Source: Macrostomum hystrix
Lineage: Eukaryota; Animalia; Platyhelminthes
Assembly (NCBI GenBank): GCA_950097015.1
Contig: CATNEN010000039.1
Span: 13,578,001-13,642,000 of the forward strand
Direction: 5' to 3'
DNA: 64,000 nt
Shown: in pieces, positions 1 to 64,000 of the stretch
Layout of the letters: every line of letters begins with the position of its first letter
Numbering within the stretch: position 1 is the first letter of the stretch
The notes under the pieces: generated by a model
The model's input: only the letters and a program-made list of their open reading frames with translations
Database searches by the model: none
What the model was told of the DNA's origin: nothing
Position numbers and translations under genes: made by a program

Positions 1-146
1 TGAATTCGATGACCAAGGAATCAGCGCAGGCGACTGAGTTATCCAGCAACCGTGACGTCAGCAATTCAGATTTAGGATCATCGTACGCTACCACCACTGA
101 CCAAGCTCAACCGGATGCATTAGAACAAAGTTCTTATGATGGTCTG

Positions 147-347
147 TGTTGTGTAATGATCGATGCTGGCTAGCCGACGTGCAGGTCTTTCTCTTTCTCT
201 CTTAGAGCACCTGCCCCCTAGTCCCCCATTGATGCGTACAATGTACATTGCTCACTGCACTTATATATATATATCGGCTCTCTGCCCATCGCTGGCTTTA
301 AGCGTTTCGTAGCTCGCACATCTCTCGCCTGGACTTCTAACATAACA
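147..347. mobile_element. Solo LTR (201 bp) with 5-bp target-site duplication
   Basis: Starts TGTTGTG and ends CATAACA (TG...CA with imperfect terminal inverted repeat). Flanked by GTCTG at 142-146 and 348-352. Internal (TA)n run. Confidence 0.7.
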
Positions 348-805
348 GTCTGGAGTTCAGTCTGGAGTTCAGTCTAGAGTTTAGCTAGGGAGAGTGCTAA
401 GGTCAATGGTCTTCATTTCATTCCTGTTATTTGCTCTAGCCAGCACTCTGACCAACATTTTATTCACTTTTGACTTCACTAATGGATATCTGAGACATAT
501 TGGTTTGTGCTGCTTCTTCGTTTCGCCTGTCAATCATCCTGTCTGCCAGTCTGCTTCATCACTGGTGGCTTCACTCGTGGCAGACGGTTCTTGTACGATT
601 TTTTAGGCTATGTAGGCTACATGTAGGCTACAGATGTTTTGTCTATTCAAACTCCCTTACTTTCCTGCTGCCCCATTATTGCTCAGTCCCGTTTCGTTGG
701 CTTCCTGCCATTAGGGGTTTAGTTCCGTTTAGTTTATTTATCCCCTGGTGGCTGGCTCACATTCGTGTATCAAGGGTACGCTTCTGTAATTTCTCTTTAA
801 CTCAC

Positions 806-960
806 GAGATCGGCGTCTGTCCGATGTAACTCAAACTCGGCCCGAATCCAGTGGCGTAATTCACTTCGCTGCTTGGCATCAGAAACTTTTCCGGCAGTGC
901 GAAGCAGTGTGCGATATAGCTGCCGAGTTTCTGCCTTCAGGATGAACTGGTAGTGTGCAT
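806..960 (-). CDS. LYRM2: LYR-motif protein (LYRM2-like), first coding exon; remaining exon(s) not found in window
   Basis: Minus frame 958-806 reads AHYQFILKAETRQLYRTLLRTAGKVSDAKQRSELRHWIRAEFELHRTDADL (LYR motif, W-x-R-x-E-F), then a phase-0 GTGAGT donor at 805. The ATG at 960-958 is one base out of frame (likely ATGG>ATG indel). Confidence 0.7.
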
Positions 961-1761
961 TTCAAACTTAGAGAATTATTTTATAATTTTTAGCAAGAAA
1001 ATTGTAATTAAAATATAAAAAATTTTTGTTAAGCAATTGAAAATTAATACAACAGTGTGATAACTGGCTAGAACTAGTATTCTCAGTGGCCGAAACAGGA
1101 TTTTGAAATTAAGGGGAAGTGCAGCCACAACACTATCAGCTTAGCTAACTGTCATGCTGTAGTCCACTAGCACTCATGTATCACATTGCCTGACAATCTA
1201 ACATGTGCATCTATCACTGACTCTCGCTTACTATGTACATGCCGCCCACACGCACGTTGATCATATCAGTGGCACATTGAGGCAAATTTATAAATACAGT
1301 CTCGCCACAGCTTGACTCTTGAGTAATTATACTAAGAACCTAACACAGGTAGCTAAGCTAATCTTAAATGTGAAAGAGAGCTTACCTTGCTTACAACCTT
1401 TGGAACAGGATGGGTCAGTCTCTGGACTGCCATAACATAATAACATGCGAATTTAATGTTTGTTTTAATGTCACGTAAATTTTGTTTGAATGCACCGTTT
1501 GTTTGTCTGCACCAAAAATAAATAGTTATACTGAAGTCGCGGAGAAGAGGAGGCGAAGAGATAATACTATAAATACACAAGGGAAATAAAGAGGAAACTA
1601 ACTCGTACAACCTTGGTTAATAAAAGAGAGTTCAGAATAAAGAAAGCTTGAATCTTGAAGTGTTCGTGTTGAAGTTATTTGAAAGAGACATTGCAAAAGA
1701 GAAGTAAACTGAGTAAGGGAAAGCCCAAGATGGACTGAAGATTGAACTGAAGAGTAATTGA

Positions 1762-1817
1762 AGAGTGATAAAGAGTGATAAAAGACTGATAAAGACTGAT
1801 AAAGACTGATAAAGACA
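1762..1817 (+). repeat. Short ~10-bp tandem repeat (GATAAAGACT)n in an A/G-rich LTR-like tract
   Basis: About 5 near-identical units seen directly. Confidence 0.6.
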
Positions 1818-4800
1818 GAAAAAGAGTACTTATAGAAATAATACAGTAAGGTTATAAAAGAAGTGAATATAGAAGATAAATATTGGCCATATTAAACATA
1901 TTGTAGCAAATCGTAAAATTGTTATTGTATCGTACTTACTAAAAATAGTTTTCTGTTGTAGAAATTTCTATAATTTTCTTAGACTTTCTTTAGGAATTGT
2001 TTGTATTCCTATTTATTGATATCAAATAGATAAATTATTTAAAGCATAGGGTAATGTATCATCAACCAAACAAGAATGTGTATTTTTTTAACTTCAAACC
2101 TAAGCTACAGATTTTCTATTTAAGATATGATGATAAATCAAAAGCCAAGTTATAGAAAACAGTTACATCTTTCTAAAAAGTATCTGCTTTTGCTTTTTTG
2201 TCAAATAGAAAAAAAGTTATTCCTGCTTTTTATCTAAAACCGAACAATGATTTTCATGTATCTTCAAACCAAACAGAGAATTCAATGTTTGGTTTTACAA
2301 TTTGAGTGAGTGGTTTAATCTTATTTTAAGGAGTGAACTATCATGAATTATGTCATTTGAAAGCATTTTTAATGCTCTATAAATAACTAACATTTATGGT
2401 CACTTAATTGGTAAGCAACCACATACAATCTTCGTCTAAAGTATATACTGAAAAAAATGTTGTTAAAAAGTATGCTTTTGCAAAAAAATTTCTACTGAAA
2501 CATCAATATCTTTCTTTCCTCTTAATGCTTCATTGCACATCATGCCTCAGCTTGTAGATAATTTCATTGACATTCAAAATAGTTGTTCTGTGAAATACAA
2601 TAGCTTGTTTCTGTCTTGCACAAGACCAAGGAAGGAGTCAAAATTCTTGTTCGGTTTTGAAGATACACTGTTCAGTTGATGATACAATACCCTACGCATT
2701 TACTTTGCTTGTATCAACCCTAGTCTGTACGAAATTAGTTATATTAAATTAGTTATAATTGTAAAGAACTTTCCAGAAAGCCGTTAATAACTATAAATAT
2801 ACAGGAGGTACCAAGGCTAAAGTTTAACCATATTTTTACTACTTCAAACACAACCTTAAAACTACAAAAGAACCACCGCCTTTACGCCTCATTTATTAAA
2901 ACACCTCTACAACTGGTCCGGTGAGGCGCCGTCAACCACTACAATATAATGCTACAAGACTTTAATACATAAACGCTACCAAAAAGAAGTGCATAAAAGC
3001 GAACAATTGAAGACATTGATAAAGACAATACTTGAATAAAGTGTATTAAGCACTACAACAACTTTCGTAAGATATTTCTGCAAATTTAGCTCTGCATATT
3101 TCATTTAAAAAAGATGACATTAATAAGTAGCAAACATATTTAATTTAATACTCACATGCTTTAAACTATTGCTCATTGTTCAAACATAGCTAGATATGGA
3201 ACCTTTTTTGTTATTTAATTATCGAATCCAGGTCAAACCTTCAAGAATAGCTGAAAGAAGTAGAGCTGTATGTTAAATGCCTTTTTCATATAAAAAAGCA
3301 TGTTGATATTCTAAAATCTGAAGGCAAGTACATCAGGCTAATATAATTTCAATAAAAATCAATTCAGGTTTTATTTAAAGATAATTACTTATATTAAAAA
3401 AGAAGCAATATCAAGCCTTAGCTACCTACTGACTTAAGCTATTCCTTTATTCTACACTATATGTATAGCTATATTTTAAGTAAAAAACTAGCTAGTCAAA
3501 TTAGTTACTAAAAAAGTAACATTATCATGAACTAAAAACTGTGTGAGGCAGTATCATAATAAAATTATTGATAAAAAATGAAAAAAAAACTAACAAATTG
3601 AATAAAAGCAAATGACTTTAGACAAAAAGAAAAACTGAAAAACCATATAGAAAAGAGTTTACAATCTACAGGCAGTATATTGATACACTTTAGAGAAGTT
3701 TGTAAAGTGTGGTTCCATGTCAGAATTGAGAATAATGCAGTGTACAAAGCAATACTGCTCATATTTAGTAGTCTACTTCTGTCTATTGCTACAGAAAAAT
3801 TTAATTGCACATCAAGAAATATGCAAATAAGACAATTAAATTGCTGAAAATCAATTGTAGTAGGCTTACAGTAAAATAGTTAAGTTTTTCTATTTATCAG
3901 ATTAATTTTGATGCAGTCAACAATAGTTAAAAAGCATACATTTGCTTTCCCAAAGGGTCTAATCCTTTTCACTTCATAGTCTATATTGGCACCACTTAGC
4001 AAATGTTAAAAACTAGAAACAAAACTACTTGCCTTTCTGGCTTCCATGTCAAAATGGCTAAAGGTCAAAATAATCACAAAAATGGTGCAAGAAAATGTTA
4101 GATATTAGAAGCAAATGTTTATTGCATGGTCATTTAGTAGACTCCTGTGTAGCCATTATGTTATCTGGCTAATTTTCTCTGCAACCCTTTTATTGTGTGG
4201 CTATTTCGGTTGTGGTTTGTGGCCCTTTTGAAGTGCACAGGCCTTTAGGCCTTCACTCTATATAGTCCATTGTCCATGCATTACACAGTTTTAGATTAAA
4301 GAAGTAAACTCTTTCGTCTCTGATTGAATATATAAAAAATCATTGTTTGTGGTGATTTTGCTAACAGTGAGGCCTTTCTTTGCACCCAGGCTCTGAAGTG
4401 CACCCTGTAACCTTGTGTTGACTATTCTTAACATCTCCGTTTTTTACAGTAAATTTTAGAGAAATCAGAATTGTTTTGATAACTTCCATAGTGGTGAGAG
4501 TCAGTCTTTGCTTTAATATACAAAACATAAAATGTAACAAAAAAATAGAATTTGTACATTTTTCTCTTGTGTGCTACAGCTACAGTGCTACTATCTGCCC
4601 ACCGGCCATATCCATATTTTTTTAGTCCTAAGCTTGATCCAATATAGGGGCCTAGTCCAATAGATTGGAATACTCTTGAACATTCAGCATTGCATCGCAT
4701 TATCGTATACGTGTCGCGGCGGCATGGCAGGGCGGTGTGTAGGCCTAGTGTAAGTGTGGTAGTGTCAGTACAGTAGTTGACAATTGGCTCAGGCCGATCA

Positions 4801-5772
4801 GCTTGTTATGCTTGCATGTCGGGAGCCGATAAGTTTCCATAACAGTGCAATACGTTTCCTGATCTGTATTACTATGTATTATGAATTTTCATGTACAATG
4901 ATGCATAAAAAGTTGCAGCTATACACAGAAATATGTAAAAATATAAGCTAATTGCAGTGCCTCAGTGTCTGAACCTTATGCCTCAGACACCGGATGTTTC
5001 ATAGAAAAAAGGACACTCAAACATGGCTTTTTACCGTTTCTAACAAATCCGTGACAACCTTATCAACTCTGAATAAAAAGAAAAGTAAATTACAATTTTC
5101 TTAGCCAGCACATGCGACGCAGCCATAAAAAATCACATAAATATTCATCTTGACTTCGTAAAAAATGTTTCGTTGGCGCAACAGCCCATGCTATAAACTT
5201 TGCTGGCGCAAGGACTTCACTGTTTTGGGTCAATTTTTCAGATTTATAAAGCTCTATACATATACCAATTTATCACTTCTATGCAAAGAAACTGTTTTGC
5301 AGTGTTAAAAAACTACACTTTACTTTTTCTGGCGCAAGACTTTACTTAAAATGTTACGTGCAGGTGTCAGCTCAACCACCGCCTAATAAATGTATTACTA
5401 AAATATTATTAAACGTAAAAAACGTAACAAACGTACTCCTTCAAAGCTATCTAACTCAAACTAGGGTACTTTTTCTGCATGGTTTTTGCTGCTGGCATCG
5501 GTGCTGCAGTCAACTTTGCCGGGGAAGAAGTTTTTCTATCGTACCTAATTTTGTGGTTTAAAAGATGCAATGCAGAACAACATGTCTATCGAATTATGAA
5601 TGTTATAAAATGAAAGGAGACAAAGTGAAGAAAGCGAAACAGAGCATAACAAACGGTCGTTAAAAAATGCAGTTTATTAAATAAATGCTCCATATTTTGT
5701 TTCAGGTCTAGGTCGACCATGCAGATGTGCCAAATAGCGCATAAGCAGCTGCTGAAAATTAATATTTTAATA

Positions 5773-6655
5773 TGTAACGGTGTAAATAGTTTTAGTTTAA
5801 ATATGTTTCATTTTTTTGTAAATACGTTTTATAAAAATACTCAAAAATCAAAAAATTATATACGCGCCAAAAATAACAAAATTTTGGTTTACTCTCTACT
5901 ATATTGAAAGTAATACTGTATGAATTTTTGTTATAATGATGGCCGTGTAAATATTATTTTGCGAAAATTCACCATTTAAACAAATGCTAAAAAAACTCTT
6001 GTATATATAGCCACAGTTTTTCAGACAGAAAAATAAACCTTGCCGTGCGTGTAAGAGAGTGAGAGAGTGTGAGTAAAATTGTCGACCGAATTAGTCAAGT
6101 CATTGTTGAAGCTTTGAGCGTGTTCGAGATATAAAAGAGTGATTTGAGGAAAGCATTCATTGTGTTAGTCATTTTTGAGAAGATATTGAGAGATATACTG
6201 AGAACCATACTAAGAACCATACTAAGAACCATACTAAGAACTATACTGAGAACCATACTAAGAACCATACTAAGAACTATACTAAGAACGTAACATACTA
6301 AGAACTATACTGAGAACCATACTAAGACCTATACTAAGACCTATACTCAGATTTATACTAAGAATATTATTAAGAGGGAACTGCTAAACTCTAATCTCGG
6401 GGACGCCTAATCGGCTGGAAAGTATATATAGTGCCTAATTACCGCTCGTCCACCACATACGCTACCATATTGAGGAGTTAATAAAACGGCCCATTTGAGG
6501 ACCGCCAGTCTAAATATCTATTAAATTGAGACAGCAGCAGTAAGATCCGCCCTAGTACAACTTTGGTGGCATTCGTGGAATATTAAATATTATAGAATAG
6601 CCCTGCAACAACTTTGGTAGCAGCGCTGGGATATAGTTAATTTCCACCTGCAACA
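5773..6655 (+). mobile_element. Solo LTR (883 bp, Gypsy-like) with 4-bp TSD
   Basis: TGTAAC...GCAACA termini. AATA at 5769-5772 and 6656-6659. Internal 12-bp tandem repeat (GAACCATACTAA)n at ~6195-6365, AATAAA at ~6480, and two tRNA-Leu PBS-like motifs near the 3' end. Confidence 0.7.
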
Positions 6656-7220
6656 AATACAAGACAGCTAGCTGGCGCATATTGCAATTAGTTTTAAATT
6701 TATTCCGTGATGCATCAAGGTTCTGTGATAGTCAAAAATTCCAGATTATGAGGACAATTATCAATCCCACGCATTTAGAGATGTAGAGATCAGCAATGCA
6801 TGTGGGGGCGTTGGCCTTGAGTGTCGGATGAAACAGCAGAAAATACCCGCTTAGTAAATTTTCAGGGCGGCTTGGCAAACTCATCAAACTATATCGGCTG
6901 TGAGGAAGCTGCATGCTAGTGGACAACTTCAATTCACTTTGTAATACCACTTCCATGCAGTTATTTTCACTTCACTTTGCCTTCCCTCTGCCATTGATGC
7001 GGGCTCAGAGCTGCATATATCCTGCAGCATCCAAGCCGATAAAAAATTATCTATACCCATCCACTCAAGGCTGAAATTCTGAGCACATGCTGCAACGCCT
7101 CCTCAAAATTCTGAGCAAATGCTGTAAGTCTAAAAGCTTTTTGTGTTTTTTAAGTTAATTTATACTTCTAGGCAAATTTTAAACACCTGTCAGGTGCAAT
7201 ACTGCTCAGCCTGATCACAA

Positions 7221-8130
7221 TAAATACACAATTGTTGTGTATTTATTGCGGAGGTGGGAAACCGACCTCGGGTATCCGGCCAGCAGTCTGTCGCGACAGC
7301 AGTGACACCTTCGCGCCACAGCCTACCATCATGCTGACGGCGGTCCCATCCGGTCCGAGTTCGAGATTCGCACGAATCTGTGTATGTTGTGTATGTTGTA
7401 TAAATACACAATTGTTGTGTATTTATTGCGGAGGTGGGAAACCGACCTCGGGTATCCGGCCAGCAGTCTGTCGCGACAGCAGTGACACCTTCGCGCCACA
7501 GCCTACCATCATGCTGACGGCGGTCCCATCCGGTCCGAGTTCGAGATTCGCACGAATCTCCCTGTCACTGCCCGGCGTCTGCGGCATTGACAGCAGTCTG
7601 CTGGCTGCGGCAGCAATTTCAAAAGTGGTTTTTCTTGCCGCAAGCGTCGCATGCCTTGCCCTTGGCGGGGCAGGTGTTTGTCGGTCCGTGGTCTTGCCTA
7701 CAGCTTGTGCAGGCCCCACCGAGTTTGGCTGTCCTGGCAACCGTTGCTGGGCGATGACTTCCCTTTCCGGCGGCCCTCTGGCTTCTCGGCTGTCGGATCG
7801 ATTGGACGGTAGCCGCCGTGTTCGAGGTTGATGGCGCCATCGCTTTGGCTTCTTTGGAGGCTTCCTCGATGAAGACCGCGATGCTGAGCGCTTTTGCCAG
7901 GGTGAGGTCCTCCACCGTCAGCAGCCTCTCTCAAACCCCGGGGTTGCTTGTTCTCAGCCAGCTGATCTCTGATCGTCCTGTATTGCGCCGTAGTTGCACA
8001 GCTCCGCCAGCTCCCTGAGGGCTGCCACAAAGGTCTGACAGCTCAGCTGTTGGCTCCGCCACTGCAGTCGCCGCCGGCACTGCCTGCTGGGAGGCAAGCA
8101 GCAGCGGCAGTTACCTACTACCAGCTCAGC
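7221..8130 (-). mobile_element. Degenerate Gypsy-type LTR retrotransposon gag-protease fragment
   Basis: Minus frames give IRDQL...LLTVEDLTLAKALSIA (gag), a zinc knuckle CTSCRQDH...CPAKGKACDACGKKNHF, and the aspartic-protease-like MMVGCGAKVSLL (D-T/S-G-A degenerate). Frameshifts and stops present. 180-bp-period duplication 7221-7379/7401-7559. Confidence 0.75.
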
Positions 8131-8521
8131 ACTCTTGCCATCTTCGCCAGGTAGCTGCTGGCGCTGTCACCATCACGTTGGGCTTTTCGCCGAAGGTTTT
8201 CTCGAGCTTCTCCTTCGTCTTTGCGAATGTGTCCTTATCATCGATTACTTGGCATGTTCGAGCAACTCGCTGACCTTCAAATCCGAGCAGATGAAGCAGC
8301 ATGCTTTTCTTAAGCGGTTTTGCTTCTTCCTTCCCTTCGGGCTCCTTGAATTGGGCCGCCTAGTAATAAAATTCAAAGGCCTCAATCCATCGGCTCCATG
8401 GTACTGTCGGTGTTCCGCAGTTTGCCAGGAAGGGCGTGGGTGCAGGGATGCTGGCCGCCTGTTGTGTTGTGGAAATAATTCGGCCAATAGGAAGTGAGGG
8501 CTCGTATATATTTATACGCGC

Positions 8522-8712
8522 GGGGGTGGCTTTCAAAAGACCGAAATTTCACAACGCCGAAAATTCCTGCACTGTCCTTCACAAGACCGAAACTTCATAA
8601 GACCGAAATTTTACAATGCCGAAAACTAAAACTGCAGACCCCGTCACAAGATTTTGCGGCGCTGTGAAGTTTCGGTCTTATGAAGTTTCGGTCTTATGAA
8701 AGACAGAGGACC
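8522..8712. mobile_element. MITE/foldback-like element with subterminal AAGACCGAAA repeats
   Basis: Left arm has direct copies of (C)TTCA(T/C/A)AAGACCGAAA. Right arm has their reverse complements TTTCGGTCTTATGAA(A)G. No TSD identified. Confidence 0.6.
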
Positions 8713-8759
8713 TTCTTACGGCCCTCTGGCCACCAAAGACACAGTGTTCCAGGCCAACG

Positions 8760-8990
8760 GGGCTTGTCGTGCAATTTACGCCCTCGAGGGCCAACATCCA
8801 AAGCACAGTGAGAGTGTACACTGCCTGACGATGAGAAAGTCGGAGCAGTTGTACACACCTGTGTGAGTGCGTGCCTCATGCGTACAGTTTCTGTGTGCGT
8901 GTGTGTTTTGGAGTCAGTGAAATTGGCAGAATTGCCTCTTCACTGGCTGCGGGTCTAGTGTCGCTAAATGACGTGCCATTGCCGACAGCC
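8760..8990 (+). mobile_element. 5'-truncated copy of SINE family 3
   Basis: Reverse-complement match to 52460-52680 (GTGTACACTGCCTGACGATGAGAAAGTC...GTACACACCTGTGTG...GGAGTCAG...GCGGGTCTAG). Confidence 0.6.
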
Positions 8991-9480
8991 TAGATTGTCG
9001 CCGAAGTTGGCTTTGATGACTAGTTAATTTTCGAAAAAGTCACCGACTTTTACCAAAAAATGTATAATCGATATTCTAATTTTCAAATTTTCAGATGTTA
9101 GAAATGTTTAATTTTCAAACGAAGCTTGTCATTTTAGAAAGCGTTCATAAAAGCAATTAATCTTTTGAAAGCTTCCCCCAAGCTTATAAAGTTCGCAAAC
9201 ACAATCGGTGAGGCATAGATGTTTGGTGCCTCTAATCTAACCAGTCACTGCTAGTTTGCCAAGCCTTGTTCAGGGGCGCCCTTCCTGATTGGCTTGCAAC
9301 TGATCCCGTAGACAGGTAGACAGGTAGAGGCAATATTTAAATATTTACAGAGGGAATTTATTAACAAGGTTTCCGAGTTTTAACTAATTGCTTTATTATC
9401 TGGAATCTACTATCTAGTCTGAAAACAATAGAGCTGTTCCAGAATAGCCTTCTAAATCAAAGAAAGAAATCAATTTCACC

Positions 9481-10886
9481 ATGTACTTCGCACTGCAGCA
9501 GCCGTGGCTGTCCTTATCTGCGCTCTGGCCACAGCTTCAGCTCGTCAGGTGCAGACTGTAAATCGCGGTTGCTTCGCGGACTTTACGAATGGGTTCAGAG
9601 ACATCACTGGACTGCAGAACCTGGGCTTCAACAGGATTGGAAGCACGGCTGTGAATCCTTACGTTGATTCCGCTGCATTCATCAACTCAGCGCAGATGAC
9701 GCATGAACTTTGCATCGGCGTCTGCGCCTTGGGCGGCTTCAAGGTGGCTGGCTTGCAACACTCGAGCCACTGTATCTGCGGCAACTCCTACGGATCACAG
9801 GGAGCTAGTTCTGGCTGCACATCACAATGCTCCGGTAACCCGTCACAGATCTGCGGAGGGCTGAGCCGAAACACAGTCATTGAGCTGATCTATCTAAACA
9901 GTGAGTCAGTCTAGAGACACAAAGAAATCAATAATGCGAGTTACTGCTCAGCCCCTTTCTGTGCTTGAATTTTCATTTTCTCGTCACGAAATCAAGCAGT
10001 CTTTTGCATCAAAAATAGTGTTGAAGTCTTCAAATCGATTCGATTAAATATTCCTTTATGCGGTTCCCATAAAAATTGTGCTCTGACAGATACATCATAT
10101 TATACTTTAACTGCTTCAAAGTCACGTGCATGTGGTTACATTTACCTTCTAAGTGTATTCAATGCGTATATCAAAGTGCATATTCTACATGCACAGTTCA
10201 GAATTGAGTATTGTATATCCCAGATAGCAGATTCCAAGCATGTACATTTTATTGGGGAGTTTTAGCTTGGTGGATGGATAGAGCAGTGTAAAGTGTTTCG
10301 ATACATATCGTCATATTAAAAATCTTCTTTTCGATACTCTACAGCAGGTCCTTTTGCAAGAAAATGTACTGTGCATTGCTTCAGTTCACCCAGCTGTTCA
10401 ATGGGCACCAGCATCAGTTGGAGTAAGTGAGGGTGGGTGTGGCGTCCCCCAGTCCATGGACTGAACATATGTACAAGCTGCGGCTGCACATCTGGCCCAA
10501 TAGTGCAGGCGTAGTGAATTACTAGAATATTTTGCGTATCCACAAGAAGTCCTTTGCCTAAGTAAATTTGTAAAGAGCAAGATATACTTTTGGCCCGAGT
10601 CCAAACACCAAAATGGCACCTTGGCAACGACCGTGTTTTCACTTTTACCGCAGAGGGAGCATTTGTTTCTGGCGATCGCACCTTGGTCGGCATGAGCATG
10701 CCAAACGCGCTGGCCTACCGCACCGTGAGCGTTCGCGGACTACTCGAGTGCGTCTACCTGTGCGACATCGGCTGCGAGGCGGTGATCTTCAATCGTGAGC
10801 AGGGCCTGTGCCACCTGTTGGAGTTCGCGGCGGTACCGGCTGCTCTGAGCTCTGCCAGCAGCGGCGAGTTCATTGTCCGTGGCTGA
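9481..10886 (+). CDS. Secreted WSC-domain + PAN/apple-like domain protein (2 exons: 9481-9900, 10576-10886)
   Basis: Signal peptide (V)LRTAAAVAVLICALATASA and a WSC Cys pattern GCFAD...MTHELCIGVCALGGFKVAGLQHSSHCICGN...CTSQCSGNPSQICGG. Phase-1 GTGAGT donor at 9901 matches the AG acceptor at 10575. Exon 2 has the PAN-like ECVYLCDIGCEAVIFNREQGLCHLL. The ATG at 9481 needs a +1 indel. Confidence 0.8.
10372..10522 (+). mobile_element. 5'-truncated SINE family 1 copy (intronic)
   Basis: Matches the body and tail of the 47256-47545 copy (TTGCTTCAGTTCACCCAGCTG...CAGTCCATGGACTGAAC). Confidence 0.7.
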
Positions 10887-11577
10887 CTAATCTGGTGCTG
10901 CCAATTAGAGTCGGAATTCGTCTGAAAAGCACGAGAACGATGATGAATATGATTTTAATTTTCTAATAATTTATTATTTAATTGTATTAGGAAACGTAGG
11001 TCTTTATTAGCCCAGAAGCAATTTTGCTGTTCTGTAGTTGAAAATACTAAGCACAATGGCGTTCTGACGTTTGATTCGTATTCAGTTTGAAAAACACGGA
11101 AAAACAGGCGCACTGATCTGTTCAGGCCTGTTATATTTTATTATTAGAACTGCTTGCTAGTTCAAGCACAGATACTAGAATATACTAGATACGCTCGTAC
11201 CTACATCTCTCGCGAAAAACGCGTCTCGCCTACTCTTTTTCAGTAACTGAAGTAGCATTTTTTTCTTTTTTGGAAGTAAAATACAAAATATTTGGCCCCA
11301 AATGCCGGAATGAAAGCTGCTCTTTCGACACGTCATGGCTCTCTGGCGCATCTCCACCGCACTGGAACAGATGGCGAGCATCGCTTTCTGAAAGAGACTG
11401 GAATTGTGCCCTGTGTGCTGGCATTGAGTCGAGAAGACCTCGTCACCAGCACTTAGAGACAGGCTCCGAATCCCGAGACGCGGCTGATCATGGAGTTTTC
11501 GGTAACCATCAAATAATTCAACGTGCCAAGAAGCGGACTGTGCACCAGACTGTCCACGACTGTGCACGAGAGTGTAC

Positions 11578-12005
11578 ACAGAGGAAAGTAGACAGAGGAG
11601 AGTAGACAGAGGAGAGTAGACAGAGGAGAGTAGACAGAGGAAAGTAGAAAGAGCTGAGAGTAGACAGAGGAGAGTAGACAGAAGAGAGTAGACAGAGGAG
11701 AGTAGACAGAGGAGAGTAGACAGAGGAGAGTAGACAGAGGAAAGTAGACAGAGGAGAGTAGACAGAGGAAAGTAGACAGAGGAGAGTAGATAGAGGAGAG
11801 TAGCAGAGGAAAGTAGACAGAGGTGAGTAGAAAGAGGAGAGTAGACAGAGGAAAGTGGACAGAGGAGAGTAGACAGAGGAAAGTAGACAGAGGTGAGTAG
11901 ACAGAGGAAAGTAGACAGAGGTGAGTAGAAAGAGGAGAGTAGACAGAGGTGAGTAGAAAGAGGAGAGTAGACAGAGGAGAGTAGACTGATGAGAGTAGAC
12001 AGAGA
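11578..12005 (+). repeat. 14-bp minisatellite (GAGTAGACAGAGGA)n
   Basis: About 30 units seen directly. Confidence 0.95.
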
Positions 12006-12550
12006 AGTCCATGAATAAATGTATCAAACTCAGCAGGTTAAGGATTTAGATGAATTTTGAGCTAAGTTAAACTCCCCACCTGCTGAGTCCCGATCGGTCC
12101 TCCAACTTGTCTGTGATGCTGCTAAGCTTCAGACTGTACCAGATTGTCTATGGCCTAGACCACCCTGTTAATGCAATTAGCTTTGTTGGATTAGCTTTGT
12201 TTGAGGGATTGTGAGCCTCTGTTAATGCATAATATCTGTGTGTTATATCGAACTACCAGAAGGAGCTCTCGCCCCAATAATGCTCCAAAGCTGGCCCATT
12301 GCAGTTTTCCACATCGAAAGTAAATGTCAGACAAATACAATGTTTGCGCCCTGATTATCTTCCGATCAGAAATACGATTCGATATATTTGATAAATTATT
12401 TTAAACAGTGCGCCTTGTAACATTGATTTTCGCAAAGCATGCACGTGTGCGCCATGCTGTAACTACAGCGAGTGTTAATGATTCAGAGAGAGCCAACGTG
12501 GGCGGTGTCCGGTCCGTTGCGAGGTGGCCTTCAGCAGGTCATCTGAAGGT

Positions 12551-12772
12551 CTACTTGCCCAAAATCCGAAATACAACTCGTGCCACGTTGCCCCACCTGA
12601 TCTTCTTCTCCAGCATCAAGGCCTTGGCTTCGGCCTTCTCCGGCTCGTCCAGATCCGAAAGGGTCTCCAGGGCCCGCAGAGTCTCCGCGTCCTCCTCCGA
12701 CATCTCCTGGCTGGGCCTGGCGACTGCCAGAGCTGCGCAGAGCAGGAGTCCGAGAGCGAGCTGCCACTTCAT
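12551..12772 (-). CDS. Prepropeptide of a C-terminally amidated cationic amphipathic peptide (antimicrobial/toxin- or neuropeptide-like), 73 aa, single exon
   Basis: MKWQLALGLLLCAALAVA signal peptide, acidic propiece RPSQEMSEEDAETLRALETLSDLDEPEKAEAKALMLE, KK, mature IRWGNVARVVFRIL, then GK-stop amidation signal. GC3-rich codons and an upstream TATA. Confidence 0.8.
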   Translation of the reverse strand: MKWQLALGLLLCAALAVARPSQEMSEEDAETLRALETLSDLDEPEKAEAKALMLEKKIRWGNVARVVFRILGK

Positions 12773-12859
12773 GTTCGTGCTGCTGCTGCTGTTGCTCGAT
12801 GAAGTAGATTGTAGAAGCTGAGAGCTTGGCTTGAGGTCCACCAGCACTCAGCGGTCTGG

Positions 12860-12866
12860 TATATAT
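12860..12866 (-). promoter_or_regulatory. TATA box of the peptide precursor gene
   Basis: CATATATACC on the minus strand, ~90 bp upstream of the ATG at 12772. Confidence 0.5.
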
Positions 12867-13643
12867 GGCCTTGAAATCGGCACGTTTTTCCGGTTTTTCT
12901 AAACATGCAGACGCTTTGGAAGACTTTGAGAGGATGGCCTCTCGGCCTGAAGAGCGTCGCGACCCCAGCTGTTTTCCTGTCCGATTCAAAAGGGTCTGAT
13001 TATTTGGAATATTTATGACTGGCTCAATATATTGTATTCAGCGTTTGAGTTCGAAAGAACAATAGAACAAAACTTGTGCTTTCTGCCACTGGCCTACAAG
13101 GGTACGATTGTGATATCGTATACCCTAATTGCGAGCTCGATGCGTTATCAAAAAAACTTTTTTCAGTGCCTACTCTGTAAGTTCACCCATTATTTTCATT
13201 GCCAGCAGATATTCAAAGCAAGCCTTTATGGTCATACATGCTGCTTAGTTGAGAGAAAGCAATTAAAATAGAAGCAATTAATAGCTGGGGTTAAGGTTAA
13301 GATCGCTGAGGTCATGAACCAAGTTGAAAATAAGTTCGCTAGTTTTGATTTGCAATTCCATCACAAACTCTAATAACAAACGCTGCAAATGTCTCAAACG
13401 GCTTAAAGAACAACTCATATTGATGGCTCGGAGTCCTCGGATTCTTCGGAATCCCTCGGAATCCTCAGCTATTTCGCAGTGTATCTGAAATGTTGCCTAC
13501 AGCTGTTCAGTCCATGGACTACGCTCTGTAATTACGTACTAATACTGGTTATATATATAAGCAGTTACAGCTCAGTGAACTGAAGAAATGCGGAGTCTCA
13601 CAAGGCAGTTTTTTCTAACTGCAGCTGCGATATAGTTTTACAC

Positions 13644-16600
13644 ATTTGAGTAGCCATCCTCTCAGATCCTATTTGAGTAGCCATCCTCTCAGATCCTATT
13701 TGAGTAGCCATTCTCTCAGATCCTATTTGAGTAGCCATTCTCTCAGATCCTATTTGAGTAGCCATTCTCTCAGATCCTATTTGAGTAGCCATTCTCTCAG
13801 ATCCTATTTGAGTAGCCATTCTCTCAGATCCTATTTGAGTAGCCATCCTCTCAGATCCTATTTGAGTAGCCATCCTCTCAGATCCTATTTGAGTAGCCAT
13901 CCTCTCAGATCCTATTTGAGTAGCCATCCTCTCAGATCCTATTTGAGTAGCCATCCTCTCAGATCCTATTTGAGTAGCCATCCTCTCAGATCCTATTTGA
14001 GTAGCCATCCTCTCAGATCCTATTTGAGTAGCCATCCTCTCAGATCCTATTTGAGTAGCCATCCTCTCAGATCCTATTTGAGTAGCCATCCTCTCAGATC
14101 CTATTTGAGTAGCCATTCTCTCAGATCCAATTTGAGTAGCCAACCTCTCAGATCCTATTTGAGTAGCCACTCTCTCAGATCCTATTTGAGTAGCCATTCT
14201 CTCAGATCCTATTTGAGTAGCCATCCTCTCAGATCCTATTTGAGTAGCCATCCTCTCAGATCCTATTTGAGTAGCCATCCTCTCAGATCCTATTTGAGTA
14301 GCCATTCTCTCAGATCCTATTTGAGTAGCCATCCTCTCAGATCCTATTTGAGTAGCCATTCTCTCAGATCCTATTTGAGTAGCCATCCTCTCAGATCCTA
14401 TTTGAGTAGCCATCCTCTCAGATCCTATTTGAGTAGCCATCCTCTCAGATCCTATTTGAGTAGCCATCCTCTCAGATCCTATTTGAGTAGCCATCCTCTC
14501 AGATCCTATTTGAGTAGCCATCCTCTCAGATCCTATTTGAGTAGCCATTCTCTCAGATCCTATTTGAGTAGCCATCCTCTCAGATCCTATTTGAGTAGCC
14601 ATCCTCTCAGATCCTATTTGAGTAGCCATCCTCTCAGATCCTATTTGAGTAGCCGTCCTCTCAGATCCTATTTGAGTAGCCATCCTCTCAGATCCTATTT
14701 GATTAGCCATCCTCTCAGATCCTATTTGAGTAGCCATTCTCTCAGATCCTATTTGAGTAGCCATCCTCTCAGATCCTATTTGAGTAGCCATTCTCTCAGA
14801 TCCTATTTGAGTAGCCATTCTCTCAGATCCTATTTGAGTAGCCATTCTCTCAGATCCTATTTGAGTAGCCATTCTCTCAGATCCTATTTGAGTAGCCATT
14901 CTCTCAGATCCTATTTGAGTAGCCATACTCTCAGATCCTATTTGAGTAGCCATCCTCTCAGATCCTATTTGAGTAGCCATTCTCTCAGATCCTATTTGAG
15001 TAGCCATCCTCTCAGATCCAATTTGAGTAGCAATTCTCTCAGATCCTATTTGAGTAGCCATTCTCTCAGATCCTATTTGAGTAGCCATCCTCTCAGATCC
15101 TATTTGAGTAGCCATCCTCTCAGATCCAATTTGAGTAGCAATTCTCTCAGATCCTATTTGAGTAGCCATCCTCTCAGATCCTATTTGAGTAACCATTCTC
15201 TCAGATCCTATTTGAGTAGCCATTCTCTCAGATCCTATTTGAGTAGCCATCCTCTCAGATCCTATTTGAGTAGCAATTCTCTCAGATCCTATTTGAGTAG
15301 CCATACTCTCAGATCCTATTTGAGTAGCCATCCTCTCAGATCCTATTTGAGTAGCCATCCTCTCAGATCCTATTTGAGTAGCCATTCTCTCAGATCCTAT
15401 TTGAGTAGCCATCCTCTCAGATCCTATTTGAGTAGCCATCCTCTCAGATCCTATTTGAGTAGCCATCCTCTCAGATCCTATTTGAGTAGCCGTCCTCTCA
15501 GATCCTATTTGAGTAGCCATCCTCTCAGATCCTATTTGATTAGCCATCCTCTCAGATCCTATTTGAGTAGCCATTCTCTCAGATCCTATTTGAGTAGCCA
15601 TCCTCTCAGATCCTATTTGAGTAGCCATTCTCTCAGATCCTATTTGAGTAGCCATTCTCTCAGATCCTATTTGAGTAGCCATTCTCTCAGATCCTATTTG
15701 AGTAGCCATTCTCTCAGATCCTATTTGAGTAGCCATTCTCTCAGATCCTATTTGAGTAGCCATACTCTCAGATCCTATTTGAGTAGCCATCCTCTCAGAT
15801 CCTATTTGAGTAGCCATTCTCTCAGATCCTATTTGAGTAGCCATCCTCTCAGATCCAATTTGAGTAGCAATTCTCTCAGATCCTATTTGAGTAGCCATTC
15901 TCTCAGATCCTATTTGAGTAGCCATTCTCTCAGATCCTATTTGAGTAGCCATCCTCTCAGATCCAATTTGAGTAGCAATTCTCTCAGATCCTATTTGAGT
16001 AGCCATCCTCTCAGATCCTATTTGAGTAACCATTCTCTCAGATCCTATTTGAGTAGCCATTCTCTCAGATCCTATTTGAGTAGCCATCCTCTCAGATCCT
16101 ATTTGAGTAGCAATTCTCTCAGATCCTATTTGAGTAGCCATACTCTCAGATCCTATTTGAGTAGCCATCCTCTCAGATCCTATTTGAGTAGCCATTCTCT
16201 CAGATCCTATTTGAGTAGCCATCCTCTCAGATCCTATTTGAGTAGCCATTCTCTCAGATCCTATTTGAGTAGCCATCCTCTCAGATCCTATTTGAGTAGC
16301 CATTCTCTCAGATCCTATTTGAGTAGCCATTCTCTCAGATCCTATTTGAGTAGCCATTCTCTCAGATCCTATTTGAGTAGCCATCCTCTCAGATCCTATT
16401 TGAGTAGCCATTCTCTCAGATCCTATTTGAGTAGCCATTCTCTCAGATCCTATTTGAGTAGCAATTCTCTCAGATCCTATTTGAGTAGCCATACTCTCAG
16501 ATCCTATTTGAGTAGCCATCCTCTCAGATCCTATTTGAGTAGCCATTCTCTCAGATCCTATTTGAGTAGCCATTCTCTCAGATCCTATTTGAGTAGCCAT

Positions 16601-19600
16601 CCTCTCAGATCCTATTTGAGTAGCAATTCTCTCAGATCCTATTTGAGTAGCCATACTCTCAGATCCAATTTGAGTAGCCAACCTCTCAGATCCTATTTGA
16701 GTAGCCACTCTCTCAGATCCTATTTGAGTAGCCATTCTCTCAGATCCTATTTGAGTAGCCATCCTCTCAGATCCTATTTGAGTAGCCATCCTCTCAGATC
16801 CTATTTGAGTAGCCATCCTCTCAGATCCTATTTGAGTAGCCATTCTCTCAGATCCTATTTGAGTAGCCATCCTCTCAGATCCTATTTGAGTAGCCATTCT
16901 CTCAGATCCTATTTGAGTAGCCATCCTCTCAGATCCTATTTGAGTAGCCATCCTCTCAGATCCTATTTGAGTAGCCATCCTCTCAGATCCTATTTGAGTA
17001 GCCATCCTCTCAGATCCTATTTGAGTAGCCATCCTCTCAGATCCTATTTGAGTAGCCATCCTCTCAGATCCTATTTGAGTAGCCATTCTCTCAGATCCTA
17101 TTTGAGTAGCCATCCTCTCAGATCCTATTTGAGTAGCCATCCTCTCAGATCCTATTTGAGTAGCCATCCTCTCAGATCCTATTTGAGTAGCCGTCCTCTC
17201 AGATCCTATTTGAGTAGCCATCCTCTCAGATCCTATTTGATTAGCCATCCTCTCAGATCCTATTTGAGTAGCCATTCTCTCAGATCCTATTTGAGTAGCC
17301 ATCCTCTCAGATCCTATTTGAGTAGCCATTCTCTCAGATCCTATTTGAGTAGCCATTCTCTCAGATCCTATTTGAGTAGCCATTCTCTCAGATCCTATTT
17401 GAGTAGCCATTCTCTCAGATCCTATTTGAGTAGCCATTCTCTCAGATCCTATTTGAGTAGCCATACTCTCAGATCCTATTTGAGTAGCCATCCTCTCAGA
17501 TCCTATTTGAGTAGCCATTCTCTCAGATCCTATTTGAGTAGCCATCCTCTCAGATCCAATTTGAGTAGCAATTCTCTCAGATCCTATTTGAGTAGCCATT
17601 CTCTCAGATCCTATTTGAGTAGCCATCCTCTCAGATCCTATTTGAGTAGCCATCCTCTCAGATCCAATTTGAGTAGCAATTCTCTCAGATCCTATTTGAG
17701 TAGCCATCCTCTCAGATCCTATTTGAGTAACCATTCTCTCAGATCCTATTTGAGTAGCCATTCTCTCAGATCCTATTTGAGTAGCCATCCTCTCAGATCC
17801 TATTTGAGTAGCAATTCTCTCAGATCCTATTTGAGTAGCCATACTCTCAGATCCTATTTGAGTAGCCATCCTCTCAGATCCTATTTGAGTAGCCATCCTC
17901 TCAGATCCTATTTGAGTAGCCATTCTCTCAGATCCTATTTGAGTAGCCATCCTCTCAGATCCTATTTGAGTAGCCATCCTCTCAGATCCTATTTGAGTAG
18001 CCATCCTCTCAGATCCTATTTGAGTAGCCGTCCTCTCAGATCCTATTTGAGTAGCCATCCTCTCAGATCCTATTTGATTAGCCATCCTCTCAGATCCTAT
18101 TTGAGTAGCCATTCTCTCAGATCCTATTTGAGTAGCCATCCTCTCAGATCCAATTTGAGTAGCAATTCTCTCAGATCCTATTTGAGTAGCCATTCTCTCA
18201 GATCCTATTTGAGTAGCCATTCTCTCAGATCCTATTTGAGTAGCCATCCTCTCAGATCCAATTTGAGTAGCAATTCTCTCAGATCCTATTTGAGTAGCCA
18301 TCCTCTCAGATCCTATTTGAGTAACCATTCTCTCAGATCCTATTTGAGTAGCCATTCTCTCAGATCCTATTTGAGTAGCCATCCTCTCAGATCCTATTTG
18401 AGTAGCAATTCTCTCAGATCCTATTTGAGTAGCCATACTCTCAGATCCTATTTGAGTAGCCATCCTCTCAGATCCTATTTGAGTAGCCATTCTCTCAGAT
18501 CCTATTTGAGTAGCCATCCTCTCAGATCCTATTTGAGTAGCCATTCTCTCAGATCCTATTTGAGTAGCCATCCTCTCAGATCCTATTTGAGTAGCCATTC
18601 TCTCAGATCCTATTTGAGTAGCCATTCTCTCAGATCCTATTTGAGTAGCCATTCTCTCAGATCCTATTTGAGTAGCCATCCTCTCAGATCCTATTTGAGT
18701 AGCAATTCTCTCAGATCCTATTTGAGTAGCCATACTCTCAGATCCTATTTGAGTAGCCATCCTCTCAGATCCTATTTGAGTAGCCATTCTCTCAGATCCT
18801 ATTTGAGTAGCCATCCTCTCAGATCCTATTTGAGTAGCCATTCTCTCAGATCCTATTTGAGTAGCCATCCTCTCAGATCCTATTTGAGTAGCCATTCTCT
18901 CAGATCCTATTTGAGTAGCCATTCTCTCAGATCCTATTTGAGTAGCCATTCTCTCAGATCCTATTTGAGTAGCCATTCTCTCAGATCCTATTTGAGTAGC
19001 CATTCTCTCAGATCCTATTTGAGTAGCCATACTCTCAGATCCTATTTGAGTAGCCATCCTCTCAGATCCTATTTGAGTAGCCATTCTCTCAGATCCTATT
19101 TGAGTAGCCATCCTCTCAGATCCAATTTGAGTAGCAATTCTCTCAGATCCTATTTGAGTAGCCATTCTCTCAGATCCTATTTGAGTAGCCATCCTCTCAG
19201 ATCCTATTTGAGTAGCCATCCTCCCAGATCCAATTTGAGTAGCAATTCTCTCAGATCCTATTTGAGTAGCCATCCTCTCAGATCCTATTTGAGTAGCCAT
19301 TCTCTCAGATCCTATTTGAGTGGCCATTCTCTCAGATCCTATTTGAGTAGCCATCCTCTCAGATCCTATTTGAGTAGCCATCCTCTCAGATCCTATTTGA
19401 GTAGCCATCCTCTCAGATCCTATTTGAGTAGCCAACCTCTCAGATCCTATTTGAGTAGCCATCCTCTCAGATCCTATTTGAGTAGCCATTCTCTCAGATC
19501 CTATTTGAGTAGCCATTCTCTCAGATCCTATTTGAGTAGCCATCCTCTCAGATCCTATTTGAGTAGCCATTCTCTCAGATCCTATTTGAGTAGCCATTCT

Positions 19601-22600
19601 CTCAGATCCTATTTGAGTAGCCATTCTCTCAGATCCTATTTGAGTAGCCATTCTCTCAGATCCTATTTGAGTAGCCATTCTCTCAGATCCTATTTGAGTA
19701 GCCATCCTCTCAGATCCTATTTGAGTAGCCATCCTCTCAGATCCTATTTGAGTAGCCATTCTCTCAGATCCTATTTGAGTAGCCATTCTCTCAGATCCTA
19801 TTTGAGTAGCCATCCTCTCAGATCCTATTTGAGTAGCCATTCTCTCAGATCCTATTTGAGTAGCCATCCTCTCAGATCCTATTCGAGTAGCCATTCTCTC
19901 AGATCCTATTTGAGTAGCCATCCTCTCAGATCCTATTTGAGTAGCCATTCTCTCAGATCCTATTTGAGTAGCCATTCTCTCAGATCCTATTTGAGTAGCC
20001 ATTCTCTCAGATCCTATTTGAGTAGCCATCCTCTCAGATCCTATTTGAGTAGCCATCCTCTCAGATCCTATTTGAGTAGCCATCCTCTCAGATCCTATTT
20101 GAGTAGCCATCCTCTCAGATCCTATTTGAGTAGCCATCCTCTCAGATCCTATTTGAGTAGCAATTCTCTCAGATCCTATTTGAGTAGCCATACTCTCAGA
20201 TCCTATTTGAGTAGCCATCCTCTCAGATCCTATTTGAGTAGCCATTCTCTCAGATCCTATTTGAGTAGCCATCCTCTCAGATCCTATTTGAGTAGCCATT
20301 CTCTCAGATCCTATTTGAGTAGCCATCCTCTCAGATCCTATTTGAGTAGCCATTCTCTCAGATCCTATTTGAGTAGCCATTCTCTCAGATCCAATTTGAG
20401 TAGCCATTCTCTCAGATCCTATTTGAGTAGCCATCCTCTCAGATCCAATTTGAGTAGCAATTCTCTCAGATCCTATTTGAGTAGCCATTCTCTCAGATCC
20501 TATTTGAGTAGCCATCCTCTCAGATCCTATTTGAGTAGCCATCCTCTCAGATCCAATTTGAGTAGCAATTCTCTCAGATCCTATTTGAGTAGCCATCCTC
20601 TCAGATCCTATTTGAGTAGCCATTCTCTCAGATCCTATTTGAGTACCATTCTCTCAGATCCTATTTGAGTAGCCATCCTCTCAGATCCTATTTGAGTAGC
20701 CATCCTCTCAGATCCTATTTGAGTAGCCATCCTCTCAGATCCTATTTGAGTAGCCGTCCTCTCAGATCCTATTTGAGTAGCCATCCTCTCAGATCCTATT
20801 TGAGTAGCCATTCTCTCAGATCCTATTTGAGTAGCCATTCTCTCAGATCCTATTTGAGTAGCCATCCTCTCAGATCCTATTTGAGTAGCCATTCTCTCAG
20901 ATCCTATTTGAGTAGCCATTCTCTCAGATCCTATTTGAGTAGCCATTCTCTCAGATCCTATTTGAGTAGCCATTCTCTCAGATCCTATTTGAGTAGCCAT
21001 TCTCTCAGATCCTATTTGAGTAGCCATCCTCTCAGATCCTATTTGAGTAGCCATCCTCTCAGATCCTATTTGAGTAGCCATTCTCTCAGATCCTATTTGA
21101 GTAGCCATTCTCTCAGATCCTATTTGAGTAGCCATCCTCTCAGATCCTATTTGAGTAGCCATTCTCTCAGATCCTATTTGAGTAGCCATCCTCTCAGATC
21201 CTATTTGAGTAGCCATTCTCTCAGATCCTATTTGAGTAGCCATCCTCTCAGATCCTATTTGAGTAGCCATTCTCTCAGATCCTATTTGAGTAGCCATTCT
21301 CTCAGATCCTATTTGAGTAGCCATTCTCTCAGATCCTATTTGAGTAGCCATCCTCTCAGATCCTATTTGAGTAGCCATCCTCTCAGATCCTATTTGAGTA
21401 GCCATCCTCTCAGATCCTATTTGAGTAGCCATCCTCTCAGATCCTATTTGAGTAGCCATCCTCTCAGATCCTATTTGAGTAGCAATTCTCTCAGATCCTA
21501 TTTGAGTAGCCATTCTCTCAGATCCTATTTGAGTAGCCATCCTCTCAGATCCTATTTGAGTAGCCGTCCTCTCAGATCCTATTTGAGTAGCCATCCTCTC
21601 AGATCCTATTTGAGTAGCCATTCTCTCAGATCCTATTTGAGTAGCCATCCTCTCAGATCCTATTTGAGTAGCCATCCTCTCAGATCCTATTTGAGTAGCC
21701 ATCCTCTCAGATCCTATTTGAGTAGCCATCCTCTCAGATCCTATTTGAGTAGCCATCCTCTCAGATCCTATTTGAGTAGCCATCCTCTCAGATCCTATTT
21801 GAGTAGCCATCCTCTCAGATCCTATTTGAGTAGCCATCCTCTCAGATCCTATTTGAGTAGCCATCCTCTCAGATCCTATTTGAGTAGCCATTCTCTCAGA
21901 TCCTATTTGAGTAGCCATCCTCTCAGATCCTATTTGAGTAGCCATCCTCTCAGATCCTATTTGATTAGCAATTCTCTCAGATCCTATTTGAGTAGCCATT
22001 CTCTCAGATCCTATTTGAGTAGCCATTCTCTCAGATCCTATTTGAGTAGCCATCCTCTCAGATCCTATTTGATTAGCAATTCTCTCAGATCCTATTTGAG
22101 TAGCCATCCTCTCAGATCCTATTTGAGTAGCCATCCTCTCAGATCCTATTTGAGTAGCCATTCTCTCAGATCCTATTTGAGTAGCCATCCTCTCAGATCC
22201 TATTTGAGTAGCCGTCCTCTCAGATCCTATTTGAGTAGCCATCCTCTCAGATCCTATTTGAGTAGCCATTCTCTCAGATCCTATTTGAGTAGCCATCCTC
22301 TCAGATCCTATTTGAGTAGCCATCCTCTCAGATCCTATTTGAGTAGCCATCCTCTCAGATCCTATTTGAGTAGCAATTCTCTCAGATCCTATTTGAGTAG
22401 CCATTCTCTCAGATCCTATTTGAGTAGCCATCCTCTCAGATCCTATTTGAGTAGCCATTCTCTCAGATCCTATTTGAGTAGCCATTCTCTCAGATCCTAT
22501 TTGAGTAGCCATCCTCTCAGATCCTATTTGAGTAGCCATTCTCTCAGATCCTATTTGAGTAGCCATTCTCTCAGATCCTATTTGAGTAGCCATCCTCTCA

Positions 22601-22944
22601 GATCCTATTTGAGTAGCCATTCTCTCAGATCCTATTTGAGTAGCCATTCTCTCAGATCCTATTTGAGTAGCCATTCTCTCAGATCCTATTTGAGTAGCCA
22701 TCCTCTCAGATCCTATTTGAGTAGCCATCCTCTCAGATCCTATTTGAGTAGCCATCCTCTCAGATCCTATTTGAGTAGCCATTCTCTCAGATCCTATTTG
22801 AGTAGCCATCCTCTCAGATCCTATTTGAGTAGCCATTCTCTCAGATCCTATTTGAGTAGCCATCCTCTCAGATCCTATTTGATTAGCCATCCTCTCAGAT
22901 CCTATTTGAGTAGCCGTCCTCTCAGATCCTATTTGAGTAGCCAT
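13644..22944 (+). repeat. Homogeneous 27-bp minisatellite (ATTTGAGTAGCCAT(C/T)CTCTCAGATCCT)n, ~344 units
   Basis: Seen directly. One 2-bp deletion at ~20645. Higher-order duplications of 837 and 2538 bp. Confidence 0.98.
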
Positions 22945-24185
22945 AATTCTCTTTGATCCTCATTTTGAGTAGCCATTCTCTCTGATCCTCATTTTGAGTA
23001 GCCATCTTCTCAGATTTTTTGAGTAGGCCTAGCCATTATCTGTGATCCTCATTTTGAGTAGCCATCCTCTCAGATCCCCATATTGAGAAGCCAGCCTCTT
23101 AGATCCCCATTTTGAGTAGCCATCTTCTCCGATTTTTTGAGTAGCCATTCTCTTTGATCCTCATTTTGAGTAGCCATCTTCTCAGATTTTTTGAGTAGGC
23201 CTAGCCATTATCTGTGATCCTCATTTTGAGTAGCCATCCTCTCAGATCCCCATATTGAGAAGCCAGCCTCTTAGATCCCCATTTTGAGCTACCACTACCA
23301 TCCTCTCAGATCCTCATTTTGAGCTACCACTACCATCCTCTCAGATCCCCATTTTGAGCTACCATCCTCTCAAATCCTCATTTTGAGCTACCACTACCAT
23401 CCTCTCAGATCCCCATTTTCAGCTACCATCCTCTCAGATCCCCATTTTGAGTAGCCATCTTCTCCGATTTTTTGAGAGGCCATTCTCTTTGATCCTCATT
23501 TTGAGAGGCCATTCTCTCTGATCCTCATTTTGAGTAGCCATCTTCTCATATTTTTTAGCAGGCCTAGCCATTATCTGTAATCCTCATTTTGAGTAGCCGT
23601 CCTCTCAGATCCCATTTTGAGCTACCACTACCATCCTCTCAGATCCTTATTTTGAGCTTCCATCCTCTCAGATCCTCATTTTGAGCTACCATCCTCTCAG
23701 ATCCCCATTTGAGCTACCATCCTCTCAGATCCTCATTTTGAGCTACCATCCTCCCAGATCCCCATTTTGAGCTACCATCCTCTCAGATCCTCATTTGAGC
23801 TACCATCCTCTCAGATCCTCATTTGAGCTACCATCCTCTCAGATCCTCATTTGAGCTACCATCCTCTCAGATCCTCATTTGAGCTACCATCCTCTCAGAT
23901 CCTCATTTTGAGCTACCACTACCATCCTCTCAGATCCCCATTTTGAGCTACCATCCTCTCAGATCCTCATTTTGAGCTACCATCCTCTCAGATCCTCATT
24001 TTGAGCTACCACTACCATACTCTCAGATCCCCATTTTGAGCTACCATCCTCTCAGATCCCCATATTGAGAAGCCATCCTCTCAGATCCTCATTTTGAGCT
24101 ACCATCCTCACAGATCCCCATATTGAGAAGCCATCCTCTCAGATCCCCATATTGAGTAGGTAGCAATCCTCTTAGATCCCCATCT
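22945..24185 (+). repeat. Diverged 27-34-bp variant array of the same satellite family (GAGCTACCATCCTCTCAGATCCTCATTTT)
   Basis: Abrupt switch to heterogeneous units that share CCATCCTCTCAGATCC. Confidence 0.9.
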
Positions 24186-24318
24186 CGAGTCCGTCTCCTC
24201 AATATATGTTACGTTTACGAATTCGTTGGAAGTCAAGTAATATTTTTTCTCCTTTGTTTGGGAACAAATCACAGTAAAGGGCCGCTTAGATGGGGCTAGC
24301 ACAGTTCCTAAGCCACAG

Positions 24319-25000
24319 CCTGGAGTGATTCGTGTGCCAGCTCAGCAGCTGCAGCAGCTGGAGCAGCAGCAGAAGGAGCAGCAGCAATTGCAGCAGCAGA
24401 GAATTCTAGTCAGTCATCGCCAGCGCGGCAATCCAGTACTGCGCTCCATTCGCTCGGTGCCCTGGGAATTCGCCGAGTCGGCCGACCCGGCCGATTTTAT
24501 ACTCGGCCGCACCGCCTGCTGCCTGTTCCTATCCGTGCGCTATCATTGTCTCCATCCTGACTATGTGCACCAACGCCTGCGCCTGCTGGGACCGCGCGAA
24601 TTCGACTTGCGTATTCTTCTACTGTTAGTAGACACGCAGGAGTATACAGACGCTGTGCGTGAATTGAACCGCATCTGCCTAATGGCCGGCTCTACGCTAA
24701 TCCTTGCCTGGAGCAACGACGAGGCGGGCCGCTATTTGGAGAGCTTCAAATCCCTGGAGAAGAAGCCGGCCGACTCGCTGATGGAACGATCGGCCGACGA
24801 TTGGCCTGGCCAACTTCGCGACGTCCTTGGCTGCATTTTGCGGCGTCAGCCGGTCTGACGCTGCCTGCCTGGCCGCCAACTTCGGCACCTTCGAAGCGAT
24901 GATTGGAGCTAGCAGCGCCGAACTGGAACGCTGCCCCGGTCTGGGCCCGAAGAAAGCTGCCAGGCTCACGGCCGTTTTCGGCCAGAACTTTGCCGACTGA
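24319..25000 (+). CDS. ERCC1: DNA excision repair protein ERCC1 (intronless; no in-frame ATG; one +1 T indel at 24836-24839)
   Basis: ILVSHRQRGNPVLRSIRSVPWEF...DFILGRTACCLFLSVRYHCLHPDY...LILAWSNDEAGRYLESFK...KPADSLME. After the indel the HhH2 domain continues VSRSDAACLAANFGTFEAMIGASSAELERCPGLGPKKAARL, with TGA at 24998-25000. The 5' boundary is uncertain (candidate AG acceptors at 24274, 24312, 24318). Confidence 0.9.
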
Positions 25001-25174
25001 TTCACCCGTGACAAAATGTTTTTTTCGATACATATCGGCAGTTTTTTAACAAAGCATTTTCGTGCATAAAATTGTAGAAATATACTTTCTAATTAGTGGC
25101 ACTTTCGTAACTTTATCATCGCACAAAAACTGTGGTCTTCTTATTTGGTTTAACTAATTAAATATATGCCTCTT

Positions 25175-25340
25175 AGGTAGCCTAGCTAGAGGTCAGGGCG
25201 TCCGACTCACGAATTGAAGATCGGGGGTTCGATTCCCGACATCAATAAAACAATTTGTGTCCATTTAGCAAGATACCCAACTCTGTATTGCTTCAGTTCA
25301 CCCAGCTATTAAATAGGTAGCAGCATCAGTTGGTGTAATC
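25175..25340 (+). mobile_element. SINE family 1 copy (tRNA head + core)
   Basis: A/B boxes (TAGCCTAG...GGGTTCGATTCCC) followed by TTTGTGTCCATTTAGCAAGATACCCAACTC...TTGCTTCAGTTCACCCAGCT. Confidence 0.7.
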
Positions 25341-25674
25341 AATTAAGTAGTCATATAAGTGATGCACTTTTAAACGAGCGTGTTCTACTAAAATTGCTTT
25401 CTTACTTGATAGTGTTTCGTTTCTCCATTAAATCAATGCAATAATATGGGCTTTGCCCATAAACTAACTAGCTGTATTCTCAAGCTCAACAGGCTGCAAT
25501 TCTGACCTAATTGGCGCAGGTGTAATTATTTGGTCGGAATATCAATGTAGCAAATGCTAATATTAAAGAGAAAGTGTTTTCTGACAAAACATTCGCCTAA
25601 ATTTCAGAACTGCCAGTCCATTGTAAAGTACAATTAAACTAGGGCAGATTAGCAGTTTAACACAACTTGCAATA

Positions 25675-25923
25675 ATGACGTCACAGTGCAAACGAACCGC
25701 AAAAGCAAGACACAACTCCGCTTCTATAGTTGCTAAGCGACAATGTCAAAATCAGAGTCATTCGTTTGCGGCTTCTCCAGTTGGTCGATCGAATATTGTC
25801 CGCCTATATGAATCAGGTTTGATTACACAAGTTGTGGCCATCGACTGCGAATTTGTTGGCACGGGTCCCAGAGGCTGCGTCAGCGCCCTCGGCCGCGCCA
25901 GTGTGCTCAACGAACGAGGAGAT
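25675..25923 (+). CDS. REXO4/ISG20-like DEDDh exonuclease, 5' exon only
   Basis: ExoI motif [31 protein letters not shown] followed by a phase-0 GTGAGC donor at 25924. No downstream exonuclease exons are present. Confidence 0.75.
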
Positions 25924-25999
25924 GTGAGCAGTTGCTTTTGTTTTTTTTTTTTTGTAGCTAATTTTTTGGTTGTTTAAGTAGCTTTTCAGATCCTAGTTA

Positions 26000-26405
26000 T
26001 GACTCTGAAAATCCCTATTTTGAGTAGCTATACTCACAAATCCCCAATTTGAGTAGCAATCCTCTCAGATCCCCTATTTGAGTAGCAATCCTCTCAGATC
26101 CCCTATTTAGAGTAGCAATCCTCTCAGATCCCCTATTTGAGTAGCAATCCTCTCAGATCCCCTATTTGAGTAGCAATCCTCTCAGATCCCTTATTTGAGT
26201 AGCCAACCTCTCAGATCCCCAATTTGAGTAGCAATCCTCTCAGATCCCATATTTCAGTAGGCATCCTCTCAGATTCCCTATTTGAGTAGCCAACCTCTCA
26301 AATCCCGTATTTCAGTGGGCATCCTCTCAGATCCCCAATTTGAGTAGCCAACCTCTCAAATCCCGTATTTCAGTAGGCATCCTCTCAGATCCCCTATTTG
26401 AGCTA
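26000..26405 (+). repeat. 28-bp minisatellite of the same family as the 13.6-24.2 kb array (intronic position)
   Basis: (TTTGAGTAGCAATCCTCTCAGATCCCCTA)-like units. Confidence 0.9.
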
Positions 26406-26491
26406 TTGGGTATGTCTGAGAACTTTAAAAGCTTGTTTGCGAAGTTAGGGATACTTTTGTAGAGGCTTGTGAAGATTTTGGAGACTTTAAG

Positions 26492-28419
26492 AAGCTTTTG
26501 AGCTACCTGCTAGGACTCGGCTGGGTCAATCATTTCCACTACGTCCTAGTCAACGCATGCAAACCCAAATTCTTTGCCGATGGCACCCTGCTCAGATTTG
26601 TGGACAGAAGCAGCGGCAAACTCAGATTGGGCACCCACACCGGACCGCTGCAGTCTGGGGTGGTCTACTCGGGAGGTGAATAGTAGATTGGGGAGTAGAT
26701 TGGAGAGTAGATTGGAGAGTAGATTGGAGAGTAGATTGGCAAATAGATCGGGGAGTAGATTGGAGAGTAGTAGATTGGAGAGTAGATTGGCAAGTAGATC
26801 GGGGAGTAGATTGGAGAGTAGATTGGAGAGTAGATTGGAGAGTAGATTGGAGAGTAGATTGGCGAGTAGATTGGAGAGTAGATTGGCAAATAGATCGGGA
26901 GTAGAATGGGGAGTAGATTGGCAAGTAGATTGGGGAGTAGATTGGAGAGTAGATTGGAGAGTAGATTGGCAAGTAGATCGGGAGTAGAATGGGAGTAGAT
27001 TGGCAAGTAGATTGGCAGTAGAATGGGGAGTAGATTGGCAAGTAGATTGGGACTAGAATGGGGAGTAGATTAGAGACAAGAAGTAGATTAAAAAATGCTA
27101 GTACAATTGTGATAAGCAGCCCAGCCAATCACATTCTTCCAACGCAGGCTCCTGCGCGGTGTTCTCCCGCCTGATTGGCTGTCGCGGCAAGGACGTCCTG
27201 TACGCCGGCGATCACATCTTCGGTGACATAATCAAGTCCAAGAAAGTGGGCTGGCGGACTCTGCTTATCGTGCCTGAGTTGGCAAACGAGCTGTTCGTAT
27301 GGAAGCAGGACCAGCAGCTGTTTGAGAGGCTGCAACTGCTGGAGGCTTCACTGGGTCGCATGTACCTGCACTGCACCCTGGCTGGCGGAGAGACCAACCC
27401 GGCCCCGCAACCAGACCATGTTCACCAGTTGCGAGCCGATATTCGCTCGGTTGTACGCGAAATGGACACCGCCTACGGCTTTCTGGGTTCGCTGTTTCGC
27501 TCAGGCGGCCGGCTGACGAGCTTCGCGTACCAGCTGGAGCGATACGCTGATCTCTATGCTCAGCGGGTGACAAATCTGAGACATTATCCTAGCAACTATA
27601 TGTTCCGCTCGCCTCAGAGGCTCATGCCGCACGAGTCCACTGTGACGCGGGCACGCGGGCTGGAGGAGTCGCCGGCGCTGTCGGCGACGGTGCAGCCGGC
27701 GGTGTCGCCGAATCGACGGCGTCGCCCGTGGAAGCCATAGCTGCCACAGCCAGACTGGCTTTGCGAGCCAATTCCGTTGTGGAACGGGGCCGGCAGCGTG
27801 AGTGCCTGCTAGGGTAGACTGGGAACGGATTGGGTAGACTGGGAAGGGACTGGGTAGACTGGGAAGGGACTGGGTAGACTGGGAAGGGACTGGGTAGACT
27901 GGGAAGGGACTGGGTAGACTGGGAAGGTACAGGGTAGACTGGGAAGGTATAGGGTAGACTGGGAAGGTATAGGGTAGACTGGGAAGGTATAGGGTAGACT
28001 GGGAAGGTATAGGGTAGACTGGGAAGGTATAGGGTAGACTGGGAAGGTATAGGGTAGACTGGGAAGGTATAGGGTAGACTGGGAAGGTATAGGGTAGACT
28101 GGGAAGGTATAGGGTAGACTGGGAAGGTATTGGGTAGACTGGGAAGGTATTGGGTAGACTGGGAACACAGAATGGTCAGTGCAAAGGAGTTTGTTCTAAT
28201 ATTGCAGGTCGCATGAGCGCTCCGTCAGTAGACGAGGTGCACTTGGCTGCCTCACTGGTTGCGGATGGTAAGCTCAAAGCTATTATTACTCGTTATTGTT
28301 TTTAAACATTATCACAAATTTGTTTCATGATTTCAGATGACCAAAACCACTTTGTTCCACAATTGACTGAGCAACCCGGCGATGATGAAGATGAAGATGA
28401 TTCGGATGAACTAAATTGA
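26492..28419 (+). CDS. NT5C2: Cytosolic purine 5'-nucleotidase (cN-II), 3' half; exons 26492-26675, 27148-27797, 28208-28267, 28337-28419
   Basis: KPKFFADGTLLRFVD...GKLRLGTHTGPLQSGVVYSGGS, HAD motif [34 protein letters not shown]...RYADLY...MPHESTV, and an acidic tail DDEDEDDSDELN*. Splice phases are consistent, but one indel is needed near 27660-27710. The 5' half is absent. Confidence 0.88.
26690..27075 (+). repeat. 12-bp minisatellite (GAGTAGATTGGA)n filling an NT5C2 intron
   Basis: Seen directly between the donor at 26676 and the acceptor at 27147. Confidence 0.95.
27811..28164 (+). repeat. 20-bp minisatellite (GGGTAGACTGGGAAGGTATA)n filling an NT5C2 intron
   Basis: Seen directly between the donor at 27798 and the acceptor at 28207. 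Confidence 0.95.
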
Positions 28420-28723
28420 ACTTTTTCTTATAATTTGTGACCAAAAGCGGTACACAATTAGTTTTTGCTTGGTTTTATCGCAATTTGATCTTCCGTTTTG
28501 AGAATTGCGCTCGTAGATCAGTGGAAAAGGCCTCTTAAATTGCCCCACCCCATTCCATTGTTAGTATTTTTGTGTTATATTCGCATATTTTCGCTTTTTC
28601 TCTACTCACAGTAGCTCATTGCGCATGTAAAAATAGATTTCATTTGAGCATTAAAATTTTCTTTAGGTTATAGCCGCTTGACAGTTTCATTAAAACATTG
28701 CACTGCTCTACATAAGTCTGCGC

Positions 28724-29498
28724 TTTTTTGTCAGATTGTGTGTACAGCTGTCAGTTTTTTTTGTCAGATTGTGTGTACAGCTGTCAGTTTTTTTTCAGAT
28801 TGTGTGTACAGCTGTCAGTTTTTTTGTCAGATTGTGTGTACAGCTGTCAGTTTTTTTGTCAGATTGTGTGTACAGCTGTCAGTTTTTTTGTCAGATTGTG
28901 TGTACAGCTGTCAGTTTTTTTGTCAGATTGTGTGTACAGCTGTCAGTTTTTTTGTCAGATTGTGTGTACAGCTGTCAGTTTTTTTGTCAGATTGTGTGTA
29001 CAGCTGTCAGTTTTTTTGTCAGATTGTGTGTACAGCTGTCAGTTTTTTTGTCAGATTGTGTGTACAGCTGTCAGTTTTTTTGTCAGATTGTGTGTACAGC
29101 TGTCAGTTTTTTTGTCAGATTGTGTGTACAGCTGTCAGTTTTTTTGTCAGATTGTGTGTACAGCTGTCAGTTTTTTTGTCAGATTGTGTGTACAGCTGTC
29201 AGTTTTTTTGTCAGATTGTGTGTACAGCTGTCTGTTTTTTTGTCAGATTGTGTGTACAGCTGTCTGTTTTTTTGTCAGATTGTGTGTACAGCTGTCTGTT
29301 TTTTTGTCAGATTGTGTGTACAGCTGTCTGTTTTTTTGTCAGATTGTGTGTACAGCTGTCTGTTTTTTGTCAGATTGTGTGTACAGCTGTCAGTTTTTTT
29401 GTCAGATTGTGTGTACAGCTGTCTGTTTTTTGTCAGATTGTGTGTACAACTGTCAGTTTTTTTGTCAGATTGTGTGTACAGCTGTCAGTTTTTTTTGT
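28724..29498 (+). repeat. 32-bp minisatellite (T7-GTCAGATTGTGTGTACAGCTGTCAG)n
   Basis: About 24 units seen directly. Confidence 0.95.
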
Positions 29499-30461
29499 CC
29501 AAAATTGATTTTACTGACTAGTTTTAGCTTTGAGCCCTCAGCTATTTTCAGGGGTGCATCTTCCTCCTTTCGACTATTGCAATAAGCAGTTTTTCTCTCT
29601 TTTCTTATCAATTTTGTCGTTTTAAGAGTAGAAAAACGATGGGGGTTTCAAATACCTACAATTTTCTTTTTCTTCATCTCCCAAAATATTTAGCCAATAG
29701 CCATGAAAATCCAGAAATCTCGTCCGTGTGTCTGGTGGCAAAAAAACAATTATTTTCTGCTTGGGAGCTATTGTGAAGAAGTCAGTGGGTATTCCCGTGT
29801 TCTTTCTACTGTTAAATAAAAGCATCAGGATCTCCATACTATATTGTTGTGCCTTTTAAATTCAATAATTTTCAAATACCCAACATGAAATACGAGTACA
29901 TCCTCAATTTAAATTTGTATACATACTTTGGAACATATTCTTTGTTATTACAGCCTGTTAGCCTACAGATGTATACATTACTCCTCCTTTTCTCAGTGTG
30001 GCTACGGAAAAATTCTTTCTTTACCTCGATGGCTTCGCCTCGGCCTAAGAAGCGCGTCCTCGGCCTTTCTCTGCCATAGAAACCAAAAGAACAGACAAAG
30101 ATTATATAAGTAAGCTAGAAAGCTTCTAATAGTACAACACAAAAGTTCATCTCAGAAAAGTCGTGCACGAAAAAAGCAAAGTAGAGCTGAAATTTGCCAT
30201 AGACAAAAGGCGGGCACCCCTGTGTCAGCCAGCGCTGCCATAGACCGAGCCGGCTCGCACCTGCATTCTCTGCAGCATATTGAAGGGGCAGCGGCCCGAA
30301 ACGAAGAATCAAATCCAACAACTGACAACACTCGACTAAGCATTCTGGCCGATTCTACTCAGCCGTTGCAAACCTGATCAAGAATTGACTGCAGTTCAAC
30401 TGCCACCTGCCAGCTAATCGACCAAATCTAACTGGGCTATTCGGAATCGAAGCTGGCAATC

Positions 30462-31268
30462 ATGACGACTATGAAGCTGGTTATTGTTGGCGTGTTTCTT
30501 GCACTTGGAGGCATTCAGCTGGCTGATTGTATTAAATGTATCTGGTCGAAAAATTGGATAGCAACATTTTCTCATTATAAGTATGATTCAATGAAAAATG
30601 TTGAAACACATTGTCCTCCAGGCACCACCAAGTGTAATGTGGAATATCATCCTAGAAGTACATTTGACCTAGAAGTGGTGAGCGACCGAATGAATTGAAC
30701 TAATTTAATTAGCATATCAATTCGAAATCATAAAGCAACAGTTTGCCCTATAAATTTTGCCCCATGCGGAAACTTTTTTTAGCCACTGACATATGGTTGC
30801 GGCGCCTGTCCCCGTACAAAATATTGCAAAGACTGCACGGGTGAAAACTGCAATAAAGCGAGTGTATTAAACTTGACCAATGATCTAGAACGTGATCTGG
30901 TGCCATGCCTTATAAAGAAAAGATTTACTAGACCTATAGATGGTGAAGCTTTTTGCCGTCAATCAGAAAAGTGTCTTAAATTTGTTCATACAAATCATCA
31001 ATCTCGAGCATACGCAACCATTTTCGGCTGTGAAAATTGGATGAACAGTAATTATGGCAATGTAACCGAATTAGAACACTACGAATGTAGACCAAACGCA
31101 GAAAAAACTGATTGTATCACATTACGAATCCACACTCCGTCTGCAACCACGACTTCTGGGGATGCTTGGCACCCGAATTGGCCGCTCGTAGCCGTACTGC
31201 TGGGCTGCACGAAGCTGATAGCGATTCTGATTGCGCTGTTTATTAAGTTCTGTCTGAAAATGTGCTGA
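30462..31268 (+). CDS. Three-finger (Ly6/uPAR/3FTx-like) two-domain membrane protein, paralog A; exons 30462-30677, 30783-31268
   Basis: Signal peptide MKLVIVGVFLALGGIQLADC. Eight-Cys domain IKC...HCP..TKC...YGCGACP...CKDCTGENCN, a second 6-Cys domain, and a C-terminal hydrophobic segment. Phase-0 105-bp GT-AG intron. Confidence 0.8.
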
Positions 31269-31440
31269 AAATATCAAAACGCTAAAAGTCTCCACTCAAT
31301 AACAAAAACTGACAGATTTCCTTTGCAAATCTCAAGCATGCCAGGCTTGTCACATTTTATTACTAAATTATATATATATATATCTGAATTCCGAACTTTT
31401 TTAACACTCCGTGCAAGCTGCACAATGATCAGTTAAACCT

Positions 31441-32137
31441 GGCTTTGTCACATAGGCTGGGAAAATGTCAAACGGGTTGGGGATTTGTCACATAGGTTGG
31501 GAAAATGTCTAACGGGTTGGGGATTTGTCTAACGGTTGGGGATTTGTCTAACGGGCTGGTGATTTGTCTAACGGGTTGGGGATTTGTCTAACGGGTTGGG
31601 GATTTGTCACATAGGTTGGGAAAATGTCAAACGGGTTGGGGATTTGTCACATAGGTTGGGAAAATGTCAAACGGGTTGGGGATTTGTCACATAGGTTGGG
31701 AAAATGTCAAACGGGTTGGGGATTTGTCTAACGGGTTGGGGATTTGTCTAACGGGCTGGTGATTTGTCTAACTGGTTGGTGATTTGTCTAACGGGCTGGT
31801 GATTTGTCTAACTGGCTGGTGATTTGTCTAACTGGTTGGTGATTTGTCTAACTGGTTGGTGATTTGTCTAACTGGTTGGTGATTTGTCTAACTGGTTGGT
31901 GATTTGTCTAACTGGTTGGTGATTTGTCTAACGGGCTGGTGATTTGTCTAACTGGTTGGTGATTTGTCTAACGGGTTGGTGATTTACGTCTAACGGGCTG
32001 GTGATTTGTCTAACTGGTTGGTGATTTGTCTAACGGGCTGGTGATTTGTCTAACGGGCTGGTGATTTGTCTAACGGGCTGGTGATTTGTCTAACAGACAG
32101 TTAGAAAATCCCTAGCGCATTAGGAAAAGGCGATACC
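31441..32137 (+). repeat. 20-bp minisatellite (GGTGATTTGTCTAACGGGCT)n inside a MITE-like element, copy A (~33 units)
   Basis: Tandem units followed by an inverted related arm GTTAGAAAATCCCTAGCGCATTAGGAAAAGGC at ~32100-32132. Confidence 0.85.
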
Positions 32138-32424
32138 AATTAATTATAATAACTAAATCAACAGAATTATTGGCCAAGAACGCTCACACTTTGTCTGCAA
32201 AGTGTCAATTTGTAGACACTTTGTTAATTTCTTAAATTATCACTGACAGTTTTAAACCAAAACGAAAAGAGCCTGGTGCAAATTTTTGAATTTACGCGCT
32301 CCGTTTAGACAAGTAAGACACGTTTTTTCGTTAACAACATTTTATTTTTATTTTCAAACTTTACGAAACTTGGCAAATAGACTTCAGAAAGTGGACTGCA
32401 TTTTGGACCTTGCCTTCTGATCTG

Positions 32425-33750
32425 TTCTCCCCTTTCGTATCTCCCCTCTTAGTTCTCCACTTTCATATCTCCCCTCTCAGTTCTCCCCTCTCAGATCTCC
32501 CCTCTCTAATTTCCCCTCTCAGATCTCCCCTCTCAGTTCTCCTATCTCAGATCTCCCCTCTCAGTTCTACTATCTAATATCTCCCCTCTCAGATCTCCTA
32601 TCTCAGATTTCCCCTCTCAGATCTCCCCTCTCAGTTTTACTATCTAATATCTCCCCTCTCAGATCTCCTATCTCAGATTTCCCCTCTCAGATCTCCCCTC
32701 TCAGTTCTACTATCTGATATCTCCCCTCTCAGATCTCCCCTCTAAGATCTCCTATCTCAGTTCTCCCCTCTCAGATCTCCCCTCTCTAATTTCCCCTCTC
32801 AGATCTCCCCTCTCAGATCTCCCCTCTCAGATCTCCCCTCTCAGATCTCCCCTCTCAGATCTCCCCTCTCAGATCTCCTGTTTCAGATCTCCCCTCTCAG
32901 TTCTCCTATCTCAGATCTCCCCTCTCAGATCTCCCCTCTCAGGTCTCCTGTTTCAGATCTCCCCTCTCAGATCTCCTGTTTCAGATCTCCCCTCTAAGAT
33001 CTCCTATCTCAGATTTCCCCTCTCAGATCTCCCCTCTCAGTTCTACTATCTAACATCTCCCCTCTCTGATCTCCCCTCTCAGTTCTACTATCTAATATCT
33101 CCCCTCTCAGATCTCCCCTCTCAGTTCTCCTATCTCAGATCTCCCCTCTCAGATCTCCCCTCTCAGATCTCCTGTTTCAGATCTCCCCTCTAAGATCTCC
33201 TATCTCAGATTTCCCCTCTCAGATCTCCCCTCTCAGTTCTACTATCTAACATCTCCCCTCTCAGATCTCCCCTCTCAGTTTTCCTATCTCAGATCTCCCC
33301 TCTCAGATCTCCCCTCTCAGTTCTCCTATCTCAGATCTCCCCTCTCAGATCTCCCCTCTCAGATCTCCTGTTTCAGATCTCCCCTCTAAGATCTCCTATC
33401 TCAGATTTCCCCTCTCAGATCTCCCCTCTCAGTTCTACTATCTAACATCTCCCCTCTCAGATCTCCCCTCTCAGTTTTCCTCTCTCAGATCTCCCCTCTC
33501 AGATCTCCCCTCTCAGTTCTACTATCTAACATCTCCCCTCTCAGATCTCCCCTCTCAGTTCTACTATCTAACATCTCCCCTCTCAGATCTCCCCTCTCAG
33601 TTCTCCTATCTCAGATCTCCCCTCTCAGATCTCCCCTCTCAGATCTACTATCTAACATCTCCCCTCTCAGATCTCCCCTCTCAGTTCTCCTATCTCAGAT
33701 ATCCCCTCTCAGATCATCCCTCTCAGTTCCCCGATCTCAGATCTCCCCTG
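32425..33750 (+). repeat. 14-bp minisatellite (AGATCTCCCCTCTC)n, copy A
   Basis: Seen directly, with variant units. Confidence 0.95.
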
Positions 33751-34197
33751 ACCCACATCAGAAAAATGCGGTAGGTCTGCAAAAAATGCGGTAGGTCTGC
33801 AAAAAATGCGGTAGGTCGGCTGTAGCTTTTTTTCTATATTGCTTTTTTTATTTGACTGAAAAGCAATAAAATATATTAGTCAAGGAAAGAAATTGTTTTT
33901 ATTGTCATCTACAAAATAATAGTGGAAATGCAGGGCTTTCTCAACCCACCGGGTTCTCAGCTAAAATTCAATTCAATACTTTTCAATTAATAAATAACTA
34001 AACGAATGGAAACTTAGTATATAATGAAATGCAACATATCAGTAAATTTTTTCGGAAAGCAGCTTAGAAAGCTTTACTCAGAACTCTTAAGAAACAGGAA
34101 GTGTACCGTTTTTCTGCACCAAATGTGGAATTAGAGAATTTCAGCGGTTTACTGAAAACATGACCTAAGTCTTTGTACAACTTTCGCAGCTTCATGC

Positions 34198-34680
34198 AGT
34201 ACAGCTGTGACCTGAGTCACTGAAGGATCATGGAGTACAGCTGTGACCTGAGTCACTGAAGGATCATAAGGATAGCTGTGACCTGAGTCACTGAAGGATC
34301 ATGAAGTACAGCTGTGACCTGAGTCACTGAAGGATCATAAAGGATAGCTGTGACCTGAGTCACTGAAGGATCTTGAAGTACAGCTGTGACCTGAGTCACT
34401 GAAGGATCATAAAGGATAGCTGTGACCTGAGTCAGTGAAGGATCATAAAGGATAGCTGTGACCTGAGTCACTGAAGGATCATGGAGTACAGCTGTGACCT
34501 GAGTCACTGAAGGATCATGGAGTACAGCTGTGGCCTGAGTCTCTGAAGGATCATGGAGTACAGCTGTGACCTGAGTCACTGAAGGATCATAAAGGATAGC
34601 TGTGACCTGAGTCACTGAAGGATCATGGAGTACAGCTGTGGCCTGAGTCACTGAAGGATCTTGAAGTACAGCTGAAGTAC
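34198..34680 (+). repeat. 36-bp minisatellite (GTACAGCTGTGACCTGAGTCACTGAAGGATCATGGA)n
   Basis: About 13 units seen directly. Confidence 0.95.
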
Positions 34681-34689
34681 AGAATTCCT

Positions 34690-34945
34690 TTTACCACGAC
34701 GACCCCTAACACGACCAGTGCACAACCAAACTACTACCCAATGCCTACCAGGAAGATTTAAAGTGTCTGTATTCGCCACAAAAAGTATGCTTTTCCATCT
34801 TGAGGTGAATTCCTTATACTCTGGATCGAATCTTGCGGATAGACACCCAAAAAACAGCATTGTGCAAACCGACACATAGTTTTGTAATGACTGATAGCAG
34901 AAATCTGTTTGTGACACCACGCCACCAGATGTTCGGATTCACTTC
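34690..34945 (-). pseudogene. Polinton/adintovirus adenain-like cysteine protease relic
   Basis: CCFLGVYPQDSI followed, after a frameshift, by FVANTDTLNLPGRHWVVVWL (F-x-G-V-(F/Y)-P-x-D and N-T-D-x4-P-G-x-H-W motifs). Lies directly downstream of an MCP C-terminus and is truncated by the 36-bp array. Confidence 0.75.
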
Positions 34946-35085
34946 CATGCTGTACCAGGCACAACGTCGCGAAGTTCGGTGATTTGTAGCTGTTTGTCAA
35001 AAAGAACTCCGAACACTACGTTGTACACATCGGGTGTTGCCTGTGCGAAGCGCAACTCTAGCTTTACTTTGCCTTCCTTATACCG
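34939..35085 (-). pseudogene. Polinton/adintovirus major capsid protein C-terminus relic (copy A)
   Basis: RYKEGKVKLELRFAQATPDVYNVVFGVLFDKQLQITELRDVVPGTAWK*. Shares ~43 bp nearly identical with 42276-42319. Confidence 0.7.
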
Positions 35086-35269
35086 GGTGGTCCATGCGTT
35101 TAAGGGCAACCTTAAAAATAGAAGAAAGCAAAGCCAGCGGTAGCTAGAGCATAATAGTTTTGGTCATAGACAAAATAGTATCTATATAGTCTGTAGCTGC
35201 CGCGAAAATTTTCGGCAACTTCGCATTAGCCATGAATCGCGCTAAACGTTTGATGGTGGTAGACCAGGT

Positions 35270-36155
35270 GGGTGTTTCATAGAAGTGACAAGTTACAAGT
35301 GACTAGCGACAAGTCGACAAGCTACAAGTTACAAGTGCCAGAGATTTTTGTTTCATAGGTCGATTTGTAAGTCTCACGACAAGCTACAAGCTGCCTGAGT
35401 AGTGAACGAAAATGTCTATGTCCAAAACCGGGGTCGGTCGTAGTGAGAAAGAACGAATAATCCATAGTCGACCCTATGCATTGGACGATGCCACTGCACT
35501 GACAAAGAAAAATAATGCCACTCACGGTCGAGAGCAAGAATTCTCTGCTGCGTCTGATAAGCGAAAGAAAGGCTGATCTATTTGGCGAATTTTCCGCAAC
35601 AATTACGAAGGAAAAACGCGTGGCTGCTTGGAAAGAAGTTGTGACGACGTGCAAAAGTGATTACGGTTTCGACCCATGTCCTGGAAAAGACTACACCTAC
35701 GTAAGGGACACCTTGTGGCCAAACATCGCGCGGGGTATAAGCCCAGCACAGATAGCAGAGAACCTCAATGTTGCAAGGTCGTTTGTTTACGCCGTCAAGA
35801 GCGACATTGAAGAAGTTGGAGCTGCTGCGGCAGTTGAAAGGAAACCCCACAACTCTCCAAGACCAATCAGGTCAGAGGAGCTTCGCGAAACTGTGGCTGA
35901 GAGGATCAAAGCTGACCCTCGAGTGTCCATCAGGGAGCTTGCCAGGTCAAGTGGTGTTTCAAGGAGCACGATGCAGAGGCTGGTACACGAAGACCTTGAC
36001 CTCAGTTCGTATAAGATTAAAGAATCGGTGCCGTCAATTAATCAACCGACTGAAAGGACCGGACGCCGGGAAGGTTCTGATCTTCAGCGATGAGAAGTTC
36101 TGGACCGTCGACAGGGCCTTCAATCGACAGAATGACCGATATCTGGCACCGTCAG
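35270..36155 (+). mobile_element. Chimeric DNA-transposon relic: Harbinger-type left end and Myb/SANT-like ORF fused in frame to a Tc1/mariner (maT/DD37D-like) transposase fragment
   Basis: ORF 35515-36093 begins LLRLISERKADLFGEFSATITKEKRVAAWKEV...YVRDTLWPNI (Myb/SANT-like). It continues with HTHs ISPAQIAENLNVARSFVY and PRVSIRELARSSGVSRSTMQRLVHEDL. A shifted frame gives VLIFSDEKFWTVDRAFNRQNDRY. ACAAG subterminal repeats at 35287-35338. Confidence 0.7.
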
Positions 36156-36760
36156 TATTTGTTGTAAAAAAACAAATAAAATTGACGACAAATAATTTTT
36201 AACAAAAATACTTTCATATTGTTAGTAAAATGATTTTACGCAAATTTGAAGAAACTTTATTTAAGTTTAGTTTGAGATTTTGTCTTGTGTATATAGCTTG
36301 GTCTGCTATTTTAACTTTGCCAAGCTCAAAGCTCAAATATGGGCCCATGGGAAACATACATTCAATGCATGTAAAGTGCAATACTTCTTTGTTAGAGAGA
36401 AACTCCAATAAGCTAGAAAGATTTCTAATAGTACAACACAAAAGTTCATCTCAGAAAAGTCGTGCACGAAAAAAGCAAAGTAGAGCTGAAATTTGCCATA
36501 GACAAAAGGCGGGCACCCCTGTGTCAGCCAGCGCTGCCTTAGACCGAGCCGGCTCGCACCTGCATTCTCTGCAGCATATTGAAGGGGCAGCGGCCCGAAA
36601 CGAAGAATCAAATCCAACAACTGACAACACTCGACTAAGCATTCTGGCCGATTCTACTCAGCCGTTGCAAACCTGATCAAGAATTGACTGCAGTTCAACT
36701 GCCACCTGCCAGCTAATCGACCAAATCTAACTGGGCTATTCGGAATCGAAGCTGGCAATC

Positions 36761-37578
36761 ATGACGACTATGAAGCTGGTTATTGTTGGCGTGTTTCTTG
36801 CACTTGGAGGCATTCAGCTGGCTGATTGTATTAAATGTATCTGGTCGGGCCATTTTGTGCCATTTTTTTCTAAGTATAAGAGTGATTCAATGAATGGTGT
36901 TGACACACATTGTCCAACCATCACCAAGTGTAAAGTGGATTATGATGATCCTGGATTTGGATTTGGTGAAGTGGTGAGTGACCGAATGAATTAAACTAAT
37001 TTAATTAGCATATCAATTCGAAATCATAAAGCAACAGTTTGCCCTATAAATTTTGCCCTATGCGGAAACTTTTTTAGGGACTGACATATGGTTGCGGCGC
37101 CTGTCCCCGTACAAAATATTGCAAAGACTGCACGGGTGATTACTGCAATAAAGCGAGTGTATTAAACTTGATCAATGATCTAGAACGTGAACTGGTACCA
37201 TGCCTTCGCTACACAAAATTGTCTAAAGAATCGAAACCTCCACCTCCAGTTGAAACTTTTTGCCGTCCGTTAGATAAGTGCTTTAAATTTTTTACTAGAA
37301 AGCCTCTTGCTCAACACATTCAAGCAAACGCAACCATTATCGGCTGTGAAAGTTCGATGAACTTTTCATATAGCGATGTAACCGGATTTGAACGCTACGA
37401 ATGTAGACCAAACGCAGAAAAAACTGATTGTATCAAATTACATCACATTACGAATGCTTGGCACCCTAATTGGCTGTTAGTAGCCGTACTGCTGGGTTGC
37501 ACGATGCTGATCGCGATGCTGATTGCGCTGCTGATTGCGCTGTTTATTAGGCGTTATTCTTTTCTTGCTCTTTTATGA
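36761..37578 (+). CDS. Three-finger (Ly6/uPAR/3FTx-like) two-domain membrane protein, paralog B; exons 36761-36973, 37078-37578
   Basis: Identical signal peptide and Cys scaffold to paralog A (YGCGACPRTKYCKDCTGDYCN) with divergent loops. 104-bp phase-0 intron. TM segment WLLVAVLLGCTMLIAMLIALLIALFI. Confidence 0.8.
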
Positions 37579-37812
37579 TTTCCTTTTGAATCTTCTTTTG
37601 ATTTTTTGATGTATTGAAAGTTCTGTCTGAAAAAGTGCTGAAAAAATCAAAGCGCTAAAAGTCTCCACTCAATATCAAAAACGGACCGATTTCCGTTGCA
37701 AATCTTAAGCATGCCAGGCTTGTCAAATTTTATGTATATATATATATATCTCTGAATTCCGAAACATTTTAACAATCTGTGCAAGCTGCACAATGATCAG
37801 TTAAACCTGCAG

Positions 37813-40800
37813 GCTTTGTCACATAGGTTGGGAAAATGTCTAACGGGTTGGTGATTTGTCTAACGGGCTGGTGATTTGTCTAACTGGTTGGTGATTTGTC
37901 TAACTGGTTGGTGATTTGTCTAACGGGCTGGTGATTTGTCTAACGGGCTGGTGATTTGTCTAACGGGCTGGTGATTTGTCTAACTGGTTGGTGATTTGTC
38001 TAACGGGCTGGTGATTTGTCTAACGGGCTGGTGATTTGTCTAACTGGTTGGTGATTTGTCTAACGGGCTGGTGATTTGTCTAACTGGTTGGTGATTTGTC
38101 TAACTGGTTGGTGATTTGTCTAACAAGCTGGTGATTTGTCTAACTGGTTGGTGATTTGTCTAACTGGTTGGTGATTTGTCTAACTGGTTGGTGATTTGTC
38201 TAACTGGTTGGTGATTTGTCTAACTGGTTGGTGATTTGTCTAACTGGTTGGTGATTTGTCTAACTGGTTGGTGATTTGTCTAACGGGCTGGTGATTTGTC
38301 TAACGGGCTGGTGATTTGTCTAACTGGTTGATGTTTTGTCTAACGGGCTGGTGATTTGTCTAACGGGCTGGTGATTTGTCTAACGGGCTGGTGATTTGTC
38401 TAACTGGTTGGTGTTTTGTCTAACGGGCTGGTGATTTGTCTAACTGGTTGGTGATTTGTCTAACTGGTTGGTGATTTGTCTAACTGGTTGGTGATTTGTC
38501 TAACTGGTTGGTGATTTGTCTAACTGGTTGGTGATTTGTCTAACGGGCTGGTGATTTGTCTAACGGGCTGGTGAATTGTCTAACGGGCTGGTGATTTGTC
38601 TAACGGGCTGGTGATTTGTCTAACGGGCTGGTGATTTGTCTAACGGGCTGGTGATTTGTCTAACGGGCTGGTGATTTGTCTAACTGGTTGTTAATTTGTC
38701 TAACGGGTTGGTGATTTGTCTAACTGGTTGGTGATTTGTCTAACTGGTTGGTGATTTGTCTAACGGGCTGGTGAATTGTCTAACGGGCTGGTGAATTGTC
38801 TAACGGGTTGGTGATTTGTCTAACGGGTTGGTGATTTGTCTAACGGGCTGGTGATTTGTCTAACGGGCTGGTGATTTGTCTAACGGGCTGGTGATTTGTC
38901 TAACGGGCTGGTGATTTGTCTAACGGGCTGGTGATTTGTCTAACTGGCTGGTTATTTGTCTAACGGGCTGGTGATTTGTCTAACGGGCTGGTGATTTGTC
39001 TAACGGGTTGGTGATTTGTCTAACGGGCTGGTGATTTGTCTAACTGGTTGGTGATTTGTCTAACGGGCTGGTGAATTGTCTAACGGGCTGGTGAATTGTC
39101 TAACGGGTTGGTGATTTGTCTAACGGGTTGGTGATTTGTCTAACGGGCTGGTGATTTGTCTAACGGGCTGGTGATTTGTCTAACGGGCTGGTGATTTGTC
39201 TAACTGGTTGGTGATTTGTCTAACTGGCTGGTGATTTGTCTAACTGGCTGGTGATTTGTCTAACGGGCTGGTGATTTGTCTAACTGGTTGGTGATTTGTC
39301 TAACTGGTTGGTGATTTGTCTAACGGGCTGGTGATTTGTCTAACGGGCTGGTGATTTGTCTAACTGGTTGTTAATTTGTCTAACGGGTTGGTGATTTGTC
39401 TAACTGGTTGGTGATTTGTCTAACTGGTTGGTGATTTGTCTAACGGGCTGGTGAATTGTCTAACGGGCTGGTGAATTGTCTAACGGGTTGGTGATTTGTC
39501 TAACGGGTTGGTGATTTGTCTAACGGGCTGGTGATTTGTCTAACGGGCTGGTGATTTGTCTAACGGGCTGGTGATTTGTCTAACGGGCTGGTGATTTGTC
39601 TAACGGGTTGGTGATTTGTCTAACGGGCTGGTGATTTGTCTAACGGGCTGGTGATTTGTCTAACGGGCTGGTAATTTGTCTAACGGGCTGGTGATTTGTC
39701 TAACTGGTTGGTGATTTGTCTAACAAGCTGGTGATTTGTCTAACTGGTTGGTGATTTGTCTAACTGGTTGGTGATTTGTCTAACTGGTTGGTGATTTGTC
39801 TAACTGGTTGGTGATTTGTCTAACGGGCTGGTGATTTGTCTAACTGGTTGGTGATTTGTCTAACTGGTTGGTGATTTGTCTAACTGGTTGGTGATTTGTC
39901 TAACTGGTTGGTGATTTGTCTAACTGGTTGGTGATTTGTCTAACTGGTTGGTGTTTTGTGTAACGGGCTGGTGATTTGTCTAACTGGTTGGTGTTTTGTC
40001 TAACGGGCTGGTGATTTGTCTAACGGGCTGGTGATTTGTCTAACTGGTTGGTGTTTTGTCTAACGGGCTGGTGATTTGTCTAACGGGCTGGTGATTTGTC
40101 TAACTGGTTGGTGTTTTGTCTAACGGGCTGGTGATTTGTCTAACTGGTTGGTGATTTGTCTAACTGGTTGGTGATTTGTCTAACTGGTTGGTGATTTGTC
40201 TAACTGGTTGGTGATTTGTCTAACTGGTTGGTGATTTGTCTAACGGGCTGGTGATTCGTCTAACGGGCTGGTGATTTGTCTAACGGGCTGGTGATTTGTC
40301 TAACGGGCTGGTGATTTGTCTAACGGGCTGGTGATTTGTCTAACGGGCTGGTGATTTGTCTAACGGGCTGGTGATTTGTCTAACGGGCTGGTGATTTGTC
40401 TAACTGGTTGTTAATTTGTCTAACGGGTTGGTGATTTGTCTAACTGGTTGGTGATTTGTCTAACTGGTTGGTGATTTGTCTAACGGGCTGGTGAATTGTC
40501 TAACGGGCTGGTGAATTGTCTAACGGGTTGGTGATTTGTCTAACGGGTTGGTGATTTGTCTAACGGGCTGGTGATTTGTCTAACGGGCTGGTGATTTGTC
40601 TAACGGGCTGGTGATTTGTCTAACGGGCTGGTGATTTGTCTAACTGGTTGGTGATTTGTCTAACTGGCTGGTGATTTGTCTAACTGGCTGGTGATTTGTC
40701 TAACGGGCTGGTGATTTGTCTAACTGGTTGGTGATTTGTCTAACGGGCTGGTGAATTGTCTAACGGGCTGGTGAATTGTCTAACGGGTTGGTGATTTGTC

Positions 40801-41589
40801 TAACGGGTTGGTGATTTGTCTAACGGGCTGGTGATTTGTCTAACGGGCTGGTGATTTGTCTAACGGGCTGGTGATTTGTCTAACGGGCTGGTGATTTGTC
40901 TAACGGGCTGGTGATTTGTCTAACTGGTTGGTGATTTGTCTAACTGGCTGGTGATTTGTCTAACTGGCTGGTGATTTGTCTAACGGGCTGGTGATTTGTC
41001 TAACGGGCTGGTGATTTGTCTAACTGGTTGGTGATTTGTCTAACTGGCTGGTGATTTGTCTAACTGGCTGGTGATTTGTCTAACGGGCTGGTGATTTGTC
41101 TAACGGGCTGGTGATTTGTCTAACTGGTTGGTGATTTGTCTAACTGGCTGGTGATTTGTCTAACTGGCTGGTGATTTGTCTAACGGGCTGGTGATTTGTC
41201 TAACGGGCTGGTGATTTGTCTAACTGGTTGGTGATTTGTCTAACTGGCTGGTGATTTGTCTAACGGGCTGGTGATTTGTCTAACGGGCTGGTGATTTGTC
41301 TAACTGGTTGGTGATTTGTCTAACTGGCTGGTGATTTGTCTAACTGGCTGGTGATTTGTCTAACGGGCTGGTGATTTGTCTAACGGGCTGGTGATTTGTC
41401 TAACTGGTTGGTGATTTGTCTAACGGGTTGGTGATTTACGTCTAACGGGCTGGTGATTTGTCTAACGGGCTGGTGATTTGTCTAACGGGCTGGTGATTTG
41501 TCTAACGGGCTGGTAATTTGTCTAACTGGTTGGTAATTTCTCTAACAGACAGTTAGAAAATCCCAAGCGCATTAGGAAAAGGCGATACT
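37813..41589 (+). repeat. 20-bp minisatellite (GGTGATTTGTCTAAC(G/T)GG(C/T)T)n inside a MITE-like element, copy B (~186 units)
   Basis: Same flanks and inverted right arm as copy A, about 6-fold longer. Confidence 0.95.
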
Positions 41590-41879
41590 AATTAATTATA
41601 ATAACCAAATCAACAGCATTATTGGTCAAGAAAGCTCATACTTTGTCTACAAAGTGTCAATTTGTAGACACTTTGTTAATTACTTAAATTATCACTTCAA
41701 TTTTGATCAGTTTCTACCAAAACGAAAAGAGCCTGATGCAAATTTTTGAATTTACGCACTTTGTTTAGACAAGTAGGACTCGTTTTTTTCTTTCACAACT
41801 TATTTTTTTTTGTCAAACTTTACGACAATTGGCAAATAAACTTCAGAAAGTGGACTGAATCTTAGACCTTGCTTTCTGA

Positions 41880-42270
41880 TCTGATCTCCGCTTTCATATC
41901 TTTCCTCTTAGTTCTCCTATCTCAGATCTCCCCTCTCAGATCTCCCCTCTCAGATCTCCCCTCTCAGATCTCCTATCTCAGATCTCCCCTCTCAGATCTC
42001 CTATGTCAGATCTCCCCTCTCAGATCTCCTATCTCAGATCTCCCCTCTCAGATCTCCCCTCTCAGATCTCCCCTCTCAGATCTCCTATCTCAGATCTCGC
42101 CTCTCAGATCTCCCCTCTCAGATCTCCCCTCTCAGATCTCCTATCTCAGATCTCCCCAACCAGATCTCCTATCTCAGATCTCCCCTCTCAGATCTCCCCT
42201 CTCAGATCTTCCATCTCAGATCTCCCCTCTCAGTTCTCCTATCTCATATCTTCCTTCTATCTCATATCTC
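41880..42270 (+). repeat. 14-bp minisatellite (AGATCTCCCCTCTC)n, copy B
   Basis: Seen directly. Confidence 0.95.
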
Positions 42271-42274
42271 AAGA

Positions 42275-43010
42275 CCTCCGAACACTACGTTGTACACTTC
42301 GGGTGTTGCCTGTGCGAATAGAGTTGTAGAGTTGAGCACCTTGTCCGACACCAGGATCGGTTCCCAACGCAAACGCGAAAATTGAGTATCCGCTTCCATA
42401 GTCCTGCATCGCGAATGCAATGTCTCGTCCTTGCAGATACCTGCTGCTGACATTCGCATGTTCGAAATTGAACTGGTTTGTATCCATGCTACCATTGAAA
42501 GCATTGTTCTTCACAAAGGTCAACAGAAGCAGCCTTGTTACTACACTGGGGAATAGATTTTCGTGCGTATGACTTAAGGATCCACGCGGAATAGTAAAGG
42601 TACCCAGACTCAAACTGCGGTGTGGATACAATGCATAGTGACTCCTCAAACCGTACGCATGTGCTCCAATCACACTCGGCGATGGTTGCACAAACCGAAC
42701 TCGTAGCTCCGCTTGAAGAATTTATATGGTATTAATCCTTCAATGATCCGTAGCAGCGACACCTGAACCACTCAAAACAAACTAGCTTTTTGCTGGAAGC
42801 AGCTTCAGCCGTAGAGCATGTAACGCGGCTGTCGAAACAAGTCGAGAAACAGAGGCCCCGAAACCGTGCATTTGTTGCTGTCCGCAATCAGAGCCTTTAC
42901 CGGAGCCTTTACCGGACCAGAATTGTCTGCACCTCCATGCAGTTTTCCACTAGTGTCCTTGTAGAATCCCCACGGAGCCAACGCACTCTGAGCTACGCTT
43001 CCTTATTCTA
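42275..43010 (-). pseudogene. Polinton/adintovirus major capsid protein relic (copy B)
   Basis: Fragmented frames give GFYKDTSGKLHGGADNSG, VSGPLFLDLFRQPRYMLYG, ELRVRFVQPSPSVIGAH...ALYPH...FTIPRG...ENLF...FVKNNAFNGSMDTNQFNFEH, GYSIFAF and FAQATPEVYNVVF. These are collinear with Polinton-type MCP motifs. Confidence 0.8.
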
Positions 43011-43321
43011 GCAGTGTTAGTAGCATGGCTTAATTTTGAAGTAACTTTAACTTGATGCCAATATGCCCTCTGTGAGCACTCCTCTGCAAGTTCTAAGTAA
43101 CAATTGTCTGCGTGTTTTGTTTGTTACCGATTGTTGAAGCACACCTGCATATGCGTTAATCCATTTGAATTTGCGTTGTTGCTTCAAGGTAAACACAAAT
43201 TAATAATCTGAAGAAAGGAACTAGCCAGCTAACATTACATCTCTGCATTTCCGACATTTGCATCTCCAATCTTGCATTTCCCAGTTTGACAGATTCCATA
43301 GAAAGCAGGGGAAAACTGGCC

Positions 43322-43593
43322 TCGATCGATCGCTGTGTGTGGGGTTTGCTTTACTTCTTCACCCCAGGCGACATGTCTATGGCCTAAACTGTCGCACACT
43401 GTATAACCCTGTGCTTCCTCGCAAAGTTCCATGACTTAACTTGCCCTTTCTGAGAGACATGCCTGTTGTGAGCCAAGAAATTCGTTAGAGAATCGTTTCG
43501 CTTCGAGAGGACGCAGGCTGGTCGCTTGGCAGGATTATATATCTGATTATCTGTGAAGAAGTAAAGCAAACCCCACACACAGCGATCGATCGA
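43322..43593. repeat. Perfect 41-bp inverted repeat enclosing 190 bp
   Basis: 43322-43362 is the exact reverse complement of 43553-43593. Confidence 0.85.
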
Positions 43594-45018
43594 CAGAAGG
43601 CTTCCTAGACACTCTGTGGAGCTTGTCAGCGCGTGAAGAAAGTTGGCCATAGACTGCTTGCTCTATGTCATTCTGTCACTTTTTTTATTCGACCTGTCTG
43701 TGCTAAACGGCAAGCTGTTCCGAGCCACTCCAGAATAAAAAAAATACGGTGAAACAGAAAATGTTGCAGAGATTCCCAGCTTTCATTTGCACTAATTTTC
43801 ATTTGAATCGGATGGAAATTATGGATACTAGAGGCAACAGAAGCAACCGTACAATAACTTTTGTTAGACAGTATATTTTCGAAATGGCGAAAAATATCAA
43901 TATTTTGCGGTGCAACTTTGCGAATTTTTGTCTTCAAACAAAAATTTCCTTAAACAATATGATAAGCACAGCTCACTAGCTAAAATAGGCAGACACAGAA
44001 GCTTAAACTAAAATGCAGAGAATTTATGAGCTTTCTAATGAAGCAAACATTTAGAATATTTGTTTCGCCTTGAGAAAGTTATAAGTGTTTTCTCCTAGTA
44101 GTGCAATAGAATTTGAATTTCCTATCTGCTTAGTGTAACTTTCGGCCAGCTAGTCAGCCCATACTGGTCCGGAAAATGGGGGTTTGGCGGGGAGTTGTCT
44201 CATAATTTCTAGATTCAGAGCTCTATGGTTGCTCCCTGATTAATAGCAGGTAACAAAAAACTCTCTGGCTTGCTCATTGTTTGCAATCAATAACATTTTC
44301 AAAGTTTTGCTCATTCATGGCAGTATGGCGGTAAAGTAAAGATGACAAAATCACTGACTGCAGAGCTGTGCTGAAAGACCTGCTATTGTTCGGAACTGAC
44401 TTCATGAGAAAAATCTTGGAGAATTCATAAACACTTACTTTTAAAGCTGCATGCGGGCTTGTAAGTAAATTTATACAAAAAAATTAAATCCGTACAACAA
44501 GGAGCTTTCGTACTACGAGCACGAGAAGCAATAGAAACATTAGGGGAGAAGTGATGTTGCCACTTAAATTATTCGAGAAGCAAACAATAAATCACGATTA
44601 ATATGGCAGTGCAGCTGTTATATAACCATTTATATTTCATTTACTTTAGATGTAATACGCTTAAAACGGATAAGTATTCTGTGAAGTAAAATAAAAAGTA
44701 AATAGAATGAGCAAAATATCACAGATTGATCATAAGGACCATTTAAAATCTGAATTAAACGGGATAAGTTATTAAATTTACTTCCATTTAGTATGCATTG
44801 TAGTGAGCAGCTAGGTGGTAAAAAAGCTAAGAGAAAATTTGAGACAAGCAATTAAAAAATGTCTAAACCTTTTTTAGAAGACACGAAAATTCTGATTAAA
44901 GGATTTAGACTTTCAATAATTTTGATTTCTTCTTTCACGAGAAAAGTTTCAATATCTGAATAAGAAAAGTGTTTAAACTGTTAAAATGGTTTGCTTCGGC
45001 TTGGCTTGGCTTCGTGAC

Positions 45019-48000
45019 TTAGCTGCAGGCCGCATCGCCGCCCATCCGGGCTCTTGATTGGACGCCGCCCCCGCGCAGCAGTCGCATGAATAGCGAGTCC
45101 GAGGACACACCGATGCTCGCTCCCTGGTTGCTCCAGCCGGATGCATGGCTTTGTAGCATTGTGTCACTAGTCAGCGGTAGCTGCAAAGAACGGCAGATTA
45201 ACCGTATGCCCATGATGGGTCTAATTGATAATTGAAATCTACTCAAGAGGGCTCCGTATTTCGAGTAAAAAGAACTCACCCTCGACTCGAATGTCGAGTC
45301 AGCCAAGTCAAGCGCGGTGGTTCTTGACGGTCGTCGAGTGATCTTACCCATCTGAGGGCCCCACCTGCTGTCTGGCAGCATCAAAGTGCGGATTTTCTGC
45401 ACGCAGGTAAAGTGACAAATCCAACAGAATCAGTTAGTTCGATCAAATAGATTCATAAAAAGTAATAATAACCTATAGGACTGCTACGCCATTTGCCGCC
45501 CGTTTTTATATAAAAGGAATGCAAATTATATACAGGGAATTCCCCCCCCCCTGAAAATTTTTGTGACTGGCAAAGCCTAAATCCTAACAGTATTGGGTGA
45601 TGGCTGATTGGTTGACAGACTAGGCGATGGTGACCTGTGGTTGAGCTGCGCCTAATATTTAGGCTTGATCTTACTTACTTAATTGCAGGGGGGCCTGGGA
45701 CACTTGACGCACAAGCGCAGGAACGGCATGCCCCCAGGCCGGCGAACTAGGCGGGAGTCGCCCATCGCGCCATCTAGACCCCTGAACACAGGCACCTCAT
45801 ACACAGCCGCAAGCCAAGCGGGGAAGGGGGCGGCAGCCGGAGTGCCTCTCACCCCAGGCCCGCACACGCACAGAGCTGACCAAACAAGGGGAGGACTTAC
45901 ATGCCTGAAGGGTAGGGACGAGAGGACCAAGCCACGCGCGCAGACGGCTGGTGAAACCTCGCCGCTCAGAGCACGCATGGCTGGTGCACACCCGCCCCAC
46001 CCCCCATACAACGCCTCACACCCGGCCCAACGCACAAACACAAACACAAACAAGCAGGCATGCAGAAGGCAGGAGCGAAGCTATTATTTCAAGCTTTGAT
46101 TGCACGAAATATGGTGCACCTCCGCCGGTCGCTACTGTCCAAACCCCCCAACAAGTCCCGAAATTAATCGTGACTTGAAGGGTGAATCGAACTAGCGTCC
46201 TTTGGAGTGCGAGGCAGCGACGTTAGCCGCTGACCCACTCGCCCCCTTAGGCTTGATCAGTGAAATTTGATTAATTCGCGTCAGGGTGTTCATAGTGGCC
46301 TAGTTCCACCTATTGTAGCCCTTGAAGGTCCAGCAATCCATCTAGATGAAGGTAGGTGACCGCCAAAGACGGAGATGATGCAGGCACATTCGTGTTACAT
46401 GCTAATAAAGTTTGGCAAGGCCGTACTGAAGCGCAGTGCTAATTCGTGTATAGAGGTGTATGAAATACACTAGCGCGTATGGGAAAATCTGACCTTCGGC
46501 CAGAACCATTGAATATCTCGACGGTCTGAAGAGCTGGCGACTTGATTCTTATTTCAAAAGATGCGCAACAAAACGTTGGCCACTGTTCTTGGGTTTTAAT
46601 GTGCTTGCGCTGCTCCATTCGGGTGAGTTGGCCCTTAAAGTCGTAAAAATCACCCCAAGCCTTCTCTCCGCGGCTGCGCCCCAAATGAATGCGCCCTCGC
46701 TGCGGAATCGAGCTCAGGGTGGGACAACTGCTCTGCCCCTCTTTTCGGTGTATTGTTCCTTAGAAATTAATTATTGGATTATTGTTGTGCTGTGAGAACT
46801 TTAATATTTACCTCTTTTATCGACATACTACCCTTCATTCTGACGACCTTGTAGATAGCAACACCTGGAATGGGCATGACAACCAGAACGCTAATGATCC
46901 AGCCGGTAATGTCGGCACTTCTTGGAAATTCGTAAAGGCCATACTTCGACGGCTTGACAGATGTAAAAGTAAAAATTGCCACCGAGATGATCACTATGGG
47001 TGACAAAAACTGCCAAACTATTCTCCAGAACATTCTATAGCGGCGAATATAGGGGTTCATTTCCTCAATATTGTCCAGGAAGCGATCGGCTCCGTACACC
47101 CACGTGATGACCACGAGTTCTAGGAATCCAACGACAAGAACAGAATAGGTGCAGCTGTAGTTGTCCAACAGTTGCAGTACAAACATGCCGCCCTGTATGA
47201 AAGTAAATGGCGAGACTTTTACTCAGAATTCAATCTTGATTTCAAGCATGCATGCAGGGGGTTGTGGCCTAGTGGTTAGGGCGTTGGACTCACGACTTAA
47301 AGGTCGGGAGTTCGATTCCCGACTCCACCAGAACAATTTGTGTCCTTTAGCAAGACACTTAACTCTGGATTGCTTCAGCTGTAAAATGGGTACCAGCATT
47401 AGCTGGGGTAATTGAGGGTGGGTGTGGCGTCCCCCATGCAGTCCATGGACTGAACAGCCGTACTGAATGGGCCACGCAATAGCTTCGGCTGTGCCGTGAC
47501 TGCAAATCTAGCCCAATTAAGGCAGATCAATTAAAAATAATTAAATTCTATGTATAATACATATTGAGCACCCCAATGACTACCAGGTGAAGAAAGACGG
47601 CAAACTACGTTTCTTAGAAAAAGTCTAGGAGGCTGGTGTTCGCCAAAAAATAAATTACAGAGATGAAAATCTTTCACAATTTCTCATAAAAATGAAAGTC
47701 TTCTTTTAGAAGCTGGTCTTCATTCTATATAACTTAACAATTTAATCTACTATGTTGATTCAACAATGTTAAAAGGCTTTATTTCTCATTTTTATGCCAC
47801 TATAGTGATATCTTTAGGGTTCTTTAATATAAAGAACGAAAAGTATAAAGTATAAAGTATATATAGCTATTTTAAGAAATGTACGAGTAGAAACGCTTAA
47901 CTGATTAACTGATCTTAGAATGCTTGAAACAAAAAGTTCGGAGTGGTTTTGCTTCCAGGAGCTCAATGCATTTTAGTTATGTTGAGAAGTGCGACAGAAA

Positions 48001-51000
48001 TCGACGAAGCAAATATCAAAAGATGAGACTTTGATCCACCCCAACAGTCGTTAAATTTGTGCAGACAAGGTCAATATTTCCTATCTCTGTAGCGTATTTC
48101 ACTTCAAAAACCACCTTCCGAAACATTTTCTAAGATACGTGCTTTCCCCGACCCTCTACCCCTAGCGGTCCTTGAATCGACCTTAGGCGCACCTGGGTGG
48201 TGCACGGGAGGCCGCAGACGAAAGCCAACAGACAGATGGCGCAGAGGACTATGAGGGGCCGCTGTCCGCTGCCAAGCTGGTTTGGCCAATAGTCGCACAC
48301 TGACGTCTTCAGCATGTTGACGTTTGAAATCGCTGTACCGAAGCCGAGTGTGAGCAGCATGGCGAAGAAGAGCGACGCCCACAGCGGAGACACTGGCAGG
48401 GAGGTCACAATGTCCGGGTAGAGGACGAAGGCTAATCCGGCACCTGCATTTTAATAATTTTTTACGTCACTAGACAGGTAAGTTTGGGAAGCAAAGGCCA
48501 AAAGTGTATGATTTCAGTGCTTTAATAGTACAGAAACGCACCATCCTTTGCCACAGTGTCGATAGGTACAGACATCACGTGGCTCATATAGCCCAGAACG
48601 CAAAAGATGGTCATGCCAGCATAGATTGAGGTGGCGCCATCGCCCAAGGACACAATGAGCGAGTCTCTACAACGGACGTCAAGTGGTTGTTCTGATGCTT
48701 AATTTCATCCGAGTCGTCTCAAGAATACTAAAGATACTTAAAAAGACTGGTCAAGAGTAAAGTCATAATAATTTGCTGATACTCATGGTACAGCAAAAGT
48801 TTGAGCCTAAATTTGGGCTTGGCCACGCGAGTAGGGTGCCCTGCAACGTAAGCAGCAGCACCTTCTGAAGTGGCTGTGGGCAGTAGGACTCGACGCGGAT
48901 GATGTGGCCTGCCAGCTGAAGTCGTCAACAACACAGCAGTTCACTTGGACGGGTCAGGCGCGGCGATGTAGTGCCGCATTCGTGTCGCTGATCCTAAAGG
49001 CGACCATGCTGGTGTGCGCCGCTTTACTTGCTGTTCGAGTGAGTCCGTCAGTCTCCAGGTCCCGGTGTTGTACTCGTACAGCAGGACGTGTCTATCACCG
49101 TCCGGAACGAGCCCAGGCGAGCCCGACACCGCAGATCTTCGCGGACGTCAGGTACCATACCACTAGGGTAGCGTGGAAGCTCGATGGCCTGTCCGTCAGC
49201 GCTTCGACAGAAAATTGCAGCCTCCATATCGCCCGGCAGACATGCAGAGCACGACGGTCTCCTTCATGCTGACTATCAAGCCGACGCTCGCAGCAACGCC
49301 AACCAGCTTGTCCAGCTGGCACAGGGCGCCCTCGCATCGACCATCGCCACCGTAACCAAGCATCGCTTTACGAGTACGCTTCAGTGATCGTTTCTTTGTC
49401 ATAACGCAGAGTAAAATTTTGCATCGACATGCCATTCAATTGTCTTGATTTATGAAAAATACAATTAATTGAACTAGAACTTACAACAGAGCATTGTTCT
49501 TGAACTTGTTGTAGCTGCTCAGAGTTATGATGCCGCCCCAACCGCTTGATAACGAAAAGAATACCTGCGGAAAGGTTTTTTATTTCGTTTTTGGTTGCGG
49601 CTGAAGCTGATGAGCGGCTCACAGAAGCGAGATGAGAAAGTTAATGGACCATGAATCGCTATTTTCCCCCTCACCTGAATCGCGGCATCGCCCCAAACAT
49701 TAGCGTCCGCCAGTCGTTCCCACTTGGGAATGAAAAAGTAGGCCAAGCCATTCTTGCTGCCCTCCAGTGTCAGGCCGCGAACCAACAGAATCGTGAGCAC
49801 CACGTAGGGAAACAGGCCGGTGAAGTATACGACCTGAAGTCGGTGCATTTCGGGGTCAAGGATATTTGAAATTCCATCCAACATCAACTCTATGTTGCAA
49901 GAGCTAAAGGCGTGATTGCCATAAAGTCGAAAATTTACCAAAAACTTTTGCATGGTTTAACTCGTGGTTTTATTTAAGCTAGTTATTTTACTTTACTTGC
50001 CTTTTAAAAACTATTTATGACGTTTTCTTAGTAAATGTGCTCGAGAACGTCCTTACGGTTTACAGACAGTGCATATGTACATCATCTGCCAGCTGACTTT
50101 CTTGTCGTCCGTCAGTGCACGCTCCCGCTGTGCCATTATCAATGCCTCATAGCCACCATCAAGCATTCTCCCAGTTGCTCTCAGTCAGTTCATATGAGCT
50201 TGCTGTAATCCAAATCTTTCCAGTATTAAGAAAATTATTGCATGCATAAACTGCCATGATATTTTTGCGAAAAACTGCTTTTGTGATTATTGCTAACTCC
50301 CGAGATAGTTATTGTACTCAATAGGACAAAGGAGGTTGTAGTATTCTGGCTAGAGCGTCGGACTCAGTACTTGAAGATCGGGGGTTCGAGTCCCTGAGCA
50401 GGATACCTAACTCTGAATTGCTTCAGTTCACCCAGCTATTTAATAAGTCCACCCAGTCCATGGACTGAACAGCCGTACGCAGCCTTTAAGATGCGGCTGT
50501 GCTTTCGTCTGCATATCTGTCCAAATTGGGGCAGGTGTAATCATAATAGGAAAATTGCTAAGTTTACAGCCAATCGAATGAAAATTGATAGATGCAGCAA
50601 ACTGGTAGCCCGTTTGTGGGACATTGGGTTGCCTGGTTATGTAAGCTACGTACCACCTTGTTGAAAGGACAAGGCTCAAAATGATTGGTTTTCATTCAAA
50701 AGTTAGAAAATTAGTTCCATTGATGACGTCCTCAATCGGCTTCGAATTAGCATTTTCATCTCTTTAAAGCGCTTTGATCATCCCTCAAAAGGGGCAGATA
50801 CGAGTATGTGCTAGTGTGAGTTATAAATACCTTCTGTTCAGACCACAGAAGCTTTTATAAAAGGTGAAACGGTAGCATGTGTACTATAGCACGATTCAAA
50901 TAAAAAAAGTGTCACAAGCAATTTTTTTCATGTTTTTTAGCTCAGCTGTTGTGGCAAGAGGATCGCTGACTTTTTAACATTATTTGCTTAAAAATGAGAT

Positions 51001-54000
51001 AAATATCCAGCTAAGCCGTCGCATCCTGTATCCTTGGCGACGTGATCCTCAATAGGATTTGCAGAGTTTTCGGGTCTCTCCTGCCAGACCTCTTGCAAAT
51101 GTCAAACTGGCATTGGTAGAACTGGGAGCTGCGGCTGAAATGGAAGTCCTTGGCGCGGAAGTAGTTGACAATGTCCCCGGTATCGTTTTCGCAGAGTGCC
51201 ACAAGATCCACGGTGACTCCGCCACCCGACGGAAAGCTGGACTCCTGCGACAACAGCTTGAACGTCCAGCTGTCGCAAGACTTCTGATAGACCATCTTCC
51301 ATTCGGCATCTCGAATGGGACTCGGCACCGGGCCTGACTGCGTACGGATTTCCACCTGTGGTGGCAGGTTGAAAATAGGATACTGGATTTTTAATGATAA
51401 CTGGTGCCGCTATTGTGGAACTGGTGAAGCTATTGTGAGATTGGTGAATGGAAAAGGTGTAGCACCAGCTAAGGTAAGATGACTGCCTATTAGCTTAGAC
51501 GCCGTACATTAGTAATTTACACGCCTAATAACTTTACATAATACGTATGGGCAACATTACGACAACTATTACTGACAGTAGTACAATAAAAGTGCAGTCT
51601 TCTTAGAGCTCTACTAACCTCATCTGAAAATACAAAAAAAAATATGCCGCTTAAGAACCGACTCAAACTAAATTAAACTCGGTCACACAGCTTTTTGCAG
51701 AATTCACTTAAGAAAACTTGACCAGAGAGTCATTAAAACAAACACAAAGCACTACGAAATGGCTTGAAAATATGAATATTATGAATGATAATACGTTGAC
51801 TCCTGAGCACACACTCACACGGATACCGTACGCAGGCACACGCAGTTTACATTGCACTGTGCCTTAGAGGTTGGCCCTCTAGGACGTAAATTTTGTAATT
51901 TCACAATGAATTTCAGGAATACATTGAAAATTACTTTAGAGAACGTGCAAGATAACTGTAGGGATCTTTTATTTAATAAAATTCTAGCTAAATTTATTTG
52001 ATCACCCACCTGCAGTCCGAAGCGCATTGTATTCCCAACTTTTATATTGTCCACCGCTAGGCACAGGTAACTTCGAGGTCGATAGAATTTGTCCATGAAC
52101 TCAGCCTGCTTCAGCTCATGCTGCCAAGGGCAGAGGGCGCGAAATCGGTAGGCCTTGGCGATCAGGTCACGCAGCAGCTCGTTAGACTCCTCAGATTGGG
52201 CCAGGCTGAAAACATATCAGATGTAAATGAGTAGGTCCATTAGGAGCTTTGACTACTTAAAATAAGTGAAACTGAAAAAGCCTAAGTAAGTACCAGATAA
52301 GCTCAAAAGCCAAAAATTTACACTACTCGATATACGAAATTTTGTGAAGATTTACTAGGGTTTTTGTAACACTTTTTGTAACTTTCTTGTCCAATGGATG
52401 TTTTAATTTACAGACAATTAATGTGTTTGTACAAATGAAATAAATAATAATTATAACTGCAAGACGGCTGCGGGCAATGGCACATGATTTGGTGAAGCTA
52501 GACCCGCTGCCAGCGAGGAGGCACTTCTGCCCATTTCGCTGACTCCTGAGCACACGCGCACACAGATACTGTATGCAGGCACACGTTCACACAGGTGTGT
52601 ACATCTGCTCTGACTTTCTCATCGTCGGGCAGTGTACACTGTCACTGTTGGCCCCTAATTGGCTAAACTTGCACGACAAGCCCCCAAGCCTTCTCTCCGC
52701 GGCTGCGCCCCAAATCAAAATGTGGCCTGGCCTCGGAATCGAGCTCAGGGGCCTCAGTGGGAGAGACAAACGCGTCAGACAGCTCTGCCGCTCATCCCCT
52801 ATACAAATAAAGATGACTGACCTGGAGTCCTCCAGTTCAGACAGCTGCTTCGCTGACATCATCGGAAAGCGTATCATTGGCAGAAGTTCCGTTACGTAGC
52901 GCTGAAACCGGTCGCGGACGCCCAGCCATTTGAGCAGCAGTTGCTGCAGCACAGCGTACTCGTCTTCCATCACAAGGCGGCCGGTGCGCAGCAGGTCTCG
53001 CACGAACTCGCAACCAACGTCAAGAAACTCGTCCAATTCAACGGCTTGCTTGGCATTCCAGCAGATGGTGTTGAAACAGGTGTCCGCAAGCCTGTCAAGC
53101 TGCAAGTGCTTAGCCCATGGATACCACAGAACGGCATTGCGGATGTTTGGCGGCTGGGCATTTTCCGTCATAAACTTTTCTGTTTGCTGGCGTAGCGACC
53201 ACACCTGATACTTGTCAGCTAAGCGCAGTAGGCCTACAAAATTAATGTACGAGTACATGTTGATAATAACAATTGTAATAATTAATTACGAGTACACCTG
53301 GCCCCAATTGGGCCAGATGTGCAGTCGACAGCACAGTTGCAGCTATTGCACGGCGCATCTGACGACTGCATTCGGCTTTTCAGTCCATGGACTGAGGGGG
53401 ACGCTACACCCCACCATCAATTACCCCAGCTAATGCTGGTACCCATTTGAGTTAACTGATAGGTGAACTGAAGCAATGCAGAGTAAAGTGTCTTGCTAAA
53501 GGACACAAATTGTTTCAGTGGAGTCGGGAATCAAACCCCTGACCTTCAAGTCCTGAGTCAGACACTAACACAAGGCTACAACAACATATTTAAAACTGCT
53601 ATTAAAACTAGAAATGCGGCAGTTGCAATTAAGTTGGTGATTAATGCGATCGCTCTTACCTATCGACGTAGCCCGATTGATGAAAACTCGACCTGCGTAG
53701 AGAAATCGCAGGAAGTGTTCGAAGCATTGAAAGCAGGCCTCGTCTTCGATGAGTTCACACAGAGTCCTCTCGGCAGCCATCGAATTGGTTGAGCCGGCTG
53801 CCACCGACTGCTTTGGCCAGTTGGCGCTGTATAATATTGTGCGAAAGAATTCTGAAGACTTGGCCAACACGAACTTGTGCGCGTGAAACTCGCGTTGCTG
53901 TAGCGACGAGCTGTTCTCGAGCTGTTCACTTTCTTCTGTGTCCTCCTCGTCGACGAAGCTTTTGCAATCGTCATCTGAGCGACGAACAATGAGCAGCAGG

Positions 54001-57000
54001 TCGCTGAGCTCGGGCGAGTTGCAGTATTGACAAATGTCAGATACGAACCCCTCCGTGTCCGACAGCTCTTCTCCACTGTCTGTGCTGTCTGGAGAAGAAC
54101 GCTTTGATTTCTGATTCTGCTGCTGCTGCTGAGTTGTGACGACGCCATCATCAACGAGATATGAGTCAGCATCAGACACCCCTGCGGCAGCTGTGATTGT
54201 CCTTTTTTGATGGTTCATTGCTAATCAATCCAGGTACAGAGAGTTCTGTAGAGCTTGTTTCTCTCTCAGTTTTATTTCGCCAGACAAGCAGAATAAAAAT
54301 AGTGAGTGCGCTTCAGTTTTGTCTGAAGTATTTAATGGGACGTTGGATGCGGGGCTCCTAATTTGGGTAAGGTGAGGTGGTGCCGCAAGGTTTAGTTGGA
54401 CACGAATAGACGATGCGAAAAGCGTGGGTCGCAGCTGTTGAAAAATCTCTTCCTTCGGCTTTTAATTTCTCTCTGCCTCTTCTCTCCTCTCTTTCCTGGC
54501 CCGAGGAGTGAGTACATCACCGACAAGTCGTCCATGAAGGCAGTCACCTCTCTGTGCGCAGTTCTTGCATTTGTAGGAGCGAATGCGCGAACACAGAGGC
54601 GTACAAACGTACAGAGTTTAAAAGGCAAGGGTTAGAGTGACCTAAAATTTTATTTCTATAGCAGAAAATTGTAGAGCTATAATCATTTTAAGCTCGTTTT
54701 ACACTTCTAAAACTTCTAAAATTCTATTGTAAAACTGTATTTTAAGGCTCTATAATAGCCTTACATGGTATGCAAAATAGGCACACAACACAGCTTATTA
54801 GGGTGGAGCTCTTCGCTAAGTGTGGGAACAACTCTATTGGAGAGTCAGCGCAGTGAGATCACATGACAAATACTGCTTACTACCTTTGCTTTCTTTAGTT
54901 AATGATGTCATTCGCGTTCGGGTGCCTAGGCTTGATTCCGCGGCGAGAAGAAATGCATCTTGGGGAAACATGCATGGCTTTTTTAGACGATAATAATAAT
55001 TGATTACACCTGCCCCAATTCGGGCAGATGCGCAGCCGACAGCACAGCCGCAGCTATTGCGCGGCGCAGCTGAAGGTTGCGTACGGCAGTTCAGTCCATG
55101 GACTGGGGGACGCCACACCCACCCTTAATTACCCGAGCTGATGCTGTTACCCATTTAACAGCTGGGTGAACTGAAGCAATGCAGAGTTAGTGTCTTGCTA
55201 AAGGACACAAATTGTTCCAGTGGAGTCGGGAATCGAACCCCTGACCTTCAAGTCGTAAGTCATACGCTCTAAGCACAAGGCTACAACCTTTTTAAACCAC
55301 ATGTTACTTATCTGAACTCTCCTAAAATTCCTTGCTTGAATGTTTGATGTCCATTTATCACGATAACTCTGGCGGTCACCGAGTTAAATGCGAGTAGTAT
55401 AGCAAAGGTGCGACAAAATTTTTTGCTATTGCTCTCGAAATATAAATGTAAGTGTAGCTTCCTTAAAAACAGTCATAAAAGCACAGAAAAGTGAAGTAAA
55501 GTTAATAAGTTCTTAAAATACTCTTTACTAAAGGTGGAAGGAGCAAAAATTAGGTGTAATAAAAAATGTTGTGAAAGGACTGTAAGCAGACGCAGTGGCA
55601 ACTTCCATGACACAGTAAAAAAGCACACTGCTTGACGATGAGACAGACAGGGCAGATGTACACACCTGTGTGTGTGCTCAGGAATCAGCGGATTTGGCAG
55701 AATTGACTCCTCGCTGGCTGCGGGTCTACTGTCACCATATGATGTGCCATTGCCCACAGCCATGTTGCAAACATAATTATTATCATTAATGGTATTATTG
55801 ACCCGAGCCGTGACTGAACTCTTGAATCCAAGGCCTCAAATGAAATGCAATGATCAAAAGAACGGTTCTCACCTTTCCGGCAGACTTCACGCCGCGGACG
55901 AGGCAGAGAGCGACAACAATCCAGGCAATCAGCAGGCAGATCACCAGCTCCCATTTCGGCAAGCCCAGGTCATGGAAGCCGTTCGATATAGAGAGGACAA
56001 AGTTGCTAGAATAAACAGAAAATTATCTCAATGATTTGTAACTGCCTAACACGACGGACGCAAGCGAATTTCGGAGCATCATTCTCACTGAAAGTATTCG
56101 TCACTAGAAGTTTTCGGCGATGGAACGGAGCCGAGGAAGTCGTGAAGCAAACTAGCATTGGTGGAGTTCAGCGTCACTGCTTCGTCGTAGAATGGCGCCA
56201 GGGCCAAGCCTTCGGAGGTCTCGTTGGCAGGAAACGCTGCGAAGTCGCCATCGGCCGTCTCCATGATCCAGCTGGTGTTGCCAGGCAACAGACAGCTGTG
56301 ATTCAGGGCGAAAGCAAAGAATCCACCCTGACCCCAGCAGCGGTTGCGTTCGGACAGTGTCCGAATGTGGATGCAATCGCCGGTGTTCCAGGTAGCACTG
56401 CAGGTTGTCCAGGGCAGTTTGCCAGTGACGGAGCTTACACTCTGCCAGAAGTAGAACAGGGTCCAGGCGATCAGCATGTTGTAGTAGATGCTGCCACAGA
56501 ATGTGATCACAATCATTGACCAGCCAATTCCTGCGTGTAAATTTTTTGGTTCTTGGAGATTAAAACTTAGAGATTGTGTCGAAGCGAGAGATCGAAAGCG
56601 AGAGTCGAACCTCAGACGTCGCGATCATTGATGCAAATATTTGACGACAGAGCAACAGCTTATTAAAATAATTGTAATTAATATGCATATTTTACGATTA
56701 AAACTTATTTTAAATAAACTAAATAAATATAAATATAGAACCATAACAGTTTAGAGGATTTTTCCATAGACACTCCCATTCCTTTTCGCCTGGTAAAAGA
56801 ACCATGGACGTCTATAGCTAGCATCCATGCTTCTAACTATATTCTAGCCATAAAAGTCGATGTAAAAGCACTAGCTTTGGCCATAGATAGTTCATTTGAT
56901 TCGGGTAAATCAATAGGGCTCTCATTTCGAGACCAATGCATGTTTCATAGTCTATGGTCAAGAGCTATCTCGGACGCCAAAATTCTACACTCACTACTAA

Positions 57001-59319
57001 ATAGTACACATATCTAACTACACACACTAATTACACAAGTTACCGACATGCAAAATACCATTCGTGCTCGAATAACAGACAAATTGTCTGCTCGCTAGAC
57101 TCAGAAGATAATGTAAAGAATTTGAAGATAGTAGCAATAGTTATTGCTAAATAGAAGACTATTGTGACGAAGTATAGCTATTTGAATTGACATTGTGCGA
57201 TACGACAATAAAAAGGCACGAACTTCGAATCTAAAGACACACAGTTAAAAGTCCCGGCTTAAGCCCCTTCAAAATAACTCGGCTGGGCATTGCACAGAAC
57301 TTAAAAGGTGTGGAAATTTTTCTCTTGTGAGTACTGCGACTTGAGCTTGGAAAAGCTCTGTAAACATTTTATGGAAAATACCCTAACTGAGAATAGTTTA
57401 CTCATCTGCAGCTGGCTGACTCTTGAACCGTTTAGTGAAAAAACAGTTCACATTTATTTTTTTAAAGATGGTTTTCACATTTAATGTTTTTAATTATCAG
57501 TATCTATGCCGCTGGTTGCTTGCCTAACAATTTGCTTTTACACCAGCCCAATTTAGTCTGATGTGCAGCCGACAACACAGCGCCACAGTTACTGCGCAGC
57601 GCATATGAAGATTTTCACGATTTCTCAAGATTTTCACGACGAATGAAATATTTTCGGAGATGCAGAAAAAGTATGTGTTATCTGGCTAAAATTCGTGACA
57701 GTCCAAAACTCGTCGAAGTCTTACCTGTGAACAGAGGACTAGCCCTCCAGACGGTGATTGGACCGGTGGCCGAGTACTGGCCAAAGCACGTCTCCATGTA
57801 CAGCAGCGGAATTCCAACGGACAGCAGCATGATCACGAACGGAACCAGGAAAGCGCCACCACCGTTCTGTTGAAAAAAACGAATGGATAATAAAAAATGC
57901 GAGATTAGCTTTCAAGGAGAAGTACTGCCTAAAGGCGTCATGCAAGGACCACTTGGAGTAGAAGGACGATAAACTATGTTTCTTAGAAAAAAGTTCGGAA
58001 TAAATTCTACGTAGATAGGAAAATTTCTTATTTTTGCACAACTTTAGTGAGTGTGTGTCATGGGAGGCATTTCAAGGCTATTATTTATGTAAACTTTTTA
58101 TTTGATAGATTCATCGATTTCTGCCAATAGCTTTATTTGTGACAATATCAACTTGTTCGATAAGTTATAACAAAAGTTGAGCTCTTTGGATCTGCTTCCA
58201 ATAAAAAACTAGCACTTTTTAATATCAAAAACTGAAAATCTACGTTCTGTATTGGCCGAAACCTGCCTCATTAAGCCCTTTTTTTAAATGTAGTGGTTTC
58301 ACATCTTTCTACTGCTAGAGTGGTCCTTGGCGTCACGAAGAAACTTCACTTATAAATTCGGAACTTATAATTTGCATGGTAGAATAGAAATGTTAAAGCT
58401 ACTTTTCAAATCAAATTTTTTTGCACGTTAAGTTTTCTCTCTTGCTTAGCATTTTTTAAGTTAACTGTAAGTTTTCAGGGCTTCATTATAGATTAAGTCG
58501 TAACAAACAAGCAACTTGGCCTCACCTTGTAGCACAGGTACGGAAACCGCCAAACATTGCCGAGGCCTACAGCGTAGGATATGCAGGAGAATAGAAACTC
58601 GGCTTTGCCACCCCATGCGTCACGAGTTTGCGTGACTGGCTCCTCTTTTCTGTGCTCCGCGTCTGGCTGGTCCATCTGAGAATTAAAAAGTTATTATTAT
58701 AAGCTTAGCTAAAATAATGCAAAATATATTCTTGTTGTTGCCAGCTACAAAAGCTTGTTTTATGTAGCCATTCAAAAGTGAAAATTATAACCTAACTAAT
58801 TATTTGCTTTGGAATAAAACAGAATTGTGTTTATTAAATATGTATAGTACTCGTAAATTATCAAATGAGTGACGAGTTAATTAGTAAAACGTTACCTAAT
58901 TTAAATGAAAACTGATTTTATAAAGATCAACATACATATCCAAGCTTAGTCTTATATACAATAAGCTTTACTTATAATATTTGTTTTTTAATATATGCCC
59001 ATAATACATTTTGCTAGCCTAGATTGTGTCAGTTTCATCCATTTAAAAGAGAAATAGCTAGCAATTTTTAGTTTCTTATAAAGCTCTTTTATTCTGCTAA
59101 GATTCTGCTATTATATAACTTGCTTCAACTGTAGAACAAAGTCCATAAATATTATAGCATAAACTTTGCAGATCCAATGGACGTGTTATAATTATTTTGC
59201 TAACTTAAAAAAAATTGTTGTCCGTTTTGGTTTGGTAGCCATTCTCTTTGGTTTAGAAATAAAAATTATACAGAAAATAAATAGAAACCTACCTTAACTG
59301 CAGATCCTCTACTGCTCAT
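45019..59319 (-). CDS. SLC6 sodium/chloride-dependent amino-acid transporter (GlyT/PROT-like); exons 59319-59293, 58675-58526, 57866-57725, 56530-56089, 56005-55873, 49833-49675, 49564-49485, 48666-48542, 48443-48193, 47192-46812, 45396-45280, 45180-45019
   Basis: [43 protein letters not shown]; YYNMLIAW; [14 protein letters not shown]; [29 protein letters not shown]; GLAFVLYP. All junctions are GT-AG and phase-compatible. Confidence 0.93.
45671..46246 (-). mobile_element. Full-length tRNA-derived SINE (family 2, 576 bp) with 12-bp TSD
   Basis: Minus-strand head GGGGGCGAGTGGGTCAGCGG...GTTCGATTC, (TAAG)n tail, and TTAGGCTTGATC at 45659-45670 and 46247-46258. Confidence 0.85.
47256..47545 (+). 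mobile_element. tRNA-derived SINE family 1, near full length
   Basis: A box TGGCCTAGTGG, B box GTTCGATTCC, CORE-like TGTGTCCTTTAGCAAGACACTTAACTC...CTGTAAAATGGGTACC, and an AT-rich tail. At least 6 related copies in the window. Confidence 0.85.
50331..50550 (+). mobile_element. SINE family 1 copy (internally deleted)
   Basis: tRNA head plus TTGCTTCAGTTCACCCAGCT and CAGTCCATGGACTGAACAGCCGTAC. Confidence 0.7.
51011..54218 (-). CDS. BTB/POZ-BACK domain protein (BTBD17-like), nested in SLC6 intron 5; exons 54218-53660, 53233-52822, 52205-52010, 51355-51011
   Basis: BTB: [12 protein letters not shown]...[19 protein letters not shown]...[11 protein letters not shown]...[14 protein letters not shown]: CFNTICWN...[13 protein letters not shown]...KWL...[11 protein letters not shown]; YRPRSY. 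Phase-compatible GT-AG introns and no stops. Confidence 0.9.
52445..52800 (-). mobile_element. tRNA-derived SINE family 3 in a BTB gene intron
   Basis: Minus-strand head AGGGGATGAGCGGCAGAGC...GAGCTCGATTCC. Related fragments at 8760-8990, 46650-46745, 51800-51890 and 55650-55770. Confidence 0.65.
53262..53583 (-). mobile_element. SINE family 1 copy
   Basis: Reverse complement of the family 1 head, core and tail. Confidence 0.8.
54990..55289 (-). mobile_element. SINE family 1 copy, near full length
   Basis: Reverse complement of the family 1 head, core and tail, with (TTA)n end. Confidence 0.8.
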
Positions 59320-62122
59320 CTTGACGCACAAAAAGCGTTAAGAAGACAGACACAAGTTAACGTTATGGTGGAAAAAGCCTTGATAAGTATAACAATTCGA
59401 TTTTGAGGCGTTGAAAATGAGAAATCTCTAGGCTTTATTTTGATGAATTGGCTAACGTAAACAAGTCCCTCGTTGCGTAGAGCTGAATAACACAATCTTA
59501 GATAAAAGTAGCTGCACGTTCTTTCTCTTCTTTCTCATTCATATTCAATGTAATGTATGCAATAGGTATGTCGAGAGTTCCTTTTAACTGATATGTGGAA
59601 AATTGAAAGTCATAAAAAATGCTTACGAATATCGTGACAAAAATATGGGAGACTTGAACATTAACGGGCTTTATTTTTGAACAATAAAAGCAGCACAGCA
59701 ATTTAGGGTGTCTGACAACAAACTATTTTTGTAACTTTTGTTTAATCAGTCAGGTCTTCAACTCGGAGATTGTAGGTCCAATGAATTTTTGCGGGTCAAA
59801 ATTTTCCTATGCGACATGTTCCCTCAAATTTTTCACCTATGCTAAGTATAGCAGTCGCAGTCAATCAAAAAGTTTTGAAGAAGCAATTTTTTAAAATTAT
59901 TCTTTGATCTAAGATTAAAATCCTCACTTAAATTATTCCCTATATGTCCATATGTTTTATGATTGTGTATACGTAAACTTCACATGCAGGGAATTATTGT
60001 AGCCTTGGAGTTAGAATTTTTCTAATCACTATTGCCATTTTTTATTAATCAACAGGCGATTATCAAAAGTGCGAAAGTAAAGTAAGTTTAAAGTTGAACT
60101 GCTGTTCTTCCATCAAATTAATCGGGCAAAGAAAGCAGTCCTTTCAAAGATACACGGCAGATTTCCAGTAGCCTTTACGAATATATTATGTCATAATGAT
60201 ACTCAGCTTGAAAGAAACATAAAGCGATAATCCCCATTTCTACGCTAGGTAAAACATTGTCATTTAGACTAAAGACAGGTGCACAAAACTTAATTGCTTA
60301 TAACACTTAATAAATCCTTATTCTACAATGTTTTGCTTAAAAATAATGACGCACACACCGCCACATCCCGTGAAACGCAATGACTCTACAGGCTTAATTG
60401 TTGAGTGCAAATATTTTTTTAATTTTAAAATTAAAAGTATTTCGTGCTGAAGAAGAAACAAAAAACTGTCCAGAGTACTACAAAAGCAAAAAAATTAGAA
60501 GACTTAAAATCCGTTCATATGCATGTAAAACATATATACGATAGTTTATACCGCAGGTCAGCAGACTGACGCGGACTGAGATGAAATCACGTACGTGTAC
60601 TACTTCTAAACACTTGAACATGTCTACTAAAAAAACTACAAAGACAATAAGACAAACACGCACCAGTATCTGCTAACAAAAATAATATGCATCTAAAACA
60701 TTTATCAGTAAATGTACATAAGCAACACCTTTATAGTGATGACGACGATTGGTAAAAATGAGAGCATAATTAAGTGACGATTATTCGATTCAATTTTCTC
60801 AATCGTAGTTCTCAAACATATACTTCAACATTTCTACTTATCAATAGTCACTTGGAAACCAATGGAGAGGGCATCTGAGTAAACTAGTCCGATAAAGGCA
60901 TATATGCGTAGCAGCACAAAGTCACAAGCAGGAAAAATCTATACATCCAATTTTATGCCTTGAATCACGAGTAGGCTGGGGTGAGCGCGCTAATCTTTGT
61001 CTCCGGGTGAGGCAATTAACAAATTGCTGACCTTTGCTGCAGAAAAGTTGCTCTGCAGAATTGCCCCAGTCTACGAGAAAGATAACAAAAAATATTTGCC
61101 GGCTGACGATATCAGAACGACGACAAAAGAAAAGTAAATTTAAACTACATTGGCATACTATCATAAGACATCCGTGCAACTATAGCATTGTATATGGTAT
61201 GCAGTACAGTAAGCTATTAGGCTAAGAGTGAAAATAAAGAAAATCGTCAGTTATATTTGTTAAAACGAAATCAAATAAAGCAAAACCAAAGACCGAAAAA
61301 AGAAATACAGGAAAAATTGTTGACCATTGCAGAACAAAGTGCACGGCTAAACATAAAGTGCAATGCGCTCGTGGAGTGGGGTGGGGTGGTTACGGCCGGT
61401 GTCGTCTTTGAGTTTGGTAGGTTACACAAAATACCAAGACAATCATAGCAAAGTTTTTCTATGCAAGGAGCATTGTGTAAGTACTGCACTCTTAACTAAC
61501 ATTAATATTATATTAATATTATCAGGCTCGAGGAAGTTTCGTCCAATCGATTGAAAAGTACATATTGTGAGTGATGTACAAAATATCGGCATCGGAGAGT
61601 TATTCTAAGATTCTCGTCGGTGTGTCTGGTGGCAAAGGCCACCAGTGTAGACGTAATTTTTCTGCTGTCAAAATTTCATTTCGCAACCAAGTCGGGCCAT
61701 GTCGGACACCATTGTTGATTGTATTCCATTGGATATATTGTTAATTATTATACTATTGAACCAATATGGATTCGCCGTAAAGGTTTTATGCAGAGCAATT
61801 TTAATTATCAATGTCTCCAGATGTCGGTCGGCTTTGAAAGTCAGCTCATCGTAAAGGGTGGAGCATTTTGATCCCTATGGTGGAGTTTCACGAAAATCTG
61901 TAATTCAGTTTGGAAGCTGTCGTGAAGTACGTACGCAGTGGCTATTTTAAATAACCAGTGGTCGTCCTCACTGGAGAAAAATATCGTGGTCTTACTACTG
62001 TTAACTACTAAAGACTCAACAAATAAAGGAGCAAGTGTATCAGTGAAATATTTGTTCAACTCAGTCTGGATATTGTTCAAACCATACGACCCATCGATGC
62101 TGCTACAAAGCCAGTCCGTTCA

Positions 62123-62550
62123 TCAGGCCCTGGACTGCTGCAACAGACGGTCCAGTTTGTCCTCGATTCTAGCCAGCCGAGATTCCATCTCTCGGCTGCG
62201 ATTCTGCACCGCCGTTAGGCCGGTCATCATGAAGCTCTGGTTGCGGTGCATCTCGGTCAGGCTCACCGAACTGTCAGCCAAGCGTTTCTGATCTCCGCGC
62301 AGCTCCCGGATGCGATGAATCGAGTGCAGCAGGCGTCTCTGGTGCTTCAGCGTCCTGCCAGCGTTGCCAGCCTTCTTGTACTTGTAGGACAGCCAGCCCT
62401 CCTTCAGTATATTCGCTGCGGCGTGCTTGACCTGTTTGTCCAGCTCGATGTCGATGACAAAGTTATGGACGTACTTTTCGGCCCGGGATAGTTCGAGTTT
62501 TCGGGCCAGCACCGCCACTACCAGGGCGGTGACACCGGTGCCGAAGAGGC
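62123..62550 (-). CDS. Small-conductance Ca2+-activated K+ channel (SK/KCNN family), last coding exon
   Basis: S6 and calmodulin-binding domain GLFGTGVTALVVAVLARKLELSRAEKYVHNF...KHAAANILKEGW...HQRRLLHSIH, then a C-terminal coiled coil. CAG acceptor at 62553-62551. Confidence 0.92.
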
Positions 62551-63045
62551 CTGTTGAACGGATTCAGAGTTGTAGGCGTTAGTATGGTTGTATAGTCTAG
62601 GCTAAGGCAGGTGCATTATATTCTAATCAAGCGATTTTTTTATTTTTTAACTTTAAGGAAATTAAAATGTACTTTGCACTTAGTTCAATACTATAAACTG
62701 CAGACAGGCGCAATATAGAAATTGGTACTTTATAGCGCAAAGAATTCAAGTAAAGCTTTAAAAAACAGTGTGACTCAGAATTCATTCTTATTCACATGTC
62801 GCTTTGAATACGAATACTAATATCGCTATAGAAATTGCTTTTGCCTTTTTACGAAATTTATGACCAACTGATCCACTAGTCTCAAATGGCACTCGATAGC
62901 GAACTCGTCGCTCACTGCTGGAGCATTGGAAAGACATATTATTACACTGACATGCTGAGCCATATTTGGCATACTGCTTGATAGCTGCTCAATGTCTTAT
63001 TTGATTCTTACTGCGCGTTCATGTATATTATTAAATAATTATATA

Positions 63046-64000
63046 CGAGGGTTGTGTCATAAATTCGCTGACAAACTTACATAGCGTCTGTTTCTTTTGT
63101 ACTTTGGGGGGGGGCAGAATTTTTTGATACAGACTAAGGCACCATCGATCTTATTGTCTATGGAAAATCTTCCCTCTGGCTTTTGAGACAAGGCAGAAAT
63201 CGAGTGGGATTCAAACCACCCTTTTATCCAGTATGGAGAAAAGTGAAGCTACCAAGCGCACTGCCATTTGGTCTTTGTGGAAGAAGCAGAAGAAGCAGGC
63301 TGATATTTGCCGTGAGCTGCTGCAAATCTTTAGCGAGGATGCACCTTCGAAACAAACTGTGTCAAAGTGGGTGCAGCGCTTTGAGGACGGCTGGGAAACA
63401 GTTGATGATGCTCCCCGCCCAGGTGCACCGCGGTCATCCACTTCCAGTGATAACATCCAGCGTGTGCAGCAAGCCCTGGACGATGATCGTGGAGTAACCC
63501 TGAGGCAGTTAAAGGACTTGTTGGAGATACCAATGAAGAGCATTCATTGCATTATCTCCGACCATCTGCATATGACACGAGTTGTTGCACGATGGGTCCC
63601 TAAACTGCTGACTCCTGTCCAACTGCAAGAGAGGGTCCAGATGTGCCGCCACCTACTCAACGCCTATCAAAACGAGCCCGAATTTCTTGGCCGCCTGGTG
63701 ACTGGTGATGAAACGTGGTTTCACATCTACGAACCAGAAACGAAACGGCAGAGCAGCATCTGGAAGGCTACTCACGAACCCCCACCGGTCAAGGCCAAGG
63801 CGGTGCAGTCAGCAGGTAAGCGCATGGCCACCGTGTTCTGGGACAGAGAAGGCATCTTGCTGATCGAGTGGCTACCTGAAGGCAGAACCATCAATGCCCA
63901 GTACTACTGTGAAATATTGGAACGGCTGCGTGAGAAGATCAAGAGTGAGCGCCGGGGAAGGATCACCAGGGGCATTGTGCTGCAGCAGGACAAAGTCAGG
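63046..64000 (+). mobile_element. Mariner transposon (left end and transposase, runs off window) in the SK gene intron
   Basis: TA target followed by the TIR start CGAGGGTTGTGTC. Transposase ORF from 63233. Confidence 0.9.
63233..64000 (+). CDS. Mariner transposase (256 open codons to the window end)
   Basis: KQTVSKWVQRFEDG...DDAPRPGAP, ARWVPKLLT, LVTGDETWFHIYEPETKRQS, SAGKRMATVFWDREGILLIEWL...TINAQYY. Confidence 0.9.
   Translation, partial: MEKSEATKRTAIWSLWKKQKKQADICRELLQIFSEDAPSKQTVSKWVQRFEDGWETVDDAPRPGAPRSSTSSDNIQRVQQALDDDRGVTLRQLKDLLEIPMKSIHCIISDHLHMTRVVARWVPKLLTPVQLQERVQMCRHLLNAYQNEPEFLGRLVTGDETWFHIYEPETKRQSSIWKATHEPPPVKAKAVQSAGKRMATVFWDREGILLIEWLPEGRTINAQYYCEILERLREKIKSERRGRITRGIVLQQDKVR

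Follow-up and report, generated by a model that had tools for sequence, protein, structure and literature searches.

Tandem genes for predicted membrane-anchored three-finger proteins with variable loops in a Macrostomum flatworm

A tandem gene pair lies in the 64,000-nucleotide stretch of Macrostomum hystrix DNA analyzed here (the window), and its two copies, A (233 amino acids) and B (237 amino acids), each specify a protein with a signal peptide, a pair of cysteine-rich domains, and a hydrophobic anchor at the C-terminus. Both are spliced, transcribed members of a multigene family with many loop variants. At a probability of roughly 40%, we read this family as membrane-anchored proteins of two predicted LU (three-finger) domains, whose fingers would form a binding repertoire shaped by an arms race against non-self such as microbes or parasites. 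To our knowledge, hypervariable three-finger families are secreted vertebrate products, namely snake toxins and the salamander protein PMF, and a free-living flatworm with a two-domain, membrane-anchored counterpart would, if true, be an independent case; the literature search returned no paper on such a family in a free-living flatworm. Since RNAi and in situ work are possible in Macrostomum, which is also a model for sexual conflict, variable recognition of microbes or mates by a flatworm would be directly testable. The preliminary description of this DNA proposed a diversifying cell-surface recognition family, of which the expressed, diversifying paralogues stand, a three-finger-like fold ranks first but below significance, and the contrast with the 5' DNA and the intron proves overstated.

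Both genes lie on the forward strand. In copy A, the duplicated unit starts with the upstream region and 5' UTR (30111..30461), followed by the coding part of exon 1 (30462..30677), which supplies the signal peptide and the first two fingers of domain 1, a 105-nt GT..AG phase-0 intron that interrupts finger II at its tip (30678..30782), and that of exon 2 (30783..31268), which encodes the constant end of domain 1, a linker, domain 2, a stalk, the hydrophobic anchor (~31188-31244), and the stop. Judging by hydropathy, the signal peptide of copy A would comprise residues ~1-23. Because contig cover climbs from ~30290, a good part of the "upstream" DNA is probably 5' UTR. Copy B repeats this order, with an upstream region and 5' UTR (36409..36760), exon 1 (36761..36973), a 104-nt GT..AG phase-0 intron (36974..37077), and exon 2 (37078..37578), whose anchor (~37480-37536) is followed by RR and a short tail. 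Each gene is trailed by a 3' flank, a 20-bp satellite, and a shared post-satellite stretch, all without assigned strand, at 31244..32423 for A (satellite 31506-32094, shared stretch 32095-32423) and 37617..41882 for B (satellite 37837-41546, ~185 units; shared stretch 41547-41882). Within the window, blastn and tblastn detected A and B as the only family copies. It is highly improbable that these are two haplotypes of one gene set in tandem by the assembler: published Macrostomum assemblies are troubled by separately assembled haplotypes, and no contig piece spans both copies, but the homology starts abruptly at 30111 (A) and 36409 (B), with unrelated DNA 5' of each edge, and the contig variants far exceed two alleles. 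There is no sign of somatic rearrangement, A and B both being complete genes in genomic DNA.

Expression is evident from public transcript-like contigs, which join exactly across the introns of both copies at the predicted GT..AG sites (X1 and X5 for A, X2 for B). These three were judged transcript-like from their splice joints, not from an RNA label, and X6, X9, and X12 from exon-to-exon joints together with empty intron bins. A piece of X1 matches copy A at 30988-31107 and a piece of X2 matches copy B at 37202-37415, each with 0 differences, and mismatch-free copy-specific pieces cover 29 (A) and 65 (B) of the columns in which the copies differ. X6 and X12, in which several B-specific loops are without cover, and X13, a single piece, were dropped as evidence. 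The contigs carry eight more in-frame versions of one loop, the distinct two-sided inserts keeping frame in 8/8 cases (chance 1.5e-4), and hence a multigene family exists. Among coding family variants, 20/21 and 30/36 are non-synonymous as single changes in two listings of the best-supported 40 rows each. Summed contig depth over constant segments is 60-519x that of copy-specific pieces, a ratio not taken as copy number or expression level. The paralogues are real and expressed, and the family is diversifying, which bears out this part of the preliminary description.

Divergence between the copies amounts to 0.6% in the 5' flank (2 substitutions and 1 indel over 351 aligned nucleotides), 3% in the intron (3 substitutions and 1 indel), and 8% downstream, where 17/216 sites differ in the 3' flank and 25/324 in the post-satellite stretch; the downstream excess over 2/351 sites upstream gives a Fisher p of ~1e-6. 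The signal-peptide codons are identical, and 23 of the 43 residues after IKCIWS differ, with one further gap and a single synonymous change among the 19 codons for identical residues. All the corresponding counts made earlier, from the upstream DNA to the synonymous changes, hold on recount; the phrase "near-identical non-coding DNA" suits the upstream region and the intron but not the 3' flank or the post-satellite stretch. A 308-nt run on the forward strand (30241..30548 in A, 36540-36847 in B), spanning UTR, signal peptide, and first mature codons, is identical in the two copies and is likely a gene conversion tract. Taken with the 8% divergence downstream, it points to gene conversion, so that the near-identical 5' DNA would be no neutral clock; both 5' flank and intron look homogenized. 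Their use as such a clock was dropped (0.6% and 3% versus 8%), and setting the loops against them as a rate yardstick had claimed too much; the DNA downstream of copy A provides the neutral yardstick of ~8%. Patchy conversion with high loop dS had been named beforehand as what would undo the argument, and it is half true, since conversion is likely but loop dS is 0.12, not high.

With an alignment scored on nucleotides, the ectodomains give dN 0.242 and dS 0.079, the latter in agreement with a flank divergence of 0.081-0.083. Omega is then ~3 against the 8% yardstick (p 0.001-0.004) and 3.45 by maximum likelihood (p 0.004), and the excess of non-synonymous change described earlier is supported under this scoring. 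With a protein-scored (BLOSUM) alignment, omega is 1.2-1.3 and non-significant; leaving out the gapped loops gives 2.8 (p 0.039). The tests use the two full sequences, A and B. The finger loops are probably under diversifying selection, with statistical support that depends on the alignment. It is distinctly unlikely that no adaptive diversification has occurred, the copies being mosaics in which some blocks are old and others were converted recently, with loops that drift under relaxed constraint. Such a mosaic would match the block structure seen in the identical run and the 5'-3' divergence gradient, the reduced genome-wide efficiency of selection reported for hypodermic Macrostomum species, and the BLOSUM alignment, in which differences spread evenly over codon positions (34/32/33) and the models tie (lnL -984.12 for selection, -984.10 for the mosaic). 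Against it, the nucleotide-scored alignment gives lnL -929.9 for selection versus -934.4 for a two-age neutral mosaic, the variable blocks have pS 0.11 versus pN 0.32, where neutral simulations give pS 0.31 and reach the observed pN/pS in 0/400 runs, and the ratio holds at 2.05-2.85 over four gap settings.

The ectodomain cysteines, eight plus six, are all kept in both copies, as stated at the outset. Domain 1 has eight, which follow an LU-like order within a 70-residue span (26-95), and ends in CN (Asn after the last Cys) in both copies, and domain 2 has six over 70-77 residues and CI; the motif proposed earlier, C..CP..C..GCG.CP..C..C...CN, hence describes domain 1 but not domain 2. LU domains have an adjacent CC where domain 1 here has C-x2-C. 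The cited sections define an LU domain by 60-90 residues with 8-10 cysteines in LU spacing, and describe a typical LU gene, not without exceptions, as having one exon for the signal peptide, a pair of exons for each domain, and phase-1 introns (PMC6600238). Here, a single phase-0 intron falls in finger II of domain 1, and neither copy has one after the signal peptide or within domain 2. The predicted model of domain 2, of low confidence (pLDDT 56), has six strands; among the Foldseek matches listed, the top 5 and 24/47 in all are LU-fold chains, and VIA places the same chain at rank 1, with 10 LU chains among the 50 matches listed. All these matches are non-significant (E >= 0.59, Z 3.5, rmsd 3.7 over 62 residues), so that the suggested Foldseek check ranks LU chains first without significance, for domain 2 only. 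A single-sequence model of exon 2 (pLDDT 46.5) was set aside as uninformative, returning generic beta sandwiches (Z <= 4.4) and no LU-fold chain among the 50 matches listed. Domain 1 spans the intron, and its three-finger reading comes from cysteine spacing alone; Pfam matched an LU family at E <= 10 in 0/4 exon peptides, scanned singly and thereby splitting domain 1. There is a strong likelihood that both domains take the predicted LU fold.

A C-terminal hydrophobic segment of at least 19 residues is present in both copies (hydropathy peaks 2.7 and 2.9), N-glycosylation sequons vary between them, and the tail of B resembles a membrane helix with RR after it, while in A small residues precede the tail. 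Surface display through a single membrane helix or a GPI anchor, with no signalling tail, is thus quite probable. An unlikely alternative is a mixture of proteins that are shed or secreted, having been cut loose from the anchor to enter mucus or rhabdites, and that act in defence or in the manner of pheromones. To this reading the conserved leader, variable mature region, many isoforms, and secreted three-finger proteins as best fold matches would lend themselves; both copies, however, keep the hydrophobic segment and two domains, unlike the secreted single domains of snake toxins and PMF, and a shared fold shows no function.

Homologue searches were negative: P0002 gave 0/6 candidates at E <= 1, P0004 gave 0 matches at E <= 0.001 among 1.84 billion representatives, alignment of exon 1 against longer proteins gave 0/22 candidates (weak evidence), and PDB sequence searches gave weak unrelated matches only (best E 0.015, to a membrane-helix region). 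The protein libraries searched include M. lignano proteins.

In the arms-race reading, the family would grow by tandem duplication, gene conversion would keep promoter, leader, and cysteine framework alike, and the fingers, displayed on the cell surface as a binding repertoire, would change through substitution and in-frame indels under pressure from non-self surfaces such as those of microbes or parasites. The choice of a non-self or defence target is a guess by analogy and is favoured over mating partners; fluke Ly6 proteins include tegumental members, according to the sections cited below. The same family and selection might instead serve reproduction, as sperm-surface, ejaculate, or female-antrum proteins diversified through sexual conflict or through the recognition of mates and self, which seems somewhat unlikely: multi-copy hypervariable membrane families are more commonly defence or allorecognition genes. 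TEX101 and LYPD4 are sperm proteins and Bouncer is an egg protein, and these, the first two with two LU domains and GPI, would be its analogues. TEX101 and LYPD4 are among the multi-LU genes named in the cited sections (PMC6600238), and reproduction-related genes are reported to evolve faster across Macrostomum (PMC8662610). Three fluke Ly6 genes are testis-biased, and no homologue appeared in the searched libraries, M. lignano proteins included. Rather doubtful is a germline-encoded variable recognition library, in which genes for membrane-bound three-finger proteins, numbering from tens into the hundreds, would combine a constant framework with fingers of varying length and be reshuffled by gene conversion into a code for immunity, allorecognition, or sperm compatibility.

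Several known systems resemble this pair in part. In snake three-finger toxins, exons diverge faster than introns. These toxins are the best structural matches of the domain-2 model (non-significant, 15-20% identical), but they are secreted single domains, whereas two domains and an anchor are found here, and nothing here shows toxicity. PMF (Plethodontid modulating factor) shares with the family proposed here the three-finger architecture, many co-expressed isoforms, and positive selection on coding DNA, and its UTRs are ~98% identical versus ~30% amino-acid identity in the cited sections (PMC4029566, PMC6487043); in both PMF and this pair, non-coding DNA is far more alike than protein. PMF is, however, a secreted 7-kDa single domain, in which disulfide pairing can differ though spacing is equal, and, unlike in PMF, the 5' identity here is local to A and B, other family contigs (records 2 and 11) being 11-13% different in the 5' UTR. 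Trematode Ly6/CD59-like proteins (SmCD59/SmLy6, FhLy6, FgLy6) also come from flatworms and, as predicted here, join LU domains to a signal peptide and an anchor, occurring in families of ~20 and in tegument, gut, parenchyma, and testis (PMC3812095, PMC11484910, PMC8763315). They have ten cysteines per domain, as opposed to 8 and 6 here, homologue searches detected no sequence similarity to them, and the cited sections report no hypervariable recent paralogues (PMC3812095, PMC11484910, PMC8763315). uPAR, C4.4A, TEX101, LYPD4, and CD177 are membrane-anchored with LU domains in tandem, the arrangement predicted here (PMC6600238); the domain lacking the 7-8 disulfide is N-terminal in these multi-LU GPI proteins, as described in the cited sections, and would, from cysteine spacing, be domain 2 here, and the single phase-0 intron differs from their exon layout. 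Finally, SpTransformer, FREP, and fester are multigene families that are specific to their lineages and vary in their binding regions, as the present genes would; as far as the sources cover them, their folds differ and their function has been demonstrated, whereas the function of the present genes is a proposal.

Both tandem paralogs consist of two exons, as read from the window sequence. In copy A, exon 1 runs from the ATG at 30462 to 30677 (+), the intron occupies 30678-30782 (+), and exon 2 extends to the stop at 31268 (+), giving a product of 233 aa; the corresponding parts of copy B, which encodes 237 aa, lie at 36761-36973 (+), 36974-37077 (+), and up to 37578 (+). The products start with a hydrophobic signal. 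Domain 1, which has eight Cys and a terminal CN, is joined by a linker of 18 residues to domain 2, which has six; a stalk then leads to a hydrophobic segment at the C-terminus (19-residue Kyte-Doolittle peaks of 2.7 and 2.9), behind which few residues are left in A and B alike. N-glycosylation sequons differ partly in position between the two. A similarity search of the 64-kb window found no further copies.

The surroundings are mixed in content. Between the copies lies a frameshifted Tc1/mariner-like transposase fragment with HTH matches (35503-36202, +), and two ORF fragments without Pfam match, 34648-34938 (-) and 42269-42721 (-), presumably resemble Polinton/Maverick protease and capsid motifs; a 48-nt match connects 35002-35049 and 42271-42318. 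Ordinary genes occupy 24241-27740, 46779-56624, and 62123-62563 (ERCC1, 5'-nucleotidase, a BTB-BACK protein, an SLC6 transporter, and a calmodulin-binding K-channel exon), the ERCC1 exon at 24244-24855 being 79% identical to Macrostomum lignano, with next best matches of 45-58%. This degree of identity most likely places the window in a Macrostomum species different from M. lignano. ORFs with a WSC domain (9456-9914, +; E 6e-15) and a weakly matched PAN domain (10566-10886, +; E 0.07) are also found. The ORF at 12551-12847 (-), whose sole Pfam match has an E of 0.055, encodes a 73-aa precursor with a signal peptide, an acidic pro-region, a dibasic site, and a short cationic amphipathic peptide ending in GK, a layout that we take to resemble that of antimicrobial-peptide precursors. 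Within a 27-bp satellite of ~385 units (13644-24146), frames without stops extend over 2351 and 2349 codons, probably as a by-product of the repeat unit.

Contigs from eight of the 14 listed public sequencing runs, none recorded as RNA, were compared with A and B. Exact joints across the copy A intron are present in contigs of runs X1 and X5, and across the copy B intron in those of X2, while intron bins lack cover in X5, X6, X9, and X12. Mismatch-free pieces are copy-specific: 30988-31107 of A, in X1, spans 29 columns where A and B differ, and 37202-37415 of B, in X2, spans 65. Given these intron-joining contigs and copy-specific pieces, both genes are transcribed. Contigs aligning to the gene number 875 from X1 and 1243 from X2, summed depth not being equivalent to copy number. 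Cover is high on the leader, the GCG-to-linker block, and the last part of domain 2 but drops sharply over the fingers, as expected of many paralogues with a common framework. At the finger-II tip, eight distinct versions, alleles or paralogues that contigs do not separate, occur apart from those of A and B (12 listed rows minus three duplicates and one tail row); by hand count all eight are in frame, giving 67-74 codons ahead of exon 2, with hand-translated examples PTEGEV, PRIEEEEEV, and HPVFADNIGEV. Separately assembled haplotypes are described as a problem in published Macrostomum assemblies (excerpt of PMC10468722). Contigs of X5, X6, and X9 have the UTR and the greater part of the signal peptide in common with the two copies before becoming unlike A or B at 30522-30523 and 36822, and may represent a divergent or chimeric family member with the same leader. 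The same loop inserts occur in X5/X9 and X6/X12, runs whose labels name two organisms (A and B); the variants could be shared by closely related species, or the material could have been mixed or labelled in different ways. The signal-peptide base common to A (30489) and B (36788) is a minority by depth in three of four runs per copy, and X1/X2 exceed X5/X6 in summed depth at this base 58- to 164-fold, for which the contigs give no explanation.

The preliminary description had reported near-identical non-coding DNA beside hypervariable loops, and a recount agrees: 351 nt upstream hold two substitutions and one indel, the intron three substitutions and one indel, and the 43 positions after IKCIWS 23 changed residues and one gap, with one synonymous change among 19 identical-residue codons. 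The duplicated unit extends beyond a 20-bp satellite, and A and B differ at 17 of 216 sites in the 3' flank (JC 0.083; Fisher p 4e-6 relative to the upstream DNA) and 25 of 324 in the post-satellite stretch (JC 0.081; p 1e-6 likewise), the upstream figure being 2 of 351. A 308-nt run across the UTR and signal peptide into the first mature codons is identical, which has a probability of 1e-11 at 7.8% divergence, and the 5' UTR of other family contigs (two contig records) is 11-13% different. Together, these observations suggest that the 5' identity is local to the pair, best read as gene conversion or recent partial duplication. In contrast, plethodontid modulating factor (PMF), a salamander three-finger pheromone, shows family-wide non-coding conservation (excerpts of PMC4029566 and PMC6487043).

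The omega estimate for the ectodomain depends on alignment. The BLOSUM-scored alignment gives a dN/dS of 1.34 (NG86, p 0.19) and an ML omega of 1.2, with a one-age selection model tying with a two-age neutral mosaic; once gapped loops are dropped, omega is 2.8 (p 0.039). When the codon alignment is instead scored by nucleotides alone, dS is 0.079, dN 0.242 (Fisher p 0.001), and ML omega 3.45 (p 0.004), and the selection model stands 4.6 log units above the mosaic at equal parameter number. Its variable blocks have a pS of 0.112 and a pN of 0.318; the ratio, 2.05-2.85 across four gap settings, is attained in 0 of 400 neutral simulations aligned likewise. This alignment is preferred as the one that requires fewer changes and has a dS equal to that of the independent flank; pairwise site models leave room for multi-nucleotide changes or short conversion tracts. 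Among the best-supported coding family variants listed, non-synonymous changes, each taken singly, make up 20 of 21 in one set and 30 of 36 in the other, the latter set including gap-rich distant paralogues.

Pfam scanning of four exon peptides found no Ly6/uPAR (LU) family, three protein searches returned no homologues, and the exon-2 structure model had uninformative fold matches. Domain 2 alone yields a six-strand model (pLDDT 56), for which Foldseek matches lean, below significance, towards the previously proposed three-finger fold: LU chains, recognised by title and chain length as three-finger toxins, TGF-beta-family receptor ectodomains, or GPIHBP1, make up the top five and 24 of the 47 matches listed, none better than E 0.59. 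VIA ranks Foldseek's top chain first (Z 3.5, rmsd 3.7, 62 residues), level with unrelated rows, and 10 of its 50 matches listed are LU chains. Such an excess among matches to a predicted structure is enrichment, not proof. Judged from cysteine spacing, domain 1 appears to fit LU better than domain 2, and LU membership is likely. The exon layout is unlike that of the typical LU gene (excerpt of PMC6600238).

Tandem duplication would supply gene copies, and conversion would keep promoter, leader, and cysteine core alike, so that members could be co-expressed and fold alike. Selection and in-frame indels would vary five of six fingers, the exception being finger III of domain 1, which is both short and constant. 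The product probably sits at the cell surface without a signalling tail and would therefore act as a ligand, coat, decoy, or co-receptor. Multi-copy variable membrane families provide an analogy for a defence or non-self partner. Because of this analogy and that with tegumental fluke Ly6, microbes, parasites, or non-self are ranked first as the possible partner, at a probability of roughly 40%. Fluke Ly6 proteins include tegumental members (excerpt of PMC11484910), and Ly6/CD59-like proteins are known from trematodes (excerpts of PMC3812095 and PMC8763315). A reproductive partner is ranked second, as less likely, with fast-evolving reproduction-related genes across Macrostomum (excerpt of PMC8662610) in its favour. 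The family is real and expressed and apparently undescribed, literature searches, with most subscription journals outside their scope, having found no paper on it. It probably works in the manner of known hypervariable three-finger families, from which anchor, domain number, and phylum set it apart.
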